From a virus: a stretch of 64,000 bases of DNA. Of this stretch, positions 1 to 64,000 are shown piece by piece. Within the stretch, counting starts at the first letter, position 1; each line of letters begins with the position of its first letter. The position numbers and the translations under genes are program-made. Under the pieces are notes generated by a model. That model worked only from the letters and a program-made list of their open reading frames with translations. It searched no databases and was not told where the DNA came from. The DNA is taken from UHGV virus genome UHGV-1370579, one strand, 5' to 3'.

Positions 1-87
1 ATCCTTGATCTGCTAAATCGTGCTAATCCTAAAATTGATAACAGTAAAGATACTGTTCTGCGTACCTTACTGGCAATGGGTCTGTAA
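1..87 (+). CDS. 3' end of upstream gene (partial CDS, C-terminus ...RTLLAMGL*)
   Basis: open frame from window edge to TAA at 85-87. Confidence 0.4.
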   Translation: MLDLLNRANPKIDNSKDTVLRTLLAMGL

Positions 88-139
88 TAGACCAACTTTA
101 AACAAATTCAAATCTTAAACTTCATATAAGGAAGAAACA

Positions 140-778
140 ATGACCACTCGTATTTCTAAAACTCGTGCTCTGGCAACCATCAAATCTCTGGAAGCTAAAA
201 TCCGTAAAGCTACTGAACAACAGCTTCTGATCGCTGTTGGTGAAGGTAAGGATAAAAACCAGGTTGTAGTTGGCGCTGCAATCGAAGTAGCTGATCTGTC
301 TACTCGTATTAAGACTGATTTCCAGTCTCTGCTGGATATGATGTCCCAGCGTGACCGAATCAAAGCAGCTTTGATTAAGAGCAATGCGGAAACAATCGTT
401 GAGATTGGTTCTCGTAAAATGACTGTTGCAGAAGCAATTGAAGCTAAGCGTTCTATGGAGCTTAAAGCTCAGTTGCTGGCTAATATGCGTAAGCAGTTCC
501 ATGCCGCTACGGTTAAGTTTAATACGCAGAAAGCACAGTTTGATGCTAAATATGAGCGTTTGCAGGATAGCATGGCTACCCGCGATAAGAAAACTTCCGA
601 AGATGAAGTTAAAATGCAGCTCAACCTGCTGGAACTCAAGAATACCCCATTCTTGATTGACCCGCTGGAGCTGGAAAAGCTGATCAAGCAGCACGACGAA
701 GAATATCAGGACTTTGCAACTAATGTTGACTTTGTTCTGTCTGAGTCTAATGCCTCTACTTTCATTGAAGTAGAGTAA
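140..778 (+). CDS. hypothetical protein (212 aa)
   Basis: long ORF with SD aaggaag 8 nt upstream; codon usage resembles the late genes. Confidence 0.6.
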   Translation: MTTRISKTRALATIKSLEAKIRKATEQQLLIAVGEGKDKNQVVVGAAIEVADLSTRIKTDFQSLLDMMSQRDRIKAALIKSNAETIVEIGSRKMTVAEAIEAKRSMELKAQLLANMRKQFHAATVKFNTQKAQFDAKYERLQDSMATRDKKTSEDEVKMQLNLLELKNTPFLIDPLELEKLIKQHDEEYQDFATNVDFVLSESNASTFIEVE

Positions 779-1160
779 TAATTTAAAAGCTAGTAAATCG
801 GTAGACGAAAGCCCAAGCATCTTACCTCGCAGCAGCGGTTGAAATACGAGGTTAAATAAGACCGCTGACCATACTATAAAGTATAATCTATTGGAGATTA
901 TGTTTATTACATCAGACATTTAATCTGACACGTAAAAACAAAGCGTCGTTGATATTACCGACACAACTTCAAAGATCAACATTTAAGTATGAAAGCTGAA
1001 AAGTTTAAAGAACTCAAACTTCTAAACTTCTAAAGCTAAAAGATGCAAAGTATTCGTTGATGATTCAAACCCTAGATCAAAGGTACATGGCTCATAAGAT
1101 ATGGCCTGTGGCGCCTCTAGGCTGTTTATCGGTTTACTAGTTTCACAATTTAAAAATGTA

Positions 1161-1215
1161 TTTGCTAATTTATTAAGTTATCTGTATAATATATTTTTAA
1201 ATTGATGAAACGAGG
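1161..1215 (+). promoter_or_regulatory. T5-type early promoter/leader module (TTTGCT-N18-TATAAT + aaattgatga leader)
   Basis: tttgct 1161-1166, tataat 1185-1190, A-rich upstream, conserved leader before ATG 1221. Confidence 0.55.
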
Positions 1216-1220
1216 CTATT

Positions 1221-1538
1221 ATGACTTTTCATATTTTGATTGATGATGTGCGTAATCTTCACGGAATGGACATTATCATTCGAACCCCAGAAGCCGCTGT
1301 AGAGTTTCTGAATAAAACTGATACCACAGGCCATTTCGTTTATATGGATAATGACTTGGCTGTAGATGGTATGGAAGGTTATCAAATTCTTCGTTTACTC
1401 TTAGAATTTGGGCAGAGACCAAAGAAAGTGGTACTAGTAACCTCGAACCCAGTAGCTAAGCAAAATATGCGTAATGATTTGCTTGACTTAGGGTATAAAG
1501 AAAATCCCAATCGTGTTGAATATGATTGGCAGGAGTAA
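1221..1538 (+). CDS. hypothetical protein, possible CheY-like receiver fold (105 aa)
   Basis: ORF after promoter; acidic pocket ILIDDV/YMDNDL/VLVTSNP resembles a receiver domain (weak). Confidence 0.45.
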   Translation: MTFHILIDDVRNLHGMDIIIRTPEAAVEFLNKTDTTGHFVYMDNDLAVDGMEGYQILRLLLEFGQRPKKVVLVTSNPVAKQNMRNDLLDLGYKENPNRVEYDWQE

Positions 1539-1543
1539 AAAGA

Positions 1544-1993
1544 ATGAAGGCAGCTTTGCTTTTAGTAGCTGCCCTTACCTTCAGCTTTAGTAGTCAGGCA
1601 TCGCACGATGCAAAAGAAATAGATTGCATTGCTAAAAATATCTATTTCGAAAGTCGTGGTGAGGGCATAAAGGGAATGACGGCGATTGCACATGTTACTA
1701 AAAACCGTGTAAACTCCGGTAAATTCCCAGATTCCTACTGTAAAGTAGTATATCAGTCTAACCAGTTCTCTTGGGTATCTAAGAGACCAAAAGTTGATAA
1801 AACTGATGAGGCTTGGCAAACCGCCAAGAATTTAGCTAGAGTGATATACTACGTTGATTTACCACAAGATCCTACACATGGAGCTTTATACTTCCATAGT
1901 GGTAAAGATAAACCATACTGGACAAAGAAGTTTAAGAAAACAACTAAGATTAAGGGACATACATTTTATAAGCCTGTTGTCACTAAAACTTAA
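1544..1993 (+). CDS. cell wall hydrolase, SleB/Hydrolase_2 family, with signal peptide
   Basis: MKAALLLVAALTFSFSSQA signal; IAKNIYFESRGE...AIAHVTKNR...YCKVVYQSNQFSW is typical of SleB-like cell-wall hydrolases; SD ggag before ATG 1544. Confidence 0.75.
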   Translation: MKAALLLVAALTFSFSSQASHDAKEIDCIAKNIYFESRGEGIKGMTAIAHVTKNRVNSGKFPDSYCKVVYQSNQFSWVSKRPKVDKTDEAWQTAKNLARVIYYVDLPQDPTHGALYFHSGKDKPYWTKKFKKTTKIKGHTFYKPVVTKT

Positions 1994-2000
1994 AAATTTA

Positions 2001-2055
2001 TTTGCTTAAATACTTAAACTTCTGTATAATACTTTCATAAATTAATGAGAGGAAG
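2001..2055 (+). promoter_or_regulatory. T5-type early promoter/leader module
   Basis: tttgct 2001-2006, tataat 2035-2040, leader cataaattaatgagagg. Confidence 0.55.
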
Positions 2056-2061
2056 CGAAAT

Positions 2062-2232
2062 ATGAAATCAGTTGTAATTATTGGTGTTAATACTCGCGGT
2101 ATTCGTACTACGAAAACTGTTAAAACTTCCAACGTTGCTGAGATCACTACGAACCCTAAAAAGTTTGATTTCGCCAAAGTCTCAGCAGTTATGACAGAAC
2201 AATCTTTTAACCAAGCGTTAGGAATGAAATAA
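2062..2232 (+). CDS. small hypothetical protein (56 aa)
   Basis: ATG after conserved leader; stop overlaps next start (taATGg). Confidence 0.4.
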   Translation: MKSVVIIGVNTRGIRTTKTVKTSNVAEITTNPKKFDFAKVSAVMTEQSFNQALGMK

Positions 2233-2675
2233 TGGAAGAGAATATTTTAGATGTTTTGCGTAGAGCTTTGCAGGATTCTAAGTTTAATGGTTCTGATAAA
2301 GAAGTCGCTAAAAGCTACCAGACCATAATCGGGGATCTTCAGCGTATTGATAAAGATTTCATCACTTCTGAACAATTTGTGTCTTATCTCAAAGCTCAAC
2401 TAAAAAGCATTAACCAGATGAAAGCTAAACTTCATGGTCAAGATCTTGATAGTTATAGCTTGCAGTCCGCTCAGTATGAATACATTCTAAATAAGTGGTT
2501 GCAGGAGTATCTGCCTCCCCAGTTATCTGATACTGAGATTCGTAAATACTTTGCAGAATTAGTTAAGCTAAACCCTGGAATTACAAAAGGTATGCTGATG
2601 AAAGCGATTAAGGAAGAATTTCCTGGGCGTTATGATGGTGGTACTGCTGCTCAGATTGCTGGCGAATTTAATTAA
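2232..2675 (+). CDS. GatB/YqeY-domain protein
   Basis: C-terminal DTEIRKYFAELVKLNPGITKGMLMKAIKEEFPGRYDGGTAAQIAGE matches the YqeY/GatB C-terminal domain. Confidence 0.65.
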   Translation: MEENILDVLRRALQDSKFNGSDKEVAKSYQTIIGDLQRIDKDFITSEQFVSYLKAQLKSINQMKAKLHGQDLDSYSLQSAQYEYILNKWLQEYLPPQLSDTEIRKYFAELVKLNPGITKGMLMKAIKEEFPGRYDGGTAAQIAGEFN

Positions 2676-2682
2676 AAATTTA

Positions 2683-2730
2683 TTTGCTAAATGCCTATAA
2701 ATTCTGTATAATATATTCATAAATTAGAGA
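2683..2730 (+). promoter_or_regulatory. T5-type early promoter module preceding tRNA/ncRNA region
   Basis: tttgct 2683-2688, tataat 2707-2712. Confidence 0.55.
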
Positions 2731-2739
2731 ACAGCGAGC

Positions 2740-3510
2740 CGATTACGCTGAGTGCAGAATCCCAACCGGAGCGCATTGAATAGAGTCGGTGGGTTAGTTG
2801 GAAAACTAGTACACAGGGGGCGGCAATCCCGGTTAGTGGCTAGAACGTGTAAAATGGGGCGTCTGAAACCTCTCCCCTAAACTCTTCTCTAATTTACTGA
2901 TAGTGGGGTGTGGAAATCACTTATGTAGTAACACTGCCGATCTAGTATAAAACGGTATTATCAAGCCGTAACTGGTGGAAGATGTAGGTTCGAATCCTAC
3001 GGTCGGTAAGAACTGGATAACTGGTGCTTTTAATGTAAAAGCTTCCGAGGTTAGTTGCGCACTGCCTAAACCACGCGGTAGTTGGTTCCAGACTAACCAA
3101 CCAGTCTGCTGAATAGTTTTATTACGATTTAACTATGTCCAGGCTAAAGAAGAACTTTAGAAGGTATTCTAGGATAGTGAAGTTCTTTCTCCATATCGGA
3201 GTAGTTTTTCAAACTATCCACAAAGTGGGAAATGCTGGCATGAGAGATGCCACTAATGGTGCACAATAGCACAGGTAATTCGCGATAACTCCTGTTGAGT
3301 AGCAGCAAAAAGGTGGGGAGTCATGACCCTAACCTAACCGAGTCCTCAGTATACCGCAGGACATAACCACTAAGTCACCTTGACTTAAACTGGAAAATAA
3401 TAGACGTTACTGTATTTTGTCTTGAAATACTTAATGAGTGAGACTTATGACTCTCCCGGTATCGTCTGTATTTTTAAGAGTTTTTACGAGAGTTCTTAAA
3501 AATACTTAAA
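2740..3510 (+). other. structured non-coding region (about 770 nt, several strong hairpins, no credible ORF)
   Basis: hairpins tgcttttaatgtaaaagc (about 3026), agaagaactt...aagttcttct (3145-3192), gtatttttaagag...ctcttaaaaatac (3457-3506); one embedded tRNA-like T-arm. Confidence 0.4.
2936..3008 (+). tRNA. tRNA-like element (canonical T-arm gtagg-ttcgaat-cctac, acceptor gccgatc/ggtcggt, no encoded CCA; anticodon arm not resolved)
   Basis: T-arm and acceptor pairing visible; D/anticodon arms do not fold canonically. Possible pseudo-tRNA. Confidence 0.35.
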
Positions 3511-3585
3511 CGGGGTGTAGTCTAAGGGAGAGGCAGGAGTCTTCTAAATTCCTTTATGCAGGTTCGAATCCTGTCACCTCGGCCA
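3511..3585 (+). tRNA. tRNA-Arg(TCT)
   Basis: acceptor cggggtg/cacctcg, anticodon stem ggagt/attcc with loop cttctaa, T-arm gcagg-ttcgaat-cctgt, CCA encoded. Confidence 0.8.
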
Positions 3586-3619
3586 ATTTTATTAACTGTA
3601 ACTAAAACAAAGGAAATAT

Positions 3620-4567
3620 ATGTCTAATACTAAAAATATGAAAGAACTGACTTCTGAGCAAAAAGTAATTCGCACTATTAAACGTTGGAGTATTGGTGCT
3701 GTAGTTGGTTTAGCAGGTTTAATCCTAGCTTTTAATTCATATACTATTGTTTCTGATGGTACGGTTAAAACCCAAACATTTCTAGGTAAAGTAGATCCTA
3801 ACCCAGTATTACCTGGTTTCCATCTTGTAAACCCATTTGCATCTTTCGATACTTTTAGTACAAAAGATATTGCTGTAAAATTAGATAAACTTCAGGTTCC
3901 TAGCCAGGATAAGTTTAAATCCACTGTTGACCTGACTGTTATGTTACAGTTTGATGGTTCTAAGGCACCGATTAACCGTATTAACGCAGGCACCCAGGAT
4001 CAAGCACTAGACAAATATGTAACTGAAAAATTACTGTCTACTATTCGTGAGTTTGGTAAGTCTGTACCTAAAGCACAAGATTTGTTTGACGCTAAAATTC
4101 AGGCTCAATTACAAACCGCAATTCAACAGGAAGTTGAAGAGTATGCACGCCCCTATGGTTACACAGTTAAGCAAGTGTTCCTTCAGGATATTACATTGCC
4201 ACCGGTAATCATGGAACAGGTACAGAATACCAAAGTTCGTGAAGAACAAGTTAATGCTGCGAAAGCTGAATTGGCTCGTGTTGAACAAGAAGCACAGCAG
4301 AAGGTTAAACAAGCAGAAGCAGATCGTGAAGCTCGTAACAACCAAGCTATTGCAAACGAACGTGATGCGGACGCTAAACTGTACGCAGCTAAGAAAGAAG
4401 CTGAAGCTAACGCCGCTCTGCAACGTACTATTACTCCTGAGATGATTCGCTGGAAGCAACTAGAGGTTGAAATGATTCGTGCCCAGAAGTATCAAGGTGG
4501 CGTACCGCAGACTGTGGTTGGCACTGGTTATGATGGCCAGATGATTATGGATATGCGTAATAAGTAA
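3620..4567 (+). CDS. SPFH/Band-7 (prohibitin/HflK-like) domain membrane protein
   Basis: N-terminal TM segment, then SPFH-like core and a long Ala/Glu/Gln-rich coiled coil (AKAELARVEQEAQQKVKQAEADREAR). Confidence 0.75.
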   Translation: MSNTKNMKELTSEQKVIRTIKRWSIGAVVGLAGLILAFNSYTIVSDGTVKTQTFLGKVDPNPVLPGFHLVNPFASFDTFSTKDIAVKLDKLQVPSQDKFKSTVDLTVMLQFDGSKAPINRINAGTQDQALDKYVTEKLLSTIREFGKSVPKAQDLFDAKIQAQLQTAIQQEVEEYARPYGYTVKQVFLQDITLPPVIMEQVQNTKVREEQVNAAKAELARVEQEAQQKVKQAEADREARNNQAIANERDADAKLYAAKKEAEANAALQRTITPEMIRWKQLEVEMIRAQKYQGGVPQTVVGTGYDGQMIMDMRNK

Positions 4568-4592
4568 TACCCACACGTAATATTCGAAGTAA

Positions 4593-4625
4593 GCCCTGCG
4601 TTCCCTGGAGAGCGCAGGGCTTTTC
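4593..4625 (+). terminator. rho-independent terminator
   Basis: gccctgcg...cgcagggc stem followed by tttt. Confidence 0.7.
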
Positions 4626-4644
4626 TGTACTTAAGATAAAAGAA

Positions 4645-4678
4645 AAGCCCCTAAGTCTTTCGACTAGGGGCTTTTTAT
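4645..4678. terminator. second hairpin terminator (candidate bidirectional, between convergent genes)
   Basis: aaaagcccctag...ctaggggcttttt. Confidence 0.65.
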
Positions 4679-4892
4679 TATTGGTTCTTTAGAACCATAT
4701 ACTCTTGTTACAGCAACCACCCATACGGGAGGCCAATCTTGACTGAAAATCTACTCTAGGGGGCAGGATAAGAGTAGGCTTAAAGGCAAAGGGATTGAAC
4801 GCCGGTATTTGTGTAAACATTGCTGGAGAGCAACAACGTGCTACAGGCATTGGGCAGCACGAAACAGATTTTCTGCAACACATAATTCCTCC

Positions 4893-5309
4893 TTAGGAGT
4901 TATTACCGCTATTTTGAGCTTTTGCAATTTGGCTTTGGCAGAAGCTATTAAACTTACCCATAAGTGATACAAGCTGCTTTCCATCCTCTGTCTTTGCGAA
5001 GTCTTCGAAAAGGGCTAGTACTGCCTGTCCTTCCGCAGAAACCTGCGGTTGTTGGGTTTGCTGCTGAACTTGCTGCTGAGCCACCTGTTGATGCATTTGT
5101 TGAGGCATTTGCGACTGCCCACTCATTTGCTGCATCATTTGCATAGGACTCACACTTCCAGGGTTTTGCTGGAGTTGTTGCTGCATCTGTTGCGCTTCTG
5201 CTAAACGCTGTTGCAACTGTTGTAGGTAAGGATTATCCAGACCCGGAACGGGCTGCTGGGAGCCCATTGGTTGATTAAATCCGTTGTTCACAAAACCATA
5301 TTTACTCAT
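4893..5309 (-). CDS. Gln-rich hypothetical protein (138 aa)
   Basis: minus-strand ORF, low-complexity QQ/MQ-rich protein; SD ggagga upstream on minus strand. Confidence 0.55.
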   Translation of the reverse strand: MSKYGFVNNGFNQPMGSQQPVPGLDNPYLQQLQQRLAEAQQMQQQLQQNPGSVSPMQMMQQMSGQSQMPQQMHQQVAQQQVQQQTQQPQVSAEGQAVLALFEDFAKTEDGKQLVSLMGKFNSFCQSQIAKAQNSGNNS

Positions 5310-5330
5310 AATGGGCTCCTCCCCTTAATT

Positions 5331-6311
5331 TTAAGCCGGCAGTTTAGCCTGCAGACCAGCCAGAGTCTGAGTGATAGCACCAAGACTTACAGCGATTTGG
5401 TTGATTACCTGACCATTTGCACCGCTACCTGCAGCGATTGCTTCGCGCAGACGGCATTCATTCAGTTCGTCCTGGATACGTGCAGTAGTTACACCAGCGA
5501 TCGCAGTCTGAAGCTCACAGCAACATTCAGCAAGCTGACGTTCGATAGCGTTCTGGTTAGCGCACATCTGAGCCTGAACAGCGGCAAACTGGTTGTTGGT
5601 CTGAATAGACTGCTGGAAAGCAATCTGAGCAGAGTCAAACTTATCTTGAGCACGTGCTATCTGGTTAGCAGCGAAAGATTGATCCATCTGACGAGAAAGA
5701 TCGAACTGACCCTGAATAACGTTACGAGTTTCAGCACAGATCTGGTTTGACAGATTAGCACCTGTACCGTAGATAGTAGTCAGAACTTGCTGAGTGCTAG
5801 CAGCTTGAGCAGCTCCCACACCGTTTACTGCACTTAGAACAGCCCCAGTGCCCTGGTTAGCTTCTGTACGAGTAGTATTGATTGCAGCTAGAATACTTGC
5901 AGTATCCTGGTTAGAAAGGATCGCGTCCACAGCGGTTCCTTCAGCGGCAACGCCAGCACCACGACCAAAACCACCAAAACCACCAAATCCGCCGGTTAAT
6001 AGAGCACCGATTAGGATAGCTCCGAATAGACCCATACCTTCTCCACCGAAAGCACTTGCGTTAGCTGGGAATGCACCCATGCCAGGGAAGCCGTTAGTAA
6101 ATACGTTTACTGGTTCTTGCATTTTATATTTTCCATATTTATGACAACGTACATCATCGTCATCTTCTTCATCTTTATCATCGTGTTCACGATGTTCTTC
6201 TTCGTAGGCTCTGACCTTCTCCCACTTTTTCTTATCTGATTCCTCGTGACGATGCAGTTCTGCTGCTACGCTAGCGACGGTTTCAGGACTCTTAGCTACT
6301 TCTTCTGTCAT
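5331..6311 (-). CDS. Gly-rich putative membrane protein (about 326 aa from MTEEV start)
   Basis: minus-strand ORF; acidic N-terminus, GFGGFGGFG glycine zipper and hydrophobic segment, Ala/Gln-rich C-terminus; internal ATG with SD aggagg chosen as start. Confidence 0.55.
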   Translation of the reverse strand: MTEEVAKSPETVASVAAELHRHEESDKKKWEKVRAYEEEHREHDDKDEEDDDDVRCHKYGKYKMQEPVNVFTNGFPGMGAFPANASAFGGEGMGLFGAILIGALLTGGFGGFGGFGRGAGVAAEGTAVDAILSNQDTASILAAINTTRTEANQGTGAVLSAVNGVGAAQAASTQQVLTTIYGTGANLSNQICAETRNVIQGQFDLSRQMDQSFAANQIARAQDKFDSAQIAFQQSIQTNNQFAAVQAQMCANQNAIERQLAECCCELQTAIAGVTTARIQDELNECRLREAIAAGSGANGQVINQIAVSLGAITQTLAGLQAKLPA

Positions 6312-6524
6312 TTTTTGACACCTCCTAGTATATAGAAAATGTGTGTCTCTTTGATCACTCATCCATAACATATACTTTACACTACCCCAGCAAAAATGTC
6401 AAGGGGTCTTTAAAAATTACCCACAGATTTTTAGTGGGGTCACAAATTTTGGTCCTCACCACTTATCTGCTACCCTTAAGTGCCCTATGATTTTCCTCTA
6501 AAAAGTTAAAAAATTTGATTGCTT

Positions 6525-6570
6525 GAATGCTAAATTCTCTGTATAATATATCTATAAATTTGAGAGAGGA
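6525..6570 (+). promoter_or_regulatory. T5-type early promoter module
   Basis: ttgattgct -35 region, tataat 6542-6547, leader ataaatttgagagagg. Confidence 0.5.
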
Positions 6571-6577
6571 ACCAAAT

Positions 6578-7096
6578 ATGAATGTTGATGAGCTAACACA
6601 GCACCTCTTATCTAGAGGATTTGATACAGAAAAATATCATTGCTGGTTAAGTCCGGAAGGATGGCTAACAGTCCCGTTATATGATTTCTCTGGGATGTTG
6701 AGGGGCTATCAAACTTATAATCCTTCTGCTCCAAAAGGTCATGGTAAGTGTCCCTTTGAAGCTAAATATTTTACTTATTCTACTACCCAGTGTGTATGGG
6801 GACTAGAAACTCTCAATGGAGATGAAAAAGTAGTATTGATCGCTGAATCTGTATTTAAGGCAGTTGCGTTACATAACGCTGGTTATCCAGCGCTAGCAAT
6901 GTTGGGCTCTTCTCCAGGAAAAGCGTTATTAAAGCAACTGAAATTATTACCTTTTAAATTGGTAGCTGTCGGGGATAATGATCCTGCGGGTGAAAAATTT
7001 GCTAGAAAATTAAACGGCTTTGTTTCTCCTGTAGATGTAGATGAGATGTCTACCGAAAACTTGAAAAATTTTCTTGCTATGAAGCTAAATTTCTAA
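6578..7096 (+). CDS. Toprim-domain protein (primase-like catalytic core)
   Basis: VVLIAESVFKAVALHNAG ... AVGDNDPAGEKFARKL matches the Toprim E...DxD motifs; start at ATG 6578 after the conserved leader. Confidence 0.6.
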   Translation: MNVDELTQHLLSRGFDTEKYHCWLSPEGWLTVPLYDFSGMLRGYQTYNPSAPKGHGKCPFEAKYFTYSTTQCVWGLETLNGDEKVVLIAESVFKAVALHNAGYPALAMLGSSPGKALLKQLKLLPFKLVAVGDNDPAGEKFARKLNGFVSPVDVDEMSTENLKNFLAMKLNF

Positions 7097-7117
7097 TATA
7101 ATATATCTTATAAATTC

Positions 7118-7206
7118 GGAAGAATAGCATAACGGTATTGCAGCAGATTGCTAATCTGTCGGTTTGAAATATAGCCTTGTGGGTTCGATTCCCACTTCTT
7201 CCGCCA
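7118..7206 (+). tRNA. tRNA-Ser(GCT), type II with long variable arm
   Basis: acceptor ggaagaa/ttcttcc, 3-bp D stem, anticodon stem gcaga/tctgt with loop ttgctaa, T-arm gtggg-ttcgatt-cccac, CCA. Confidence 0.75.
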
Positions 7207-7212
7207 AATTCT

Positions 7213-7290
7213 GGTTCTCAAGCTCATATGGTATGAGCACCCAGCTCATAACTGGAAGGTACGTAGGTTCGAATCCTCGGGGAGCCACCA
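7213..7290 (+). tRNA. tRNA-Met/Ile2-like (CAT) with bulged T-stem
   Basis: acceptor ggttctc/gggagcc, D arm gctc..gagc, anticodon loop ctcataa; T-stem cg(t)agg/cctcg needs a bulged T. Possibly a degenerate copy. Confidence 0.5.
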
Positions 7291-7309
7291 ACTTAATTAG
7301 GGGATTACA

Positions 7310-7499
7310 AGTGGAATTATACATAGTTTATGTTGTGTTTATTCAAGATAGAGAATACCCTGATGAATATAAAAAAGGATATAGGTTAGCCAGAGCCACC
7401 TCTGAAGCCCAAGCTATGGATAAAGTGGCAGATTATATGATTACGGTAGAAAACGTACACTATATCGACTACCTTGAGGCCTCAAAAGTAATTGACTAA
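7310..7499 (+). CDS. small hypothetical protein (GTG start, about 62 aa)
   Basis: 3' part of six-frame ORF 7164-7499; the 5' part overlaps two tRNAs so the true start must be downstream. Confidence 0.3.
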
Positions 7500-7506
7500 G
7501 TTACAC

Positions 7507-7583
7507 GGGGGTGTAATCGAATTGGCATAGGTACTGGACTTAAAATTCAGGTTTTGTGGGTTCGAATCCCACCACCCCTACCA
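7507..7583 (+). tRNA. tRNA, anticodon read as TAA (Leu-UUA) but with short variable arm; assignment uncertain
   Basis: acceptor gggggtg/cacccct, anticodon stem ctgga/ttcag with loop cttaaaa, T-arm gtggg-ttcgaat-cccac, CCA; D arm does not fold cleanly. Confidence 0.5.
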
Positions 7584-7599
7584 AATTAAGGAAATAAGA

Positions 7600-7758
7600 T
7601 GTATAGACATCCACCTCCGCCAACACGTCGTTCTAGGGAAATCATCCTCATGGAATTGACGAAAAACTTCAAGGCGACCCTTGAGGATAGAGACTTAGGC
7701 ACAGATGAAGACGTTGATTTCATCTGTAAACTATTAAAAATGAAACTGGAGAAATAAC
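7600..7758 (+). CDS. small hypothetical protein (52 aa)
   Basis: ATG with SD aaggaaataag upstream, abuts next ORF. Confidence 0.35.
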
Positions 7759-7965
7759 ATGGCTAATCCTGAAATTACCATGCAACGATTCATGGCTAAA
7801 GGCATGATAGCCGAGGCAGGCATTGAACAAGAAGTAAAAAGTTATTACGAACAGATTAAGGATATTATAGACTCTGCTAAAAACACCGGAGAAAAAGAAC
7901 ACGGTGCAGCAATTATGGCTATAACTCTTATTAGTCTAGACTTGGCCGAAAAATCTGGAGTTTAG
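7759..7965 (+). CDS. hypothetical protein (68 aa)
   Basis: ORF with ggagaaataacATG. Confidence 0.5.
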   Translation: MANPEITMQRFMAKGMIAEAGIEQEVKSYYEQIKDIIDSAKNTGEKEHGAAIMAITLISLDLAEKSGV

Positions 7966-7993
7966 CTCCTCCAAACAGAATTTTTAAAAATGT

Positions 7994-8045
7994 ACTTGCC
8001 TTTTACTTTAAATTTCTGGTATAATAGTTATATAGATTGATGAAG
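7994..8045 (+). promoter_or_regulatory. T5-type early promoter module
   Basis: acttgcc -35-like, tggtataat extended -10 at 8017-8025, leader tagattgatgaaggag. Confidence 0.5.
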
Positions 8046-8055
8046 GAGTTAATTA

Positions 8056-8331
8056 ATGCAAAATCGTGTTGTAGCAACTGGTATTGAAAGTGCAATCTGC
8101 AAATCCTGGGAAGACTGGGAAGGTGAGATTGAGTGGCTCTATCTCTATAACGTAGAGCTTTTACCGGAAGTTAAAGCTAAATGTATTGAAGCTGGCATGG
8201 CTCCAGATGCAAAAGCTGATATTGATATTTTAATGTCTGAACTTAAAGGTCGTGTAGTTACCGTTAGTAATGAGGGCGAAGAAGTTTTCGAACTTCCGTT
8301 CTCCTTAACTGTCACTCCTAAGTTCGACTAA
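8056..8331 (+). CDS. hypothetical protein (91 aa)
   Basis: ORF after promoter module. Confidence 0.55.
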   Translation: MQNRVVATGIESAICKSWEDWEGEIEWLYLYNVELLPEVKAKCIEAGMAPDAKADIDILMSELKGRVVTVSNEGEEVFELPFSLTVTPKFD

Positions 8332-8362
8332 CTAATACAGCACTGAGCAAGTTCTTTAAAAT

Positions 8363-8410
8363 TTGACTTGCTCAGTGCCTTAAAACTTGGTATAATAGTT
8401 ATCTAATTCG
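8363..8410 (+). promoter_or_regulatory. T5-type early promoter module (-35 embedded in hairpin 8338-8378)
   Basis: ttgact 8363-8368, tggtataat 8388-8396. Confidence 0.5.
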
Positions 8411-8459
8411 GAAACATATTTAAAAGTGTTTAAACTAGTATTTGAATACTTTTAAATAT

Positions 8460-8550
8460 GTTGGATTAGTATCGTAGAGGTAGCGAAGCAGACTGTAAAT
8501 CTGCCGACTCGGAAGGGTCTCGGGTGGTTCGACTCCATCATCCAACACCA
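8460..8550 (+). tRNA. tRNA-Tyr(GTA), type II
   Basis: acceptor gttggat/atccaac, anticodon stem gcaga/tctgc with loop ctgtaaa, long variable arm, T-arm ggtgg-ttcgact-ccatc, CCA. Confidence 0.8.
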
Positions 8551-8557
8551 AATTTAA

Positions 8558-8634
8558 GTCCTGTTAGACAAACTGGTAAAGTCACTACCCTTTCAAGGTA
8601 GGATTTGCGGGTTCGATCCCCGCACAGGACGCCA
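8558..8634 (+). tRNA. tRNA-Glu(TTC)
   Basis: acceptor gtcctgt/acaggac (perfect), anticodon stem ctacc/ggtag with loop ctttcaa, T-arm gcggg-ttcgatc-cccgc, CCA. Confidence 0.85.
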
Positions 8635-8642
8635 ATTTCTGC

Positions 8643-8719
8643 ATTCCTAGAGTGTTACTGGACAGCATGTCGGTCTCCAAAACCGTACGGTCTAGGTTCG
8701 AGTCCTAGTAGGTTTGCCA
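8643..8719 (+). tRNA. tRNA-Trp(CCA)-like (weak acceptor stem)
   Basis: anticodon stem tcggt/accgt with loop ctccaaa, T-arm ctagg-ttcgagt-cctag, CCA; acceptor attccta/taggttt has two U-U mismatches. Confidence 0.5.
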
Positions 8720-8725
8720 AAATTT

Positions 8726-8800
8726 GCACCTTTAGCTGAGATGGATTAGCGCTTGCCTGAAGAGCTTGAGAGGTTCGTTCGATACGAACAGGGTGCACCA
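8726..8800 (+). tRNA. tRNA-Phe(GAA)-like
   Basis: acceptor gcacctt/agggtgc, T-arm gttcg-ttcgata-cgaac, CCA; anticodon loop ctgaaga in a weak stem. Confidence 0.55.
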
Positions 8801-8802
8801 AA

Positions 8803-9090
8803 TTGAAGGAGATGCTGATGCATCCTGAAAACTTCTTTATTTACTGCGCGGATAAGTCGCTGAAACGTAGAATTAACAAAGTCTATCATTATCGTGCTAG
8901 TCAACAGCCTTATGTATATGCTTTTGATGGTGATCACATTCCATTAGAACAATTATCTTGTGACTACATGATATTGAAGAACTTTGACGAGACAAAGATC
9001 TCAAGCGTTCATAATCGACAGAATCCCTTAACGTGGAAATATAGGAAGAAAAAGAAAGGCATCAAATTCTTAAAAAATGTAGTTGCTTAG
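8803..9090 (+). CDS. hypothetical protein (95 aa, TTG start)
   Basis: ORF with ggag SD; basic C-terminus. Confidence 0.45.
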   Translation: MKEMLMHPENFFIYCADKSLKRRINKVYHYRASQQPYVYAFDGDHIPLEQLSCDYMILKNFDETKISSVHNRQNPLTWKYRKKKKGIKFLKNVVA

Positions 9091-9135
9091 TTTCCAAAAG
9101 TTCTGTATAATAATTACATAAATTGAACTGGAGAA
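9083..9135 (+). promoter_or_regulatory. T5-type early promoter module
   Basis: ttgctt 9083-9088, tctgtataat 9102-9111, leader cataaattgaactggagaagc. Confidence 0.5.
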
Positions 9136-9159
9136 GCAACATGACAGAACAAGATAAAC

Positions 9160-9235
9160 CGACCGTTGGCTGAATGGCTTAGGCGAAGGATTGCAAATCC
9201 TTTTTATGTGAGTTCAAATCTCATGCGGTCGTCCA
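9160..9235 (+). tRNA. tRNA-Cys(GCA)
   Basis: acceptor cgaccgt/gcggtcg, anticodon stem aagga/tcctt with loop ttgcaaa, T-arm gtgag-ttcaaat-ctcat, CCA. Confidence 0.8.
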
Positions 9236-9256
9236 ATTTGCTAAAGGAAAGAAGTA

Positions 9257-9775
9257 GTGCATACAAAAGTTTTTGATAGTTTGGTAAAGAAAGGCGTTGT
9301 TACTAATGAGCCCTTCTATATAACCGCAGAACTAATCCAAAGATTTATGGAAGAATATATAAATCTTTCAGGAACCAATGGTAATACCAAAAAGAATACG
9401 AATACTATGTATTCGAGAAAACTTGCTGCACTTTCCTTTATAAAGTTTAAGCAGGAAAATAAACTTCCTATTTCTGAAGGTTTTGTATACTGTATTAGTA
9501 ACCCTGCATGGAAAAATCAGTATAAAATAGGTATGAGTCAAAATCCAAAAGAGAGATTAGCTCAATATCAGACTTATTCCCCTTATAGGGATTATAAGTT
9601 AGAGCATTGGTCTTTTTGGTTTGACAAACGAAAAGGTGAAAAACTAATTCACCAGTATTTCAAAGATTTAAAAGAACATGAGTGGTTTAGTATAAATTCT
9701 AGGGATCTTAGTAAATATCTAGAACGTATTAACTCTAGTTCTGACTTATATGGTTCCTTAGCTCTAATTGGTTAG
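9257..9775 (+). CDS. T5orf172-domain (GIY-YIG superfamily) protein, putative homing-endonuclease-like
   Basis: GFVYCISNPAWKNQYKIGMSQNPKERLAQYQTYSP...EWF matches the T5orf172/MUG113 motif; GTG start; 3' end overlaps tRNA-Asn. Confidence 0.7.
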   Translation: MHTKVFDSLVKKGVVTNEPFYITAELIQRFMEEYINLSGTNGNTKKNTNTMYSRKLAALSFIKFKQENKLPISEGFVYCISNPAWKNQYKIGMSQNPKERLAQYQTYSPYRDYKLEHWSFWFDKRKGEKLIHQYFKDLKEHEWFSINSRDLSKYLERINSSSDLYGSLALIG

Positions 9776-9829
9776 AGCGGCATCTTGTTAAGTTGAGGGT
9801 TGCTGGTTCGAATCCAGCAGGAACCGCCA
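9752..9829 (+). tRNA. tRNA-Asn(GTT)
   Basis: acceptor ggttcct/aggaacc, D arm gctc..gagc, anticodon loop ttgttaa, T-arm gctgg-ttcgaat-ccagc, CCA; 5' half overlaps the end of CDS 9257-9775. Confidence 0.65.
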
Positions 9830-9931
9830 AATTCTGTGTAGAGTTAAGTAAACCGGTAGCCAACCAGCTATCATTGCTGACATCGAACTCAGCCACAGGT
9901 ACCATTTTCATTAATAACTGAGGAAACAAGC

Positions 9932-10117
9932 ATGTCCAAGAATGTGATTGCGCAACTAGAAGTTCATCGTGATAGCACTATCAACAATATTGAAGTTGAG
10001 AAGAAATACATCGAAGAACTTAAACATGATATACTAGTAAGTCTCAATCGTCTTAATGTACGAAAAGAGTTTCTTAAAGAACTTAATGCAGCTATTGAAA
10101 AACTCAAAGCTGAGTAA
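9932..10117 (+). CDS. small hypothetical coiled-coil protein (61 aa)
   Basis: ORF with gaggaaacaagcATG. Confidence 0.5.
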   Translation: MSKNVIAQLEVHRDSTINNIEVEKKYIEELKHDILVSLNRLNVRKEFLKELNAAIEKLKAE

Positions 10118-10127
10118 ATAAATTATG

Positions 10128-10203
10128 CGACCGGGGCTGGCTTGGTAATGGTACTCCCCTGTCACGGGAGGGAATGTGGGTTCAAATCCCATCGGTCGCG
10201 CCA
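10128..10203 (+). tRNA. tRNA-Asp(GTC)
   Basis: acceptor gcgaccg/cggtcgc, anticodon stem ctccc/gggag with loop ctgtcac, T-arm gtggg-ttcaaat-cccat, CCA. Confidence 0.85.
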
Positions 10204-10228
10204 ACTTAATTCAGTATGAGAATATACT

Positions 10229-10576
10229 ATGCGTAATGCTAAAGAAGAGCTGTTACTCGCCTTAAAAAATACCAATTCTAAAGTTAAGTGTATTAAAATA
10301 GAATTTGGGTATTATGGGGATAAAAAAGTCTGGGTATTACCTTTAGGCTATACAGAAGAAGATATTGAGAATTTTCTTAATAATCTAGACTTTGAGTATG
10401 ATTCTGGATACGGTGGACAATTACTTTATGGTAATGTATGGTTTGCCGATGGAACTTGGCTAGAACGTGGGGAATATGATGGTGCTGAGTGGTGGGAATA
10501 CAAGGCCACCCCAGCAATCCCAGAGGATTGCCGAACAATTAATGGTGAAGTAGATAATACTTTACGGTTAAACTAA
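10229..10576 (+). CDS. hypothetical protein (115 aa)
   Basis: ORF between tRNA-Asp and the non-coding island. Confidence 0.5.
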   Translation: MRNAKEELLLALKNTNSKVKCIKIEFGYYGDKKVWVLPLGYTEEDIENFLNNLDFEYDSGYGGQLLYGNVWFADGTWLERGEYDGAEWWEYKATPAIPEDCRTINGEVDNTLRLN

Positions 10577-10940
10577 CAGAATTTCAGTGCAGAACACGGA
10601 GCTAGCAATTCGGAAGTGCTGACTCATGATAAGCTGCCTATGTACTTGCGAAGCGGTCGTGTCCAAGACTCGGACTCTTGCACTGAAAACAATCAAACAT
10701 TCTAGCGTGGTTGATGGGGAAACCAGCTTGGCGAGGGCAGAAGCTCGTTCGATTCGAGTGAAAGAATGGTTCTCGTAAGTCCGCACAAGTGATAACAGGT
10801 TCGAGTCCTGTCTAGAATGACACTATAAAGTCTACTTATTATGTAGGTTCCGATAGATCGGCGGGTCTATTCTGGCATTTAAGAGAGGTCTCGCAAACTT
10901 CTTTGTCAGCCGTGGGGTTGGTAGCCTCCAGGTAGCCTAC
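10577..10940 (+). other. non-coding island with T-loop-like motifs (gctcg-ttcgatt-cgagt; acagg-ttcgagt-cctgt) but no complete cloverleaf; candidate pseudo-tRNAs or ncRNA
   Basis: two GTTCGA(T/G)TC T-arm remnants without acceptor pairing or CCA; hairpin gtccaagactcggac. Confidence 0.35.
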
Positions 10941-10967
10941 ACAATAAGTAAATTTATTAAAAATTCA

Positions 10968-11020
10968 TTTGCTATTCAGCTTAATTATCTTTATAATATA
11001 TTTTATAAAGTGAAGAGAAG
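10968..11020 (+). promoter_or_regulatory. T5-type early promoter module
   Basis: tttgct 10968-10973, tataat 10992-10997, leader ataaagtgaagagaagg. Confidence 0.5.
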
Positions 11021-11029
11021 GAAAGCAAA

Positions 11030-11188
11030 ATGAAACACAAGATAGCTCAAGTTTTTATGGCATTATGGTGTATGCCCATAGCTATAACAGCATTTAATCT
11101 AGATACTTTTACTATAGAAGAAAAATGTATCGGATTAGTTAGCGGCTTTAGTATGCTGGGCTTATCTTTGTTGTGGTTGAAGAAATAA
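11030..11188 (+). CDS. small membrane protein (52 aa)
   Basis: ATG after leader; two hydrophobic segments. Confidence 0.4.
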   Translation: MKHKIAQVFMALWCMPIAITAFNLDTFTIEEKCIGLVSGFSMLGLSLLWLKK

Positions 11189-11192
11189 TATT

Positions 11193-11270
11193 CTCCGTGT
11201 AGCTCAGTTTGGCCAGAGCGTTTCGTTTGGGGCGATAGGGTCGGGGGTTCAAATCCTCCCACGGAGACCA
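11193..11270 (+). tRNA. tRNA-Pro(TGG)
   Basis: acceptor ctccgtg/cacggag, anticodon loop tttgggg, T-arm ggggg-ttcaaat-cctcc, CCA. Confidence 0.7.
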
Positions 11271-11276
11271 AACAAT

Positions 11277-11354
11277 TGCGGGTTAGATCTCTGGTAGAGA
11301 TCGCTAGTCTCATAAGCTAGAAAGAGGTAGGTTCGATTCCTGCACCCGCTTCCA
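11277..11354 (+). tRNA. tRNA-Met/Ile2(CAT)
   Basis: acceptor tgcgggt/acccgct (1-72 mismatch), D arm gatc..gatc, anticodon stem ctagt/gctag with loop ctcataa, T-arm gtagg-ttcgatt-cctgc, CCA. Confidence 0.7.
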
Positions 11355-11374
11355 TTTTAATAGAGGATTTCGAA

Positions 11375-11539
11375 ATGAAAGTATTTCGATTAGTAGTAAG
11401 TGACAAACGTTTAGGTAATAATACCTCAAGATCCTTACTTGCACATTATGGAAAAGATGAAAAAGAAGTAATGGCGGAGTTTGGGATTAATCATTCTTAC
11501 TTAAAAGTCCATTCTATTAAGGAAGTTTATGCTTATTAA
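11375..11539 (+). CDS. small hypothetical protein (54 aa)
   Basis: ATG with ggatttcgaaATG; overlaps start of next gene by 11 nt. Confidence 0.35.
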   Translation: MKVFRLVVSDKRLGNNTSRSLLAHYGKDEKEVMAEFGINHSYLKVHSIKEVYAY

Positions 11540-12002
11540 CCGTGTACTTCAAGCCCTGGATCTTCCAAAGCACTTTACTATTACTGACTCCTTAATACGT
11601 AGGTATATGGAGAAGTATAACGAAATATCCGGTAAAGAAGGTAAACTAAAATCCTCAGAGTTTAAGTTCTGTTATAGAATGGCAGCGTTAAACTTACTGA
11701 AGTATAAAAGGGAGCATAAAATCCCTATAACAGAAGGGTTTGTATATGTAATAGGTAACCCAGCGTGGCCTGGACTCTATAAGATAGGTATGACAGTAGA
11801 CGTAAATGAAAGACTGTCTAGTTATCAAACATATTCGCCCTATCGTGATTACAAGTTATACCATTTTAGATTCTCCTCGGACAAGAGAAGAACTGAAAAA
11901 GCATTACATAATCTTCTGAAAGACTACAAAGTATCAGGAGAATGGTTTGAAGTACCTCTGTTAGACGCTTTTAAACTATTAGTAGAGAATTTGGATTGCT
12001 AG
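11529..12002 (+). CDS. T5orf172-domain (GIY-YIG superfamily) protein, putative homing-endonuclease-like
   Basis: GFVYVIGNPAWPGLYKIGMTVDVNERLSSYQTYSP...GEWFEV is a paralog of 9257-9775; stop overlaps tRNA-Lys 5' end. Confidence 0.7.
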   Translation: MLINRVLQALDLPKHFTITDSLIRRYMEKYNEISGKEGKLKSSEFKFCYRMAALNLLKYKREHKIPITEGFVYVIGNPAWPGLYKIGMTVDVNERLSSYQTYSPYRDYKLYHFRFSSDKRRTEKALHNLLKDYKVSGEWFEVPLLDAFKLLVENLDC

Positions 12003-12070
12003 CTCAACTGGATAAGAGTAGCGGACCTTTAATCCGTCAGTTCTGGGTTCGAATCCCAGGCAATCCACCA
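11993..12070 (+). tRNA. tRNA-Lys(TTT)
   Basis: acceptor ggattgc/gcaatcc, anticodon stem gcgga/tccgt with loop cctttaa, T-arm ctggg-ttcgaat-cccag, CCA. Confidence 0.7.
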
Positions 12071-12077
12071 AATTTTT

Positions 12078-12151
12078 GCTCGGTTAGTTTAATGAGAGAA
12101 CCCCGTCTTTACACGGCGGTAGCGATAGTTAGATTCTATCACCGAGTACCA
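12078..12151 (+). tRNA. tRNA-Val(TAC) with non-canonical T-loop (ttagatt)
   Basis: acceptor gctcggt/accgagt, anticodon stem ccgtc/gacgg-like with loop tttacac, T-arm gatag-ttagatt-ctatc, CCA. Confidence 0.65.
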
Positions 12152-12175
12152 AGTCCAAGAAATTTCAAAAACGCA

Positions 12176-12235
12176 TTTGCTTAATGCTTAATTTCTTGTT
12201 ATAATATTTATATAAATTGATGAGGAGAAATCCTC
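12176..12235 (+). promoter_or_regulatory. T5-type early promoter module followed by hairpin gatgaggagaaatcctcatc
   Basis: tttgct 12176-12181, tataat 12200-12205. Confidence 0.5.
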
Positions 12236-12239
12236 ATCT

Positions 12240-12440
12240 TAGTTCACTAAGGTATTAGCTCGACCTAGGACTGGCTGCCAAAAAGCACGATCCCTACGAT
12301 TTGGGAGAAGTTCTAGATTAGTCCACTAGATTCATGGCAACTGAATAGTGTATCGGGTTTGCGAGATGACGCGGTTCCTTCCGCTCGAAGCGAAGGTGCT
12401 GTAGTTACGCCGAGCTAATAGCCTTAGTAAACTAAAGAAT
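12240..12440 (+). other. candidate structured ncRNA (about 200 nt) between promoter and tRNA-Ala
   Basis: long-range complementarity attagctcg (about 12256) / cgagctaat (about 12410); no ORF; transcribed from the promoter at 12176. Confidence 0.3.
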
Positions 12441-12442
12441 TT

Positions 12443-12516
12443 GGGGATATAGTTTAATGGTAGAACATCTGCTTTGCACGCAGAAGACGAGGGTTCAACT
12501 CCCTCTTTCTCCACCA
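12443..12516 (+). tRNA. tRNA-Ala(TGC)
   Basis: acceptor ggggata/tttctcc (one mismatch), anticodon stem tctgc/gcaga with loop tttgcac, T-arm gaggg-ttcaact-ccctc, CCA. Confidence 0.7.
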
Positions 12517-12521
12517 AATTC

Positions 12522-12606
12522 GGGGCTATGCTGGAACTGGTAGACAATACGGCCTTAGATTCCGTAGCTTAAATGCGTGGGAGTTCGAGTCTCCCTAGCC
12601 CCACCA
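12522..12606 (+). tRNA. tRNA-Leu(TAG), type II
   Basis: acceptor ggggcta/tagcccc (perfect), anticodon loop cttagat, long variable arm, T-arm gggag-ttcgagt-ctccc, CCA. Confidence 0.75.
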
Positions 12607-12609
12607 AAT

Positions 12610-12690
12610 TTGATGGTCAGAGTAAATTAAACCTACTATCTCGGTTGAGCTGTTTTAATGGGTTCGAATCCCAGCGAGGCGTAACTGCCT
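12610..12690 (+). other. degenerate tRNA-like element (T-arm tggg-ttcgaat-ccca, no acceptor closure or CCA)
   Basis: canonical T-loop but no cloverleaf could be closed. Confidence 0.3.
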
Positions 12691-12718
12691 GGTGTGATAG
12701 AGGCATCATCTTATTATT

Positions 12719-12809
12719 GGAAGAGCAAATCGAATTGGCGACGAAAACCGCTTGGAAAGTGGCTGACTGGTAAAACGGCTTGAGAGTTCAAATCTCTCCT
12801 CTTCCGCCA
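12719..12809 (+). tRNA. tRNA-Ser(GGA), type II
   Basis: acceptor ggaagag/ctcttcc (perfect), anticodon loop ttggaaa, long variable arm, T-arm gagag-ttcaaat-ctctc, CCA. Confidence 0.65.
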
Positions 12810-12816
12810 AACAAAT

Positions 12817-12906
12817 GGAAGGTAGGGCGTAGTGGTACGCAACTAGTCTTGAAAACTAGCCCGCTGTAGTGATACGGTGATGGTTCGACTCCATTACCTT
12901 CCTCCA
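12817..12906 (+). tRNA. tRNA-Ser(TGA), type II
   Basis: acceptor ggaaggt/accttcc, anticodon stem ctagt/actag with loop cttgaaa, long variable arm, T-arm gatgg-ttcgact-ccatt, CCA. Confidence 0.75.
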
Positions 12907-12926
12907 ATTAACTATAAGGAATCCTT

Positions 12927-13100
12927 ATGAGCAAAACAGTTACTGTAACAATGAAGGACGGTAAAAAATTTAAAGCATGCCTTCATGAAACAGATAATGG
13001 ATGGGCAGCCTATTTGCCTCACCTAGACTCCACCGGGTATGGAATGACCCAGCGTGAAGCTATTGTTGATGCTTTAAATGAGGCTTCTGCTGGTTTATAA
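12927..13100 (+). CDS. small protein with HicB-like/UPF0150-like fold (58 aa)
   Basis: MSKTVTVTMKDGKKFKACLHETDNGWAAYLPHLDSTGYGMTQREAIVDALNEA resembles HicB-family antitoxin N-domain; SD aaggaatccttATG. Confidence 0.4.
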   Translation: MSKTVTVTMKDGKKFKACLHETDNGWAAYLPHLDSTGYGMTQREAIVDALNEASAGL

Positions 13101-13153
13101 AAATTCTTGGAATATGCCGGAATTGGTAGACGGGACTGCCGAATAGGTTTACT

Positions 13154-13239
13154 AGGAACATCCACTCCTAGAAATATACCTTAAAAGCGGTTGAGATAAA
13201 TGGTCTATCTCGTGAAGGTTCAACTCCTTCTGTTCCTTG
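13154..13239 (+). tRNA. tRNA-like (type II, CCA not encoded); isotype unresolved
   Basis: perfect acceptor aggaaca/tgttcct and T-arm gaagg-ttcaact-ccttc; anticodon arm not confidently folded. Confidence 0.35.
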
Positions 13240-13369
13240 ATATATCAATGGCTCAAAGTGTAACGGTGCTATTTGATGCGCTTGGAAAGACTTTCCCGAC
13301 ATGCGTTCGGGGGTAAGCTTCTGGGGCTAGAATAGAAGAGTTTCTGAGAGCCGCCACAATTGAAAATTC

Positions 13370-13470
13370 GTACTCGTCTTGAGCTGCGTGCAATAGGAGA
13401 TAACTTGATTAGTATTCTAGAACATGCTAATTGAGGATGGTTTCGCTAACCCTGCGAGTTTTCAATTGTG
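13370..13470 (+). other. long-range stem (gccacaattgaaaa / ttttcaattgtggc) enclosing about 70 nt and overlapping the 5' acceptor of tRNA-His
   Basis: 14-bp perfect inverted repeat at about 13372-13385 and 13456-13470. Confidence 0.35.
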
Positions 13471-13544
13471 GCTATATCATAATTGGTTAATGATCCTGAT
13501 TGTGAATCAGGCCTATGTGGATTCGAATTCCACTAGCCACCCCA
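13468..13544 (+). tRNA. tRNA-His(GTG)
   Basis: acceptor gtggcta/tagccac, anticodon stem cctga/tcagg with loop ttgtgaa, T-arm gtgga-ttcgaat-tccac, CCA. Confidence 0.8.
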
Positions 13545-13569
13545 AATTAACTTAAATAGGAAATAAAAT

Positions 13570-13764
13570 ATGGCTGATTTCTGCAAGCAATGCTCCCTTG
13601 ATATGTGGGGCAGAGATACTGGTGACTTATCTGGTCTGATTACAGAAGCCGAAGTCAAAGAAGGTTATGGTGCAGTTGTGGTTTGCGAAGGATGCGGAGT
13701 CATTCGAGTAGATCATGAAGGTAAGCGCCTTGAAGAACCTGAGCCAATTACTCTACTTCCGTAG
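13570..13764 (+). CDS. small zinc-ribbon protein (64 aa; CxxC...CxxC)
   Basis: ORF with aggaaataaaatATG; two Cys pairs. Confidence 0.5.
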   Translation: MADFCKQCSLDMWGRDTGDLSGLITEAEVKEGYGAVVVCEGCGVIRVDHEGKRLEEPEPITLLP

Positions 13765-13777
13765 AGTAAAGAATTAT

Positions 13778-13853
13778 TGGGATGTAGATCAATTGGCAGA
13801 TCGTCGGCCTCTGACTCCGAAGGTTCCACGTTCGATCCGTGGCATCCCAGCCA
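13778..13853 (+). tRNA. tRNA-Gln(CTG)
   Basis: acceptor tgggatg/catccca, anticodon stem tcgg(c)/(t)ccga with loop ctctgac, T-arm ccacg-ttcgatc-cgtgg, CCA. Confidence 0.75.
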
Positions 13854-13859
13854 AATTAT

Positions 13860-13935
13860 TGGAGAGTAGTGTAACGGTTAGCACAACGGCCTTTGACTCC
13901 GTTAATGGTAGGTTCGATTCCTCCTTCTCCAGCCA
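13860..13935 (+). tRNA. tRNA-Gln(TTG)
   Basis: acceptor tggagag/ttctcca, anticodon stem acgg/ccgt with loop ctttgac, T-arm gtagg-ttcgatt-cctcc, CCA. Confidence 0.7.
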
Positions 13936-13942
13936 AATTAAT

Positions 13943-14017
13943 GCGTGATTAGTTCAGTGGCTAGAATAACTGGCTTCCAACCAGTAGACACGAGTTCGAC
14001 TCTCGTATCCCGCACCA
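13943..14017 (+). tRNA. tRNA-Gly(TCC)
   Basis: acceptor gcgtgat/atcccgc (one mismatch), anticodon stem actgg/ccagt with loop cttccaa, T-arm acgag-ttcgact-ctcgt, CCA. Confidence 0.8.
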
Positions 14018-14031
14018 AATAAGGAATCTCT

Positions 14032-14253
14032 ATGCACGTTTTTGAGTTTCGTAATAAAAGTACCGATAAACGAGTTATCATTATTGGGGAAACATACCGA
14101 GCTTATGAACAAACTGACGGCTCTGTTATCTTGAATGATGAGAAAGGAGGTTTTAGCTTTTACCCAGAAGAAACGTATGAAGAGTTTCGTACTAAGTTTC
14201 TTTTACCAGACTGGCTAGCAGTAGCCAAGCAACGAGAATCCGAAGATGGCTGA
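14032..14253 (+). CDS. hypothetical protein (73 aa)
   Basis: ORF with aaggaatctctATG. Confidence 0.5.
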   Translation: MHVFEFRNKSTDKRVIIIGETYRAYEQTDGSVILNDEKGGFSFYPEETYEEFRTKFLLPDWLAVAKQRESEDG

Positions 14254-14410
14254 TAACCTAAAATTAAAGGTTGACAAACAAAAGAAATACGTTGAGATTG
14301 AATTAGGCGAAGAACGTTTAAAGCTAACTTTCGAGTTTCTTCAGCAGTTGGCAATGACAGTAATGTCAGATAAATCCCCTGTATTTGAAAAAGAAATCCC
14401 ATTGAAATAA
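14246..14410 (+). CDS. small hypothetical protein (54 aa)
   Basis: start overlaps previous stop (gATGgctga). Confidence 0.4.
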   Translation: MADNLKLKVDKQKKYVEIELGEERLKLTFEFLQQLAMTVMSDKSPVFEKEIPLK

Positions 14411-14420
14411 TGGGATTATC

Positions 14421-14495
14421 GCTCCTAAAGCATTGCTGGCGATGCAGTTGCCTTGTAAGCATCTGAACCGGGTTCGATTCCTGGTGGGAGCACCA
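14421..14495 (+). tRNA. tRNA-Thr(TGT)
   Basis: acceptor gctccta/tgggagc, D arm gcat..atgc, anticodon loop cttgtaa, T-arm ccggg-ttcgatt-cctgg, CCA. Confidence 0.75.
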
Positions 14496-14509
14496 AATTT
14501 AAAAATTCA

Positions 14510-14562
14510 TTTGCCTTCTCTCTTATTTCTTGTTATAATATTTATATAAATTAATGAGAGGG
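14510..14562 (+). promoter_or_regulatory. T5-type early promoter module
   Basis: tttgcc 14510-14515, tataat 14534-14539, leader ataaattaatgagaggg. Confidence 0.5.
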
Positions 14563-14569
14563 AAACCAA

Positions 14570-14863
14570 ATGAAGCGTTATCTTTCTGTAGTATTCCAAA
14601 CTGGTGGCCAAAGATATACCTATGAATTTCCATCTTCTTGGAAAATCAAAGAAGGTGATCAAGTAGTTGTGTTAACACCGCGTGAAGAGTATAAAGTAGT
14701 AACGGTTAAACAGGTATTTCCAAAAGATCATGAACCAGCTAAAGGCATTCGCTATAAGATGATTCATGGTGTAGTTCGTCAAGTACCACGAACTGAGGTA
14801 GAAATAGATAAGACTGGAGAAGCTAAATTCCATTATACTTCTTACCTAAACGAGATACGATAA
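14570..14863 (+). CDS. hypothetical protein (97 aa)
   Basis: ORF after promoter module. Confidence 0.55.
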   Translation: MKRYLSVVFQTGGQRYTYEFPSSWKIKEGDQVVVLTPREEYKVVTVKQVFPKDHEPAKGIRYKMIHGVVRQVPRTEVEIDKTGEAKFHYTSYLNEIR

Positions 14864-15069
14864 TGAGAATTTCTTTTACAGAAAAGATTATGTGTAGCGG
14901 CGTAATGATCATTACAGCATGGGAGGGTAAACTATGGTGTAATGTATCTGGCCTAAAACCAGAAGATCAAACACCTGAAAACATCCGCAAAATAAAAAGA
15001 AAAATGGTGGAATGTGCCCGACTTCCCGGTGCGCCTAGAAATGGTAAACGTTCTGCAACCAAATATTAA
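14863..15069 (+). CDS. hypothetical protein (68 aa)
   Basis: start overlaps previous stop (taATGa). Confidence 0.45.
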   Translation: MRISFTEKIMCSGVMIITAWEGKLWCNVSGLKPEDQTPENIRKIKRKMVECARLPGAPRNGKRSATKY

Positions 15070-15070
15070 T

Positions 15071-15147
15071 GCTTCGGTAGCTTAGCGATCTAAAGCACTC
15101 GGCTGATAACCGAGAGATCGGGGGTTTAAATCCCTCCCGGAGTACCA
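15071..15147 (+). tRNA. tRNA-Ile(GAT) with non-canonical T-loop (tttaaat)
   Basis: acceptor gcttcgg/ccggagt, anticodon stem ctcgg/ccgag (perfect) with loop ctgataa, T-arm ggggg-tttaaat-ccctc, CCA. Confidence 0.75.
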
Positions 15148-15243
15148 AATTTAGGAATTAAGACTATGCGTCCAGGAAAGTTTAAAAAAGCTAATTGGTC
15201 TAAAGAGTACAAAGAATACTTACTTAGTCTAGTAAAACATAAT

Positions 15244-15318
15244 AGTTAGTTGGCAGAGTGGTTATGCACCTCCTTCATACGGAGCGACTACAGTGGTTCA
15301 AATCCACTACTAACTACC
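15244..15318 (+). tRNA. tRNA-Met/Ile2(CAT)
   Basis: acceptor agttagt/actaact (perfect), anticodon loop ttcatac, T-arm agtgg-ttcaaat-ccact, CCA. Confidence 0.7.
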
Positions 15319-15356
15319 ATTAAAAGAGCTAGAGATAGCTAAATATAGGAGCAATT

Positions 15357-15551
15357 ATGTTAACAGTTAAAATAATGTCCACTGATGGTGGTGAGCAGAT
15401 TCATGTTGGTAAAAGCGTAGGGTTTAATCCCAGAAATAAAAGCATAGCTATTTCTGGAATAGATCAAGCAATCTTCTTAAAAGAAGATGAAGTAGCATAC
15501 GTTATGAACCAAACTGGTAAGACAGTTTCTGTATATCGTGGTAAACTATAG
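15357..15551 (+). CDS. hypothetical protein (64 aa)
   Basis: ORF with ataggagcaattATG. Confidence 0.5.
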   Translation: MLTVKIMSTDGGEQIHVGKSVGFNPRNKSIAISGIDQAIFLKEDEVAYVMNQTGKTVSVYRGKL

Positions 15552-15593
15552 AGAATAAAGAGCTGAGCCAATTTCTAACATCGGGGAGAGCTA

Positions 15594-15962
15594 ATGAAAG
15601 CATATCAAAATCTTAAGTCTGGCGTAATTAATCTTGTTCATGATAATCAGATTATTCAACTGTACTCTAAAGATGGTGAACTTAAACAAAAAGTTCTGGT
15701 TGAGGATCTAGAAGGTATCACACCACATTTTGACCCAGAATCCTTCCGTGAAGTCAAGGTGGAAGTAGTTCCTCAAATCGAGGGAGGTCAGCACCTAAAT
15801 GTCAATGTGTTAAGTCGTGATCAGCTTTTGGATGCACAGAAACATCCTGAAAAATACCCTCAATTAACTATCCGTGTTTCAGGGTATGCTGTACGTTTTA
15901 ACTCACTGACGCGTGAACAGCAGAACGACGTTATTAGTCGTACATTTACTCAGGCGATGTAA
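15594..15962 (+). CDS. grcA: autonomous glycyl-radical cofactor (GrcA/YfiD-like)
   Basis: C-terminal [29 protein letters not shown] is the glycyl-radical RVSGY motif; size (122 aa) matches GrcA. Confidence 0.85.
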
Positions 15963-16043
15963 TGGGGCTTGGATACGGTTTCTACGAACTACGTAAGGTA
16001 GTCGAGCAAACTCCATTTATCTCCCAAGTTTTAGGAGAAATGT

Positions 16044-16358
16044 GTGGATCGAGCATTAAGACGTCATCACCGGCAACGTGTAAAGAACAACCGCAAGAAG
16101 TATTGGACAGTCTTCCCACATGAAGAAAGCCCTAAACGGTTAGGTATTATCACTACTACTCCTTGTATCTGTTCTTGTTGGATGTGCGGGAATCCTCGCA
16201 AACACTTTAAGAATAGTAAAGCAGGGATGAAAACCTCGGAGATTAGGAAAATGGAAGCAATGATTACGGATATTTCAAATGATGAATTTGATGGCTTCGT
16301 AGGATTCGGAGAAGGAATTAGCTCAGGCTGTTTCGAAGATGAACGCCCCGATCTGTAA
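16044..16358 (+). CDS. hypothetical Cys-rich basic protein (104 aa)
   Basis: ORF with aggagaaatGTG start; CICSCWMC cluster. Confidence 0.45.
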   Translation: MDRALRRHHRQRVKNNRKKYWTVFPHEESPKRLGIITTTPCICSCWMCGNPRKHFKNSKAGMKTSEIRKMEAMITDISNDEFDGFVGFGEGISSGCFEDERPDL

Positions 16359-16369
16359 TTAATAACAAA

Positions 16370-16405
16370 CCCCAGCTATTGAATAAGTAGTCTGGGGTTT
16401 TTCTG
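16370..16405 (+). terminator. rho-independent terminator
   Basis: aaccccag...ctggggttttt. Confidence 0.75.
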
Positions 16406-16479
16406 TATACAGGTAGATAATTTATGTATAATAAAATTCATCCACATTAGGTTAATTCAAAAGACTTAATGGAGGTAAT

Positions 16480-16827
16480 ATGAGCCGTACTTATCGTAGA
16501 CAAACTGGTGATCAGTGGTGGAAGTCTAAAGCTAATTACACCCAGGGATATACTTTCCTCAAAGCAAGTGGCTACTACATTCGTGTTATTTATGCTAAAT
16601 CCTGGGATGAGGTAGAACAGGAAATGGAAGAAGCAACCATTCGTAATGAGAAAAAAGATGGTTATAGCTGGAATTCTGTTAGTAAGAATGTTAAGTGGCA
16701 TTCTAATAAAATGGTTCGTCAAGGAAATCGTCAAGAACTCCACCGCGTGATGAAAGATCCAGAAAATTACGACTATAATCGCGATCATGACATGCGTAAG
16801 CGTGGATTATGGTGGTGCTATGATTGA
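16480..16827 (+). CDS. hypothetical protein (115 aa)
   Basis: ORF with atggaggtaatATG. Confidence 0.55.
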   Translation: MSRTYRRQTGDQWWKSKANYTQGYTFLKASGYYIRVIYAKSWDEVEQEMEEATIRNEKKDGYSWNSVSKNVKWHSNKMVRQGNRQELHRVMKDPENYDYNRDHDMRKRGLWWCYD

Positions 16828-17341
16828 GAACAAAATGGAAGAATGGAAAATCATCGAGAATTTTCCATCTTATGAGGTTTCTAGCTTAGGTAGGGTTAGA
16901 AACTTAAAAACAGGAAAAATCCGAAAACCAGTAGTCCATCACAGTGGATACTTACAACTAAACCTAGTAAAGGAAGATGGGTCTAAAAAGACTGTGTATA
17001 TCCATAGGGTAGTGGCCTTTGCTTTCTGCAATCCTCCTAAAAACTGGAAAGAATTAACTGTCAATCATAAAGATGGAAATAAGGAAAATGTAGAGGCTAC
17101 TAACCTAGAGTGGATTAGTATGTCAGATAATTTAAAACACGCAAGACTTACGGGTTTAAATCCTATAGATGGTGAAATGAACGGTAGGGCTTTATTAACA
17201 GCAGAACAGGTTCTTTGGATACGGAATGTTTATATACCCAGGGACAAGGAATTTGGGCAGAAAGCCCTTGCAGAAAAATTCAATGTTAGCAAAGCCACTA
17301 TAAGCCATATAATAACACGTAGGACTTGGACAGAAATTTAA
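16820..17341 (+). CDS. NUMOD4/HNH_3 homing endonuclease
   Basis: EEWKII..FPSYEVSSLGRVRN (NUMOD4) and VNHKDGNKENVEATNLEW (HNH); C-terminal HTH-like; start ATG 16820 with SD ggtgg. Confidence 0.75.
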   Translation: MIENKMEEWKIIENFPSYEVSSLGRVRNLKTGKIRKPVVHHSGYLQLNLVKEDGSKKTVYIHRVVAFAFCNPPKNWKELTVNHKDGNKENVEATNLEWISMSDNLKHARLTGLNPIDGEMNGRALLTAEQVLWIRNVYIPRDKEFGQKALAEKFNVSKATISHIITRRTWTEI

Positions 17342-17349
17342 ATAATTCA

Positions 17350-17405
17350 TTTGCTAAACCTCTCTCATCAATTTATAATATATTTATAAATTGATGAGAG
17401 AGGTT
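17350..17405 (+). promoter_or_regulatory. T5-type early promoter module with perfect palindrome around -10
   Basis: tttgct 17350-17355, tataat 17374-17379; cctctctcatcaattt...aaattgatgagagagg inverted repeat. Confidence 0.55.
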
Positions 17406-17409
17406 TGAA

Positions 17410-17691
17410 ATGAAAAATCGCCTAGACTGTGCCATTCATGTTCTTGAACATGATGTTGTGGGAACCTGTATGTCTTACCACGAAGCAGGTCGTTTAATTA
17501 AAGAACGTGTGGCAGATGTGTGTGGATTGAAGATTACTGCTGAGGAAGCTGATGGTCTTTTAGGTCAAGCACTGGAAAAAACCGAGATGTTCCTCTGCGA
17601 TTCTTGTTCTTGGTGGTGTGAAGCTCACGAACGTTCTTTCAACGATTATGATGTATGTCGTGATTGTAGTGGGGAGGATGAAGATGAATAA
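17410..17691 (+). CDS. hypothetical zinc-binding protein (93 aa, CxxC...CxxC)
   Basis: ORF after promoter; Cys pairs CDSCSWWC, CRDC. Confidence 0.5.
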   Translation: MKNRLDCAIHVLEHDVVGTCMSYHEAGRLIKERVADVCGLKITAEEADGLLGQALEKTEMFLCDSCSWWCEAHERSFNDYDVCRDCSGEDEDE

Positions 17692-17983
17692 GTTTATTAT
17701 TGCACTGATGATCTCCGCAGTTAGTTTCGGTTCTCTGGCATCTACCAAAGTTTCTATGAAAAATGGGAATGTTAGGGTACAACAGAATGGCATTATTACC
17801 GAGTATGGTAAAGTTCGTGATGTTAAGGAACGTAATGGCAAAGTAGAGGTATACACTAACAAAAATTTCTCTACTCCGGCTGTTACTGTTAGCAAACGTG
17901 GTGAGATAACTACTCAACGTACTAATAGCTCTAGTTCTTTTACTTGTCGTTATGATTGCGACTTTGAAGGTGAAGATGAATAA
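17684..17983 (+). CDS. secreted/periplasmic hypothetical protein with signal peptide
   Basis: MNKFIIALMISAVSFGSLAS signal; overlaps previous stop. Confidence 0.5.
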   Translation: MNKFIIALMISAVSFGSLASTKVSMKNGNVRVQQNGIITEYGKVRDVKERNGKVEVYTNKNFSTPAVTVSKRGEITTQRTNSSSSFTCRYDCDFEGEDE

Positions 17984-18368
17984 TTTAGATCCTAGAATTA
18001 AATTTGCAATTACAGAAATCCAAGATCAAATTGATGAAGACTTCACTATTTGGTCAAGATCTGGTAATGGGGAATACTGCCAGCTTTACAGCATGAAAAT
18101 GGGTATCTCAATTGAGCTTAATATCAACTCTGAAGGTAGGGTAGAAGCCCAACCCATGTTCAGTGTTCCAGGCTTCTCTGGGTTTGTTGCGGGTATGAAA
18201 TTATGCCTACCAAATAACCATCTTCATCGAGTTATTTGTCAGCTAGAGACTATTAAGCATTTCTTGCCAGAAGATAATATTAATGACTACTACCATGAAG
18301 TTGTAGCAGCTCATATGATGAAAGAACGCAAACGTAGGAGAGAAGAACGTGAAAAGACTAAATATTAA
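17976..18368 (+). CDS. hypothetical protein (130 aa)
   Basis: ATG overlapping previous stop (gATGaataa). Confidence 0.5.
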   Translation: MNNLDPRIKFAITEIQDQIDEDFTIWSRSGNGEYCQLYSMKMGISIELNINSEGRVEAQPMFSVPGFSGFVAGMKLCLPNNHLHRVICQLETIKHFLPEDNINDYYHEVVAAHMMKERKRRREEREKTKY

Positions 18369-18645
18369 TAGCACAGTGCAGATCCCAGCAACTAAGGATA
18401 TTTTAACATTCCTACGTAGTGAGAATGCCCAGTTTTGGCATGACTATATCCAGAAAAATAAAAATAACCCAGATGTAGTTGCCTTTGCCAAAAAACGTAT
18501 CGAAGAATATAAAGATCCAGAGATTAAAGATGGGATGATCACTATGCAATTGTGGGTAGCCATGAATACGTTTGGACCTACTATGAGTCTAGGATTTACT
18601 CCACTGTTTACAAATATTCTAATTAATGAAAAGGATCTGAAATGA
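18349..18645 (+). CDS. hypothetical protein (98 aa)
   Basis: tiled ORF. Confidence 0.45.
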   Translation: MKRLNINSTVQIPATKDILTFLRSENAQFWHDYIQKNKNNPDVVAFAKKRIEEYKDPEIKDGMITMQLWVAMNTFGPTMSLGFTPLFTNILINEKDLK

Positions 18646-18926
18646 TTATCTCTCCCTTTGCTCTTTGGTTCGTCATTGGATCCATAGTAGCTATTTATAG
18701 CTTGGTTGATGATCTGTATATTTCTAAGAACAAAGATGTAATATTATATGTTATACATAAAACCCGACCGTTAGACCTACCACCTCTTGATGATAAAACA
18801 TTACTCAGATGTGCTAGATCTGCGATATTTATTATGGATATTCTTCTAGGCCCAACATCTGTGTTTTTCTTTTATAGAAAAACTCGTAATATGAGAAAGT
18901 TTAAAGCTGATATGCGGAATATTTAA
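18642..18926 (+). CDS. hypothetical membrane protein (94 aa)
   Basis: N-terminal TM segment; overlapping start ATGA. Confidence 0.45.
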   Translation: MIISPFALWFVIGSIVAIYSLVDDLYISKNKDVILYVIHKTRPLDLPPLDDKTLLRCARSAIFIMDILLGPTSVFFFYRKTRNMRKFKADMRNI

Positions 18927-19036
18927 AGAACTCGCGTAGGACCGAGTTGCGTCACCTGCAACTGTTACGGATAAGGGAGTCGTGCCCCTTAGTGCGGTAA
19001 GTGGTGAGGTGGCTGCTAGCCCTAACTGGAGATAAT

Positions 19037-19336
19037 ATGACTATATTACTAATTCTTGTTACAACTTGGTTTTTAATCGGTGCTGGATACGCGATAGCTA
19101 TTATTAGACATTTGGACGAACATTCTGCTGAATGGTTTGTTAAGTATCTACGTATTGATGGTCAAGAACATGAGTTTAAAGATGAAAGACAGAAAAAAGT
19201 AGTAAATAATATGACAGCCAAAGAATGCTTGTTCTACATGCGTATTGTAGGGTTCTTTGGACTATTAGTTGCTGACATCAAATTGTGGAGAAATGCAGGG
19301 GTACTGCGTAAAGCTAGAGAAACTAATATTACATAA
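19037..19336 (+). CDS. hypothetical membrane protein (about 99 aa)
   Basis: ATG with ctggagataatATG; two TM segments. Confidence 0.5.
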   Translation: MTILLILVTTWFLIGAGYAIAIIRHLDEHSAEWFVKYLRIDGQEHEFKDERQKKVVNNMTAKECLFYMRIVGFFGLLVADIKLWRNAGVLRKARETNIT

Positions 19337-19380
19337 GATTGATACTAAATCAACTTACTAGCAAAAGCAAATAATGACAA

Positions 19381-19416
19381 AGCCCAGCCTGCACTTTTGC
19401 GACTGGGCTATTTTTA
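19381..19416 (+). terminator. rho-independent terminator
   Basis: gcccag...ctgggctattttt. Confidence 0.7.
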
Positions 19417-19429
19417 TAATAAAATTTTA

Positions 19430-19490
19430 GTTGCTTAGATGCCCAAACTTTTGTATAATATGTTTATAGATTGAGGCAAGAGGATTAAAT
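19430..19490 (+). promoter_or_regulatory. T5-type early promoter module
   Basis: ttgctt 19431-19436, tataat 19454-19459, leader tagattgaggcaagagg. Confidence 0.5.
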
Positions 19491-20189
19491 ATGAGGATTA
19501 TTTCTAAGTTCGCCGATGTGTATGATTTGCAGAACAGTTTGTTCGACCCAGATCGTGTGTGGGAACGTAAAACTGAGGAGTTACTGGTTAAAGTAACCGA
19601 TGATGCAGAAAAGAACATTGTGCATACTCGCCAGGTATTTCGTGATGGTTCGCTATCTTTCCGTGGTGATTTCGAATACTTCGTAAACCCCCTATTTGTT
19701 GCAGGTGAAGTTTACTGGTTACACGAGCTGTACTGCTGGCATCCAGCATTTAGCTTCAAAACGTTTAATCTCGACACTATGTTCGATAAAATGGAAGAGA
19801 TGGGATTACATGCTCGCTCTTACTTAATGGATAAGAGTCGTGGAGATGTTCGTGAAACAATGCGTGATCTGCTAGCTGAAGCAAAACCTAAAGCAGAACG
19901 TATCTTATCCGAACTGCGTGTACCGATTGCATATGTGAAAGGTATTAAAAAGAACGATAACGATGATGTTCGTAACTTCGTAATTCAGACTAACATTCGT
20001 TTCCATCAGTCCGGTATTCCGTGGCAGGAAATTGAAAGTAACTTATACCGTTTACACCAAGTTCTCGAACAGTATATCTTCGGTGTACTAGGAACTGGTG
20101 AGCCTGATATGATTAAAGTATCAGATAAAGACAGGTTAGCAGCGCATGGATTTGATACAAAAACTTCTTTCAGGAATATGGCGCGGTAA
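19491..20189 (+). CDS. hypothetical protein (232 aa)
   Basis: ORF after promoter module. Confidence 0.6.
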   Translation: MRIISKFADVYDLQNSLFDPDRVWERKTEELLVKVTDDAEKNIVHTRQVFRDGSLSFRGDFEYFVNPLFVAGEVYWLHELYCWHPAFSFKTFNLDTMFDKMEEMGLHARSYLMDKSRGDVRETMRDLLAEAKPKAERILSELRVPIAYVKGIKKNDNDDVRNFVIQTNIRFHQSGIPWQEIESNLYRLHQVLEQYIFGVLGTGEPDMIKVSDKDRLAAHGFDTKTSFRNMAR

Positions 20190-20595
20190 GTGGTATATCC
20201 TGGGAGCAGGTCTAGCGATAGGCATCGGGTTCGGTGCTTATCACTTAATAAATAAAGTGGAGACTTTGGCGGGAGATCTTGCGGTAGCTACTAAAAAGAT
20301 CTCTTCTCTAGAGACTTCCCTTAACAAGGTGAAAGCTGAGAGTGAACTTCGTGAGACTCGTATGAATCAGTATTTCACAATGAATAATGTTTCCCAAGCA
20401 GATCTAGATAAGAAAATTAGTCAGCTTGATAAAGCACTTAGTCGTCAAGACATTATAGCTGCAAAGCCTGGATTGGTAACATTAATTGCTAAAAAGCAGA
20501 GTAAGGAGTTCGAGGAAAGATTAGCATGTTTAACTGGAAACTTGGAATACTGCTCGCAGCCGCAATCACAATCACAGGCTGTGCACAAGAAATAA
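20146..20595 (+). CDS. candidate i-spanin (Rz-like): N-terminal TM + coiled coil
   Basis: WYILGAGLAIGIGFGAY TM segment, then coiled-coil; 3' end overlaps a lipoprotein ORF by about 70 nt in another frame. Confidence 0.45.
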   Translation: MDLIQKLLSGIWRGKWYILGAGLAIGIGFGAYHLINKVETLAGDLAVATKKISSLETSLNKVKAESELRETRMNQYFTMNNVSQADLDKKISQLDKALSRQDIIAAKPGLVTLIAKKQSKEFEERLACLTGNLEYCSQPQSQSQAVHKK

Positions 20596-20879
20596 AGACA
20601 GAATCTACACATGAGCTACCAACAGCTCATGTAGACTGGCCCAAAGGACTTCAACCTTGTAGCTTTGACTTTAAGTTTGAAAAGAAATTAGCTACAAATG
20701 GAGAAGATGGTGTAGTAGTTGTTGTACCATATAAAGATTGGAATATGTTGGCAAAATGCCGTGAGGCAGAATATTCATATATTTCACGGCTGACAAGTAT
20801 GGTTTGCTTCTATCGCCAAGATTTACAAGAAAAACGTTGCTTAGTTTACTATCCACCCATTAACAATAGGAAAGATTAA
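20526..20879 (+). CDS. candidate o-spanin (Rz1-like) lipoprotein
   Basis: MFNWKLGILLAAAITITGC lipobox; overlaps the preceding TM/coiled-coil gene. Confidence 0.45.
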   Translation: MFNWKLGILLAAAITITGCAQEIKTESTHELPTAHVDWPKGLQPCSFDFKFEKKLATNGEDGVVVVVPYKDWNMLAKCREAEYSYISRLTSMVCFYRQDLQEKRCLVYYPPINNRKD

Positions 20880-21631
20880 TGTCAGTATTAGTAGGTCTGC
20901 ATGGTGAGGCTGGTTCTGGAAAAGACACTGTTGCAAAATTAATTATCGATTGGTGTAATGACACGTATCCAACGTGTTTACCCCGTCGTTACAGTTTTGC
21001 TAAGCCCGTTTATGAACTTGCATCCGTAATCCTCGGTGTAACTCCAGAGTTTCTAGGAGAGCGCAGGGGGAAAGAGATTGACCAATGGTTTACGGTCACA
21101 CAATCTCAATTGGAGCGAGCTAGAGATGTATGGTTTAAATACGGTATCGATAAGTTTGAAGACTTCTCGTACGTTTGGCCAATTTTTGAGGAAAAATATC
21201 TTAATCCTCAACAACTTATCTCAGAGAATAAAGAAGACGGACTTTATAGTTTGTTTATTTCTCCGAGAAAAATGTTACAGCTCGTAGGAACAGAGCTAGG
21301 AAGGCAGCTGGTGCATGAACGCATTTGGCTCATAATTCTGGAGCAATCCATCGCTAAAGACGACCCAGATGTCGCCGTAATAACAGATGTTAGATTCCCC
21401 AATGAAGGAGAGTTACTCAGAGAAACAAACCATTTAGATATGGATTCTTTGATAGTAAATGTAGTACCCGCTGAGCAGAAGTTCACTATTAAATCAGATC
21501 ATCCATCTGAAAGTGGTATTCCTGCAAAATATATCACTCACGAATTAGTTAATAAATTCGATGGTATCAATAACCTTAAACTAGAAGTGTATAACTTCTG
21601 TGACTTAGAGCTAGAACCACTAGTTGGATAA
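20879..21631 (+). CDS. P-loop kinase, putative deoxynucleoside monophosphate kinase
   Basis: N-terminal GLHGEAGSGKDT Walker A similar to phage dNMP kinases; about 250 aa. Confidence 0.5.
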   Translation: MSVLVGLHGEAGSGKDTVAKLIIDWCNDTYPTCLPRRYSFAKPVYELASVILGVTPEFLGERRGKEIDQWFTVTQSQLERARDVWFKYGIDKFEDFSYVWPIFEEKYLNPQQLISENKEDGLYSLFISPRKMLQLVGTELGRQLVHERIWLIILEQSIAKDDPDVAVITDVRFPNEGELLRETNHLDMDSLIVNVVPAEQKFTIKSDHPSESGIPAKYITHELVNKFDGINNLKLEVYNFCDLELEPLVG

Positions 21632-21643
21632 TCAAGGATCGCT

Positions 21644-22243
21644 ATGACTAATAAAAAAGAAGAAAAGACTAACCTGTTTCACTCCATTCGCCAATCTAAC
21701 GAGTATACCTTTTTCTTTGATGAAGAACTTGGTCCGCCGGATGAATACCGTGATTTATCAATGGTACTTATGCAGGCAAATGAGGATGACGAAATTAATC
21801 TGATGATTAATGGCCCGGGTGGTTATGTTGATACTGCCGCACAGTTATCTAACTTAATTGCTAATTGCCGTGGAACAGTTATAGGACATCTGATTGGTCC
21901 TAGTGCTTCTGCTTACTGCACAATTTTCCTATCCTGTCATGGATGGGTAGTACATCCACATGCTACGTTAATGGGACACACGTTCTCTGGCGGATTCTGT
22001 GAGAAGGGCCAAGAAATCAAGAAAGCCTATGAATCTTACAACAAGTTCGTAGAAGATATGATGCTAGATGTCTACTATCCGTTCTTCTCTATAGACGAAA
22101 TCGACGAGATGGTAAAAGACAACAAAAATATCTATCTAGATAGCAAAGAAATCCATAAGCGTATTGAAATCTTGGCAAAATATCGATCTGAGCAATATAA
22201 TAAAGCCCAGTTACCTCAATCCGAGGAGCATAACGAAGAGTAA
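21644..22243 (+). CDS. ClpP-like serine protease family protein
   Basis: LMINGPGGYVD...GPSASAYCTIFLSC...MGHTFSGG resembles ClpP S14 active-site regions. Confidence 0.5.
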   Translation: MTNKKEEKTNLFHSIRQSNEYTFFFDEELGPPDEYRDLSMVLMQANEDDEINLMINGPGGYVDTAAQLSNLIANCRGTVIGHLIGPSASAYCTIFLSCHGWVVHPHATLMGHTFSGGFCEKGQEIKKAYESYNKFVEDMMLDVYYPFFSIDEIDEMVKDNKNIYLDSKEIHKRIEILAKYRSEQYNKAQLPQSEEHNEE

Positions 22244-22252
22244 GTAATTTTA

Positions 22253-22282
22253 AGCCAGGGTTTAACGACCCTGGCTTTTCTT
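22253..22282 (+). terminator. rho-independent terminator
   Basis: gccaggg...ccctggctttt. Confidence 0.7.
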
Positions 22283-22346
22283 TTATCTAAAATTCTTCTT
22301 GACAACGACAAAATTTTATGCTCCAGAAGTGATCTTTAAAAACACA

Positions 22347-22376
22347 TTGTAATTTTCCTCCAAAATTAGTATAATG
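22347..22376 (+). promoter_or_regulatory. sigma70-like promoter upstream of lysis cassette
   Basis: ttgtaa-N17-tagtataat; additional ttgaca at 22299. Confidence 0.45.
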
Positions 22377-22399
22377 GTACTGGTTAGAGGAGGTTACAA

Positions 22400-23056
22400 T
22401 TGGAAAAGTTCTTACAATTATTAACGGTACTGCTCCAAGAAGCGAAAGATCCAGCATCGCTTCTTAAACGTCTGCTAACTATCTTAGTTGCTGTCATTAT
22501 TTTCTTATTTGTTAGTAATACTAGTGAGGTGATGTCATTCTTAAAGACTTTCTCCACGTCTGCAGTTTTACAAGATTTACAAACCCAGAGGATAGATAAC
22601 TTCCCTAATGTGGCGAGGGAAAAGAGCATGGTTCTCTTCTCTCAGACGGGTGCAGATGCTGTTTTTGTAGTCAAGTATAAACCAGATGCTATCAATGATT
22701 ATTCCAATATTATTGCATGGGAAAGTAATGCGCAATTAGATAGGGCTGACTTGGCCGATAAAGCGGTAAATAAAACGTCTGAATTATACAGACGTCATTT
22801 AGAGGGCTTTAACTACGTATCGGATTTAAGTGTAAGAGTAAATAAATATATGGGGTTAAATATACCTGCGTTTAAAAACGTTACTTTTAATTACATATAC
22901 ACTTGTCCATATTTCAATCTAAAAAATATCTATGCTGGGTACATTGGTATTGCTTGGAAAGATAATCCAGTAGATACAGCTGATTCTGAACAGTTCAAGG
23001 AATATTTAGCAAAGCTCTGTTCCCCACAACAGAGATCTTTAGGTAGGTCAATATGA
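22400..23056 (+). CDS. putative holin (218 aa, TTG start)
   Basis: immediately upstream of and overlapping the endolysin; N-terminal TM segment; SD gaggagg. Confidence 0.45.
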   Translation: MEKFLQLLTVLLQEAKDPASLLKRLLTILVAVIIFLFVSNTSEVMSFLKTFSTSAVLQDLQTQRIDNFPNVAREKSMVLFSQTGADAVFVVKYKPDAINDYSNIIAWESNAQLDRADLADKAVNKTSELYRRHLEGFNYVSDLSVRVNKYMGLNIPAFKNVTFNYIYTCPYFNLKNIYAGYIGIAWKDNPVDTADSEQFKEYLAKLCSPQQRSLGRSI

Positions 23057-23466
23057 GTTTTAAATTTGGTAAAAATAGCGAAAAACAATTAGCTACCGTT
23101 AAGCCCGAGCTACAAAAAGTAGCTCGTAGGGCTTTAGAATTATCTCCGTATGATTTCACAATCGTGCAGGGTATTCGTACAGTAGCACAAAGTGCCCAGA
23201 ATATTGCTAATGGTACTTCATTTTTAAAAGATCCTAGTAAAAGCAAACATATTACTGGGGATGCTATTGATTTTGCTCCATATATTAATGGCAAAATTGA
23301 TTGGAATGACTTAGAAGCATTTTGGGCAGTTAAAAAGGCTTTTGAACAAGCTGGTAAAGAGCTAGGCATTAAACTTCGTTTTGGTGCTGATTGGAATGCT
23401 TCGGGAGACTATCACGATGAAATAAAACGTGGTACCTATGATGGCGGTCATGTCGAACTAGTTTAA
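23053..23466 (+). CDS. endolysin, L-alanyl-D-glutamate peptidase (M15 family)
   Basis: 137 aa; HITGDAIDF and DGGHVEL metal-binding motifs typical of T5-type Lys. Confidence 0.7.
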   Translation: MSFKFGKNSEKQLATVKPELQKVARRALELSPYDFTIVQGIRTVAQSAQNIANGTSFLKDPSKSKHITGDAIDFAPYINGKIDWNDLEAFWAVKKAFEQAGKELGIKLRFGADWNASGDYHDEIKRGTYDGGHVELV

Positions 23467-23476
23467 TTAATAACTT

Positions 23477-23500
23477 AGGCGGGAATATTCCCGCCTTTTT
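23477..23500 (+). terminator. rho-independent terminator
   Basis: ggcggga...tcccgccttttt. Confidence 0.75.
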
Positions 23501-23543
23501 AGGCAAAGGGGGCTTTAATAATTTTTGAAGATAGGAGAAAGCC

Positions 23544-23960
23544 ATGTTTGCAGAACTATTCACTATGATGCTGCTAGGTATCTGGAAAATAAGTCTAGTA
23601 GTATTCGTTTTAATGATAGTCTTTACTATCATTGCATTAACTACCCGAAATAGCTTATTAATAAAGGTTATTCACGGACTAGAGTATATAATTATGGGTT
23701 CATTCGGCGTTTGTAAATGCAATTGCCATAGAGATACGAAATATTGTTGGTTATGGATGGAACTAGAGAATCCTATATCCATAGCTTTGGCTGTTTCATT
23801 CGGTATGATTCTTATGGCCCTTACTCTAGCATTAATACCTTTGATGTTAGCTGGGGGAGTTACAGCGTATTTCACCCTTTTCTCCCCGATACTTATGTAC
23901 TCAATTTACCCAATAACTATGTATCTAGTTAGGAAAAGATTTATACATGCAGTAGATTAA
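23544..23960 (+). CDS. hypothetical multi-pass membrane protein (138 aa)
   Basis: three to four hydrophobic helices; follows lysis genes. Confidence 0.5.
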   Translation: MFAELFTMMLLGIWKISLVVFVLMIVFTIIALTTRNSLLIKVIHGLEYIIMGSFGVCKCNCHRDTKYCWLWMELENPISIALAVSFGMILMALTLALIPLMLAGGVTAYFTLFSPILMYSIYPITMYLVRKRFIHAVD

Positions 23961-23973
23961 GATAAAAAAGTAG

Positions 23974-24035
23974 TTGACTTTCCGCTGAAATTTTTATATA
24001 ATATTTGTATAAATTGAATCAGAGGAGTTTCACAA
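23974..24035 (+). promoter_or_regulatory. T5-type early promoter module
   Basis: ttgact 23974-23979, tataat 23997-24002, leader ataaattgaatcagaggag. Confidence 0.5.
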
Positions 24036-24446
24036 ATGTCAGATCGTTACTATACTCAGATGGCTAACCATTACAATATGGCTCCGTATGAATTGAACAT
24101 CGCATTACGTGACCTCGATTCACCAGAGCGTGCAAAACTTGAGAAAAAGGCGGGAATTCGTATGTCTAGCAAGGGCAAGAAACTTACTCGTATTGACTTA
24201 AATACCATGCTAATGGAAGAGCTTGGCGTGAATATTGAAGGTCAGAAGTTGCCTCTCAATGTTCTTGAAACGATGCTGGATAAAGTCAAAAAGAAAACCT
24301 ATAAGAAAGTACAAGTACCGGAAGGCAGGCTAAAAGCCCCTTATCAGGCTGCTGTATCTGAGTGCTTAGGTGCTACCTTAGATCTTAGCACTGCAACTGT
24401 TAAAGTGATGAAGGCATTTTTGGAGGCCATTAATAAACATGAGTAA
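24036..24446 (+). CDS. hypothetical protein (136 aa)
   Basis: ORF after promoter module. Confidence 0.55.
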   Translation: MSDRYYTQMANHYNMAPYELNIALRDLDSPERAKLEKKAGIRMSSKGKKLTRIDLNTMLMEELGVNIEGQKLPLNVLETMLDKVKKKTYKKVQVPEGRLKAPYQAAVSECLGATLDLSTATVKVMKAFLEAINKHE

Positions 24447-24729
24447 ATTAGTATATCTATTAAAGGGATCTACCTGCAATCCGTGCAAAATGTTCGAGCC
24501 TGTATTCGATAAAGTAGTACAGGACTACAGTCTAGAAGTTCATAAAGAGACTGATAACACAGAACTTATGCAGAAATTTGGCGTTCGTCAGGTTCCTGTA
24601 GTAGTTCTAGCAGATCGTCTCCCTAATGGTCGTGTGGAAGCCAACCACATTCTGATTGGTCGTCAGCTTCGTAAAGAAACTATGCACGATGCAATCAAAA
24701 ACTTCCTGGAAGATAATCCAGAAGATTAA
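24439..24729 (+). CDS. thioredoxin/glutaredoxin-like protein (CNPC)
   Basis: 96 aa, CxxC active-site-like STCNPCKMF near N-terminus. Confidence 0.5.
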   Translation: MSKLVYLLKGSTCNPCKMFEPVFDKVVQDYSLEVHKETDNTELMQKFGVRQVPVVVLADRLPNGRVEANHILIGRQLRKETMHDAIKNFLEDNPED

Positions 24730-24736
24730 TAAATCC

Positions 24737-24767
24737 AACCCAGATCTTAGCTGATCTGGGTTTTTTA
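24737..24767 (+). terminator. rho-independent terminator
   Basis: acccagatc...gatctgggtttttt. Confidence 0.75.
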
Positions 24768-24771
24768 TTAC

Positions 24772-24830
24772 TTGCTTTCTGCTAAAAATTTTGATATAAT
24801 ATATGTATAAATTGATGAGAGGAGTATCAC
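24772..24830 (+). promoter_or_regulatory. T5-type early promoter module
   Basis: ttgctt 24772-24777, tataat 24795-24800, leader ataaattgatgagaggag. Confidence 0.5.
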
Positions 24831-24831
24831 A

Positions 24832-25212
24832 TTGAATTACGCATATCTTATAATACATAACAACGTAGTTTGTGGTACTCGCGCTGTTGAGATGGGTATT
24901 ACAGAAGAAAAGTATAACTCTTTGTCTAAATCGGAGCAAGAATACTATGTTGAGCAAGCTGCTTGGGAATATGCTGATGTATATCCCAAAGAACGTGAAG
25001 GTCGCATTACTATTGTTGTATCTTTGGGCTTGGTTGGCGCTGATACCGAAGTTGATACAGATTTAGAAACGCTTGAAGAGTGGGAAGAATTAGATATTGG
25101 TGAACAAAACGCTATTATCAAAACATCTTTCTGGGAAGCAGTAGCCTGCCATGTAGTCTTTGAGCCTAACGATAACGAAGCTGAAAAGCACACTAATTGG
25201 ATGACTCGATAA
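24832..25212 (+). CDS. hypothetical protein (126 aa, TTG start)
   Basis: ORF after promoter module. Confidence 0.5.
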   Translation: MNYAYLIIHNNVVCGTRAVEMGITEEKYNSLSKSEQEYYVEQAAWEYADVYPKEREGRITIVVSLGLVGADTEVDTDLETLEEWEELDIGEQNAIIKTSFWEAVACHVVFEPNDNEAEKHTNWMTR

Positions 25213-26075
25213 TGAAAAAAGAATTTAACCTGCACGAAATGTTAGTAGTACCAGACGATGTTAACCTGTTCTTCGTAGGTGATATTCATGGTTGCCATGA
25301 TATGCTGGAAGATGCTCTCAAACTGGCTGATTATAAAGATCGTCGTGATTATGTTATCTGTGTTGGCGATCTAATTGACCGTGGTAAGCAGAACTTACAG
25401 GTTCTAGCGAAGTTTCTTTATAATCCACGCTTCCGCAGCGTTCGTGGTAATCATGATCAGTTCATGATTGGTGGTGATTATGCCAACTGGATGTATAATG
25501 GTGGTAGCTGGGCCATGAATGATATGGATACCGATACTATTAAAGGTATCGCAGCAGATATGGATGAAAAACTTCCAGTATTCCTGACTGTCCTGCACCG
25601 TGGTAAGAAATATGGTGTTGTTCATGGTGGTATCCCTTTCCAGTATAAGGATAATGGGAATGCTGTATGTACACCTAACTGGAATACTATTATTCAAACT
25701 ATCGAAGCAAGCAAATTTGATAAGAATGATCATCCAGCGTACTACATTGAGCCTTATCTGTGGGATCGTGACGTAATTCAGGAAATTGGGTTCAATCTGG
25801 CACGTCAAGGTGCTACAGATGAATATTTCCAGCGTTTTGCTAGCTTTAAGGCAGAATTAGTGATGGAAGTGCCTCCGGTTAATGGCGTGGATTTTGTATT
25901 CCACGGCCATACGGGTGTTCCTTATCCAATTCTGTATCAGAACCGTGTTTACCTCGATACTGGCGGTGTTTTCAACGGCAAGTTGACGGTTGCGCAAGTT
26001 AGTGATGATGCTAACAAAATTATAACATTCACTACAGACCGTGATGATAGCTGTGGTGTACAGAGGATTCTATAA
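25197..26075 (+). CDS. Ser/Thr protein phosphatase (PPP/lambda-phosphatase family)
   Basis: GDIHGC, GDLIDRG, RGNHD metallophosphatase motifs; start may be ATG 25212. Confidence 0.85.
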   Translation: MDDSIMKKEFNLHEMLVVPDDVNLFFVGDIHGCHDMLEDALKLADYKDRRDYVICVGDLIDRGKQNLQVLAKFLYNPRFRSVRGNHDQFMIGGDYANWMYNGGSWAMNDMDTDTIKGIAADMDEKLPVFLTVLHRGKKYGVVHGGIPFQYKDNGNAVCTPNWNTIIQTIEASKFDKNDHPAYYIEPYLWDRDVIQEIGFNLARQGATDEYFQRFASFKAELVMEVPPVNGVDFVFHGHTGVPYPILYQNRVYLDTGGVFNGKLTVAQVSDDANKIITFTTDRDDSCGVQRIL

Positions 26076-26431
26076 TGAAACGTGATTTTGATAGATATGT
26101 ATGTGTAAAGAACTCCCACGCTAAAGAAGCTCTCACCAAAGAAGAGCACAAAGAGCTTTACATACTAGCTATGAAGGTTGCTGCTTGGCGTAAACAAGTA
26201 GGAAAAACCCCATTTGAGTGTGTAGTAGTAGAGCATGATTGGCCTGAGTATGAAGAAGTATGGAAGATGATTGAGAATCGTGTTGAATTTGAACAAGCAC
26301 GACATGAAGAACTTGACAAAGGATACCAAGAGGCGAAAGAGCATCATGAGGTTTATGATGAAATATTCAAACTTCGTGGTATCAGTAGCTACTGTCAAGG
26401 GTGGAACAAATATGCAGAGGAAGTTCTATAA
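26075..26431 (+). CDS. hypothetical protein (118 aa)
   Basis: overlapping start ATGA. Confidence 0.5.
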   Translation: MKRDFDRYVCVKNSHAKEALTKEEHKELYILAMKVAAWRKQVGKTPFECVVVEHDWPEYEEVWKMIENRVEFEQARHEELDKGYQEAKEHHEVYDEIFKLRGISSYCQGWNKYAEEVL

Positions 26432-26602
26432 CGAAAGTTATATTCTGGTTGTATCTAAAATTGATGCTGGAGATTTAGCGATGGGAGTTCATAATGTTTG
26501 ATTTTGATGGAATGGCTCGTGAAGTATTTATTGCGATAGCAATAGTAGTTATTATCTCTTTCTTTATAGGCCTAGGCTTAGGCCTTTTATTTTAAAACTT
26601 CA

Positions 26603-26662
26603 TTTGCTAAAACGCTTAGTTTTCTGTATAATTACTTTATAAATTGATGAGAAGGAAACAAA
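26603..26662 (+). promoter_or_regulatory. T5-type early promoter module
   Basis: tttgct 26603-26608, tataat 26627-26632, leader ataaattgatgagaagg. Confidence 0.5.
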
Positions 26663-27094
26663 ATGAACAAAGTTGATAAAGCTCTAGTTTTCGCAGCAGC
26701 AGATAAGTTTGAACAAGTTAAGGCAACTTTCCGAACCTTGTTCCAGTCTTACGTTCAAGATAAGTCTAATCCTATCTCTGAACGTTTGATGGTCTGGGAA
26801 TGTCATGCTTGCAATGCCCTATTAATTGCGGACTATCGTAGCGATATAGATAAAGATCTGTGCGAAATTCTTATCGCTGAGGAGGCAGAACGTTATCAGT
26901 TAATCTCTTTCCAAGATTTGGCGGAGCATATCATTCCTGATGATCTTTGGGATAAATACTATGGTGATCCTGAAGATGAAGGAATGACTCCAGAAGCCTG
27001 TATTGAGCTGATCTGCAAAAATCATCCTGAAATTGCAGAGAAATTTGAAAAAGTTTTTGCTTCTGAGTTCTCCGGCGTTGTTAACGATTGGTAA
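26663..27094 (+). CDS. hypothetical acidic protein (143 aa)
   Basis: ORF after promoter module. Confidence 0.55.
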   Translation: MNKVDKALVFAAADKFEQVKATFRTLFQSYVQDKSNPISERLMVWECHACNALLIADYRSDIDKDLCEILIAEEAERYQLISFQDLAEHIIPDDLWDKYYGDPEDEGMTPEACIELICKNHPEIAEKFEKVFASEFSGVVNDW

Positions 27095-27111
27095 ATAATT
27101 AAAAAATTCAG

Positions 27112-27172
27112 TTGCTTTAAACCTTAAAATTCTGTATAATAAGTTCATAAATTAATGAGAGAGGAAATTCTA
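27112..27172 (+). promoter_or_regulatory. T5-type early promoter module
   Basis: ttgctt 27112-27117, tataat 27135-27140, leader ataaattaatgagagagg. Confidence 0.5.
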
Positions 27173-27424
27173 ATGGAAAACATGACTAAAACTGAAATGG
27201 CTAACGTTCTGGCAATTCTCCTCGACATGCAGGGTTTTGAGGGTCAGCTCATGAAGATGTCTATTCCGGCAATGAAAAAGATGTATGATTCTCTGAATAA
27301 GAATGCTATGGCATTCAACCTCGCTAAACAGGAAGCACGTTTTGCGAAAGAACATCAGGCAACTGCCGAACGTCGTGCAGCATCTTTTGAGCGTGAAGTT
27401 AAGCAACTGAAAGGTAAGAAATAA
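27173..27424 (+). CDS. hypothetical protein (about 83 aa)
   Basis: ATG 27173 after leader (the 27155 ATG lies inside the conserved leader motif). Confidence 0.5.
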   Translation: MENMTKTEMANVLAILLDMQGFEGQLMKMSIPAMKKMYDSLNKNAMAFNLAKQEARFAKEHQATAERRAASFEREVKQLKGKK

Positions 27425-27587
27425 TGGAAAGGGTATCAATTTCAATACTGTCATTCCTTATAGGAATACTAATATATAATATAGTTGCTCTTAACGTACA
27501 CTTAACTGAGGTAGACAAATCTCTCCATGAGTTAAATGTAGAAATGTGTAAATTAGTCCCGGATAACGAAAAATGTAGGGGTATTTA

Positions 27588-27869
27588 ATGTTAATTGAAA
27601 TTCTCATTGGACTACTAGTTCTTATGACACTAGCAGCGATTGGTGGGATTATTGGTATTGTAAGCATGCGAAAAAATATAGAGAGTATGCTTACCACTAA
27701 TAGTGGACTTCACTGCCGCTTAATAGAACAAGAACAAGATATTGAACTAGCACAAAGACGCTCAGATATTCTAAAAGAAAAACTAAACAATATTGAAGCA
27801 ATAGCTGGGAATACAAAATTACCTAATAAAGTAATGCGTGCACAGATAATTACGGAGATTAAAAAATGA
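27588..27869 (+). CDS. hypothetical membrane protein (93 aa)
   Basis: N-terminal TM segment. Confidence 0.45.
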   Translation: MLIEILIGLLVLMTLAAIGGIIGIVSMRKNIESMLTTNSGLHCRLIEQEQDIELAQRRSDILKEKLNNIEAIAGNTKLPNKVMRAQIITEIKK

Positions 27870-28111
27870 TGATGTTTATTCTCGCATTTTATTTGATTGT
27901 GGTTGGTGTACTAGTCACTAAGTACCACACATGGATGCCAAAGAATGTTGTTAAGGTAGCTTTATTTGTTATTCCAGTTCCACTTATTATCTTTTCTATG
28001 TTACTGGTGATGTTAGTTGGTAAAGTAACAAAAACCGATATTAAACGAATTGCGGATGAATTGCAACAGTCTTGTGATATGGTAGAGGACATTCTTAAAG
28101 ATGAAGCTTAA
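27866..28111 (+). CDS. hypothetical membrane protein (81 aa)
   Basis: two TM segments; overlapping start. Confidence 0.45.
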   Translation: MMMFILAFYLIVVGVLVTKYHTWMPKNVVKVALFVIPVPLIIFSMLLVMLVGKVTKTDIKRIADELQQSCDMVEDILKDEA

Positions 28112-28427
28112 TTTTAATGAATTAAATACCTTACATGAGATATTACAGTTTGTGAATAATAATATTAGTATTCCAGATGATACACTAGAAGTTCTCATGT
28201 TAATCGAGAAAAAGGTAGGGGTTGAAATTGAGGATTCTTGGAAACCACTTTCTGTATTAACACCTCTTAATATGAAAGTGATTGTTAAAAATATTGAAAC
28301 TGGTGAAGAGTGTGAAATGACTCGTAAAGAATTAGCTAACAGCTATTCACCAGAGTCTGTAGTAATGCACCACAGTGATACCTCTACGGTTCTACAGACA
28401 GCTAATTATGTATGGCGTCTCCCATGA
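28101..28427 (+). CDS. hypothetical protein (108 aa)
   Basis: tiled ORF. Confidence 0.45.
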   Translation: MKLNFNELNTLHEILQFVNNNISIPDDTLEVLMLIEKKVGVEIEDSWKPLSVLTPLNMKVIVKNIETGEECEMTRKELANSYSPESVVMHHSDTSTVLQTANYVWRLP

Positions 28428-28526
28428 TTGATTTAGTACCGATTACTGCGGGGCTAATAGCACTATTAGTGCTCGCAGTTTTCATTATTGTGGAGCAGGC
28501 CAAAGTAATAAGGAGACTTAAAAACA

Positions 28527-28727
28527 ATGATAAAACGTCTTGTTTATCAGGCACCAAAGATTGTAACTGAGTATTTTGTATTACTTCCTCAGATTGTATT
28601 TCTAACAGCATTATTTAATATACTTTTTCGACATCTAGGAATAACGGAAAATATATTCTACACTTCTGGGTTACTTCCTTTTATGTACGAAGGCATCATT
28701 ATGGCAATTAACGGGGTTCGTAAATGA
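28527..28727 (+). CDS. hypothetical membrane protein (66 aa)
   Basis: tiled ORF. Confidence 0.4.
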   Translation: MIKRLVYQAPKIVTEYFVLLPQIVFLTALFNILFRHLGITENIFYTSGLLPFMYEGIIMAINGVRK

Positions 28728-29185
28728 CAGCACTACAACAACTACAGAATTATTGGTTTGATAACCAATTTAACGATCTCTTCATCCAGTTATTTGTCGA
28801 AACGAATGGACGCTTCAATTACCGATTCTTTAATAAGTTTCATGAAACAAAGTTCTCACATACAGAAATTAATGCAGCGATTCAAGACTTAACAGGTTCT
28901 AAAGTAATTCAATATCGCGAAGTAGACTTTACACCAGATTGTTTTGGATTTGAATTGTTTAAGAAAGCGTATAAATTTGGTAAGTTTGAAGATGCTCGTC
29001 AATGGGTTCACGATTTTTGGTATAACACCGATATTGTTCCTAGTCGCGTGCTGATTCTTAACTGGATTGCTAAGCAACATCCACCTAAAACGCAATCATC
29101 CTTCTTACCCACAGATACAGGAAACCTCTACCATGACAGAAAAGAAAAATCCATTATTGGAGCAGATGAAGGAGTGGGAGAGTAA
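28724..29185 (+). CDS. hypothetical protein (153 aa)
   Basis: overlapping start ATGA. Confidence 0.5.
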   Translation: MTALQQLQNYWFDNQFNDLFIQLFVETNGRFNYRFFNKFHETKFSHTEINAAIQDLTGSKVIQYREVDFTPDCFGFELFKKAYKFGKFEDARQWVHDFWYNTDIVPSRVLILNWIAKQHPPKTQSSFLPTDTGNLYHDRKEKSIIGADEGVGE

Positions 29186-29504
29186 TATTGAAACTGGTCT
29201 AATAGACGGTGAAGATATTGTTAACTCCATGCTAGAAGTAACAGTAGATAATATTAATCCTATTTTGGCTGGAGAAACCTCAGATCTTATAGGACTCTCT
29301 AGCACATTTGATTCTTTGGCTAAATTAGCTTTAGACGATGAAGAGATAACCAAAGAAGATCTCGCTACAGCTATGAATATGGCTATTAATGCTTACATCA
29401 GTAAACGTACTGATGAACTTGGTAAACAGATCAATAAGCGTGATACTACGCTAGGTCTTATGGAAATGGCCACTATGTTAAGAAGTGGTAAACAACTTCA
29501 TTAA
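29133..29504 (+). CDS. hypothetical acidic protein (about 123 aa)
   Basis: ATG with aggaaacctctaccATG; overlaps previous gene end. Confidence 0.45.
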   Translation: MTEKKNPLLEQMKEWESNIETGLIDGEDIVNSMLEVTVDNINPILAGETSDLIGLSSTFDSLAKLALDDEEITKEDLATAMNMAINAYISKRTDELGKQINKRDTTLGLMEMATMLRSGKQLH

Positions 29505-29510
29505 TTTTAG

Positions 29511-29542
29511 GAGGCCAGGACTTAATTGTTCTGGCCTTTTAT
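29511..29542 (+). terminator. rho-independent terminator
   Basis: ggccag...ctggcctttt. Confidence 0.7.
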
Positions 29543-29560
29543 GTTTTCAAGGAACTTCAA

Positions 29561-29764
29561 ATGCAAGTATATGTCCTTACTAGAGATATAAATGAATATA
29601 ATCAGGATGGTGAGTATTTTGTAAAAGTATTCGCTGAAAAGCCAAGTAAACAACAATTATTAGATGCTGGAGTACCGGAAGACCAGGCTAAGTGTTTACT
29701 ACAAGATAAAGAGTTTACTGGGGATGCTTACGAATGTTTCCACCTTAGTTGTGAGAGTATCTAA
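29561..29764 (+). CDS. hypothetical protein (67 aa)
   Basis: ORF after terminator. Confidence 0.45.
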   Translation: MQVYVLTRDINEYNQDGEYFVKVFAEKPSKQQLLDAGVPEDQAKCLLQDKEFTGDAYECFHLSCESI

Positions 29765-29765
29765 T

Positions 29766-30212
29766 ATGAGAGAGAAAGTAAATGAACTATTAATCGAGGA
29801 AGCTAACAACTTTCCAATAAATAGGTTCATCAAATCGGATGGATCTATTAATAGAACTAAGATTAAGCAACTACACCCCGACTTTCAACAAGAAGCCTTA
29901 AACCTTATATTTATCAAGAAAGCTATTGCAGCTCATGGAGCTTTCTTCGGGTATGAGCGTGTAAATTATAAAACAATGCAGCAGCAAGTCGAGATCTATT
30001 GTCCAGACCACGATGGTTATTACTGGCAAACTGCTAGATCTCATTTAGAAGGGCATGGTTGTCGACTGTGTGCACACAAGGTTGTGCAGCGTGTCACGGA
30101 TTATGGAACTTATACCGTACCAGCATGTTACCATAAATTTGTAATTGACGATAATCATATAGTTTGGTATAATAAGTTTTCAAAGCTAAGAATGGAGATA
30201 AGTAGTGAGTAG
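29766..30212 (+). CDS. hypothetical protein with C-terminal zinc-ribbon-like motif (CxxH...HxxGxGCxxC)
   Basis: VEIYCPDHDGYYWQTARSHLEGHGCRLC resembles N-terminal Zn modules of freestanding phage nucleases; cf. fragment at 49937. Confidence 0.4.
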   Translation: MREKVNELLIEEANNFPINRFIKSDGSINRTKIKQLHPDFQQEALNLIFIKKAIAAHGAFFGYERVNYKTMQQQVEIYCPDHDGYYWQTARSHLEGHGCRLCAHKVVQRVTDYGTYTVPACYHKFVIDDNHIVWYNKFSKLRMEISSE

Positions 30213-30495
30213 CTATATTGTATGGTCAAACCCACTAGCAGCACTTAGCAACAGACTGTTTAAAACAGAGTGGGGTAAAAACGAAATAGACTTAGGTAGT
30301 CGTCCAATACCAAACAAACATCCCTTAGTTCCAGAGCTGTATATGGTAGTGATAAATGGCGCGGAGTATTTGGTTGATAAATTTGACAGAAAACGTTTAC
30401 TAGAGGGTATCTACGATAATTCTACATCAATAAATGAATTAGTAGAACATGCCCAAATATATGATAAAAGCTGGATGTTAATATGGAGATCATAG
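30205..30495 (+). CDS. hypothetical protein (96 aa)
   Basis: tiled ORF. Confidence 0.45.
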   Translation: MSSYIVWSNPLAALSNRLFKTEWGKNEIDLGSRPIPNKHPLVPELYMVVINGAEYLVDKFDRKRLLEGIYDNSTSINELVEHAQIYDKSWMLIWRS

Positions 30496-30716
30496 TAATT
30501 ATTTTAGCAGTTATGTTATTTATTGCAACATTTGTATCATTTGCTATTATACGCAGAGCTAGAGAACTAGCGGAAGATATAACAAAATTACGTGGTGAGT
30601 TAGCTGCTCTTAAATTACAGCGTGAGGCTTTAAAGTTGTTTGTAGCTCAAGGTAGCCTAGAACATACAACAGAAGACTTCATCACGTATCTCAAACGTTA
30701 CATGGGAATTAAATAA
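30483..30716 (+). CDS. hypothetical membrane/coiled-coil protein (77 aa)
   Basis: N-terminal TM segment. Confidence 0.4.
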   Translation: MEIIVIILAVMLFIATFVSFAIIRRARELAEDITKLRGELAALKLQREALKLFVAQGSLEHTTEDFITYLKRYMGIK

Positions 30717-30901
30717 TGGAAACTCTTTTTCTTTTAATGCTTGTAGGTTCCCTGCTAGTTATACTAGCACTTCTACTAATCTGTAATATTCTTAATAATA
30801 AGAATTTAGAGTTAAAGTGTGAAAACCAAATTCTTAATCGTGAACTTAAACAATATAATCTAGCAGCGAATAAGCTGTTAGACAAACTGGAGAATAAATA
30901 A
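30716..30901 (+). CDS. hypothetical membrane protein (61 aa)
   Basis: N-terminal TM segment. Confidence 0.4.
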   Translation: METLFLLMLVGSLLVILALLLICNILNNKNLELKCENQILNRELKQYNLAANKLLDKLENK

Positions 30902-31455
30902 TGACTTTATATGCACAACAATCTATTCAAGTAGTACCAGATCATGAACTGAATACGTGGGATTATAGCTTTAAAGATTTAACTGCCACTGTACAATTCA
31001 AATCTATGAAGCTAACCTTTGCACACACTAGTATTAAAGCATGTAAAGATTTTGAAGGTAGGCTCAACAACGCTCGTAAGATTTTTGGCAAGGCTCGCAT
31101 TCCAGCTGACAACCTTATTAATGCATTAATAGATGCTGGTTATAAACTCGTGAAGACTGAGGTTAACCGTCCTAGTACTCCTGTGACTATTCGAGATCCG
31201 TGGCAGTCAGGGCCAATTACAATGTGGAACAGTCCTAAAATAACGTCGGATTTGCACAATGTTCCATGTGGTGGCGTTATAGAAAATAATTCCTCATATC
31301 GAGTTGGTGAAGATTATGGGCCTTCTGTACAGTTGAAACATACTCAAGAAGCTTTTGAATCTGATATGAAAAGCGTAGCACCGGGGGACTCTGGAGTTTT
31401 TAATAAGTCTGTTTATACTATTCCTATGAACAATCCTGTAAGAGTGGAAGTCTAG
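30901..31455 (+). CDS. hypothetical protein (184 aa)
   Basis: tiled ORF. Confidence 0.5.
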   Translation: MTLYAQQSIQVVPDHELNTWDYSFKDLTATVQFKSMKLTFAHTSIKACKDFEGRLNNARKIFGKARIPADNLINALIDAGYKLVKTEVNRPSTPVTIRDPWQSGPITMWNSPKITSDLHNVPCGGVIENNSSYRVGEDYGPSVQLKHTQEAFESDMKSVAPGDSGVFNKSVYTIPMNNPVRVEV

Positions 31456-31590
31456 AAGATGCAATTATGGAAGCATTGGGAGATGCTCTTAATGAGAGTA
31501 AAAAGGATTAATAATTCCTAATACACGAGCCTCTACGGAGGCTCTAAAATAAAAAGAGGGTCATCCAGACCTTAAAAATGGGAGATAATA

Positions 31591-32484
31591 ATGTATAACT
31601 TTAAAGATAAACTAAGACAAAATGCTGGCAAAGGAAAGGCAAAGGAGAATAATAGTGTTCCTAATGCTAAAGTACTTCCGTTTCCTGAACTATCTCAAGA
31701 AGAAAAAGATAAGTTAGCATTTATGTTTGATGCCCTTCTAGGGCTAAATGGACGTTTATATTCCTCACTCAATATTAATGAGAAACGTCTAGTAGAGATG
31801 TTCTGTAAGCGTTATCAAGTTACTTCAAAGGGCAATTCCTACAAAGAAGGTGAAAAAGCATTCACAGTCTTAAAAATCAGTGCATATGCACATCGTTTCT
31901 TAGTTTATGGATTACAGATGGAATACTTCACCATTCCACCCTTTAAGTCATTTCACATTTTTGAAGATGAACGAATGAATATTGATGATCTCTATGGAGA
32001 TACGTACAAATATTCAGGAAGCCCATTCCACGATGCATTAAGGAGCTATCCAACTAACTATTTACCAGTTAGAGCATCTCAAGGTAAAGCTAGCATCTTT
32101 GCTGTATACTCAGGATCTAAAGCATCTGATCTAGAAACTTATATATTTAAAGAGCGTAAATCTGTACTTCCAGATGAAGCATTATATAATAATCCATTGC
32201 TTCCAGAAAAAGAACCAGAGAAAATTGATGTAACCCCACCAACCCCACCAATCCCATCTGATTCTCCGTACCTGAAGTTTGAAAACCATGTTGGATGGGT
32301 TCTAGAAATGGGTGTAGCTTCACCGCTTGCTGCAGCATTCATCAATAGGTATCTAGAAATTCCTGACGAGTTCCACACACGTTATAATACGAATATTCAG
32401 ATTACAGATGAATTAATAGCCATTGCAAAAGGTACACCTACTGACACTGAGGCGTACCAAAAAGCATACCAAGAGTTACTGTAA
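31591..32484 (+). CDS. hypothetical protein (297 aa), last gene of the AT-rich early block
   Basis: ORF with gggagataataATG; followed by hairpin 32495-32523. Confidence 0.55.
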   Translation: MYNFKDKLRQNAGKGKAKENNSVPNAKVLPFPELSQEEKDKLAFMFDALLGLNGRLYSSLNINEKRLVEMFCKRYQVTSKGNSYKEGEKAFTVLKISAYAHRFLVYGLQMEYFTIPPFKSFHIFEDERMNIDDLYGDTYKYSGSPFHDALRSYPTNYLPVRASQGKASIFAVYSGSKASDLETYIFKERKSVLPDEALYNNPLLPEKEPEKIDVTPPTPPIPSDSPYLKFENHVGWVLEMGVASPLAAAFINRYLEIPDEFHTRYNTNIQITDELIAIAKGTPTDTEAYQKAYQELL

Positions 32485-32916
32485 GATCCTGCATGTCTCG
32501 GTGCACAATACCTGTACCGAGACTCAAATACAAACTCTCGTTGACAGATAGCTAAATGTATGTTATCATAACTCTATGAGTTAATAGAATTAACCATTTA
32601 GAGTTGCCACACAGAAGGTGTGGTGGTTCAGTAATTTAAAATTACTAACTTGTAGCGGAGGATACGGAGCGACAGGACAAGTTAATAAGTAATTTAATAT
32701 AAATTGCTAGAAACATCACGAGACCTTCTGGCGGGGGCAAAGCTCTATATGAGAACCCTGGGGGATCTTATATTTAAAATAAAAGTAAAACTTTTGACCA
32801 CATAATTTACATTCAAGATGATACACCTGTTGCCGCTCATCTGCTAGGATGGCACAACACTTTCTTCTAGACTCCTAAGTTTCTATGAAAACTCTAGTCA
32901 ACTCAGGCGGTTTTCA

Positions 32917-32977
32917 TATTCCTAGAAACTCTAGCAATAGGCGGTTAATATAGGGCGGTTATAGGGAGGGCGGTTAT
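32917..32977 (+). repeat. 4 direct copies of GGCGGTT(A/T)
   Basis: copies at about 32917, 32940, 32955 and 32969. Confidence 0.7.
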
Positions 32978-33019
32978 TTCTAGGAGACATTTTTTGAAAA
33001 CACATTTCCAGAAATTACT

Positions 33020-33620
33020 GTCGGATTTGCACACTGACAGGAGTTTAAAAACTGGTCGGATTTGCACAAACGCCTAAGTTTTTAGGAACTCTTCCTCTCC
33101 TGAAAATAGCAGCATTATTTCGGGCCGAAGGCCCGTGATTGCCTGAGTTTTTAGAGCCACAAGAATTTTCACTTGTCAAGCTATTTTGCCCCATTTTGCT
33201 AATAAAATTTTACTTTTTCTGCACCTATCTCAAATTTCCCCAAATTATCTCAACTCTTCCCCAAAATCCCCGCAAATCAGGTGCTCCGCACCAATCCTGC
33301 GCCCACATCCTTCTAACCCCAAAATTTCTCTCGCTCTCTCATCTTCTCCTCAAACCTATACAATCACACACCCTCCAATCGAAGTCACAAAAATCTTGTC
33401 GGATTCGCACAAATAAACCCATGTCGGATTTGCACATATTCTAGCTAATTCCACAGGATTGATGCGCAGCATCGGATTGCTGGAGTTTTTAGGAAAATTC
33501 GTTGTCGGATTTGCACACTATAAAAATTTTTCGGGTCGGATTTGCACACTACCAAAAATTGTCGGATTCGCACATACATGCCCACGCGTAACCCATGGGG
33601 GCAAATGTCGGATTTGCACA
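33020..33620 (+). repeat. 8 direct copies of 14-mer GTCGGATT(T/C)GCACA (candidate iterons/protein-binding array)
   Basis: copies at about 33020, 33055, 33398, 33423, 33504, 33535, 33561 and 33607, all same orientation, irregular spacing. Confidence 0.8.
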
Positions 33621-33639
33621 AAAGCGCAGGGCAATTGCC

Positions 33640-33845
33640 CTGCTCGCCTGAATGCGAATGATAATGAGAATCAATCTCATTTAAAAAGTGAAATGCGAAT
33701 GATAATGATTTGCATTTAAGAAAGGGAATGAGAACTATTCAAGAAGTGAAATGAAAATTATTCAGGAAGTGAAACGATTCTCATTTAGAAAGTGGAACGC
33801 AAATGATAATGATTCGCATTTAAGAAGGGAAGTGAGAAACACTGT
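33640..33845 (+). repeat. AT-rich iteron block (AAGTGAAA x5; aatgcgaatgataatga x2 and variants)
   Basis: repeated gaagtgaaatg / gaatgcgaatgataatga units. Confidence 0.65.
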
Positions 33846-33846
33846 T

Positions 33847-33962
33847 ATTTAAGTTATCCACAGACTTATTAACAGCACGATTTGACTTGACAGAATCCTA
33901 GCCATTTTGAAGCGTTATCCACAGACTTATCCCCAGGTTATTCTACTGTATAAATATACAGT
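33847..33962 (+). repeat. left terminal inverted repeat of 4-kb cassette: 23-bp tip with DnaA box (TTATCCACA), second DnaA-box 17-mer, and near-palindrome actgtataaatatacagt
   Basis: the perfect 23-mer at 33847-33869 is the reverse complement of the 23-mer at 37851-37873; a 17-bp direct repeat of the DnaA-box motif recurs at 33914-33930; palindrome at 33945-33962. Confidence 0.8.
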
Positions 33963-34104
33963 ATTCCTATGTAGTGAATAATTCTAATATACGCCTAAAA
34001 CGTCCTGAATCGCATTCTAACGCGTTTAATTTTGGCGGGGATACTAAAACAAATGGGTATTTATCTGGGGGCGTGAAAAACGGGGATCTGCTCCCCGCTT
34101 GTTG

Positions 34105-34299
34105 TCAGTCCGGTAATTGATGCGTGATCTTCTCCTCCTCCCCGTAGGAATCGACCAAATGCTGATAATAACCATCGTGATCATAAATAACGCTATCATA
34201 TTCGCCCCGCTCGACCGCTTGCCGGTTTTCCGGCGTATCGGGCACGTAAAAAACATCAACCATCGTAGTAGTTTTGGTCACAACAATTTTATTGCTCAT
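34105..34299 (-). CDS. hypothetical acidic protein (64 aa)
   Basis: minus-strand ORF; internal ATG with aggag SD chosen as start. Confidence 0.45.
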   Translation of the reverse strand: MSNKIVVTKTTTMVDVFYVPDTPENRQAVERGEYDSVIYDHDGYYQHLVDSYGEEEKITHQLPD

Positions 34300-34529
34300 A
34301 ATAACTCCTAGTAAATATATTTTTGCCAATAGCGGCGAACGTTATCGCCACCAGCGGAATCATTTGTAGCCTCAACATTACCAACGAAAATATATAGTTT
34401 CATAGTGCCATCGCTCCTAGAATGAGAATGATTATTATTACCATTACAAGCCCGTTACTAAATCGTAAACGCTGGGAAACATTCCCAGCGGTATTATTAG
34501 ATTTATGGGATTGCGTTTTACGCCACCAG

Positions 34530-34730
34530 CTATTCACGGTAGACACGCCAGCCGTCTAGCTTCCATTCTTCCCCCTTGCGAATATTGAAAAACCAATCAT
34601 TAAAATTGTAACCATCTTCTGACATGATCACGCCGTTTTCTTTCATGTACAAAAATTCATCGCTAGTAAAATATTGATTACTAACTTTAAAACCTTGTTT
34701 CATTTTTTCTAGTGCTTCATCTTTAGTCAT
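34530..34730 (-). CDS. hypothetical protein (66 aa)
   Basis: minus-strand ORF, overlaps start of downstream gene by 4 nt. Confidence 0.45.
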   Translation of the reverse strand: MTKDEALEKMKQGFKVSNQYFTSDEFLYMKENGVIMSEDGYNFNDWFFNIRKGEEWKLDGWRVYRE

Positions 34731-35071
34731 TGCGCCACCTTTCGAAACGCTGTTTCAATACTTTCAGCGGTTGATTGAATATACGCGCCTTTCATGATCA
34801 GGCGCTCAGTGCATACCTTGCGGAAAATATTAATAAAATCATCTTCATTTTCTGCAATTAATGCCTCACCCATGACCTGAATATCACACGATGCAAAGGT
34901 CAAAAATTGAAACGCTAGTTCACGGGCAACGACCGCATTAATTTTATAATGCGCCTTGCCTTCATAGATATTAATTACGCCTATATAAACTGGTGAAAGC
35001 TGGTTTAAATAGTTTGCTAATAATGCCGGTCGGCAAATAGCAACAAAACGATTGCCCTCATAAATTACCAT
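34727..35071 (-). CDS. hypothetical protein (114 aa)
   Basis: minus-strand ORF in GC-richer cassette. Confidence 0.5.
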   Translation of the reverse strand: MVIYEGNRFVAICRPALLANYLNQLSPVYIGVINIYEGKAHYKINAVVARELAFQFLTFASCDIQVMGEALIAENEDDFINIFRKVCTERLIMKGAYIQSTAESIETAFRKVAQ

Positions 35072-35194
35072 TTGACAGCCTCCCGATCAGGTATCCAGAT
35101 AAAAGCATAAAAATCCCCAGTAAAAGGGGATCATTTTTAAATAAGGTGGCGGTAAAACCGCCAACCATTGCAAGGCTAATAATGATAACGCTTT

Positions 35195-35407
35195 TCATAG
35201 TACCCCACGAAACGCAGCGTAAAAGGTGGCAAAATGTTTAACCGTTTCAGCTATCACATTGCCGCGCTTATCAAATTTCTTTTCTGTAACACGAAAGGCA
35301 TTTTTGTTACGTGCTACATATTCAATTTTACAATCTTCACGCTCAAACGTGTTTACATCCACCAGCTTAAAGCCTTTCGAACGTGCAAGGGAAACGTTGC
35401 GGATCAT
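35195..35407 (-). CDS. hypothetical protein (70 aa)
   Basis: minus-strand ORF; start overlaps stop of upstream small membrane ORF (taaaATGa). Confidence 0.45.
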   Translation of the reverse strand: MIRNVSLARSKGFKLVDVNTFEREDCKIEYVARNKNAFRVTEKKFDKRGNVIAETVKHFATFYAAFRGVL

Positions 35408-35410
35408 TTT

Positions 35411-35560
35411 TATTCTCCTTTACCAGTCATGCAGCCCAGCAGATAAGAAAATGCGGCGATACCCGCGCCGATAATAACGGCGTGAACACCGAAAGCTATT
35501 GCAAACAACGATAAAATGGCGCCCAAGATACCAGCTAAAATAGCCCGAAAAATAACCATT
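35411..35560 (-). CDS. small hydrophobic membrane peptide (49 aa)
   Basis: MVIFRAILAGILGAILSLFAIAFGVHAVIIGAGIAAF; SD aggggagtagtacaaATG on minus strand. Confidence 0.35.
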
Positions 35561-35608
35561 TGTACTACTCCCCTAGTTAGTGGGGCGAAAGTAACGCCCC
35601 GTTATTAA

Positions 35609-35839
35609 TTACATTAAAACAATTTTAGCGGCTTGTTTTTTGGTGCAATGTTCCGCCTTCAGGGTATCCAGCAAAAAGCCAGCCGTTTGCTGATCAATCT
35701 TATCAGCGTTATACAATTCTTGGATGGTGTTATAAGTTTTAGCAATGCCATATTCTTGCACCATTTCGTGAATAATAACGCGGTTAGATACCCAGCCTTG
35801 AGCGGTGAACAGATGACTAGCAGAAGAATAAGCAACCAT
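35609..35839 (-). CDS. hypothetical protein (76 aa)
   Basis: minus-strand ORF. Confidence 0.45.
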   Translation of the reverse strand: MVAYSSASHLFTAQGWVSNRVIIHEMVQEYGIAKTYNTIQELYNADKIDQQTAGFLLDTLKAEHCTKKQAAKIVLM

Positions 35840-35943
35840 TTTAAGCCTCCAATTTTTTGGGAAATTTTCAATCCACCGTTTTGGTGTAAAAGCATTATAA
35901 CAAAAAAGGCCACCATAAAAGGCGACCTTTACAAAACTTTACA

Positions 35944-36438
35944 TTAGACTACTTGTAAGGATTCAATATTGAAACATCGTTTCAATTCGTCATGCAAAAC
36001 AGCGTATTCCTCCCATCGGGTACTATCAGGAATATAAACAAGCTGTTTTAATCGGTTTGCGTATATTACCGCTTTGTTACCAACTATCTCGACGCCACCA
36101 TATTTAATAATTAATTTCATGACGGAATTAATAGGATCGCCGCCGTTTACATATGTGCCGGATTTACTTAATTGATAATGATAAAGGCTTGCATATACAT
36201 TATCATTCTCATACCATTCGCCAGTATCTTCGTCTTCATAGCCATCGCTACCAAAACGAGAAGCATTATCAATAGCCCTTTCGTGAGCTAAAGCGTCCAG
36301 ATCCGTACCAGCAGGAACAAAATATTCCTCGGTATTCCCTTCCCCGCAGTAACCCGTATGACAATCAACCAAAATGATCATATCATGTTTAGCCGTGCTC
36401 ACTTCTCCCAGTGAGAAGCCATATTTTTCTTCTGACAT
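35944..36438 (-). CDS. hypothetical acidic protein (about 164 aa)
   Basis: minus-strand ORF, start MSEEKYGF with SD aggagg. Confidence 0.5.
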   Translation of the reverse strand: MSEEKYGFSLGEVSTAKHDMIILVDCHTGYCGEGNTEEYFVPAGTDLDALAHERAIDNASRFGSDGYEDEDTGEWYENDNVYASLYHYQLSKSGTYVNGGDPINSVMKLIIKYGGVEIVGNKAVIYANRLKQLVYIPDSTRWEEYAVLHDELKRCFNIESLQVV

Positions 36439-36504
36439 AATTAGCCTCCTATTAATTAACAAGGGAATAATAAAGCGGGGAAACAATCCCCGCTAAATTA
36501 GTTA

Positions 36505-37509
36505 TTACTCGCTTTCGGTGCTAGTGGTAAAAGTAGAAATATCAATACCTTTCACCATTTCATCAATCATTTCAGCGATATTAAAACTTTGTACCATTTC
36601 TAACATAGCCGCTTCCATAGCTGCACCTGCCACCGCTTTCGCCTTTTGGTTACTTGGGGCGTACTGGTCAACCGCTACGCTCAGCAGGTTGGCAATCACT
36701 ACTCGACCGATGGGTGTATCAATATAACCTTTAATCATAAACGGTGCTTTTTTAGCCGCTACTTTCGTAATTTGAGTCAGTGCAATTTTACCCGCTTCCA
36801 GTTTTGCAGCGTTTACAACAGCGGATTTATTAGCGGCAACAATATTAGCGATCTTGGTCATGGTGTTTTTTCCTTTATTTTCAGTAGTTTGCGCATTTGC
36901 GCTTGAAGTTTGAGATGGTACAGCCTGTTTTGCTACGTTGTCAACTGGTTTTAGTGTAAATCCAGCATTTGCAACATTTGTTTCACCCCCATACTCTAAA
37001 TAATCGTTAGGGATCAACATGTTACCCGTTGACTTTTCAAAACACAATACGCCAGTTGTTTCGATTGCGTTACTATCAGCACCTTTATAACTGGATGATA
37101 ATTCACGCCAGATACTATTTAATAACGATCCGACACTATCCAATCTGATATTATTTACTTTTGTTGCTGTTACCTGCTCTTTTTCTTGCACGTTATATAA
37201 TCGCGCAATGTAACCACTATGAGACTCACTATAACCAACAATGATAAAATCAATATCAGTCCCCCGACTATTACGGAAAATGTGATAATCACGGTTGAAA
37301 ATTACTAGCGCCCCTGTCTGGTCTAGTAATAGCGTGAAATCATCAACTGAATAATGAGTATCATTATTGTCTAAAATTTCATCGTGAATCTTTTCAATAA
37401 TAGTAGCAGTATGTTGTACACTTGCCGCACTACTACCATCTAGCAGGTTACGCAAACTACCTTTAACAATAGTGGCGTTTGCTGGTACTGCAATTCTTAC
37501 AGTAGACAT
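36505..37509 (-). CDS. hypothetical protein (334 aa), first gene of minus-strand cassette operon
   Basis: minus-strand ORF with SD gagggagacaaagaaATG; Ala/Lys-rich low-complexity C-terminal half. Confidence 0.55.
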   Translation of the reverse strand: MSTVRIAVPANATIVKGSLRNLLDGSSAASVQHTATIIEKIHDEILDNNDTHYSVDDFTLLLDQTGALVIFNRDYHIFRNSRGTDIDFIIVGYSESHSGYIARLYNVQEKEQVTATKVNNIRLDSVGSLLNSIWRELSSSYKGADSNAIETTGVLCFEKSTGNMLIPNDYLEYGGETNVANAGFTLKPVDNVAKQAVPSQTSSANAQTTENKGKNTMTKIANIVAANKSAVVNAAKLEAGKIALTQITKVAAKKAPFMIKGYIDTPIGRVVIANLLSVAVDQYAPSNQKAKAVAGAAMEAAMLEMVQSFNIAEMIDEMVKGIDISTFTTSTESE

Positions 37510-37706
37510 TTCTTTGTCTCCCTCGTTAATCGGTGAGTGAATGATATAGATAATTGTTCGCTAAGGGCAAGAAAAAAGAAAAGGTTTTTTATTCCTTGCC
37601 TTATGCTTGTTTTTATGATAACCGCGCGTTTCCTATTTCTAGCTCTCTGTAATCGTACACAAGGCTTTATTATAACAAGGGCAGCAGTGAGAAAACGCCG
37701 TGTAGC

Positions 37707-37723
37707 GCGTTTTAGGCCGCTTA
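37707..37723. repeat. 17-bp inverted repeat arm (GCGTTTTAGGCCGCTTA); partner at 38679-38695
   Basis: perfect reverse complement pair about 970 bp apart flanking the divergent promoter region and HNH gene. Confidence 0.7.
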
Positions 37724-37761
37724 AATTTGATTGCGGTTGTTACTGCTACCCTTCTACCCTG

Positions 37762-37873
37762 TATATTTATACAGTAGGATAACCTGTATATAAGTCTGTG
37801 TAAAAGTCGCCAAAACGTCGCCTATTGCGTCAAGTTATTTTACAAAATGTATAAGTCTGTGGATAACTTAAAT
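37762..37873 (+). repeat. right terminal inverted repeat of 4-kb cassette (palindrome ctgtatatttatacag; degenerate and perfect DnaA-box 23-mer)
   Basis: the 23-mer at 37851-37873 is the reverse complement of 33847-33869; the palindrome at 37763-37778 is the reverse complement of the left copy. Confidence 0.8.
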
Positions 37874-38056
37874 GATAGTGGTTCTCACTAACTAATTTAT
37901 ACAGTTATTATATAACAAAATATAGTTAGTTGGCTAATAGGATTTTAAAGTGATTATGAGTCTGCTAATTAAACCTGAAAAACTCATTAGCTAGCCTGCT
38001 ATTAATTTTGTTATAATATAATAGAGATTAAACTAATAACATAAGGAAACAATTAA

Positions 38057-38575
38057 ATGCCTAAGTATAAAGATATAGATTATGACCTTTTTAATAGTTA
38101 CTTTTATTATGATGAAACGTCGTTATCGTTTTTACGTTGGCGAGAAGATCACGCCATCGCAGGTGGTTTAAATGGTAATTATTGGCAAGTTGAACTATTA
38201 GACATGGGACAATTCAAAGTACATAGAATTATCTTTTGTATAATGAATGGCGGTATAGATAGCGAGCTAATGATTGACCATATTGATCGTAACACTCGTA
38301 ATAATAACATCTGGAATCTTCGCGCGGTTGATAGTTCGCAGAATAATTATAATCGCACTCCTAGTGAGTATGAAAATTGTAAGCGTGCTAATGGTATCCC
38401 TAAAAACATTTACGTTAATAAAGTTCGCCCCCGTGATAGTTACGGGCGTGACTATTTGACTGCTCAAATTAAGAATCCTATTACTAACAAGCGTGTTAGT
38501 AAGTCTGGTTATGATTTACAAGAGTTATTATTATGGCTTGAAATTAAAAAAGCTGAATTTGGAATTGTCAATTAA
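38057..38575 (+). CDS. HNH_3 + AP2-domain homing endonuclease
   Basis: YYDETSLSFLRWRED...IDHIDRNTRNNNIWNLRAV (HNH_3) and YENCKRANGIPKNIYVNKVRPRDSYGRDYLTAQI (AP2-like); AT-rich relative to surroundings. Confidence 0.75.
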   Translation: MPKYKDIDYDLFNSYFYYDETSLSFLRWREDHAIAGGLNGNYWQVELLDMGQFKVHRIIFCIMNGGIDSELMIDHIDRNTRNNNIWNLRAVDSSQNNYNRTPSEYENCKRANGIPKNIYVNKVRPRDSYGRDYLTAQIKNPITNKRVSKSGYDLQELLLWLEIKKAEFGIVN

Positions 38576-38678
38576 TTTATTTACTAAATTAACTCATTTA
38601 GTCTTGATTTTAAAAAGTCAATGCCTTTTACAACTATTTTTCAATTTTGCTTTTGTTAAACATTTGTTAAATCGAAAA

Positions 38679-38695
38679 TAAGCGGCCTAAAACGC
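38679..38695. repeat. 17-bp inverted repeat arm (TAAGCGGCCTAAAACGC); partner at 37707-37723
   Basis: see partner. Confidence 0.7.
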
Positions 38696-39021
38696 CCTAG
38701 AACGCAATAAAGTTTTTAGCCATCCCATCATAAGGGGATAAGCCGTTTATCGCTGCCACGAGCTTTTTAGATTTTGTCAAGTAGGGGAAAGCAAATATAA
38801 ATGAAAAAATTACTTGCCTATTTGCTTTGTTTTGTGGTATTCGCGCGCCCGTTTCTTTTAATTTTAGGCCGTCACCGCACGCCGTCCGGTGAATTTTGTC
38901 TTTACGTTTCTTTACAAAAATAAGGTTGCGCCATTTTCGGGAATCCCCTATTATTTATCACGTAGGGCGGCAATGACGAACTACACGGCGGGAAGTTTAC
39001 CGCCACGCTCTTTAAAAATTG

Positions 39022-39045
39022 GGTACATCTTAAAGCCTATCGGCG
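39022..39045. repeat. 24-bp perfect inverted repeat arm (GGGTACATCTTAAAGCCTATCGGC); partner at 39288-39311
   Basis: perfect reverse-complement pair bracketing the 67-aa gene at 39077-39280. Confidence 0.8.
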
Positions 39046-39076
39046 GTAAACTTATCTATTATAAGGAATCGACGAT

Positions 39077-39280
39077 ATGAAACAAACTTTATTGATCACT
39101 GGCAAGCCTAGCAAGGCACTGGATAGCGAAACTAAAAAATTGTTGACAATAGCTCAACAATCCGTAAAATACCGATTTGCGCAGTACAAGAAAGGCCGCC
39201 AGCAAGGTTTAGAAATGATCTGGCGCAATATTATGATTGACCTGAAAGAAAATCATAAAAAACTGCAAAAAACTGTTTGA
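39077..39280 (+). CDS. small basic hypothetical protein (67 aa) bracketed by 24-bp inverted repeats
   Basis: ORF with aaggaatcgacgatATG; IR arms 31 bp upstream of the start and 8 bp downstream of the stop. Confidence 0.5.
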   Translation: MKQTLLITGKPSKALDSETKKLLTIAQQSVKYRFAQYKKGRQQGLEMIWRNIMIDLKENHKKLQKTV

Positions 39281-39287
39281 CACCCTA

Positions 39288-39311
39288 GCCGATAGGCTTT
39301 AAGATGTACCC
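39288..39311. repeat. 24-bp perfect inverted repeat arm; partner at 39022-39045
   Basis: see partner. Confidence 0.8.
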
Positions 39312-39512
39312 AGTTCGATGAGAGCGATAACTTGATAAAATTTGACGGTCGGCACTTACCATAATGTGCCCCGCCCCCTAACTGGGATATAGCGGCCTGC
39401 AAGGAGTTCTTTAAATTGATTATAATGGCGAGCGGATTGTTACTTATTACCTGCTATTACTTTTCTAGCAGGTAATGCGGAACAATCCCCTAAATAACTT
39501 GGAGTTTATACT

Positions 39513-39764
39513 ATGAAAAACGTTATTACCGCGCCTAAAATTGGTCAATCCGTTTTCATCCCTTTCGTTACTAAAACGGACGAATTAACCGGAAAAGCCG
39601 AACGTATTAAAGGTGCGGCGCTTATGCCGTTCGATACAATCGACGCGGTATACGCTGAAAATGAACGCAGTAACAACGGCAAGCCCGTTTTTAGCGTTCG
39701 CGTTAAATCCGGCGATGTTGTAAAGGTTGTTCAACGCAACGAAAAATGGGAAGCTGTTTTATAA
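39513..39764 (+). CDS. hypothetical protein (83 aa)
   Basis: ORF with cttggagtttatactATG; followed by hairpin tatatccctc...gggggatata. Confidence 0.5.
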   Translation: MKNVITAPKIGQSVFIPFVTKTDELTGKAERIKGAALMPFDTIDAVYAENERSNNGKPVFSVRVKSGDVVKVVQRNEKWEAVL

Positions 39765-39862
39765 TTTAGTGCTAACTTTATATCCCTCTTATTTCAGGGG
39801 GATATAACGATTAACATTAAGTTAATCTAATCCCTTAAATTAAACTAATAGGAGTTTTTACC

Positions 39863-40270
39863 ATGACTAACGCAAAAACCGCAAAATTCGCATGGAATGA
39901 AGAAAACACTCAGAAAGCTGTTACCATGTACCAGCAGTTAATCAACGAAAACGGTTTAGATTTTGCAAATAGCGACGGCCTGAAAGAGATTGCAAAAGCA
40001 GTAGGCGCGGCCTCCCCCGTATCCGTTCGCTCAAAATTGACCAGTGCAAAAGCCTATCAGAAAAGCGATAAGCCGCGTAAAGTTGGCGGCGGCAGTTCCA
40101 TTCGTAAAGCGCATTATGTGCGTGTTATTGCAAAACATGCGATCGATTCCGGCATTATCAAAGACGCCGATGATCTGGCAAGTCTGGAAAGTGCAAAATT
40201 GGAAACGCTGGACGCCGTGGCGCAACTGTTAGGCGTTGCCGATGAAGTAAAACAAGCCGCAGGTGAATAA
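39863..40270 (+). CDS. A2: A2-like pre-early protein (135 aa)
   Basis: 135 aa equals the recalled size of T5 A2; lies immediately upstream of the A1-like 556-aa gene; conserved pre-early upstream motif aatcccttaaat..ggagtttt. Confidence 0.5.
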   Translation: MTNAKTAKFAWNEENTQKAVTMYQQLINENGLDFANSDGLKEIAKAVGAASPVSVRSKLTSAKAYQKSDKPRKVGGGSSIRKAHYVRVIAKHAIDSGIIKDADDLASLESAKLETLDAVAQLLGVADEVKQAAGE

Positions 40271-40359
40271 TAGTTATATCTTGCCCCTTCTAGCGAGGGG
40301 GCAATAATATAACTGTTTAGCGATAGCTATTTTCTTCCCTTAAATCAGGAGTTTTATAA

Positions 40360-40557
40360 ATGATTTTCTTTCCTACTGAATCTTTAATTCTAGGCTTATT
40401 TATTATGGCGGCCTCATTATTGTTTGCTTATTTTCAAAATGATTTAGATTCATATTATTTTAAACGTAAATCTAAATTAGCAAAGCGTTTGGGCTTACTT
40501 TGTTTTATTGCCGCCGTTGCTTGTGGTGTTAGTTCTAGCCTAGTGCCTTTAAATTAA
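40360..40557 (+). CDS. small membrane protein (65 aa)
   Basis: two TM helices; conserved pre-early upstream motif. Confidence 0.45.
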   Translation: MIFFPTESLILGLFIMAASLLFAYFQNDLDSYYFKRKSKLAKRLGLLCFIAAVACGVSSSLVPLN

Positions 40558-40647
40558 TGTTGCAAATTATAACGCCTATTATTTGAGGCGTTATATTTGG
40601 CAATATTGCCGTTATTAACCTAATCCCTTTAATGGAGTTTTATTACT

Positions 40648-42318
40648 ATGATTATTTCCGCAGAAAAACAAACCGTTATCCTGAAAATGGCCGCTGACTT
40701 TAACTTCTACGGTAAACGCCTGCGCGCCACTAAATTGGAAGTTTGTGACGATATTTCGAAAGCGGTATACGATACTACTAAACACTCCACCGCCATTTGT
40801 GATTGGTTGGAAGCAAATAAACCAGCGAAACCAAAAGCGGCAAAAGTAGCAAAAGCCATTAAAAATGATGAGCGCCCAGAAGCGGCTGGGATTGTTTCTA
40901 GTACGGTGGAGCAATGGGAAGTAAAACAAGGTAAACGCTTTATTATTACATCGATTCAGAATAATACTTTCCCGCATAAAAACTTTTTAGCCTCACTGGA
41001 GCAATTTGCTAAATATATCGGTGCTGATTTGCTTGTTTCTAAGTATATTTATAATAAAAACGGTTTTCAAAATGGGGAAGGTGCGGATGGAATCAAATAT
41101 GATTCCGCGTTCGATAAATATATTTGCAGCAAAAACGTGTTTTTAAATAACCGCCGCTTTGCTTTCATGGCTGAAATTAATGTTTTGCCAACCGCAGATT
41201 ATCCGCTTTCTGGATTCGCCGAGACTGCAACGGCTTTAAATATTGAGGGGCTGGCAATTGGTCACGCTAAAATTACCGCTGAAAGCGTGCCAGCTTTAAA
41301 AGGTGAAGTAGTGCGCCGTATGTATTCAACCGGAACGGCAACGTTAAAAAACTACATTCAGCAGAAAGCAGGACAAAAGGCCGAGGCGCTGCATAACTTC
41401 GGTGCGCTGATTGTCGAGTTCGACGAGGACGGGGAATTTTTTGTTCGCCAGCTTGAAACAATGGACGAAAGCGGGGTGTTTTATGATCTGAACGTTTGCG
41501 CTACTCCTGCCGGATGCTATGAGACATCGGGGCATGTTTTAGGCTTGCAGTATGGCGATATTCACGCCGAAAAATTAGATGAGGAGTGCGCCGCCGCATC
41601 TTGGGGGCATGGTGATACTTATGGGCTAGTAGATATTCTTAAACCAAAATATCAGTTTGTGCATGACGTTCACGATTTTACATCCCGCAATCATCATAAC
41701 CGCGCATCCGGTGTATTCCTAGCTAAACAATACGCCGCCGGACGTGATAAAGTTCTGGATGATCTTATCGATACGGGGCGCGTGCTAGAATCAATGGAAC
41801 GTGATTTTAGTCAAACAATCATTGTTGAATCTAATCACGATTTGGCGCTATCCCGTTGGCTTGATGATCGTAATGCTAACATCAAAGACGATCCAGCAAA
41901 CGCCGAGTTATATCACCGCCTGAATGCCGCTATTTACGGAGCTATTGCAGAAAAAGACGATACTTTCAACGTGCTAGATTATGCGCTGCGCAAGGTTGCA
42001 GGCTGTGAATTTAACGCCATTTTCCTGACCACTGACCAATCTTTCAAGATTGCAGGCATCGAGTGCGGCGTACACGGTCACAACGGCATTAACGGGAGCC
42101 GTGGCAATCCGAAACAGTTTAAGAAATTGGGCAAATTAAACACCGGACACACCCACACCGCCAGCATTTACGGCGGCGTTTATACCGCTGGCGTATCGGG
42201 GAGCCTCGATATGGGTTACAATGTTGGCGCGTCAAGCTGGACGCAAACGCATGTTATTACCTATGCAAACGGTCAGCGTACTTTGATCGACTTTAAGAAC
42301 GGTAAATTCTTTGCGTAA
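40648..42318 (+). CDS. A1: A1-like pre-early protein with metallophosphatase motifs (556 aa)
   Basis: 556 aa equals the recalled size of T5 A1; GDIHAE, GHGDTYG, GVHGHNGINGSRGN and GHTHT phosphoesterase-like motifs in the C-terminal half. Confidence 0.6.
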   Translation: MIISAEKQTVILKMAADFNFYGKRLRATKLEVCDDISKAVYDTTKHSTAICDWLEANKPAKPKAAKVAKAIKNDERPEAAGIVSSTVEQWEVKQGKRFIITSIQNNTFPHKNFLASLEQFAKYIGADLLVSKYIYNKNGFQNGEGADGIKYDSAFDKYICSKNVFLNNRRFAFMAEINVLPTADYPLSGFAETATALNIEGLAIGHAKITAESVPALKGEVVRRMYSTGTATLKNYIQQKAGQKAEALHNFGALIVEFDEDGEFFVRQLETMDESGVFYDLNVCATPAGCYETSGHVLGLQYGDIHAEKLDEECAAASWGHGDTYGLVDILKPKYQFVHDVHDFTSRNHHNRASGVFLAKQYAAGRDKVLDDLIDTGRVLESMERDFSQTIIVESNHDLALSRWLDDRNANIKDDPANAELYHRLNAAIYGAIAEKDDTFNVLDYALRKVAGCEFNAIFLTTDQSFKIAGIECGVHGHNGINGSRGNPKQFKKLGKLNTGHTHTASIYGGVYTAGVSGSLDMGYNVGASSWTQTHVITYANGQRTLIDFKNGKFFA

Positions 42319-42371
42319 TTAATTAATACCCTAGCGGCTTGAAATATAGCCGCTATTACAGGAGTCAAAAA

Positions 42372-42629
42372 ATGAAAGTTACATTACCCAAAACATTGGA
42401 CGAAAAAGTATTCATTTCACCGGATGAAATGGAATCTGATAAAGTTTACAGCTTCGGGCCTATCCTAGCCGCCAAAACTAATACGGATGGTATTATTTCC
42501 GTCGATTCCCGTGATAACGATATTGTCCCTTTTGATGATGATGGCGCTTTTTATGAGTGGCTAAGCGATAATAATTTACCCGTAAATGGTGAATTAACGC
42601 CGTATCAAATGCAAATTATTATCAAGTAA
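42372..42629 (+). CDS. hypothetical protein (about 85 aa)
   Basis: ATG with caggagtcaaaaaATG after hairpin. Confidence 0.45.
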   Translation: MKVTLPKTLDEKVFISPDEMESDKVYSFGPILAAKTNTDGIISVDSRDNDIVPFDDDGAFYEWLSDNNLPVNGELTPYQMQIIIK

Positions 42630-42667
42630 ATTAAACCCCTTATTAAACTAATTGGAGTTTTATAAAT

Positions 42668-43066
42668 ATGAAAAAGCAAAATATTCCATTCGATCGCGCT
42701 CAATCCTCAATTGTTTTAGTTTATTCTAATGGTGAGCGTTATCACGTCGAGGCCGGTCACGTTGTCGATGATTTAATCGAGTTTAACGAGGCGCTACAGA
42801 TCACTACTTTCGCCTATACCACGGGCAAGCTATCAAGCCGCATCAAGGCGAAAGGCGTTTACATTGACACGGTGAAACAAGAAACGATTATCATCGACGC
42901 CGTAAAATCCGGCCTAGCCTTTGCGGTAGTCGCGCCTTGCCCCGCTTGCCTTGATGATCAGCTAATGAGCGCAAAGGTGTATACCTGCGCTGGTATTCGT
43001 TCCAGTGTATCGGGTGAAGATATTACCGTCATCGCTGATGCGCTTGCGTTTGGTCTGGCATTTTAA
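42668..43066 (+). CDS. hypothetical protein (132 aa)
   Basis: conserved pre-early upstream motif ttggagttttataaatATG. Confidence 0.5.
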   Translation: MKKQNIPFDRAQSSIVLVYSNGERYHVEAGHVVDDLIEFNEALQITTFAYTTGKLSSRIKAKGVYIDTVKQETIIIDAVKSGLAFAVVAPCPACLDDQLMSAKVYTCAGIRSSVSGEDITVIADALAFGLAF

Positions 43067-43146
43067 TAGTTAATTTATTATTACCCGCTATTAAATAGCG
43101 GGTAATGCTGAACTAACTTAATCCCTCAAATGGAGAATGCAACAAA

Positions 43147-43881
43147 ATGAATAAATCTATTACTAATTCTTTCCGTACTTTCCCGCATATTTCCCGCGTC
43201 ATGATTTGGGATCTGGACGGCACTATCATTAATTCTTTCCATCGTGTAGCGCCTTGCTTTGATAGTGAGGGCAATTTAGATTTAAATAAGTATAAGAATG
43301 AAGCGTGTAAACATCATTTAATAATGCAGGATTCATTATTACCATTAGTTGAATATATGCGCCAGTGCATGAATGATGTTAATACGTTAAACATTATCTG
43401 CACCGCTCGACTGATGAGCAAGTCGGATTATTATTACCTACGCAAGCAAGGACTGCGAGGGCGTGGGGATAGCAATATCCGCGTATTTTCCCGCGATACA
43501 CTACACAAATATTTTGAAGCTGATAAAGTTAGCGAAATATACCACAGTAAGGACGCAGTTTATAAATCTTATTATTTTGAATTATTTAAACAGTTATATC
43601 CGAACGCTGATTTTACAATGATTGACGATCATAAAGGCGTGCTATCAGCGGCTGCGTCATACGGATTTAAAACGCTGGACGCGCAAGCTATTAACGATAT
43701 TCTATCAATCGGTGTCACATTGATAGGTGAAACCTTTATTGATGAGTCGCTCGATGATGATAATGATTATCAATTCCTAGCCGACCGCCTGCAATTATGT
43801 TGGGAAAGTATGACCGAAGAAGAACGCGCAGAATATAGTTGCAGCCCGCAACAATATATTGAGAAATTAAAAGTTGCCTAA
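43147..43881 (+). CDS. dmp: HAD-family 5'-deoxyribonucleotidase (Dmp-like, 244 aa)
   Basis: MIWDLDGTIINSF HAD motif I; 244 aa equals the recalled size of T5 Dmp; position at the outer end of the pre-early block. Confidence 0.65.
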   Translation: MNKSITNSFRTFPHISRVMIWDLDGTIINSFHRVAPCFDSEGNLDLNKYKNEACKHHLIMQDSLLPLVEYMRQCMNDVNTLNIICTARLMSKSDYYYLRKQGLRGRGDSNIRVFSRDTLHKYFEADKVSEIYHSKDAVYKSYYFELFKQLYPNADFTMIDDHKGVLSAAASYGFKTLDAQAINDILSIGVTLIGETFIDESLDDDNDYQFLADRLQLCWESMTEEERAEYSCSPQQYIEKLKVA

Positions 43882-44052
43882 CAATTAAGATTGAGATTGT
43901 TTCACCTTGCAATTAAAATGGTTGCAGGGTGAAACAGTTAGCATGGTAATAGTAACACAGGGGGATTATTAGACTACTAACTATCCCCAGTCCCACTGAG
44001 CACATCCGCATGTGTAATCTTATGAAATTTCAAGATTTTCAAATTAGCGCTA

Positions 44053-44526
44053 TTAACCGTGGTTTGTGAACTCACCACATACTTTCTCACGTGCTTCCCT
44101 TATCGCACTTTCAGCTTCCTCAAGACTCTCGAAATAGGCCGAGATAAAATACTTACCTTGGTGTCTACCGCGTGCTCTCCACTTCTTACGAGTGTTATCC
44201 CAGTATACTCCCTTAACTCCCGAGATATTGTTCTTAGATAGACGCTGATTCGCTAAGTTCTGCTCATGTGATGCTTTACGAAGATTATTCTTTCTATTAT
44301 CTAGTCCCTCACAGTTTTTATGGTCTATGAGAGATTCTCCGGGATCTTCTCCGTAGATGCACCACCAAGCTAGGCGATGCACTCTAAACTCTCCGAACTG
44401 TGGGTGACGATATATGAGATAACCTTCACTTTCCTTAGTATACCCTATAATAGGCAGGAATCGCCCCGTATCTGGATCATATGAAAAACTACCAGCTATT
44501 TCATCAGGGATTTTCTTAAATATCAT
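44053..44526 (-). CDS. HNH_3 + AP2-domain homing endonuclease
   Basis: SFSYDPDTGRF...HRLAWW...IDHKN..DNRKNNLR (HNH_3); GVYWDNTRKKWRARGRHQGKYFISAYFESLEEAESAIREA (AP2). Confidence 0.75.
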   Translation of the reverse strand: MIFKKIPDEIAGSFSYDPDTGRFLPIIGYTKESEGYLIYRHPQFGEFRVHRLAWWCIYGEDPGESLIDHKNCEGLDNRKNNLRKASHEQNLANQRLSKNNISGVKGVYWDNTRKKWRARGRHQGKYFISAYFESLEEAESAIREAREKVCGEFTNHG

Positions 44527-44768
44527 GAACTTCTCCTATCTACTGGCTTATCTCCCGATTCTGACATACGAAATCTCTTCCGCGACGCCCGAGATCCATC
44601 AGACCATTCTCGCTCAAACTCCGCACGTTTCTCCGCAAACCTCCGCTCTCTTTCCGAAAGCTCTCGCGATACCCCCGCAATATATTCACGATGTTTGTTA
44701 ATAGCCCCGAGTGTTCCGAAGATTCCCGCAAGTACCCCGATAATGAAGATAGCTACAAAACTAAACAT
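44523..44768 (-). CDS. small hypothetical protein with N-terminal TM segment (81 aa)
   Basis: minus-strand ORF overlapping neighbours by 4 nt. Confidence 0.4.
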   Translation of the reverse strand: MFSFVAIFIIGVLAGIFGTLGAINKHREYIAGVSRELSERERRFAEKRAEFEREWSDGSRASRKRFRMSESGDKPVDRRSS

Positions 44769-44956
44769 TACTTGTCTCCCCGCAGCTTACGTTCTATACG
44801 AGCTAAGTGGTTATCTAAGATGCACTGCCCTATAATTACCACAACTAGTAAAGCAATAATTACTACTTCCATTATAACCACCCCGCCATAGCTGCTAACC
44901 AAAAGAGTACAAAGATAAAGAATAACACAGTCCCGAATCCGAAAGAATTTATCCAA
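44768..44956 (-). CDS. small hypothetical membrane protein (62 aa)
   Basis: minus-strand ORF. Confidence 0.35.
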   Translation of the reverse strand: MDKFFRIRDCVILYLCTLLVSSYGGVVIMEVVIIALLVVVIIGQCILDNHLARIERKLRGDK

Positions 44957-44987
44957 CTTTCATATACTTCCCCTCTTTTATTTTTAC

Positions 44988-45569
44988 TCATTTATTTAAC
45001 TCCTCCACACTAAAAACTTTGTATCCCTTAAATAACTCCTGAACTGCACGTGGTCCATGAAACTGTACACGCATCGTATTAGCCTTCTCCACCGCTAACT
45101 TTAGATCTTGGTAGGGAAAGAATCCTCCAGATATTTGATTACCTTTACTATCTTGTACTCTAACTTGCCATTTTTGTTTTAATTTATTCCAGGATACTCC
45201 TAGGTAACCAGATATACCCCAAGAAGGTCTATTACGCATATTTTCCTGCCTAGATGCATCAAATAGATTATCCCACCTATTATCATCTCTAACTCTATTA
45301 TCATGGTCCACTTCTACGGGCATATATCCTTCCATGTATAAGAAGGCCAGTCTATGCGCTCTATAAGGTAGTCTGTCAATACGAATTACTATATAGCCAT
45401 CTTTATCTCGTGTACCTGCTATACTACCTGCTTTTTTGTTTCCTCTACTTTGTAAATTTACAAATATACCGGTATTCGGGTCGTACCTTAGCACTTCTTT
45501 TAATCTTTCTTGCGTTAGCACGCTGCTTCTCCTGTAAGCCTGGTATTTGGAAGATTCTAGATATTGCAC
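44988..45569 (-). CDS. HNH_3 + AP2-domain homing endonuclease (possible GTG start at 45521)
   Basis: LTQERLKEVLRYDPNTGIF...HRLAFL...VDHDNRVRDDNRWDNL (HNH_3); GYLGVSWNKLKQKWQVRV (AP2). Confidence 0.75.
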   Translation of the reverse strand: MQYLESSKYQAYRRSSVLTQERLKEVLRYDPNTGIFVNLQSRGNKKAGSIAGTRDKDGYIVIRIDRLPYRAHRLAFLYMEGYMPVEVDHDNRVRDDNRWDNLFDASRQENMRNRPSWGISGYLGVSWNKLKQKWQVRVQDSKGNQISGGFFPYQDLKLAVEKANTMRVQFHGPRAVQELFKGYKVFSVEELNK

Positions 45570-45847
45570 GAACCATTATGACTGTCCCGATAAGATCCAT
45601 TACTTCATCGAAGCCGGATTCTTCTATTAAGAAGGATGTTCCCATCACTTCTTCTATTGTATCTTCTATGACGTCTTGAATGATTTCATCAATTGCATCA
45701 TGTATTGCTTTTTAGTCCTGGGATCTATTTCAAAGTTAACAGGTTCCTGAAAGGACTTTTCTTCATCTTACCTAGTGGTTTCTGCCAATATACCATCCAA
45801 GAAATAAAAAATTTAGTTTACTTGGATGTCTTTTTGTTTTATACTAA

Positions 45848-46114
45848 TTACAGGTAATTAGATTGCTCTAGTTTAAATTTACAATCACCATATTTAAGGT
45901 CAAACTGACTGAGATCCCACCACCCAAATTTAGTACGGAGCTGTACTACTGGAAAGCGATCTCCCTTAATACGAACTTTTTGAACCTTGAGACCGTAATG
46001 TTCTTCCCCCGCACCACCAAAAGATTTTACAAATCCCGTACAAAATGGTTTGGGAGCAGGTGCACAACCAGATAACATAACTGTGGCAACTAGTGCAATT
46101 ACAAACTTTTTCAT
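45848..46114 (-). CDS. llp: Llp-like lipoprotein (receptor-blocking superinfection-exclusion lipoprotein)
   Basis: MKKFVIALVATVMLSGC lipobox; small; divergently adjacent to the receptor-binding protein gene as in T5 (llp/oad). Confidence 0.7.
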   Translation of the reverse strand: MKKFVIALVATVMLSGCAPAPKPFCTGFVKSFGGAGEEHYGLKVQKVRIKGDRFPVVQLRTKFGWWDLSQFDLKYGDCKFKLEQSNYL

Positions 46115-46199
46115 ATTTATCTCTCCATTTCTATTTTATGAATATATTATAGCAAAATAGAGGGATGAAAGCAAATACATTTTTATAATAGGAGATTAT

Positions 46200-47957
46200 A
46201 TGGGTTTTTTCGCTGGAAAGTATAGCGATGGTAAGACCGTACTATCTTTAAATACTGAATCTGGGGGTGACATTAATCGTCACTATAGTCCAAATAATAA
46301 TAGTATTTTTCATAGTGATATGCCATTTGTTCTAGTTGATGGTACTTATGAGGCAGGATTAGGTGATGCCGGGAATGGGTTTTTCGTATGTCAGATGCCT
46401 CCTGATATAATAAATATTAAATCTAATGATCCTGGTAGAGTTATACTAACTGCTATTGAAATTAATGGTACTCACAGAGCTTTTCTTAACGGTACTCAGA
46501 GTAAAGTTGGTCAAACTATAGTTGCCACTCAGGCAGATCCCTTTAGATCTTTTGCTAGTGTTTCTCAAACCAGTGGGTTTGCATTTGGTAATAGTCTAGC
46601 ATCTGGCACTTATAATTATAATCCCTCTCTAGGGCACGAAGAATCTATTTCTAGGAGTGGTACAGGGGGTACTACGTTACATAGTACCTACCATGGTATA
46701 GTTAGGCCTGGTGCGGGAGCTCCTGTAGGGGTTACTGTTGCACAAGCTTTTGAGCAATTGGGTTTCCCTACTAATAGTAGTACAGTACCTGTAGATGGCA
46801 ATAACCCATACTATTGGGATCCTGGATGGATGTCGCCTCTAGGAGCAGCACATAGAGGGCATGATTGGTTTTATGTCTGCAATTCTAATATACGTGGATA
46901 TGGTGGGGTTAGACAAGGGCTCCCAGGTAATGTAAATACTATGTACCACGACGGCGGGAACAGATTTGTTTGTAGGGGATCTACTACTAATCTGGCCAAT
47001 CAGTCTGGCAACCCTACAGTAATACAGGATTGGTATAATATAACTCCTACTAAGGTTATTTGGTATGTTCTTAATTTAAGGTACTCTAATGGTGGAATGA
47101 GTATTTCAGGCAACCCCTTTACTGGTTCCGATATTCTTATATCTCCTTCTAACTTCATAATTAAAGGGGTGAGTCTTCCTAATACTGGATATAAATTTAT
47201 TAATCAGAATGCTTTTGGTAACCTAGGTTACCGTCCTGATATGGAGTATATAGGGAATAACGCAGCGTATACTGGGATTTTTGGTGATACCACGGCAAGA
47301 TGTGAACTTGTAGGGTCTAGTAATGGAGGATTGTGGTCTCCTGTAGATTATGGGGGAGCTAAATCACAGATTAGCATTTATAAATTTGGGGCCGGTAAAC
47401 AATGGTATGTAAACTCAAATAATAATACTATTGGTAATGAACATGGGGTTGTTTGGGGACCATCAGCAGTTCCACTTCGACTTTTTAGTGGAAATGTAGG
47501 TAGTTCTTATATGGGAGATGATATTACTCCCAGCTACCCAGGAACAGGTGATAGATACGTTGGTTTATCAACTATTGGGCTAGGTATACCAGGCGGAAAT
47601 GCTACAGTAATTCTTACTACTGAAGTTATATCAGGTAATCTTAATTGTGCGGGTGTTCCAGCTAATACATGGAATAATGGTGTGTTTCAAGTGCAAGGAA
47701 GAAGAGCATATAGCTATAGCGGCGGGGATGCAATATTCCACCAGATTTTAACGCTACCTGTGGGCTATCTAGTACCTTTTCATACTACATCTGCTTTTAG
47801 ATACACGCCTAACAATGCTCTTAGTAGAAACAGTTTTATATATACCGTTAAAAATCTAGGAAATGGAAATGTAGAGTTAGGAGTAGTTATGCACGTGAGT
47901 TTGGGCAGCGCAGTTTTCATACCGAGATTAAGAGTAACAGTTCAACGCCTTACCTAA
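46200..47957 (+). CDS. receptor-binding tail protein (pb5/Oad-like, 585 aa)
   Basis: large Gly/Asn/Ser-rich beta-type protein immediately upstream of terminase and divergent from llp (T5 synteny). Confidence 0.6.
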
Positions 47958-47967
47958 AGGAGGAAAT

Positions 47968-48450
47968 ATGGCAAATGATGTATTAGTACCAGATCTTATG
48001 TCCCCTGAAGGGATGGATGTAATTGAAGCTTATTTACAGTGTGGCAGCGATGTGCCTGCCGCAGCACGTAGTCTTGGAATGTCTGAAATTGCTTTCCGAG
48101 ATATTATGAATCGTAGTGAAGTTAAGAACTACTTAAATGATATTTTTATGGAGAGTGGATTCCGTAACAGAGATCGTTTATTTGGTGTTCTAGATGAAGT
48201 TATTAAACGTAAACTAGAGGAGCTAGAAGAAACTGGCATGGGTTCTGACCAGGATATTATGGATATTCTATGGAAAGCTCACAAAATGAAGATGGAAGAA
48301 ATGAAGATGATGGTAGAGTTAGAGAAAGCTAAAGCCGCCGCTCGAGCTCCTGCTAATCAGACCAATATTCAGAATAACATTATTGCTGGAGCTGGGGACC
48401 AAAACTACATGGACTTAATTACTTCCCTAGCTACTGGAGGTAAGAAGTAA
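47968..48450 (+). CDS. terminase small subunit (HTH-containing)
   Basis: 160 aa, [18 protein letters not shown]; directly upstream of and overlapping terminase large subunit. Confidence 0.6.
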
Positions 48451-49766
48451 TGGAAGTGTCAAGACCCTATGTTAACACAGTAGATGTTATTGATTTCGGA
48501 ATAGACAAACGTTTCTTTCGTCTACCTGTTTCCGGAATACTAGCACAAGAGGGTATCACGCCTAATGGCCCTCAAATAGCAATTATCAATGCCATAGAAG
48601 ACCCTAGACATCGTTTTGTAACGGCGTGTGTATCCCGCCGTGTAGGTAAATCTTTTATAGCGTATACACTTGGGTTCCTAAAATTGCTGGAACCTAATGT
48701 GAAGGTACTGGTAGTTGCTCCTAATTACTCACTGGCCAACATCGGTTGGTCTCAGATTCGTGGTCTTATTAAGAAGTACGGCCTACAAACCGAACGTGAA
48801 AACGCTAAAGATAAAGAGATTGAGTTAGCTAATGGTTCTCTATTTAAACTAGCTTCCGCGGCTCAGGCTGACTCCGCGGTTGGACGTTCATATGACTTTA
48901 TCATCTTTGACGAAGCGGCAATTTCCGATGTGGGTGGTGATGCCTTTAGAGTTCAGCTGCGTCCTACTCTAGATAAGCCTAATTCTAAAGCTCTATTTAT
49001 CTCTACTCCTCGTGGTGGTAACTGGTTTAAAGAGTTTTATGCCTATGGGTTTGATGATACGTTGCCTAACTGGGTATCTATTCATGGTACATATCGTGAT
49101 AACCCACGTGCTGACCTGAATGATATTGAGGAAGCACGCCGTACTGTTAGTAAAAACTACTTCCGCCAAGAATACGAGGCTGACTTCTCTGTATTCGAAG
49201 GTCAGATCTTTGATACCTTTAATGCTATCGATCATGTTAAAGACCTCAAAGGTATGCGTCACTTCTTTAAAGATGATGAAGCCTTCGAAACGTTGCTTGG
49301 TATTGACGTTGGTTATCGTGATCCTACAGCAGTTCTTACTATTAAATATCATTACGATACGGATACTTACTATGTATTAGAAGAGTACCAGCAGGCGGAG
49401 AAAACTACAGCTCAGCATGCTGCTTATATTCAGCATTGTATAGATCGTTATAAAGTTGATCGTATTTTTGTTGACTCCGCGGCAGCTCAGTTCCGCCAAG
49501 ACTTAGCTTATGAGCATGAAATTGCCTCAGCTCCAGCTAAAAAATCTGTCCTAGATGGTCTAGCATGCTTGCAAGCGCTATTCCAGCAGGGCAAGATTAT
49601 TGTAGATGCTTCATGTTCCTCATTAATCCATGCATTGCAGAACTATAAGTGGGACTTCCAAGAAGGCGAAGAGAAATTATCACGTGAAAAACCACGTCAT
49701 GATGCTAACTCTCACCTTTGTGATGCGCTGCGCTATGGAATTTACTCTATTTCCCGTGGTAAATAA
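48450..49766 (+). CDS. terminase large subunit (438 aa)
   Basis: Walker A VSRRVGKSF, Walker B FIIFDEAA, C-terminal RNaseH-like nuclease acidic residues; size as T5 TerL. Confidence 0.85.
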   Translation: MEVSRPYVNTVDVIDFGIDKRFFRLPVSGILAQEGITPNGPQIAIINAIEDPRHRFVTACVSRRVGKSFIAYTLGFLKLLEPNVKVLVVAPNYSLANIGWSQIRGLIKKYGLQTERENAKDKEIELANGSLFKLASAAQADSAVGRSYDFIIFDEAAISDVGGDAFRVQLRPTLDKPNSKALFISTPRGGNWFKEFYAYGFDDTLPNWVSIHGTYRDNPRADLNDIEEARRTVSKNYFRQEYEADFSVFEGQIFDTFNAIDHVKDLKGMRHFFKDDEAFETLLGIDVGYRDPTAVLTIKYHYDTDTYYVLEEYQQAEKTTAQHAAYIQHCIDRYKVDRIFVDSAAAQFRQDLAYEHEIASAPAKKSVLDGLACLQALFQQGKIIVDASCSSLIHALQNYKWDFQEGEEKLSREKPRHDANSHLCDALRYGIYSISRGK

Positions 49767-49936
49767 ATAAGTATAGGATGGGATACTACTCAGTTGGTAT
49801 CCCATTCCTGTATTTTAAAATCCCCTTTACAAATTCGATACGATTATGTATACTATATTCATTGATCGGGAGAAGTTCTCCCATAATAGAACGTAAACAA
49901 GAAAAATTAATGCTCTACATGAGGTGTAGGAGATTC

Positions 49937-50105
49937 TATGGGTCGACAAAAGCTAACAATAAAAGATATAAATACTAGATTAGCTGATCGTGGAATCCAA
50001 ATTGTCGGTGAATATGTAAACCAACGTACAAAAACAGTATTTAAATGCCAGAGAGCACACGTTTGGGAAGCTACACCACATTGCACCTTTACACTATATC
50101 ACTAG
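49937..50105 (+). pseudogene. N-terminal fragment of a freestanding nuclease-type gene (55 codons, then stop) in a 500-bp non-coding gap
   Basis: MGRQKLTIKDINTRLADRGIQIVGEYVNQRTKTVFKCQRAHVWEATPHC resembles N-terminal Zn module of homing endonucleases (cf. 29766-30212); no catalytic domain follows. Confidence 0.4.
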
Positions 50106-50283
50106 ATGTAGCTATTAAAGCCAAAATACTCAGAATAGGGTATGTGCCATTAAATAACTATACTAATAAAAACTACATCTATAACACAATAAGGGTCATA
50201 TATGCTATACCACATTAGATGGAATCTCAATGTTGCCCTAGAGGATATAGTAATCTTTCTAAGTAGCTTTGGATTGGAGGAGT

Positions 50284-50721
50284 ATGGCCACTAATACTAA
50301 GTACAAACGTGATGCCATTTCCATAATGAGGGATGGTATAAAATCTAGGTATAGTAAGGATGGTTGCTGTGCTATATGTGGTAGTAGTGAAGACCTAGAA
50401 CTTCATCACTATCATACTATATCTCAGCTAATAAAAAAATTTGCTAAAGAACTCCAGCTGGATTTCACTGATGAGAATATCGTCCTTTCAAATAGGGAAG
50501 CATTCTACAAGAAATATGAGCATGAGTTAGTTAGGGACGTGGTAACATTGTGCCAGCACCATCACCAACTATTACATAAGGTTTACACAAAAGAACCTCC
50601 TTTATTTTCTGCTAATAAACAGAAAGCATGGGTTCAAAAGCAGAGAGACAAATTACAGAATCCTCAAGAAAAGACACAAGTCAAGACTGAAATAAAATCA
50701 GGATTCGCAAGGTTCTTATAA
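50284..50721 (+). CDS. HNH endonuclease (zinc-finger type)
   Basis: CAICGS...LELHHY...CQHHHQLLH HNH motif; between terminase and portal; ATG 50284 with SD ggaggag. Confidence 0.7.
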   Translation: MATNTKYKRDAISIMRDGIKSRYSKDGCCAICGSSEDLELHHYHTISQLIKKFAKELQLDFTDENIVLSNREAFYKKYEHELVRDVVTLCQHHHQLLHKVYTKEPPLFSANKQKAWVQKQRDKLQNPQEKTQVKTEIKSGFARFL

Positions 50722-51938
50722 TGGGTTTAAAAAGCTGGATTACTGAAAAGTTAAATCCGGGTCAACGTATTATAAGAGACATGGAACCAGTTAGTCATCG
50801 CACTAACCGTAAGCCTTTTACCACTGGACAAGCCTACAGTAAAATTGAGATTCTCAATCGAACTGCCAATATGGTTATAGATAGTGCGGCGGAGTGTTCT
50901 TATACTGTCGGAGATAAATATAATATTGTCACGTATGCCAATGGCGTTAAGACAAAGACTCTAGACACTCTCTTAAATGTACGACCTAATCCATTCATGG
51001 ATATAAGCACATTCCGTAGACTTGTAGTCACTGACCTACTTTTTGAAGGTTGTGCGTACATCTACTGGGATGGCACATCGCTTTACCATGTCCCGGCTGC
51101 TCTTATGCAGGTCGAGGCAGATGCCAATAAGTTTATCAAAAAATTTATATTTAATAATCAGATAGACTATCGCGTAGATGAGATTATCTTTATAAAGGAT
51201 AACAGTTACGTGTGTGGCACAAATTCTCAAATTTCTGGACAATCTCGTGTTGCTACTGTTATTGATTCTCTTGAGAAGCGTTCTAAGATGCTTAACTTTA
51301 AAGAGAAATTCCTCGATAACGGAACCGTGATTGGTCTTATTCTTGAAACGGATGAAATCCTGAACAAGAAATTGCGTGAGCGTAAACAAGAAGAATTACA
51401 ACTCGATTATAATCCTAGTACGGGTCAGTCTTCTGTCCTGATTCTAGATGGTGGTATGAAAGCTAAACCGTACTCCCAAATATCCTCTTTTAAAGATCTA
51501 GACTTTAAGGAAGACATCGAAGGATTTAATAAATCTATTTGTCTAGCCTTTGGAGTTCCGCAAGTACTGCTTGATGGTGGTAATAATGCGAATATTCGAC
51601 CAAACATCGAATTGTTCTATTATATGACTATCATTCCTATGCTGAACAAACTGACTAGTTCTCTTACTTTCTTTTTTGGTTATAAGATTACCCCTAATAC
51701 TAAGGAGGTAGCTGCATTAACACCAGATAAAGAAGCTGAGGCTAAACATTTAACCTCATTGGTTAATAATGGTATTATGACTGGTAACGAAGCTCGTTTA
51801 GAGCTGAACCTTGAACCTTTAGATGACGAGCAGATGGATAGGATTCGTATTCCTGCTAACGTTGCTGGTTCTGCAACAGGTGTATCTGGTCAAGAAGGTG
51901 GTAGACCTCAAGGTTCCACCGAGGGAGATAAAGAATGA
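50721..51938 (+). CDS. portal protein (405 aa)
   Basis: size/position between terminase and protease; start overlaps HNH stop (taATGg). Confidence 0.75.
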   Translation: MGLKSWITEKLNPGQRIIRDMEPVSHRTNRKPFTTGQAYSKIEILNRTANMVIDSAAECSYTVGDKYNIVTYANGVKTKTLDTLLNVRPNPFMDISTFRRLVVTDLLFEGCAYIYWDGTSLYHVPAALMQVEADANKFIKKFIFNNQIDYRVDEIIFIKDNSYVCGTNSQISGQSRVATVIDSLEKRSKMLNFKEKFLDNGTVIGLILETDEILNKKLRERKQEELQLDYNPSTGQSSVLILDGGMKAKPYSQISSFKDLDFKEDIEGFNKSICLAFGVPQVLLDGGNNANIRPNIELFYYMTIIPMLNKLTSSLTFFFGYKITPNTKEVAALTPDKEAEAKHLTSLVNNGIMTGNEARLELNLEPLDDEQMDRIRIPANVAGSATGVSGQEGGRPQGSTEGDKE

Positions 51939-52423
51939 TTGATTATAATGGTCTAAAGACCATTTTTGGTGAAAAACTGCCAGAATCTCATATCTTCTTT
52001 GCTACGGTTGCTGCGCATAAATATGTTCCTAGCTATGCTTTTCTGCGTAGAGAACTAGGGCTTTCATCTGCGCATACTAACCGTAAAGTATGGAAGAAAT
52101 TTGTAGAGGCTTACGGTAAAGCAGGTCCAGTAGATGTTGTTCCTGGAGCCCCTACGTTGAAGGTAACTCCTGGTGAAAATTCAGTAACTTATACAATTAC
52201 TGATGGTACAAATACCGGCTCACCAATCACTCAGTATAAAGTATACTATACTGATGGGGTTACTGCGAAAACCTATAATTCTGGGTCCTCTAAAACAGGT
52301 ACTATTTCTACCTTAGAGGCAAAAGAGTATACTTTTCAGGCAGTAGCTGTTAATGGGGCGGGAGAATCTCCTAAGTCTACAGCAGTAAAAGCTACCCCAA
52401 CTGCACCTGGTGTTGGAGGCTAA
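51935..52423 (+). CDS. head decoration protein with C-terminal FN3/Ig-like domain (pb10-like)
   Basis: 162 aa; C-terminal PGAPTLKVTPGENSVTYTITDG...YKVYYTDG...YTFQAVAVNGAGES fibronectin-III-like. Confidence 0.6.
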   Translation: MIDYNGLKTIFGEKLPESHIFFATVAAHKYVPSYAFLRRELGLSSAHTNRKVWKKFVEAYGKAGPVDVVPGAPTLKVTPGENSVTYTITDGTNTGSPITQYKVYYTDGVTAKTYNSGSSKTGTISTLEAKEYTFQAVAVNGAGESPKSTAVKATPTAPGVGG

Positions 52424-52426
52424 TAA

Positions 52427-53059
52427 ATGACACAAGCTGCTATTGACTATAACAAGTTAAAATCAGCACCGGTTCATTTAGATGCTTATATTAAATCTAT
52501 TGATAGCGAATCCAAAGAGGGTGTTGTAAAAATCCGTGGATTCGCTAATACAATTAGTAAAGATCGCGCTGGTGATATAATTCCTGCTTCTGCGTGGAAA
52601 ACATATAATGCACTTACTAACTACATGAAAAACCCGATTATTCTTTTCGGACACGATCATCGTCGTCCAATCGGTAAGTGTATTGATCTTAACCCTACTG
52701 AAATGGGTCTCGAAATCGAATGTGAGATCTATGAAAGTTCCGATCCGGCTATCTTTTCACTAATTAAAAACGGTGTACTGAAAACTTTTAGTATCGGATT
52801 CCGCTGCCTAGATGCAGAGTGGGATGAAGCTACTGATATATTTATTATTAAAGATTTAGAACTATACGAAGTCTCGGTAGTTTCTGTACCTTGTAATCAG
52901 GACTCAACATTCAATCTCGCTAAGAGCATGAATGGTCATGATTATACTGAATGGCGTAAATCTTTTACTGCAATAAGTTCTAAAGCTGTCCCAGCTCAAG
53001 AACGTAATCTTTCTGAACTAGAAAAACTTGCGATAGCTTTAGGCTACGTTAAAGAATAA
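52427..53059 (+). CDS. prohead maturation protease (210 aa)
   Basis: position immediately upstream of major capsid gene; 210 aa as T5 pb11. Confidence 0.65.
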   Translation: MTQAAIDYNKLKSAPVHLDAYIKSIDSESKEGVVKIRGFANTISKDRAGDIIPASAWKTYNALTNYMKNPIILFGHDHRRPIGKCIDLNPTEMGLEIECEIYESSDPAIFSLIKNGVLKTFSIGFRCLDAEWDEATDIFIIKDLELYEVSVVSVPCNQDSTFNLAKSMNGHDYTEWRKSFTAISSKAVPAQERNLSELEKLAIALGYVKE

Positions 53060-53076
53060 CGGAGAATTATTTAAAA

Positions 53077-54453
53077 ATGACTATTGATATTAATAAGCTG
53101 AAAGAAGAACTTGGTCTGGGTGATCTGGCTAAATCTCTGGAAGGTCTGACCGCTGCTCAGAAAGCTCAGGAAGCTGAACGTATGCGTAAAGAGCAGGAAG
53201 AAAAAGAACTGGCTCGTATGAATGACCTGGTTTCTAAAGCTGTTGGTGAAGACCGTAAGCGTCTGGAAGAGGCTCTGGATCTAGTTAAGTCTCTGGATGA
53301 AAAATCTAAGAAGAGTGCAGAACTGTTTGCGCAAACTGTAGAAAAACAACAGGAAACTATTGTTGGTCTTCAGGACGAAATTAAATCTCTGCTAACAGCT
53401 CGTGAAGGTCGTTCCTTCGTTGGTGATAGTGTTGCTAAAGCACTGTATGGTACTCAGGAAAACTTTGAAGACGAAGTAGAAAAACTGGTTCTGTTGTCTT
53501 ACGTAATGGAAAAAGGTGTATTCGAAACCGAACACGGTCAAAAACACCTGAAAGCAGTGAATCAGTCTTCTTCTGTAGAAGTTTCTAGTGAAAGCTATGA
53601 AACTATTTTCTCTCAGCGTATTATCCGTGACCTGCAGAAAGAGCTGGTAGTTGGCGCATTATTTGAAGAACTGCCGATGTCCAGTAAGATTCTTACTATG
53701 CTGGTTGAACCGGATGCTGGTAAAGCTACTTGGGTAGATGCTAGCGCATATGGTACTGACAATACTACTGGTAATGAAGTTAAAGGTGCTCTGACTGAAA
53801 TTCAGTTCAAAACCTATAAACTGGCTGCTAAGTCCTTCATTACTGATGAAACTGAAGAAGATGCAATCTTCTCCCTGTTACCACTGCTGCGTAAGCGTCT
53901 GATTGAAGCACACGCTGTTTCTATCGAAGAAGCGTTTATGACTGGTGACGGTACTGGTAAACCTAAGGGTCTGCTGAAACTGGCTGAAGGCGATAGTGCT
54001 AAAGTTATTACTGAAGCTAAAGCTGATGGTTCTGTTCTAGTAACTGCTAAAACTATCTCTAAACTGCGTCGTAAACTGGGCCGTCATGGTCTGAAACTGA
54101 GCAAACTGGTACTGATCGTATCTATGGATGCTTATTACGATCTGCTGGAAGATGAAGAATGGCAGGATGTTGCCCAAGTTGGTAATGATGCTGTTAAACT
54201 GCAAGGTCAGGTTGGTCGTATTTACGGTCTGCCGGTTGTAGTTTCTGAGTTCTTCCCGGCTAAAGCTAACTCCGCAGAGTTCGCAGTTATTGTTTACAAA
54301 GATAACTTCGTAATGCCACGTCAGCGTGCTGTTACTGTTGAACGTGAGCGCCAAGCTGGTAAACAGCGTGATGCGTACTACGTTACTCAGCGTGTTAACC
54401 TGCAACGTTACTTTAATAATGGCGTTGTATCTGGTGCTTACGCTTCCGTTTAA
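53077..54453 (+). CDS. major capsid protein precursor (HK97-fold, 458 aa with N-terminal scaffolding delta-domain)
   Basis: coiled-coil Glu/Lys-rich N-terminal about 150 aa, then capsid core; size identical to T5 pb8 precursor; high-expression codon usage. Confidence 0.85.
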   Translation: MTIDINKLKEELGLGDLAKSLEGLTAAQKAQEAERMRKEQEEKELARMNDLVSKAVGEDRKRLEEALDLVKSLDEKSKKSAELFAQTVEKQQETIVGLQDEIKSLLTAREGRSFVGDSVAKALYGTQENFEDEVEKLVLLSYVMEKGVFETEHGQKHLKAVNQSSSVEVSSESYETIFSQRIIRDLQKELVVGALFEELPMSSKILTMLVEPDAGKATWVDASAYGTDNTTGNEVKGALTEIQFKTYKLAAKSFITDETEEDAIFSLLPLLRKRLIEAHAVSIEEAFMTGDGTGKPKGLLKLAEGDSAKVITEAKADGSVLVTAKTISKLRRKLGRHGLKLSKLVLIVSMDAYYDLLEDEEWQDVAQVGNDAVKLQGQVGRIYGLPVVVSEFFPAKANSAEFAVIVYKDNFVMPRQRAVTVERERQAGKQRDAYYVTQRVNLQRYFNNGVVSGAYASV

Positions 54454-54480
54454 TAATAAAATACACCTCTTATAAGAGGT

Positions 54481-54518
54481 GTATACAATAGCTATTATAT
54501 TTAGTAGCTATTGTATAC
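54481..54518. repeat. 14-bp perfect inverted repeat (GTATACAATAGCTA / TAGCTATTGTATAC) with 10-bp spacer, immediately upstream of inserted T5orf172-like gene
   Basis: arms 54481-54494 and 54505-54518. Confidence 0.75.
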
Positions 54519-54540
54519 TAATATTAAGGGTATAACACTA

Positions 54541-55110
54541 ATGTCTAGAAAAGCAATTCCGTACGAGGTTAGAGAATCCCAGATTTTAGATATATGCACT
54601 AAAGAGAACTATACTTACGAAGGACTAGTATCTACTTTTAAAAATGCAGAGTCTAAAATACAGCTTAAATGTAATATTGATGGAAATGTATGGACTCCTA
54701 GTATTCGTAATTTTATTACTAATGGATCTAGATGCCCAAAATGCTTTCAAAATAGATGCTTACTAAATACTAATTGTAAGAATATAAATACTAAATCTAC
54801 CCACACTTACTTTTATTTACAAAAATTAAGTTGTACTTCACATTCAGCCTTAAAATACGGGATTACCACTAGAAGTGTAGAAAAGAGACTTTCAGAACAG
54901 TCTAGGAATTCAAAGTATACTCATAGTATAATTTTTGCTATAGAATTATATAGTAAAGAGTATGCTATAGATATAGAAAATATAGTAAAGGAAACAATTC
55001 CTTCATCCTTTCTTACACCTGCTTTACTACCAGATGGGTATTCTGAAACTTGTTTAGAAAAATATTTACTAGATATAAAGGAAATAGTTTATAACTATAT
55101 GTTTAGTTAG
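54541..55110 (+). CDS. T5orf172-like (GIY-YIG superfamily) protein with N-terminal Cys4 zinc ribbon; AT-rich insertion in head gene cluster
   Basis: CPKC zinc ribbon; LKYGITTRSVEKRLSEQ parallels YKIGMSQNPKERLAQYQ/YKIGMTVDVNERLSSYQ of 9257 and 11529; codon usage unlike flanking late genes. Confidence 0.5.
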   Translation: MSRKAIPYEVRESQILDICTKENYTYEGLVSTFKNAESKIQLKCNIDGNVWTPSIRNFITNGSRCPKCFQNRCLLNTNCKNINTKSTHTYFYLQKLSCTSHSALKYGITTRSVEKRLSEQSRNSKYTHSIIFAIELYSKEYAIDIENIVKETIPSSFLTPALLPDGYSETCLEKYLLDIKEIVYNYMFS

Positions 55111-55125
55111 GCTTTTCAGCCGATA

Positions 55126-55151
55126 AGGAGAGCTTCGGCTCTCCTTTTTTA
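55126..55151 (+). terminator. rho-independent terminator followed by GGAAAAATAAA late-gene motif
   Basis: ggagagc ttcg gctctccttttttat. Confidence 0.7.
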
Positions 55152-55167
55152 TTATTAGGAAAAATAA

Positions 55168-55680
55168 ATGCAAATAATCACAGCCGAAGACTATAGACTA
55201 TACGGCGGGTTAAAACGACCGGAACTAGAATCTGGAGTAGAGATGATGATTAAAGCTGCCAATACGCTGATTACAAGCCTTCTAGGTATGGATGATGCAG
55301 ATGCGGTAGATCAATTAATCACTACAAAACCTAGCCGTAGGAAATATTTCCTGAGTTCTCCCTCAGCCACATCTATTACAAAGATGACTATTAATGAGAA
55401 TGAAATAGGCCCGGAACAGTTTAAATTGTACCCTGATGGTGTTATTCTTCTTAAATTTAATCCTCCTGAGGGATATATGGATGTAGAATATACCCAAGGT
55501 GGTTTCAATCCAATGCCTGAAGATCTTAAGCTGGCAGCATGCCTGTTAGTAGATCACTGGCATAAGCAAGATTATCGTCAAGCCAAGACTATTGGTGGGG
55601 AGACAATTACGTTTAATAGTACTAAGTCTGGTATTCCAGAGCATATTCGTACAATCGTCGAAGTATATAGGAGAGTATAA
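55168..55680 (+). CDS. head-tail adaptor/connector protein (gp6-like), putative
   Basis: 170 aa, first gene after capsid/insertion; composition typical of head-tail connector proteins. Confidence 0.45.
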   Translation: MQIITAEDYRLYGGLKRPELESGVEMMIKAANTLITSLLGMDDADAVDQLITTKPSRRKYFLSSPSATSITKMTINENEIGPEQFKLYPDGVILLKFNPPEGYMDVEYTQGGFNPMPEDLKLAACLLVDHWHKQDYRQAKTIGGETITFNSTKSGIPEHIRTIVEVYRRV

Positions 55681-56447
55681 TGGCTCTTTCTGATCTAGCC
55701 ACACAAATTATTAAAGAGCAGCTAGATACTGCAAGCCGATCTGAAAACAATAAGAATACTGTTGTATATACAGTTGAGACTGGTTTGAAAGATCCTACAA
55801 GAGACGGTACAGTTGCACAGGTATCTTTTAAGTTCTCTAAACCAGTATCTCAAGATTTACTTAATGTTAGGACTGCTTCTATCCTAAAAGCTGTATCTTC
55901 TAGCTTAGATCTAACAGGAGACTTAGGTGCTTTAGAAAGCCTTATTCAATCAACCGCAGGCAAGAAATCTTCTGTAGGTAAAAAACGCTCTACTGGTAGA
56001 GTAGAGGTAAACTTTGGGGATCCTAGAGACGTAGAAGATGGATATTCTGGTGCAGTAACAGGTGCTTCTGGTCGTTTTGTATCAAATAGTAATATGAAGG
56101 TTATTCTGGAATTGGTTGCTAAAGAATACTTAATAAAGGATATGAAAAAAGCAGGAGCTCCACTTAAATTTAGAACAGGTCGTTTTGCAAATTCTCTAAA
56201 AGTTAAAGATGTTATGCTTAGAGATGCTGGAACTAGCAAAGGTGCTCCTGAATTAAATGTTACATATAATTATATGGTACGCCCATATTCAGTATTTAAT
56301 CCTGCAGTATCTACATATAGAAGATTGTCATTACGACCCTACCCAGGTGCTAGAAACCCTCAAAGACTAATTGGAGAGGCGATAGCTAAAGCCGCAAGAG
56401 ACTTAATTCACTCCAGATACAAAATTAAGGTTAATCAAGGAACCTAA
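55680..56447 (+). CDS. neck/head-completion protein, putative (255 aa)
   Basis: position between adaptor and tail terminator; overlapping start. Confidence 0.4.
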   Translation: MALSDLATQIIKEQLDTASRSENNKNTVVYTVETGLKDPTRDGTVAQVSFKFSKPVSQDLLNVRTASILKAVSSSLDLTGDLGALESLIQSTAGKKSSVGKKRSTGRVEVNFGDPRDVEDGYSGAVTGASGRFVSNSNMKVILELVAKEYLIKDMKKAGAPLKFRTGRFANSLKVKDVMLRDAGTSKGAPELNVTYNYMVRPYSVFNPAVSTYRRLSLRPYPGARNPQRLIGEAIAKAARDLIHSRYKIKVNQGT

Positions 56448-56450
56448 TAA

Positions 56451-56939
56451 ATGGATCACAGAACAAGTATAGCACAAGCTCTGGTTGATCGAATAGCCAA
56501 ACAAATGGATGGCTCCCAACCAGATGAATATTTTAATAACTTGTATGGAAACGTCTCACGTCAAACTTATAAGTTTGAAGAGATACGAGAGTTTCCTTAT
56601 GTTGCAGTTCATATCGGAACTGAAACTGGGCAGTATCTTCCCTCAGGTCAACAGTGGATGTTTTTAGAACTTCCTATCCTGGTGTATGATAAAGAGAAAG
56701 ATGGTGACATTCAAACTTCCCTAGAAAAACTCGTAGCGGATATAAAAACCGTTATTGACACAGGTGGAAATTTAGAATATACTGTTAGTAAACCTAATGG
56801 ATCGACCTTCCCATGTGAGGCGACTGATATGAGCATTACATCAGTTAGTACAGATGAGGGTCTACTGGCCCCATATGGTTTAGCAGAAATAAATGTAACA
56901 GTGAGGTATCAGCCTCCACGCAGGTCACTTCGCAGATAA
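56451..56939 (+). CDS. tail completion/terminator protein, putative (162 aa, p142-like)
   Basis: immediately upstream of tail tube gene. Confidence 0.45.
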   Translation: MDHRTSIAQALVDRIAKQMDGSQPDEYFNNLYGNVSRQTYKFEEIREFPYVAVHIGTETGQYLPSGQQWMFLELPILVYDKEKDGDIQTSLEKLVADIKTVIDTGGNLEYTVSKPNGSTFPCEATDMSITSVSTDEGLLAPYGLAEINVTVRYQPPRRSLRR

Positions 56940-56965
56940 GTTACAGATTAGGAGAAAATAATTAA

Positions 56966-58357
56966 ATGTCTTTACAACTATTACGTAATACTCGAATCTT
57001 CGTGTCTACGGTTAAGACTGGTCACAATAAGACCAACACGCAAGAGATTCTAGTTCAGGATGATATTTCTTGGGGTCAGGACAGTAACTCAACAGATATT
57101 ACTGTTAACGAAGCTGGTCCGCGTCCTACTCGTGGTTCTAAACGTTTTAATGATTCCTTGAATGCAGCTGAGTGGAGCTTCTCCACATATATCCTGCCAT
57201 ACAAGGATAAAACCTCTAATAAACAGATTGTTCCCGATTATATGTTGTGGCACGCTCTTTCTAGTGGTAAAGCATTAAATCTTGATGGAGACACAGGTGC
57301 GCATAATAATGAAGCTAACTTCATGGTTAACTTTAAAGATAACTCTTATCATGAGTTGGCTATGCTGCACATCTACATTCTTACTGACAAAGCATGGAGC
57401 TATATTGACTCTTGCCAGATCAACCAGGCAGAAGTTAACGTTGATATTGAGGATATTGGTCGTGTAACTTGGTCTGGTAATGGTAATCAGCTCATCCCGT
57501 TAGATAGCCAACCATTTGATCCAGATGCACTAGGTATTGATGATGAAACCTATATGACTATTCAGGGTTCTTATATTAAGAACAAACTGACTATCTTGAA
57601 AATTAAGGATATGGATTCTGGTAAAGCATATGATATTCCTATTACTGGTGGTACTTTCACTATTAATAACAACATCACGTACCTAACCCCGAATATTATG
57701 TCACGTGTAAATATTCCAATCGGCTCATTTACAGGTGCATTTGAATTAACTGGTTCTCTAACAGCATACCTTAACGATAAAGCTCTTGGTTCTATGGAAC
57801 TGTATAAAGATCTTGTCAAAACCCTTAAGGTAGTTAACCGCTTCGAAATTGCTCTAGTACTTGGTGGTGAATACGATGAAGAACGTCCTGTGGCTATTCT
57901 GGTAGCTAAACAAGCACACGTTAATATTCCTACTATTGAAACTGATGATGTACTTGGTACTTCAGTAGAGTTTAAAGCTATTCCATCTGATCTGGATGCG
58001 GGTGATGAAGGCTACTTAGGCTTCTCTAGTAAATATACCAAAACAACTATTAATAACTTGATTGTTAATGGTGATGGTGCTACTAATGCTGTAACCGCAA
58101 TTACTGTTAAATCTGCTGGTAATGCTACTTCTGTTCGGACTGGACAAACTCTTCAGCTGAGTGTTGAAGTTACCCCTTCTTCTGCAAAGAATAAGGATGT
58201 TACTTGGGCTATCACCAGCGGTGATGCAGCTACTATCAATGCAGCAGGACTATTAACAGCCCATGCTAGTAAAACAGGTGCGGTAACTGTTGAAGCTACA
58301 GCTAAGGATGGTTCTGGAGTTAAAGGCACTAAAGTTATTACTGTAACAGGTGGTTAA
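56966..58357 (+). CDS. major tail tube protein with C-terminal Big_2 Ig-like domain (pb6-like, 463 aa)
   Basis: size as T5 pb6 (464 aa); C-terminal TAITVKSAGNATSVRTGQTLQLSVEVTPSSAKNKDVTWAITSG...VTVEATAKDGSG is a Big_2 domain. Confidence 0.8.
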   Translation: MSLQLLRNTRIFVSTVKTGHNKTNTQEILVQDDISWGQDSNSTDITVNEAGPRPTRGSKRFNDSLNAAEWSFSTYILPYKDKTSNKQIVPDYMLWHALSSGKALNLDGDTGAHNNEANFMVNFKDNSYHELAMLHIYILTDKAWSYIDSCQINQAEVNVDIEDIGRVTWSGNGNQLIPLDSQPFDPDALGIDDETYMTIQGSYIKNKLTILKIKDMDSGKAYDIPITGGTFTINNNITYLTPNIMSRVNIPIGSFTGAFELTGSLTAYLNDKALGSMELYKDLVKTLKVVNRFEIALVLGGEYDEERPVAILVAKQAHVNIPTIETDDVLGTSVEFKAIPSDLDAGDEGYLGFSSKYTKTTINNLIVNGDGATNAVTAITVKSAGNATSVRTGQTLQLSVEVTPSSAKNKDVTWAITSGDAATINAAGLLTAHASKTGAVTVEATAKDGSGVKGTKVITVTGG

Positions 58358-58361
58358 ATAA

Positions 58362-59264
58362 ATGTACTACTCTCTAATGCGAGAGTCAAAAGTTATAGTT
58401 GAGTATGATGGTAGGGCATTTCATTTTGATGCCCTATCAAACTATGATATACAGACTTCCTACGAGGAATTCAAGACTCTTCGTAGGACTGTTCATCGTA
58501 GAACTAACTATGCAGACTCTATTATAAATGCTCAAACCCCCTCTTCTATCTCTCTAGCCGTAAATTTCAGTAATACTCTTACAGAGGCTAACTTCTTTGA
58601 ATGGTTAGGTTTTGATAGAAAAGGTAATACTTTCTTACTCCCACTATATAGTAATAATATTGAACCTACTATGTTCAATATCTATATAGTAAATAAAGAT
58701 AATAACTGTGTATATTTTGAAAACTGCTATGTATCTACAGTAGATTTTTCTTTAGATAAGAATATACCAATTCTTAATATTGGTATTGAATCAGGGAAAT
58801 TTTCCGAGGTATCTACCTATAGAGAAGCAGCTTCTATTATACAGGGTGAAGTAATGTCTTATAGCCCAGTAATAGTTTCTACTAACGGTAGCATTTTACC
58901 TGGTCTTATTTCCGCTTCTTTATCTTTTCAACAGCAATGCTCTTGGAGAGAAGATAAGAATGTTTTTGATATAAATAAAATTTATAATAATAAAAGAGCT
59001 TATGTAAATGAAATGAATGCTTCGGCAACCATTTCCCTGTATTACTTAAAACGTTTTGCAGGAGATATGGTTTACAATATCGAGCCTGAGACAGATGTAC
59101 CTTTAAATATAAGAAATAATAATATTTCTATAGATTTTCCTTTAGCACGTATTACAAAACGCCTAGATTTCTCAGATGTGTATAGAGTTGAGTGGGATAT
59201 TATACCTACTGCTTCTTCAGACCCAGTGAGAATAGATTTCTTTGGAGAAATTAAAAATGATTAA
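58362..59264 (+). CDS. tail protein p140-like (300 aa)
   Basis: position directly after tail tube gene as T5 p140 (about 298 aa); AT-rich. Confidence 0.45.
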   Translation: MYYSLMRESKVIVEYDGRAFHFDALSNYDIQTSYEEFKTLRRTVHRRTNYADSIINAQTPSSISLAVNFSNTLTEANFFEWLGFDRKGNTFLLPLYSNNIEPTMFNIYIVNKDNNCVYFENCYVSTVDFSLDKNIPILNIGIESGKFSEVSTYREAASIIQGEVMSYSPVIVSTNGSILPGLISASLSFQQQCSWREDKNVFDINKIYNNKRAYVNEMNASATISLYYLKRFAGDMVYNIEPETDVPLNIRNNNISIDFPLARITKRLDFSDVYRVEWDIIPTASSDPVRIDFFGEIKND

Positions 59265-59661
59265 CTTAAAAGATATTACTCTTGATACCCGTACTATTAC
59301 TCTTTCATACCCAGGTATGCCAAACTTTAAGCTAGAGCTTAACTATATGTCTCGTGCTACTTCTAAGCGTGTTATCTCTTCTGCCAAACGCGATGAATGG
59401 GTCAATGGTACTCTAATTCAAGTACAGGATGACGATAAGTTTATCGAAGCTTTCGTTGATGCTGCAATTAAAGGTTGGACTGGTTTGACTGTAGGTGACG
59501 TTGAAAAACTGATGCTGATTGAAACAGATGCTGATCCTGCTACTGAAGTTCCATTTAGTCGTGACAATGCTGTAATGCTTATGCAGAACTCTGCTGCGTT
59601 TGATTCTTGGATCAACCAGACAGTGTTCCATTTAGATACTTTTCGTAGCTCAAAAGCGTAA
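59257..59661 (+). CDS. tail assembly chaperone (gpG-like), putative
   Basis: acidic 134-aa protein upstream of tape measure; start ATG 59257 with SD ggagaaattaaaaATG. Confidence 0.5.
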   Translation: MINLKDITLDTRTITLSYPGMPNFKLELNYMSRATSKRVISSAKRDEWVNGTLIQVQDDDKFIEAFVDAAIKGWTGLTVGDVEKLMLIETDADPATEVPFSRDNAVMLMQNSAAFDSWINQTVFHLDTFRSSKA

Positions 59662-59722
59662 AGAACTACTAGATGCTGTTGCCGACTTTGCTGATAAATG
59701 TATTAAAAGCTCAGCATCTAAA

Positions 59723-60091
59723 ATGACTAAACAACAATATCTAATACTTTGCGAGTCAATGGGCATAGAACCTGATCCTAAGGCTATGCCTGTTGAACTT
59801 GAAGATTTTCCACCTATTGTAGCTATTAGTATGAATATTTATAATAGTCTAATTGACTGTTTCATACCGGGTGACTTTCCTATATTTATAGGCAAAGACA
59901 AGGCTGCCCTAGGTGTTTTATTTGATATTTATGGGATTACTGATCCTATAGAAAAAGAATTTGTTCTACACATCATCAATATATTTGATGCTAAAGCTGT
60001 AGATGCTGCACGTAAACGTGCTGAGAAGCATAAGCCGCAAAACGGAAGGATTCCTAACGTTAAGCCACATGCTAAATCTCGTGCACGATAA
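59723..60091 (+). CDS. second tail-assembly-chaperone-like ORF (possible frameshift extension product, gpGT-like)
   Basis: its frame is open upstream across the stop of 59257-59661 (+1 relative frame), consistent with programmed frameshifting. Confidence 0.4.
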   Translation: MTKQQYLILCESMGIEPDPKAMPVELEDFPPIVAISMNIYNSLIDCFIPGDFPIFIGKDKAALGVLFDIYGITDPIEKEFVLHIINIFDAKAVDAARKRAEKHKPQNGRIPNVKPHAKSRAR

Positions 60092-60126
60092 AAGTTTCCT
60101 CCAATGGGGCGTTCCACGATGAGGCT

Positions 60127-60159
60127 TGGCTCTGGGTGATATGCCCAGAGCCTTTTTTA
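60127..60159 (+). terminator. rho-independent terminator followed by GGAAAAATAAAA motif
   Basis: ggctctggg...cccagagccttttttat. Confidence 0.7.
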
Positions 60160-60175
60160 TTGGGAAAAATAAAAC

Positions 60176-63100
60176 ATGACTGATAAGCTAATACGAGAAT
60201 TACTAATAGACATTAAACAGAAGGGGGCAACTCGTACTGCAAAGTCTATTGAAAACGTATCTGATGCGTTGGAAAACGCTGCTGCTGCTTCCGAACTGAC
60301 AAATGAGCAGTTAGGTAAAATACCCAAAACCCTTTACTCCATTGAGAGGGCAGCAGATAGAGCAGCAAAAAGTCTTACTAAAATGCAAGCAAGCCGAGGT
60401 ATGCTTAGTGTTACTAAATCTATAAATGATATAGGAGCTAAGTTAGATGATCTTGCTATTACAATGATCGAAGTAGCGGATAAACTAGAGGTTGGGTTTA
60501 ATGGAGTATCTAGGTCTATTAAAGCAATGGGTAATGATGTTGCGGCTGCAACAGAGAAAGTTCAAGATAGGTTATACGACACTAATAGGGCTTTAGGAGG
60601 TACGGCTAAAGGCTTTAATGATACTGCGGGTGCTGCTAGTAGAGCTTCTAGAGCTATTGGTAATACTTCTGGTTCGGCACGTGGTGCTACTCGTGACTTC
60701 GCAGCAATGGCTAAAGTAGGTGGTGGTTTACCTATTATGTATGCAGCTATTGCTTCCAACATCTACGTTTTGCAATCTGCATTCGAACAACTTAAACTAG
60801 GTGATCAGCTAAATCGTCTAGAACAATTTGGGGTTATAGTAGGTACTCAGACAGGCACTCCTGTTCAGTCTCTTGCTAGATCATTACAAGAAGCTACAGG
60901 ATATGCTATTTCTTTTGAAGAAGCTATGCGTCAAGCATCCACTGCTTCAGCCTACGGATTTGATGCCGAACAACTTAGTAAATTTGGTTTAGTAGCTCGT
61001 CGTGCTGCGGCTGTTCTTGGTGTTGATATGACTGATGCACTTAACCGTGTAATTAAGGGTGTATCAAAACAGGAGATCGAACTTCTAGATGAGCTTGGTA
61101 TCACCATTCGTCTTAATGACGCATATGCTGACTATGTTAAACAATTAAATGCTGCTAACACAGGCGTAACTTATAACATTAATAGTCTTACCACTTTCCA
61201 GAAACAACAAGCATACGCTAACGCGATAATTGCTGAATCTACTAAGCAGCTTGGCTACCTAGATAAGGTTCTTAGGTTAACTCCTTGGGAGCTATTTGCT
61301 GCTAACGCTAACTCTGCCCTAAGAAAAATACAACAAGCTGCTGCTAAGTATTTAGGACCAACGATTGATGCTATTAATACTGTATTCTATACATCTCAGG
61401 CTTCTATATCTGCTGAAGCAGCTAGGGCACAAGAACAAACTAATAAACAGATAGACCCTAGTAATGTAGGTGCTGTTGCTTTAAGTTTGGCTGCTTCTGA
61501 GGAAGGTTATAATAAAGCTCTAGATATGTATAAGGAGTCTCTGGATAAGCGAAATAAACTAAAATCTGAATTCGATAAACGAATGGAACAAGCGGATTTC
61601 TATACAAAACTAGCTATACGTCAAGTTGGTGAAGGTATTCCTATTGGTCTTGCGGCCTCAGGTGCTTCTGAAGACAATAAAAAGTTTGTAGCAGAAACCG
61701 CAGCTATGGGATTACAAGTAGCTAGGTTAAGTAAGGAAGTTGATGACTCTACGGAAAACCTTAATGCTTGGAAATCCGCATATCAAGCTGCAGGTGCAGC
61801 TGCTGCTAAAGCTAGCCCAGAATTTCAGAAACAGATTAATCTCCAAAAAGATGCTACTGATCCTGGTGCTGTATACGATTTTAACTCTACTATATTAAAA
61901 GGATTAACTGAACAACAAAAAGCATATAATCAAACTAAGAAAACTTCTGGTGATTTAGCTAATGACTTTCAAAATATAGCTAGGAGCACAGATACTGCTG
62001 CTAAAACCAGTGCAACTTTTGAAGATGTAATTAGAAATGTAGAATCTCTCTCCGCAGGAACTGGTAAGAGTGCGGATGAGTATGTTAAAAATCTCAACTT
62101 AGGGTTTAACACCTTATCTGAGATGAAAACTGCTTCCCAAGCCTTATCTGAGTACGTTAAACTAACTGGTAATGAGACTAAGAACCAGTTAGCAGTTCAA
62201 CAGAAGATAGCTGATGTATATAACCAAACTAAGGATAAAGAAAAAGCACAGGAAGCCGGTAGACGTTTAGAGTTGCAACAGTTAGAAGAGCAAGAAGCTG
62301 CTTTACGCCGTGTTCTTCAAACAAACCAGGGGAATAAAGCTGTTGAGAAAGAAATTGAAAAAATTCAGCTGGAGAAACTTAAACTTACCAATCAGGGTAT
62401 GGAAGCTCAGAAGAAGGTCAAGGATTACACAGATAAAATTCTTGGTGTAGATCGTGAGATAGCTCTTCTGAATGACCGTACTATGACTACTACTCAATAT
62501 AGATTAGCTCAGCTAAAACTAGAACTAACTGTAGAGAAAGAGAAGTACGAATGGTATACAAAACAAGCGGACAAACAGAAAGAGGCGGAACAGTCTAGAC
62601 GTGCGCAAGCACAAATAAGCCGGGAGTTATGGGAGGCTGAGAATCAGGCAACTGCATCACATGTATCAGCTCTTATGGATGCACTAGAAGTCAGCCAAAC
62701 ACAAAGAAATGTTACTGGCCAAGCCCAGATTCTTACAGAAAGATTATCTGTTTTGCAAGAACAGCTAGAACTATCTAAGGGCAATACCGAAGAAGAGATC
62801 AAATATCGTAATGAGATCTATAAAACTGCTGCTGCTCTAGAGCAACTTAGAAAGCAGAGAGAAGGCCAAATGCAGCAACAGGTAGGATCTTCTGTGGGTG
62901 CTGTATACACTCCTACAACTGGACTATCTGGGGAAGACAAAGATTTTGCAGATATGCAAAATAGAATGGCTTCTTATGATCAGGCAATCTCTAAGCTATC
63001 TGAATTAAATTCTGAAGCAACCGCTGTGGCTCAAAGTATGGGTAACTTAACTAATGCTATGATTCAGTTCTCTCAGGGATCCCTAGATACTACCTCCTTG

Positions 63101-63856
63101 ATTGCTTCTGGCATGCAAACTGTATCTTCTATGATTCAGTATAGTACTAGTCAACAGGTTAGTGCTATTGATGCAGCTATCGCAGCGGAGCAGAAACGTG
63201 ATGGTAAATCAGAAGCATCTAAAGCTAAGTTGAAGAAGTTGGAAGCTGAAAAGCTGAAGATTCAACAAGACGCAGCTAAGAAGCAGATTATCATCCAAAC
63301 TGCAGTAGCTGTAATGCAGGCAGCCACCGCTGTTCCATATCCGTTCTCTATTCCATTAATGGTTGCGGCAGGTTTAGCGGGTGCTCTGGCATTAGCGCAG
63401 GCATCCTCTGCCTCTAGTATGTCAAGTATTGCAGATTCTGGAGCGGATACTACTAGTTACCTAACCTTAGGAGAGCGTCAGAAGAACATTGATGTATCTA
63501 TGTCTGCTAATGCTGGGGAATTATCCTATGTACGTGGTGATCAAGGTATTGGTAATGCTAATTCATTTGTGCCGCGTGCCGAAGGTGGTAATATGTACCC
63601 AGGGGTTAGCTATCAGATGGGAGAACATGGTACAGAAGTAGTTACACCTATGATTCCTATGAAAGCTACACCTAATGATGAGTTAAAAAATTCCTCTAAT
63701 TCAACCTCAGGAAGACCTATCATCCTGAATATTAGTGCTATGGATGCTGCTAGTTTTAGAGAGTTCGCCTCTAGTAATAGCGGTGCTCTGAGGGATGCAG
63801 TAGAATTAGCTCTGAATGAAAATGGTGCTAGCCTAAAAACACTAGGAAATTCTTAA
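60176..63856 (+). CDS. tape measure protein (pb2-like, 1226 aa)
   Basis: long Ala/Gln/Lys-rich coiled-coil protein with hydrophobic segments near the C-terminus; size matches T5 pb2 (about 1219 aa). Confidence 0.85.
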   Translation: MTDKLIRELLIDIKQKGATRTAKSIENVSDALENAAAASELTNEQLGKIPKTLYSIERAADRAAKSLTKMQASRGMLSVTKSINDIGAKLDDLAITMIEVADKLEVGFNGVSRSIKAMGNDVAAATEKVQDRLYDTNRALGGTAKGFNDTAGAASRASRAIGNTSGSARGATRDFAAMAKVGGGLPIMYAAIASNIYVLQSAFEQLKLGDQLNRLEQFGVIVGTQTGTPVQSLARSLQEATGYAISFEEAMRQASTASAYGFDAEQLSKFGLVARRAAAVLGVDMTDALNRVIKGVSKQEIELLDELGITIRLNDAYADYVKQLNAANTGVTYNINSLTTFQKQQAYANAIIAESTKQLGYLDKVLRLTPWELFAANANSALRKIQQAAAKYLGPTIDAINTVFYTSQASISAEAARAQEQTNKQIDPSNVGAVALSLAASEEGYNKALDMYKESLDKRNKLKSEFDKRMEQADFYTKLAIRQVGEGIPIGLAASGASEDNKKFVAETAAMGLQVARLSKEVDDSTENLNAWKSAYQAAGAAAAKASPEFQKQINLQKDATDPGAVYDFNSTILKGLTEQQKAYNQTKKTSGDLANDFQNIARSTDTAAKTSATFEDVIRNVESLSAGTGKSADEYVKNLNLGFNTLSEMKTASQALSEYVKLTGNETKNQLAVQQKIADVYNQTKDKEKAQEAGRRLELQQLEEQEAALRRVLQTNQGNKAVEKEIEKIQLEKLKLTNQGMEAQKKVKDYTDKILGVDREIALLNDRTMTTTQYRLAQLKLELTVEKEKYEWYTKQADKQKEAEQSRRAQAQISRELWEAENQATASHVSALMDALEVSQTQRNVTGQAQILTERLSVLQEQLELSKGNTEEEIKYRNEIYKTAAALEQLRKQREGQMQQQVGSSVGAVYTPTTGLSGEDKDFADMQNRMASYDQAISKLSELNSEATAVAQSMGNLTNAMIQFSQGSLDTTSLIASGMQTVSSMIQYSTSQQVSAIDAAIAAEQKRDGKSEASKAKLKKLEAEKLKIQQDAAKKQIIIQTAVAVMQAATAVPYPFSIPLMVAAGLAGALALAQASSASSMSSIADSGADTTSYLTLGERQKNIDVSMSANAGELSYVRGDQGIGNANSFVPRAEGGNMYPGVSYQMGEHGTEVVTPMIPMKATPNDELKNSSNSTSGRPIILNISAMDAASFREFASSNSGALRDAVELALNENGASLKTLGNS

Positions 63857-63862
63857 AACTGG

Positions 63863-63888
63863 AGGAGGACTTTGAGTCCTCCTTTTCT
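63863..63888 (+). terminator. rho-independent terminator followed by GGAAAAATAAAAA motif
   Basis: ggaggac tttga gtcctccttttc. Confidence 0.7.
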
Positions 63889-63965
63889 TTATGGAAAAAT
63901 AAAAATTTCTTGATAAAATTTTCTAATACTATTATAATAATTGTATCTAAGAGGAGAAATTAACT

Positions 63966-64000
63966 ATGAGATTACCAGACCCATACACGAATCCAGAACT
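63966..64000 (+). CDS. start of next tail gene (partial, MRLPDPYTNPE...)
   Basis: ATG with agaggagaaattaactATG; runs off window end. Confidence 0.45.
   Translation, partial: MRLPDPYTNPE

What the first reader, a model, noticed from the sequence alone, without database searches (positions are those of the whole stretch)
33847..37873. 4.0-kb cassette bounded by about 115-bp terminal inverted repeats with perfect 23-bp DnaA-box tips, carrying eight minus-strand genes of unknown function
TTTAAGTTATCCACAGACTTAT(T) at 33847-33869 is the exact reverse complement of 37851-37873. Each end also has a second, partial copy of the DnaA-box 17-mer, and the palindromes actgtataaatatacagt (33945-33962) and ctgtatatttatacag (37763-37778) are reverse complements of one another. 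Together these form composite TIRs. Between them lie all eight minus-strand ORFs of the region (34105-37509), with the highest GC in the window and no recognisable domains. No transposase or recombinase is present. The element could be a non-autonomous mobile or invertible module. Alternatively it is a DnaA-gated regulatory unit for pre-early expression. The palindromes read as back-to-back extended -10 elements (TGnTATAAAT).
Basis: seen in the sequence. Interest (0 to 1): 0.8.

Follow-up and report, generated by a model that had tools for sequence, protein, structure and literature searches.

The report
Known T5 repeat pair, not transposon
The two inverted repeats are the already published DnaA-box repeat pair that brackets the dispensable early-gene block of T5-like phages, not the ends of a mobile element; the new points are that their inner palindrome is a near-perfect host LexA (SOS) site and that the bracketed block lies flipped in two related phage genera.

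Summary
The inverted repeat is real, but it is 132 bp long (33832-33963 and 37757-37888), not about 115 bp. The window is a T5-like phage. These arms are the published IRD'-spacer-IRC' and IRC-spacer-IRD repeats of the first-step-transfer (FST) DNA, whose paired DnaA boxes were described in 1987, 2005 and 2020.

The arms flank homologues of the T5 pre-early genes 011-017. A 2026 preprint shows those genes can be deleted from T5.

The mobile-element reading fails:
- There is no target-site duplication and no transposase.
- The arm has no copy in 5,426 E. coli genomes or 72,556 plasmids.
- The arms sit at the same position in 543 phage records, and no empty site was found.
- Left arms resemble other left arms (88%) much more than their own right arm (70%).

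Two points were not found in the searchable literature:
1. The inner palindrome of each arm matches the LexA/SOS-box consensus (1 and 3 mismatches). It is always the innermost motif, and this holds from Escherichia phages to Vibrio phages.
2. The enclosed operon is inverted, with mirrored gene order, in Sugarlandvirus and Myunavirus. This implies rare recombination between the arms over evolutionary time. No inversion was seen among close relatives.

Most likely the arms are cis-acting platforms that bind host proteins at the borders of the accessory operon. That function is untested.

The parts
33020..33625 (+). Eight copies of GTCGGATTTGCACA (the DRD repeats of the T5 injection-stop region). 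They lie just outside the finding. Each copy contains ATTTGCACA, an 8/9 match to the DnaA box.
   Evidence: family D1. Nomenclature. Correspondence to T5.
33651..33842 (+). DRE/DRC repeats (units of about 104 bp and 35 bp) between the DRD repeats and the left arm. The estimated FST shear point maps to about 33670 here.
   Evidence: D2, D5, D6. Searches give the T5 shear point. Coordinate transfer.
33832..33963 (+). Left arm, equal to IRD'-spacer-IRC' of T5. Motif order: outer motif GTGAGAAACACTGTTATTTAAG; DnaA box pair; TTGACTTGACA; DnaA box pair; a third TTATTC; SOS box.
   Evidence: (92.7% identical to the T5 arm).
33854..33874 (+). Outer DnaA-box pair of the left arm: TTATCCACA (consensus), gac, TTATTAACA (variant).
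33915..33935 (+). Inner DnaA-box pair of the left arm: TTATCCACA (consensus), gac, TTATCCCCA (variant).
33944..33963 (.). SOS (LexA) box-like palindrome TACTGTATAAATATACAGTA. It has 1 mismatch to TACTG(TA)5CAGTA and is the innermost motif of the left arm.
   Evidence: Consensus taken from PMC8072944.
34076..34097 (-). Rho-independent terminator hairpin of the minus-strand operon (CGGGGAGCAGATCCCCG followed by TTTTT on the minus strand). It corresponds to the terminator annotated in T5 at 9275-9296.
34105..34329 (-). 74-aa ORF, homologue of T5.017 (93% identical). Last gene of the operon.
   Evidence: (phrog_6973).
34530..34730 (-). 66-aa ORF. It is absent from T5. Candidate Tad2-like (DUF2829) protein.
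   Evidence: PF11195, E 0.0055, below the cutoff. (PDB 8sme, SPO1 Tad2, E 0.02). (model pLDDT 91.6; top fold hits are Tad2, probability 0.95, TM 0.6).
34727..35071 (-). 114-aa ORF, homologue of the T5 gene at 8300-8644 (96% identical). Function unknown.
   Evidence: (phrog_4379).
35058..35198 (-). 46-aa ORF. It has no T5 homologue but is present in some relatives.
   Evidence: phrog_19184.
35195..35407 (-). 70-aa ORF, 100% identical to the T5 protein annotated as an endonuclease that nicks abasic sites generated by host Ung.
   Evidence: phrog_4227. Function from PMC8201957.
35410..35559 (-). 49-aa hydrophobic ORF, homologue of the two-transmembrane T5.013 (67% identical). T5.013 is toxic to membranes when expressed alone.
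   Evidence: (phrog_5607). Toxicity.
35609..35839 (-). 76-aa ORF, homologue of T5.012 (83% identical).
   Evidence: (phrog_5145).
35944..36486 (-). 180-aa ORF. It is absent from T5. Homologues exist in many relatives, and on the opposite strand in Sugarland and My1.
   Evidence: (phrog_6741).
36505..37509 (-). 334-aa ORF, homologue of T5.011 (DUF7566). First gene of the operon. It is 58% identical to T5 and 91-94% identical to a set of Salmonella phages.
   Evidence: Toxicity of T5 011.
37541..37570 (-). Promoter of the operon (TTGCCC, 18 nt, TATCAT). It aligns with the promoter annotated in T5 at 6411-6489 and lies about 190 bp inside the right arm.
37757..37888 (-). Right arm, equal to IRC-spacer-IRD of T5. 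It has the same motif order as the left arm when read on the minus strand.
   Evidence: (89.4% identical to the T5 arm).
37757..37776 (.). SOS box-like palindrome CCCTGTATATTTATACAGTA. It has 3 mismatches in total and the CTGT-N8-ACAG core is intact. It is the innermost motif of the right arm.
37785..37805 (-). Inner DnaA-box pair of the right arm: TTTTACACA (consensus), gac, TTATATACA (variant).
37858..37866 (-). Outer consensus DnaA box TTATCCACA of the right arm. Its partner box, TTATACATT, is degenerate.
   Evidence: Sequence read.
38057..38575 (+). HNH homing endonuclease (hegG-like) just outside the right arm. It is present in only some relatives and splits repeat regions 1 and 2.

Best explanation
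The window is a T5-like phage (Demerecviridae). It contains one collapsed copy of the terminal repeat, at about 33150-44004.

The two arms are the published IRD'-spacer-IRC' repeat (next to the injection-stop repeats) and IRC-spacer-IRD repeat (between the two pre-early transcription units). They are not the ends of a mobile element. They bracket the accessory, dispensable, host-takeover operon that is homologous to T5 011-017.

Each arm is an ordered array of protein-binding motifs:
- an outer GAGAA..TCATTTAAG motif;
- two pairs of DnaA boxes in 12-bp register;
- an invariant TTGAC;
- a near-consensus LexA (SOS) box at the inner end.

The most likely function is inferred, not shown. Once the FST DNA has entered the cell, host DNA-binding proteins (DnaA, and probably LexA) load onto both arms. 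The arms then act in cis as architectural or boundary elements of the FST DNA. The left arm would work as part of the injection-stop / hold region. Both arms would act as symmetric borders that isolate the accessory operon from the untransferred DNA and from the essential A2-A1 operon.

Because the two borders are mirror images, the enclosed operon works in either orientation. Rare homologous recombination between the arms has flipped it at least twice during the evolution of the family.
For: Identity
- 481 phage records match the region by megablast, the listed ones all T5-like.
- The T5 RefSeq record annotates the FST repeat, the iss region, promoters and terminators at the corresponding places.
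- The arms are 92.7% and 89.4% identical to the T5 arms.
- Davison 2020 describes a 131-bp IRC-spacer-IRD / IRD'-spacer-IRC' pair with eight DnaA boxes in pairs 3 bp apart and a fixed spacer.

Conservation
- 543 records carry the arm; every listed record has two or four places except JLBYU43, Erwinia KEY and two Vibrio phages with one and two records with three.
- In 30 distinct loci the left arm is always on the plus strand and the right arm on the minus strand relative to A2. The inner distance ranges from 1562 to 4105 bp.
- Left-left identity is 0.88 and right-right identity 0.81, against 0.70 for left-right. There is essentially no within-genome excess (0.704 vs 0.695).

Motifs
- All exact DnaA boxes of the 64-kb window are in the arms.
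- The SOS-box match has 1 mismatch (left) and 3 mismatches (right), against 0.01 matches expected.
- In 65 sites from six genera, A2 C3 T4 G5 and C16 A17 never vary. Apart from the two flanking bases at the inner end (TA in most left arms, GG in most right arms), only the central AA/TT varies commonly.
- The LexA box is innermost in Erwinia, Klebsiella, Pectobacterium, Proteus and Vibrio phages as well.

Dispensability and plasticity
- A T5 mutant deleted for hegG-017 is viable but makes small plaques.
- The isolate JLBYU43 lacks about 990 bp that include the right arm.
- Gene content between the arms varies.

Inversion
- In Sugarland and My1 the 011-like and 180-like genes (and the 74-like gene in My1) lie between the arms on the A1 strand. 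Their order along the direction of transcription is the same as in the window.
- On an A1 neighbour-joining tree the orientations read -, +, -, +, which needs at least two flips.

Not mobile
- No hit in the E. coli genomes or the plasmid collection.
- No transposase.
- No target-site duplication.
Against: - No binding or functional experiment exists for any motif. The BF23 paper states that experimental studies are lacking.
- The right arm is dispensable in the laboratory (inferred from the hegG-017 deletion) and in a natural isolate. So a requirement for both arms in the injection stop is unlikely.
- The LexA boxes are about 190 bp or more from any mapped or predicted promoter. That is atypical for SOS operators.
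- One T5-like phage record lists the host E. coli DH5a. From my own knowledge that strain is recA1, which suggests that LexA cleavage cannot be essential.
- The same motifs could be read by the conserved phage proteins A2/A1 rather than by host proteins.
- The inversion rests on 35-53% protein identity. The promoter and 5' leader could not be traced at the DNA level in the inverted genera.
- The A1 tree is a crude six-taxon NJ tree.
Confidence: 0.6

Rival explanations
1. The arms are binding sites for the phage's own conserved pre-early proteins, namely the DNA-binding dimer A2 with or without A1. They would mark where the A1/A2 complex acts to restart DNA transfer or to shut off pre-early transcription. 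On this view the resemblance to host DnaA and LexA sites is secondary.
For: [quoted passage not shown]
- The arm core co-occurs with A1/A2 in every genus sampled.
- A perfect 16-bp palindrome would suit a dimeric binder.
- A2 has no Pfam family, so its specificity is unknown.
Against: - The palindrome stays at 1-3 mismatches from the host LexA consensus, and the boxes stay at exact TTATCCACA, while A2 diverges to 40-41% identity.
- The variation pattern (invariant CTG/CA, free central AA/TT) is the one expected for LexA.
- No A2 binding data are available.
Confidence: 0.2
2. The arms are promoter/operator units. The TATAAAT inside the palindrome and the conserved TTGAC would act as promoter elements repressed by LexA and/or DnaA. 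This would give SOS- or DnaA-gated transcription into or out of the cassette. It corresponds to the first reader's 'DnaA-gated regulatory unit'.
For: - LexA boxes normally overlap promoters; the SOS boxes described in PMC8072944 often overlap the transcription start site.
- Every arm keeps TTGAC(A/G) and TATAAAT/TATATTT.
- A1-driven host DNA destruction could plausibly trigger LexA cleavage, which would provide a timer.
Against: - TTGACA and the TATAAA are about 55 nt apart.
- TG abuts TATAAA without the spacer base, and the T at -7 is missing.
- The scan does not call the palindrome as a -10 element; within the arms it lists only two minimum-score (9 of 12) sites, at 33869-33896 and 37804-37776.
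- The promoter upstream of 011 lies about 190 bp downstream of the right arm.
- A promoter in the left arm would drive antisense transcription into a terminator-capped operon end.
Confidence: 0.12
3. The segment is a non-autonomous transposable cassette whose terminal inverted repeats are mobilised in trans.
For: - There are inverted repeats with a perfect 23-bp stretch.
- The enclosed genes are accessory and variable.
- An HNH endonuclease lies next to one arm.
Against: - There is no target-site duplication, and the repeat continues beyond the supposed tips.
- There is no transposase.
- No copy of the arm exists in 5,426 E. coli genomes or 72,556 plasmids.
- The arm positions are orthologous in 543 records.
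- The arms are paralogous at 70% but orthologous at 81-88%.
- No empty site was found. JLBYU43 lost one arm but kept the genes.
- Gene-level mosaicism occurs inside the segment rather than as whole-unit replacement.
Confidence: 0.02
4. The segment is a programmed invertible switch that flips at appreciable frequency within a phage population and changes which genes are expressed.
For: - Both orientations of the operon exist in the family.
- The two borders are mirror images, so both orientations have the same context.
Against: - No invertase or recombinase is in or next to the segment.
- All 28 Tequintavirus/Epseptimavirus-type loci, and also Erwinia phage KEY, share one orientation.
- A synthetic inverted junction reaches 80% coverage in 0 of 593 records. 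The native right junction reaches it in only 12 records, so sensitivity is limited.
- The promoter lies inside the segment and moves with it, so flipping would not switch expression.
Confidence: 0.03

Closest known systems
IRC-spacer-IRD / IRD'-spacer-IRC' inverted repeats of the bacteriophage T5 first-step-transfer region. According to Davison 2020 (bioRxiv 10.1101/866236) these were described by Heusterspreute 1987 and Wang 2005 and analysed further by Davison 2015 and 2020.
   Same: It is the same element:
- the same position in the terminal repeat;
- about 131-132 bp;
- 89-93% identical to the T5 arms;
- DnaA boxes in pairs 3 bp apart with fixed internal spacing;
- a variable coding region between the arms;
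- the left arm adjoining the DRE/DRD injection-stop repeats.
   Different: Nothing essential differs. This genome has seven recognisable boxes, four of them strict consensus. It has an HNH gene beside the right arm, as T5 does. Its 011 allele matches one found in Salmonella phages. The published descriptions I could read do not mention a LexA box. They treat the oppositely oriented genes of the type 2/3 phages as unrelated replacements.
LexA (SOS) operators of Gammaproteobacteria, consensus TACTG(TA)5CAGTA
   Same: A 20-bp palindrome with 1 mismatch (left arm) or 3 mismatches (right arm). CTGT-N8-ACAG is intact. The conservation pattern is the one expected of LexA sites.
   Different: The site does not overlap a promoter; the nearest is about 190 bp away. 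It sits in a virulent phage, is paired with DnaA boxes, and is present at both borders of an operon. Binding has not been tested.
Chromosomal DnaA-box clusters (oriC, datA, DARS) and DnaA-box transcriptional roadblocks (the roadblocks are recalled from my own knowledge of Schaefer and Messer's work on asnC)
   Same: Clustered high-affinity TTATCCACA boxes with fixed phasing. They are oriented so that transcription leaving the operon in either direction meets them in the same orientation.
   Different: No DNA-unwinding element or replication role is evident. According to the literature the T5 origins lie near the centre of the genome. The roadblock function is an analogy only.
PeSL-type repeated regulatory cassettes that flank hyperplastic early regions of T4-type phages (Arbiol et al. 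2010, recalled from my own knowledge)
   Same: Conserved non-coding repeats border a hypervariable set of small early, host-takeover genes. They offer homology for recombination.
   Different: PeSLs are direct repeats that combine a promoter and a stem-loop, and they are scattered between many genes. Here there are just two inverted copies at fixed borders, carrying host-factor sites. Gene-level mosaic breakpoints also occur inside the segment.
Transposon or MITE terminal inverted repeats, and Hin/Gin-type invertible segments
   Same: Inverted repeats flank a gene block. Both orientations of the block exist in nature.
   Different: There is no transposase or invertase, no target-site duplication, no dispersed copies and no polymorphism among close relatives. 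The arms are four to five times longer than hix/gix sites.

Membership tests
T5-type IRC/IRD inverted repeat pair of the FST DNA | A pair of inverted repeats of about 131 bp inside the terminal repeat. One adjoins the iss repeats and the other lies between the two pre-early transcription units. | tested here: met
   The arms are at 33832-33963 and 37757-37888. The T5 counterparts in NC_005859 are at 9411-9541 and 6098-6228. Synteny with dmp-A1-A2, hegG and 011-017 is preserved.
T5-type IRC/IRD inverted repeat pair of the FST DNA | Sequence homology to the T5 arms. | tested here: met
   92.7% (left arm) and 89.4% (right arm) over 142-151 nt. Alignment shown.
T5-type IRC/IRD inverted repeat pair of the FST DNA | DnaA / DnaA* boxes arranged in pairs separated by 3 bp, two pairs per arm. 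| tested here: met
   Left arm: 33854 + 33866 and 33915 + 33927. Right arm: 37797 + 37785, and 37858 with a degenerate partner. That gives seven boxes within 2 mismatches, four of them strict consensus.
T5-type IRC/IRD inverted repeat pair of the FST DNA | Constant internal spacing (a 52-bp 'spacer') between the two halves of each arm. | tested here: met
   The 17-mer copies are 61 bp apart, start to start, in both arms (D16, D19). Only four of the 60 aligned arms need an indel.
T5-type IRC/IRD inverted repeat pair of the FST DNA | Acts as (part of) the injection stop signal. | not testable with these tools
   This is only a published hypothesis. The right arm appears dispensable.
Transposable element with terminal inverted repeats | Target-site duplication flanking the repeats. 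| tested here: not met
The flanks of the true repeat ends (33823-33830 agaaggga, 37890-37897 aactaatt) do not match.
Transposable element with terminal inverted repeats | A transposase, or dispersed copies mobilised in trans. | tested here: not met
   No transposase family was found. No arm copies occur in the E. coli genomes or the plasmids. Copies occur only at the orthologous phage loci.
Transposable element with terminal inverted repeats | Presence/absence polymorphism with an empty site. | tested here: not met
   30 loci all carry genes between the two arms. The only one-arm genome examined in detail, JLBYU43, keeps the genes.
Site-specific invertible DNA switch | A dedicated recombinase in or beside the segment. 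| tested here: not met
   The neighbouring gene is an HNH endonuclease, not an invertase.
Site-specific invertible DNA switch | Both orientations are found among close relatives or within a population. | tested here: not met
   One orientation is seen in all 28 Tequintavirus/Epseptimavirus-type loci and in Erwinia phage KEY. 0 of 593 records carry the inverted junction. The opposite orientation appears only in other genera. Within-population data cannot be obtained here.
LexA (SOS) operator | A palindrome matching CTGT-N8-ACAG / TACTG(TA)5CAGTA. | tested here: met
   1 and 3 mismatches, against 0.01 matches expected. 28/30 left arms and 25/30 right arms keep CTGT-N8-ACAG.
LexA (SOS) operator | Overlaps the promoter or transcription start that it represses. 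| tested here: not met
   The nearest annotated or predicted promoters are about 190 bp away (011) and about 250 bp away (HNH).
LexA (SOS) operator | LexA binding and SOS-dependent derepression. | not testable with these tools
   This needs EMSA, ChIP and expression assays.
DnaA-box cluster (oriC / datA / DARS type) | Clustered consensus 9-mers TTWTNCACA. | tested here: met
   4 of the 5 matches in 64 kb, and all 3 exact TTATCCACA boxes, lie in the arms. Shuffled windows give a mean of 7.9 matches spread at random.
DnaA-box cluster (oriC / datA / DARS type) | Origin function, or titration / reactivation of DnaA. | not testable with these tools
   According to the literature the T5 origins are near mid-genome.

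The most novel reading that the evidence does not exclude
The arms are composite docking sites for two host proteins, DnaA and the SOS repressor LexA, and these sites are conserved across the Demerecviridae. T5-like virulent phages would then place a near-consensus LexA box, always innermost, at both borders of the accessory pre-early operon and right next to the injection-stop repeats. LexA occupancy would form part of how FST DNA is held, insulated or timed. Loss of LexA occupancy could follow once A1 destroys the host chromosome. The mirror symmetry of the borders would be what allows the operon to be flipped by recombination between the arms. No link between LexA and T5 or the Demerecviridae was found in the searchable library.
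Probability: 0.35. Interest if true: 0.6.

Novelty: already known. Interest (0 to 1): 0.3.

Why it matters
How T5 stops DNA entry after 8% of its genome, and how it restarts, has been an open question for more than 50 years. The repeat-rich region that contains the left arm is the prime candidate for the stop signal, yet no motif in it has been tested.

The finding itself rediscovers a published structure and so adds nothing to that question. Two by-products turn a vague 'repeats and palindromes' description into specific experiments:
- A LexA box conserved across the family sits next to the DnaA boxes. This points to tests in lexA and dnaA host mutants, box point mutants, and ChIP on FST DNA.
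- The bracketed operon lies flipped in two genera. This argues that the arms work as symmetric borders rather than as directional promoter elements.

A candidate Tad2-like protein in the cassette fits the view that this block holds exchangeable host-takeover and anti-defence genes.

Tried and rejected
- Scan of IMG/VR with the 17-mer: 119 or more contigs matched, most not of T5-like genome size and not examined. It was not used. Loci were collected through the A2 protein instead.
- Concerted evolution or gene conversion between the arms: rejected. Within-genome left-right identity is 0.704 against 0.695 between genomes. The permutation P values of 0.001-0.01 reflect a negligible effect and phylogenetic structure.
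- Extended -10 / promoter reading of the palindrome: rejected.
- A small RNA driven from the left arm towards 34100: rejected by reading the sequence. The hairpin at 34081-34097 has a proper T-run only on the minus strand. Rfam found nothing in 32500-39500.
- Tracing the 011 promoter and 5' leader into Sugarland and My1 as extra support for the inversion: no detectable DNA similarity, so inconclusive.
- Synthetic inverted-junction search with a native control: no inverted relative was found. Only 12 records cover the native right junction, so sensitivity is limited.
- PADLOC and PDB sequence searches for the 334-aa and 180-aa proteins: nothing significant.
- Pfam for A2 and A1: no family, so A2 specificity could not be inferred.
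- Davison's 2015 review (PMC4743489) is not held. The Heusterspreute 1987 and Wang 2005 papers, in subscription journals, were not looked up. An earlier mention of a LexA box therefore cannot be excluded.
- 'Highest GC in the window': not true.

Full report

Yes in its core, with corrections.
- The 23-mer at 33847-33869 is the exact reverse complement of 37851-37873. About 3e-5 such pairs are expected by chance in 64 kb.
- The repeat does not stop there. 33831-33869 pairs with 37851-37889 (39 nt, 92%). 33885-33961 pairs with 37759-37835 (77 nt, 77%).
- The arms are therefore about 132 bp: 33832-33963 and 37757-37888. The 23-mer is not a terminal tip.
- The 17-mer GTTATCCACAGACTTAT occurs four times within 3 mismatches, all in the arms, against 0.14 expected.
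- All three exact TTATCCACA boxes of the window lie in the arms, as do 4 of its 5 TTWTNCACA matches.
- The right palindrome is at 37759-37774, 4 bp off the stated coordinates.
- Nine, not eight, minus-strand ORFs have PHROG families.
- The GC content of the segment (0.385-0.405) is not the window maximum.
- The proposed flanking direct repeats are part of the inverted repeat itself.

**2. What the locus is**

- Megablast of 33000-39000 hits 481 phage records; the listed ones are T5-like phages.
- Against T5 RefSeq, the window is collinear in reverse orientation from T5 position 49 (window 43956) to beyond position 13000.
- The window therefore holds one collapsed copy of the 10.2-kb terminal repeat, at roughly 33150-44004.
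- This repeat is the first-step-transfer (FST) DNA, which enters the cell first and carries the pre-early genes.
- A1 is at 40648-42318 and A2 at 39863-40270, both on the plus strand.
- The hegG-like HNH gene is at 38057-38575. The minus-strand operon at 34105-37509 corresponds to T5 011-017.
- The repeats upstream of the left arm are the DRD and DRE repeats of the annotated injection stop signal: eight copies of GTCGGATTTGCACA at 33020-33625 and 104-bp units at 33651-33842.

**3. The inverted repeat is already described**

- Davison's 2020 preprint summarises Heusterspreute 1987 and Wang 2005. It describes a 131-bp IRC-spacer-IRD in 'repeat region 2' and its inverted partner IRD'-spacer-IRC' in 'repeat region 3', next to the iss.
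- It reports eight DnaA or near-DnaA boxes in pairs 3 bp apart, a constant 52-bp spacer, conservation in 25 T5-like phages, and a highly variable coding region and distance between the two copies.
- The window's arms are 92.7% and 89.4% identical to the T5 arms. They show the same box pairs and the same 61-bp register.
- Davison proposes that membrane-bound DnaA binds these boxes and stops DNA entry.
- A 2023 paper on BF23 notes that experimental studies of these sites are lacking. A 2026 paper repeats the same description.

**4. Comparative anatomy**

The arm alone finds 543 phage records. Every listed record has two places, or four when both terminal repeats were assembled, apart from JLBYU43, Erwinia KEY and two Vibrio phages (one place each) and two records with three. 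I collected 30 distinct loci, oriented by A2.
- The left arm is always on the plus strand and the right arm on the minus strand. The inner distance ranges from 1562 to 4105 bp.
- Left arms are 88% identical to each other and right arms 81%. Left and right arms are only 70% identical, and there is practically no excess within a genome (0.704 vs 0.695).
- The arms are therefore two orthologous loci held similar by selection on shared motifs. They are not copies homogenised by transposition or gene conversion.
- The blocks conserved in all 60 arms are:
  - GTGAGAAnCACTnTnATTTAAG followed by the first DnaA box;
  - TTGAC;
  - ACAGACTTATCCACAGGTTATCCTACTGTATAAATATACAG.

**5. Tests of mobility**

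- There is no target-site duplication at the claimed ends or at the true ends.
- No transposase or recombinase family is present.
- The arm has no match in 5,426 complete E. coli genomes or in 72,556 plasmids.
- No empty site was found. The only one-arm genome examined in detail, JLBYU43, has lost about 990 bp (right arm, HNH gene and adjacent repeats) but keeps the operon.
- Variation between the arms is gene by gene. The 180-aa, 66-aa and 46-aa genes come and go. The 011 allele is 58% or 81-94% identical depending on the relative, while neighbouring genes stay at 90-100%. The segment is therefore not exchanged as a unit.

**6. The segment has been flipped in evolution**

All loci below are oriented with A2 and A1 on the plus strand.
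- The 011-like gene is on the minus strand, next to the A2-proximal arm, in the window, T5, Erwinia phage KEY and a Proteus Novosibvirus.
- In Klebsiella phage Sugarland and Pectobacterium phage My1 the 011-like gene is on the plus strand next to the iss-proximal arm (35% identity, E 1e-33; 53% identity, E 1e-34).
- In both it is followed, on the same strand, by the 180-like gene, and in My1 also by the 74-like gene. The order along the direction of transcription is the same as in the window.
- Davison noted the oppositely read ORFs in these 'type 2/3' phages but treated them as unrelated replacements.
- On a crude A1 neighbour-joining tree the orientations alternate: KEY -, My1 +, T5/window -, Sugarland +. 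This needs at least two flips or module exchanges.
- I infer that recombination between the arms is the cause. The best crossover candidates are the two best-conserved blocks, each about 40 nt.
- There is no sign of flipping among close relatives. All 28 Tequintavirus/Epseptimavirus-type loci, and also KEY, share one orientation.
- A synthetic inverted junction reaches 80% coverage in 0 of 593 matching records. The native right junction does so in only 12 records, so this test has limited power.

**7. The palindrome is an SOS box, not a -10 pair**

- 33944-33963 reads TACTGTATAAATATACAGTA. It differs at one position from the LexA consensus TACTGTATATATATACAGTA (consensus as used in PMC8072944).
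- The right copy has three mismatches, two of them in the flanking TA. Only 0.01 such matches are expected per window.
- I compared 65 sites from the 30 loci plus My1, Proteus and Vibrio phages. Positions A2 C3 T4 G5 and C16 A17 never vary. Apart from the two flanking bases at the inner end (TA in most left arms, GG in most right arms), the only common variation is AA/TT at the two central positions. That is the tolerance expected of LexA.
- The box is always the innermost motif of the arm, 12 bp after a DnaA box. This holds in Erwinia, Klebsiella, Pectobacterium, Proteus and Vibrio phages.
- In contrast, TG abuts TATAAA without the spacer base of an extended -10. The scan does not call the palindrome as a -10 element.
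- The promoter annotated upstream of 011 in the T5 record aligns to 37541-37570, about 190 bp away.
- Davison's preprint and the 2026 T5 preprint contain no mention of LexA or SOS. Four library searches found no paper linking LexA to T5-like phages.
- The older subscription papers could not be read, so prior mention cannot be excluded.

**8. The genes**

- The operon encodes a DUF7566 protein (011; toxic and nucleoid-disrupting in T5).
- It also encodes homologues of 012, of the two-transmembrane toxic 013, of the Ung-dependent AP nickase (100% identical to T5), of the 114-aa protein and of 017.
- Three genes are absent from T5.
- One of these, the 66-aa protein, gives three weak but concordant pointers to Tad2, the Thoeris anti-defence sponge:
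  - Pfam PF11195, E 0.0055, below the cutoff;
  - PDB 8sme, E 0.02;
  - a pLDDT 91.6 model whose top two fold matches are SPO1 Tad2, probability 0.95 and TM 0.6.
- A T5 mutant lacking hegG through 017 is viable with small plaques. That interval must include IRC-spacer-IRD. So the cassette and, by inference, the right arm are dispensable in the laboratory.

**9. How it most likely works**

Shown:
- ordered, deeply conserved arrays of DnaA-type and LexA-type sites sit at both borders of an accessory operon;
- the left array is next to the point where DNA entry pauses;
- the two borders are mirror images;
- the operon occurs in either orientation;
- the arms are not mobile.

Inferred:
- host DnaA and LexA (rival: phage A2/A1) load on the arms once the FST DNA is inside the cell;
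- the arms then act in cis as architectural or boundary elements;
- the left arm contributes to the hold at the iss;
- both arms isolate the operon, whose transcription otherwise runs towards either the untransferred DNA or the essential A2-A1 operon.

RNA polymerase leaving the operon in either orientation meets the same series: terminator, LexA box, then DnaA boxes.

I rate the identity of the element and the 'not mobile' conclusion as near certain. I rate host-factor binding as likely. The specific role (pause versus insulator versus timer) is open. A strict requirement for LexA cleavage is unlikely. One T5-like phage record lists the host E. coli DH5a; that this strain is recA1 comes from my own knowledge.

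**10. Verdict**

The finding rediscovers a published feature of T5-like phages and misreads it as a transposon-like cassette. It merits a low score as a discovery. The LexA-box reading and the evolutionary inversion are modest additions that can be tested directly.

Noticed in passing
window 34530-34730 (minus strand): A 66-aa pre-early ORF that is absent from T5 and found in only a few relatives. It gives three weak but concordant hits to Tad2, the Thoeris anti-defence sponge (DUF2829): Pfam E 0.0055 (below the cutoff), PDB 8sme E 0.02, and an AlphaFold model (pLDDT 91.6) whose top fold hits are SPO1 Tad2 (probability 0.95, TM 0.6).
   Followed up: yes
window 33020-33625: Each of the eight DRD repeats (GTCGGATTTGCACA) of the injection-stop region contains ATTTGCACA. 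This is an 8/9 match to the DnaA box TTWTNCACA, on the same strand as the left-arm boxes. Right arms of several relatives carry TTTTGCACA at a homologous box. The iss region may therefore hold many more weak DnaA sites than the eight counted in the literature.
   Followed up: partly
window about 33150-44004: The window contains a single copy of the T5-type terminal repeat with other DNA on both sides; the left flank (down to 30411) aligns with T5's unique region, the DNA beyond 44004 was not examined. T5 position 49 maps to 43956 and the T5 LTR end to about 33150. The source assembly is therefore circularly permuted with the two terminal repeats collapsed. In the virion there would be four arms, not two.
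   Followed up: partly
L121 (Escherichia phage JLBYU43) 11900-11930, compared with window 37699-38688: A natural deletion of about 990 bp removes the right arm, the HNH gene and adjacent repeats, yet the phage is a viable isolate. The junction lies at the AAAACGC-containing repeat.
   Followed up: yes
window 33993-34014, 37703-37732, 38670-38706: Three copies of a GCCTAAAACG(C/T)CCT..GAA.CGCA motif. Two lie just inside the two arms and one lies beyond the HNH gene; these probably correspond to the IRB / IRB' repeats of Wang and Davison. Similarity between the arms therefore continues weakly, with indels, beyond the SOS box. The function is unknown.
   Followed up: no
window 36505-37509, compared with the arms and A2: The genome is a mosaic. 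The 011-like gene is 91-94% identical to a set of Salmonella phages (PMBT27, S116, KKP_3831) but only 58% identical to T5 and chee24. The left arm (97% to chee24/EC100) and A2 (99% to T5) are of the T5 type. The breakpoints lie inside the arm-bounded segment.
   Followed up: partly
L163 (Proteus phage VTCCBPA139) 6562 and 10535; L165 (Vibrio phage SJ1) 9001-9049: Distant Demerecviridae keep the DnaA-box + SOS-box core (TTATCCACAG..TTAT..TACTGTATAAATAAACAGTA). In the Proteus phage the long inverted repeat is no longer detectable by the repeat search; the Vibrio phage was not searched for one. In the Proteus phage an SOS-like box lies on each side of the 011-containing block.
   Followed up: partly
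L001 (T5 RefSeq NC_005859) 8086-8298: RefSeq attaches the product name 'endonuclease nicking abasic sites generated by host Ung' to locus tag T5.014. The papers call this protein T5.015 / gp015. Numbering differs between annotations, so care is needed when comparing gene numbers.
   Followed up: no
window 33623-33643: The major single-strand interruption annotated in T5 (9748-9749) maps to about 33624. This is at a GCGC directly after the last DRD repeat and next to a GC-rich hairpin (GCAGGGCAATTGCCCTGC).
   Followed up: no
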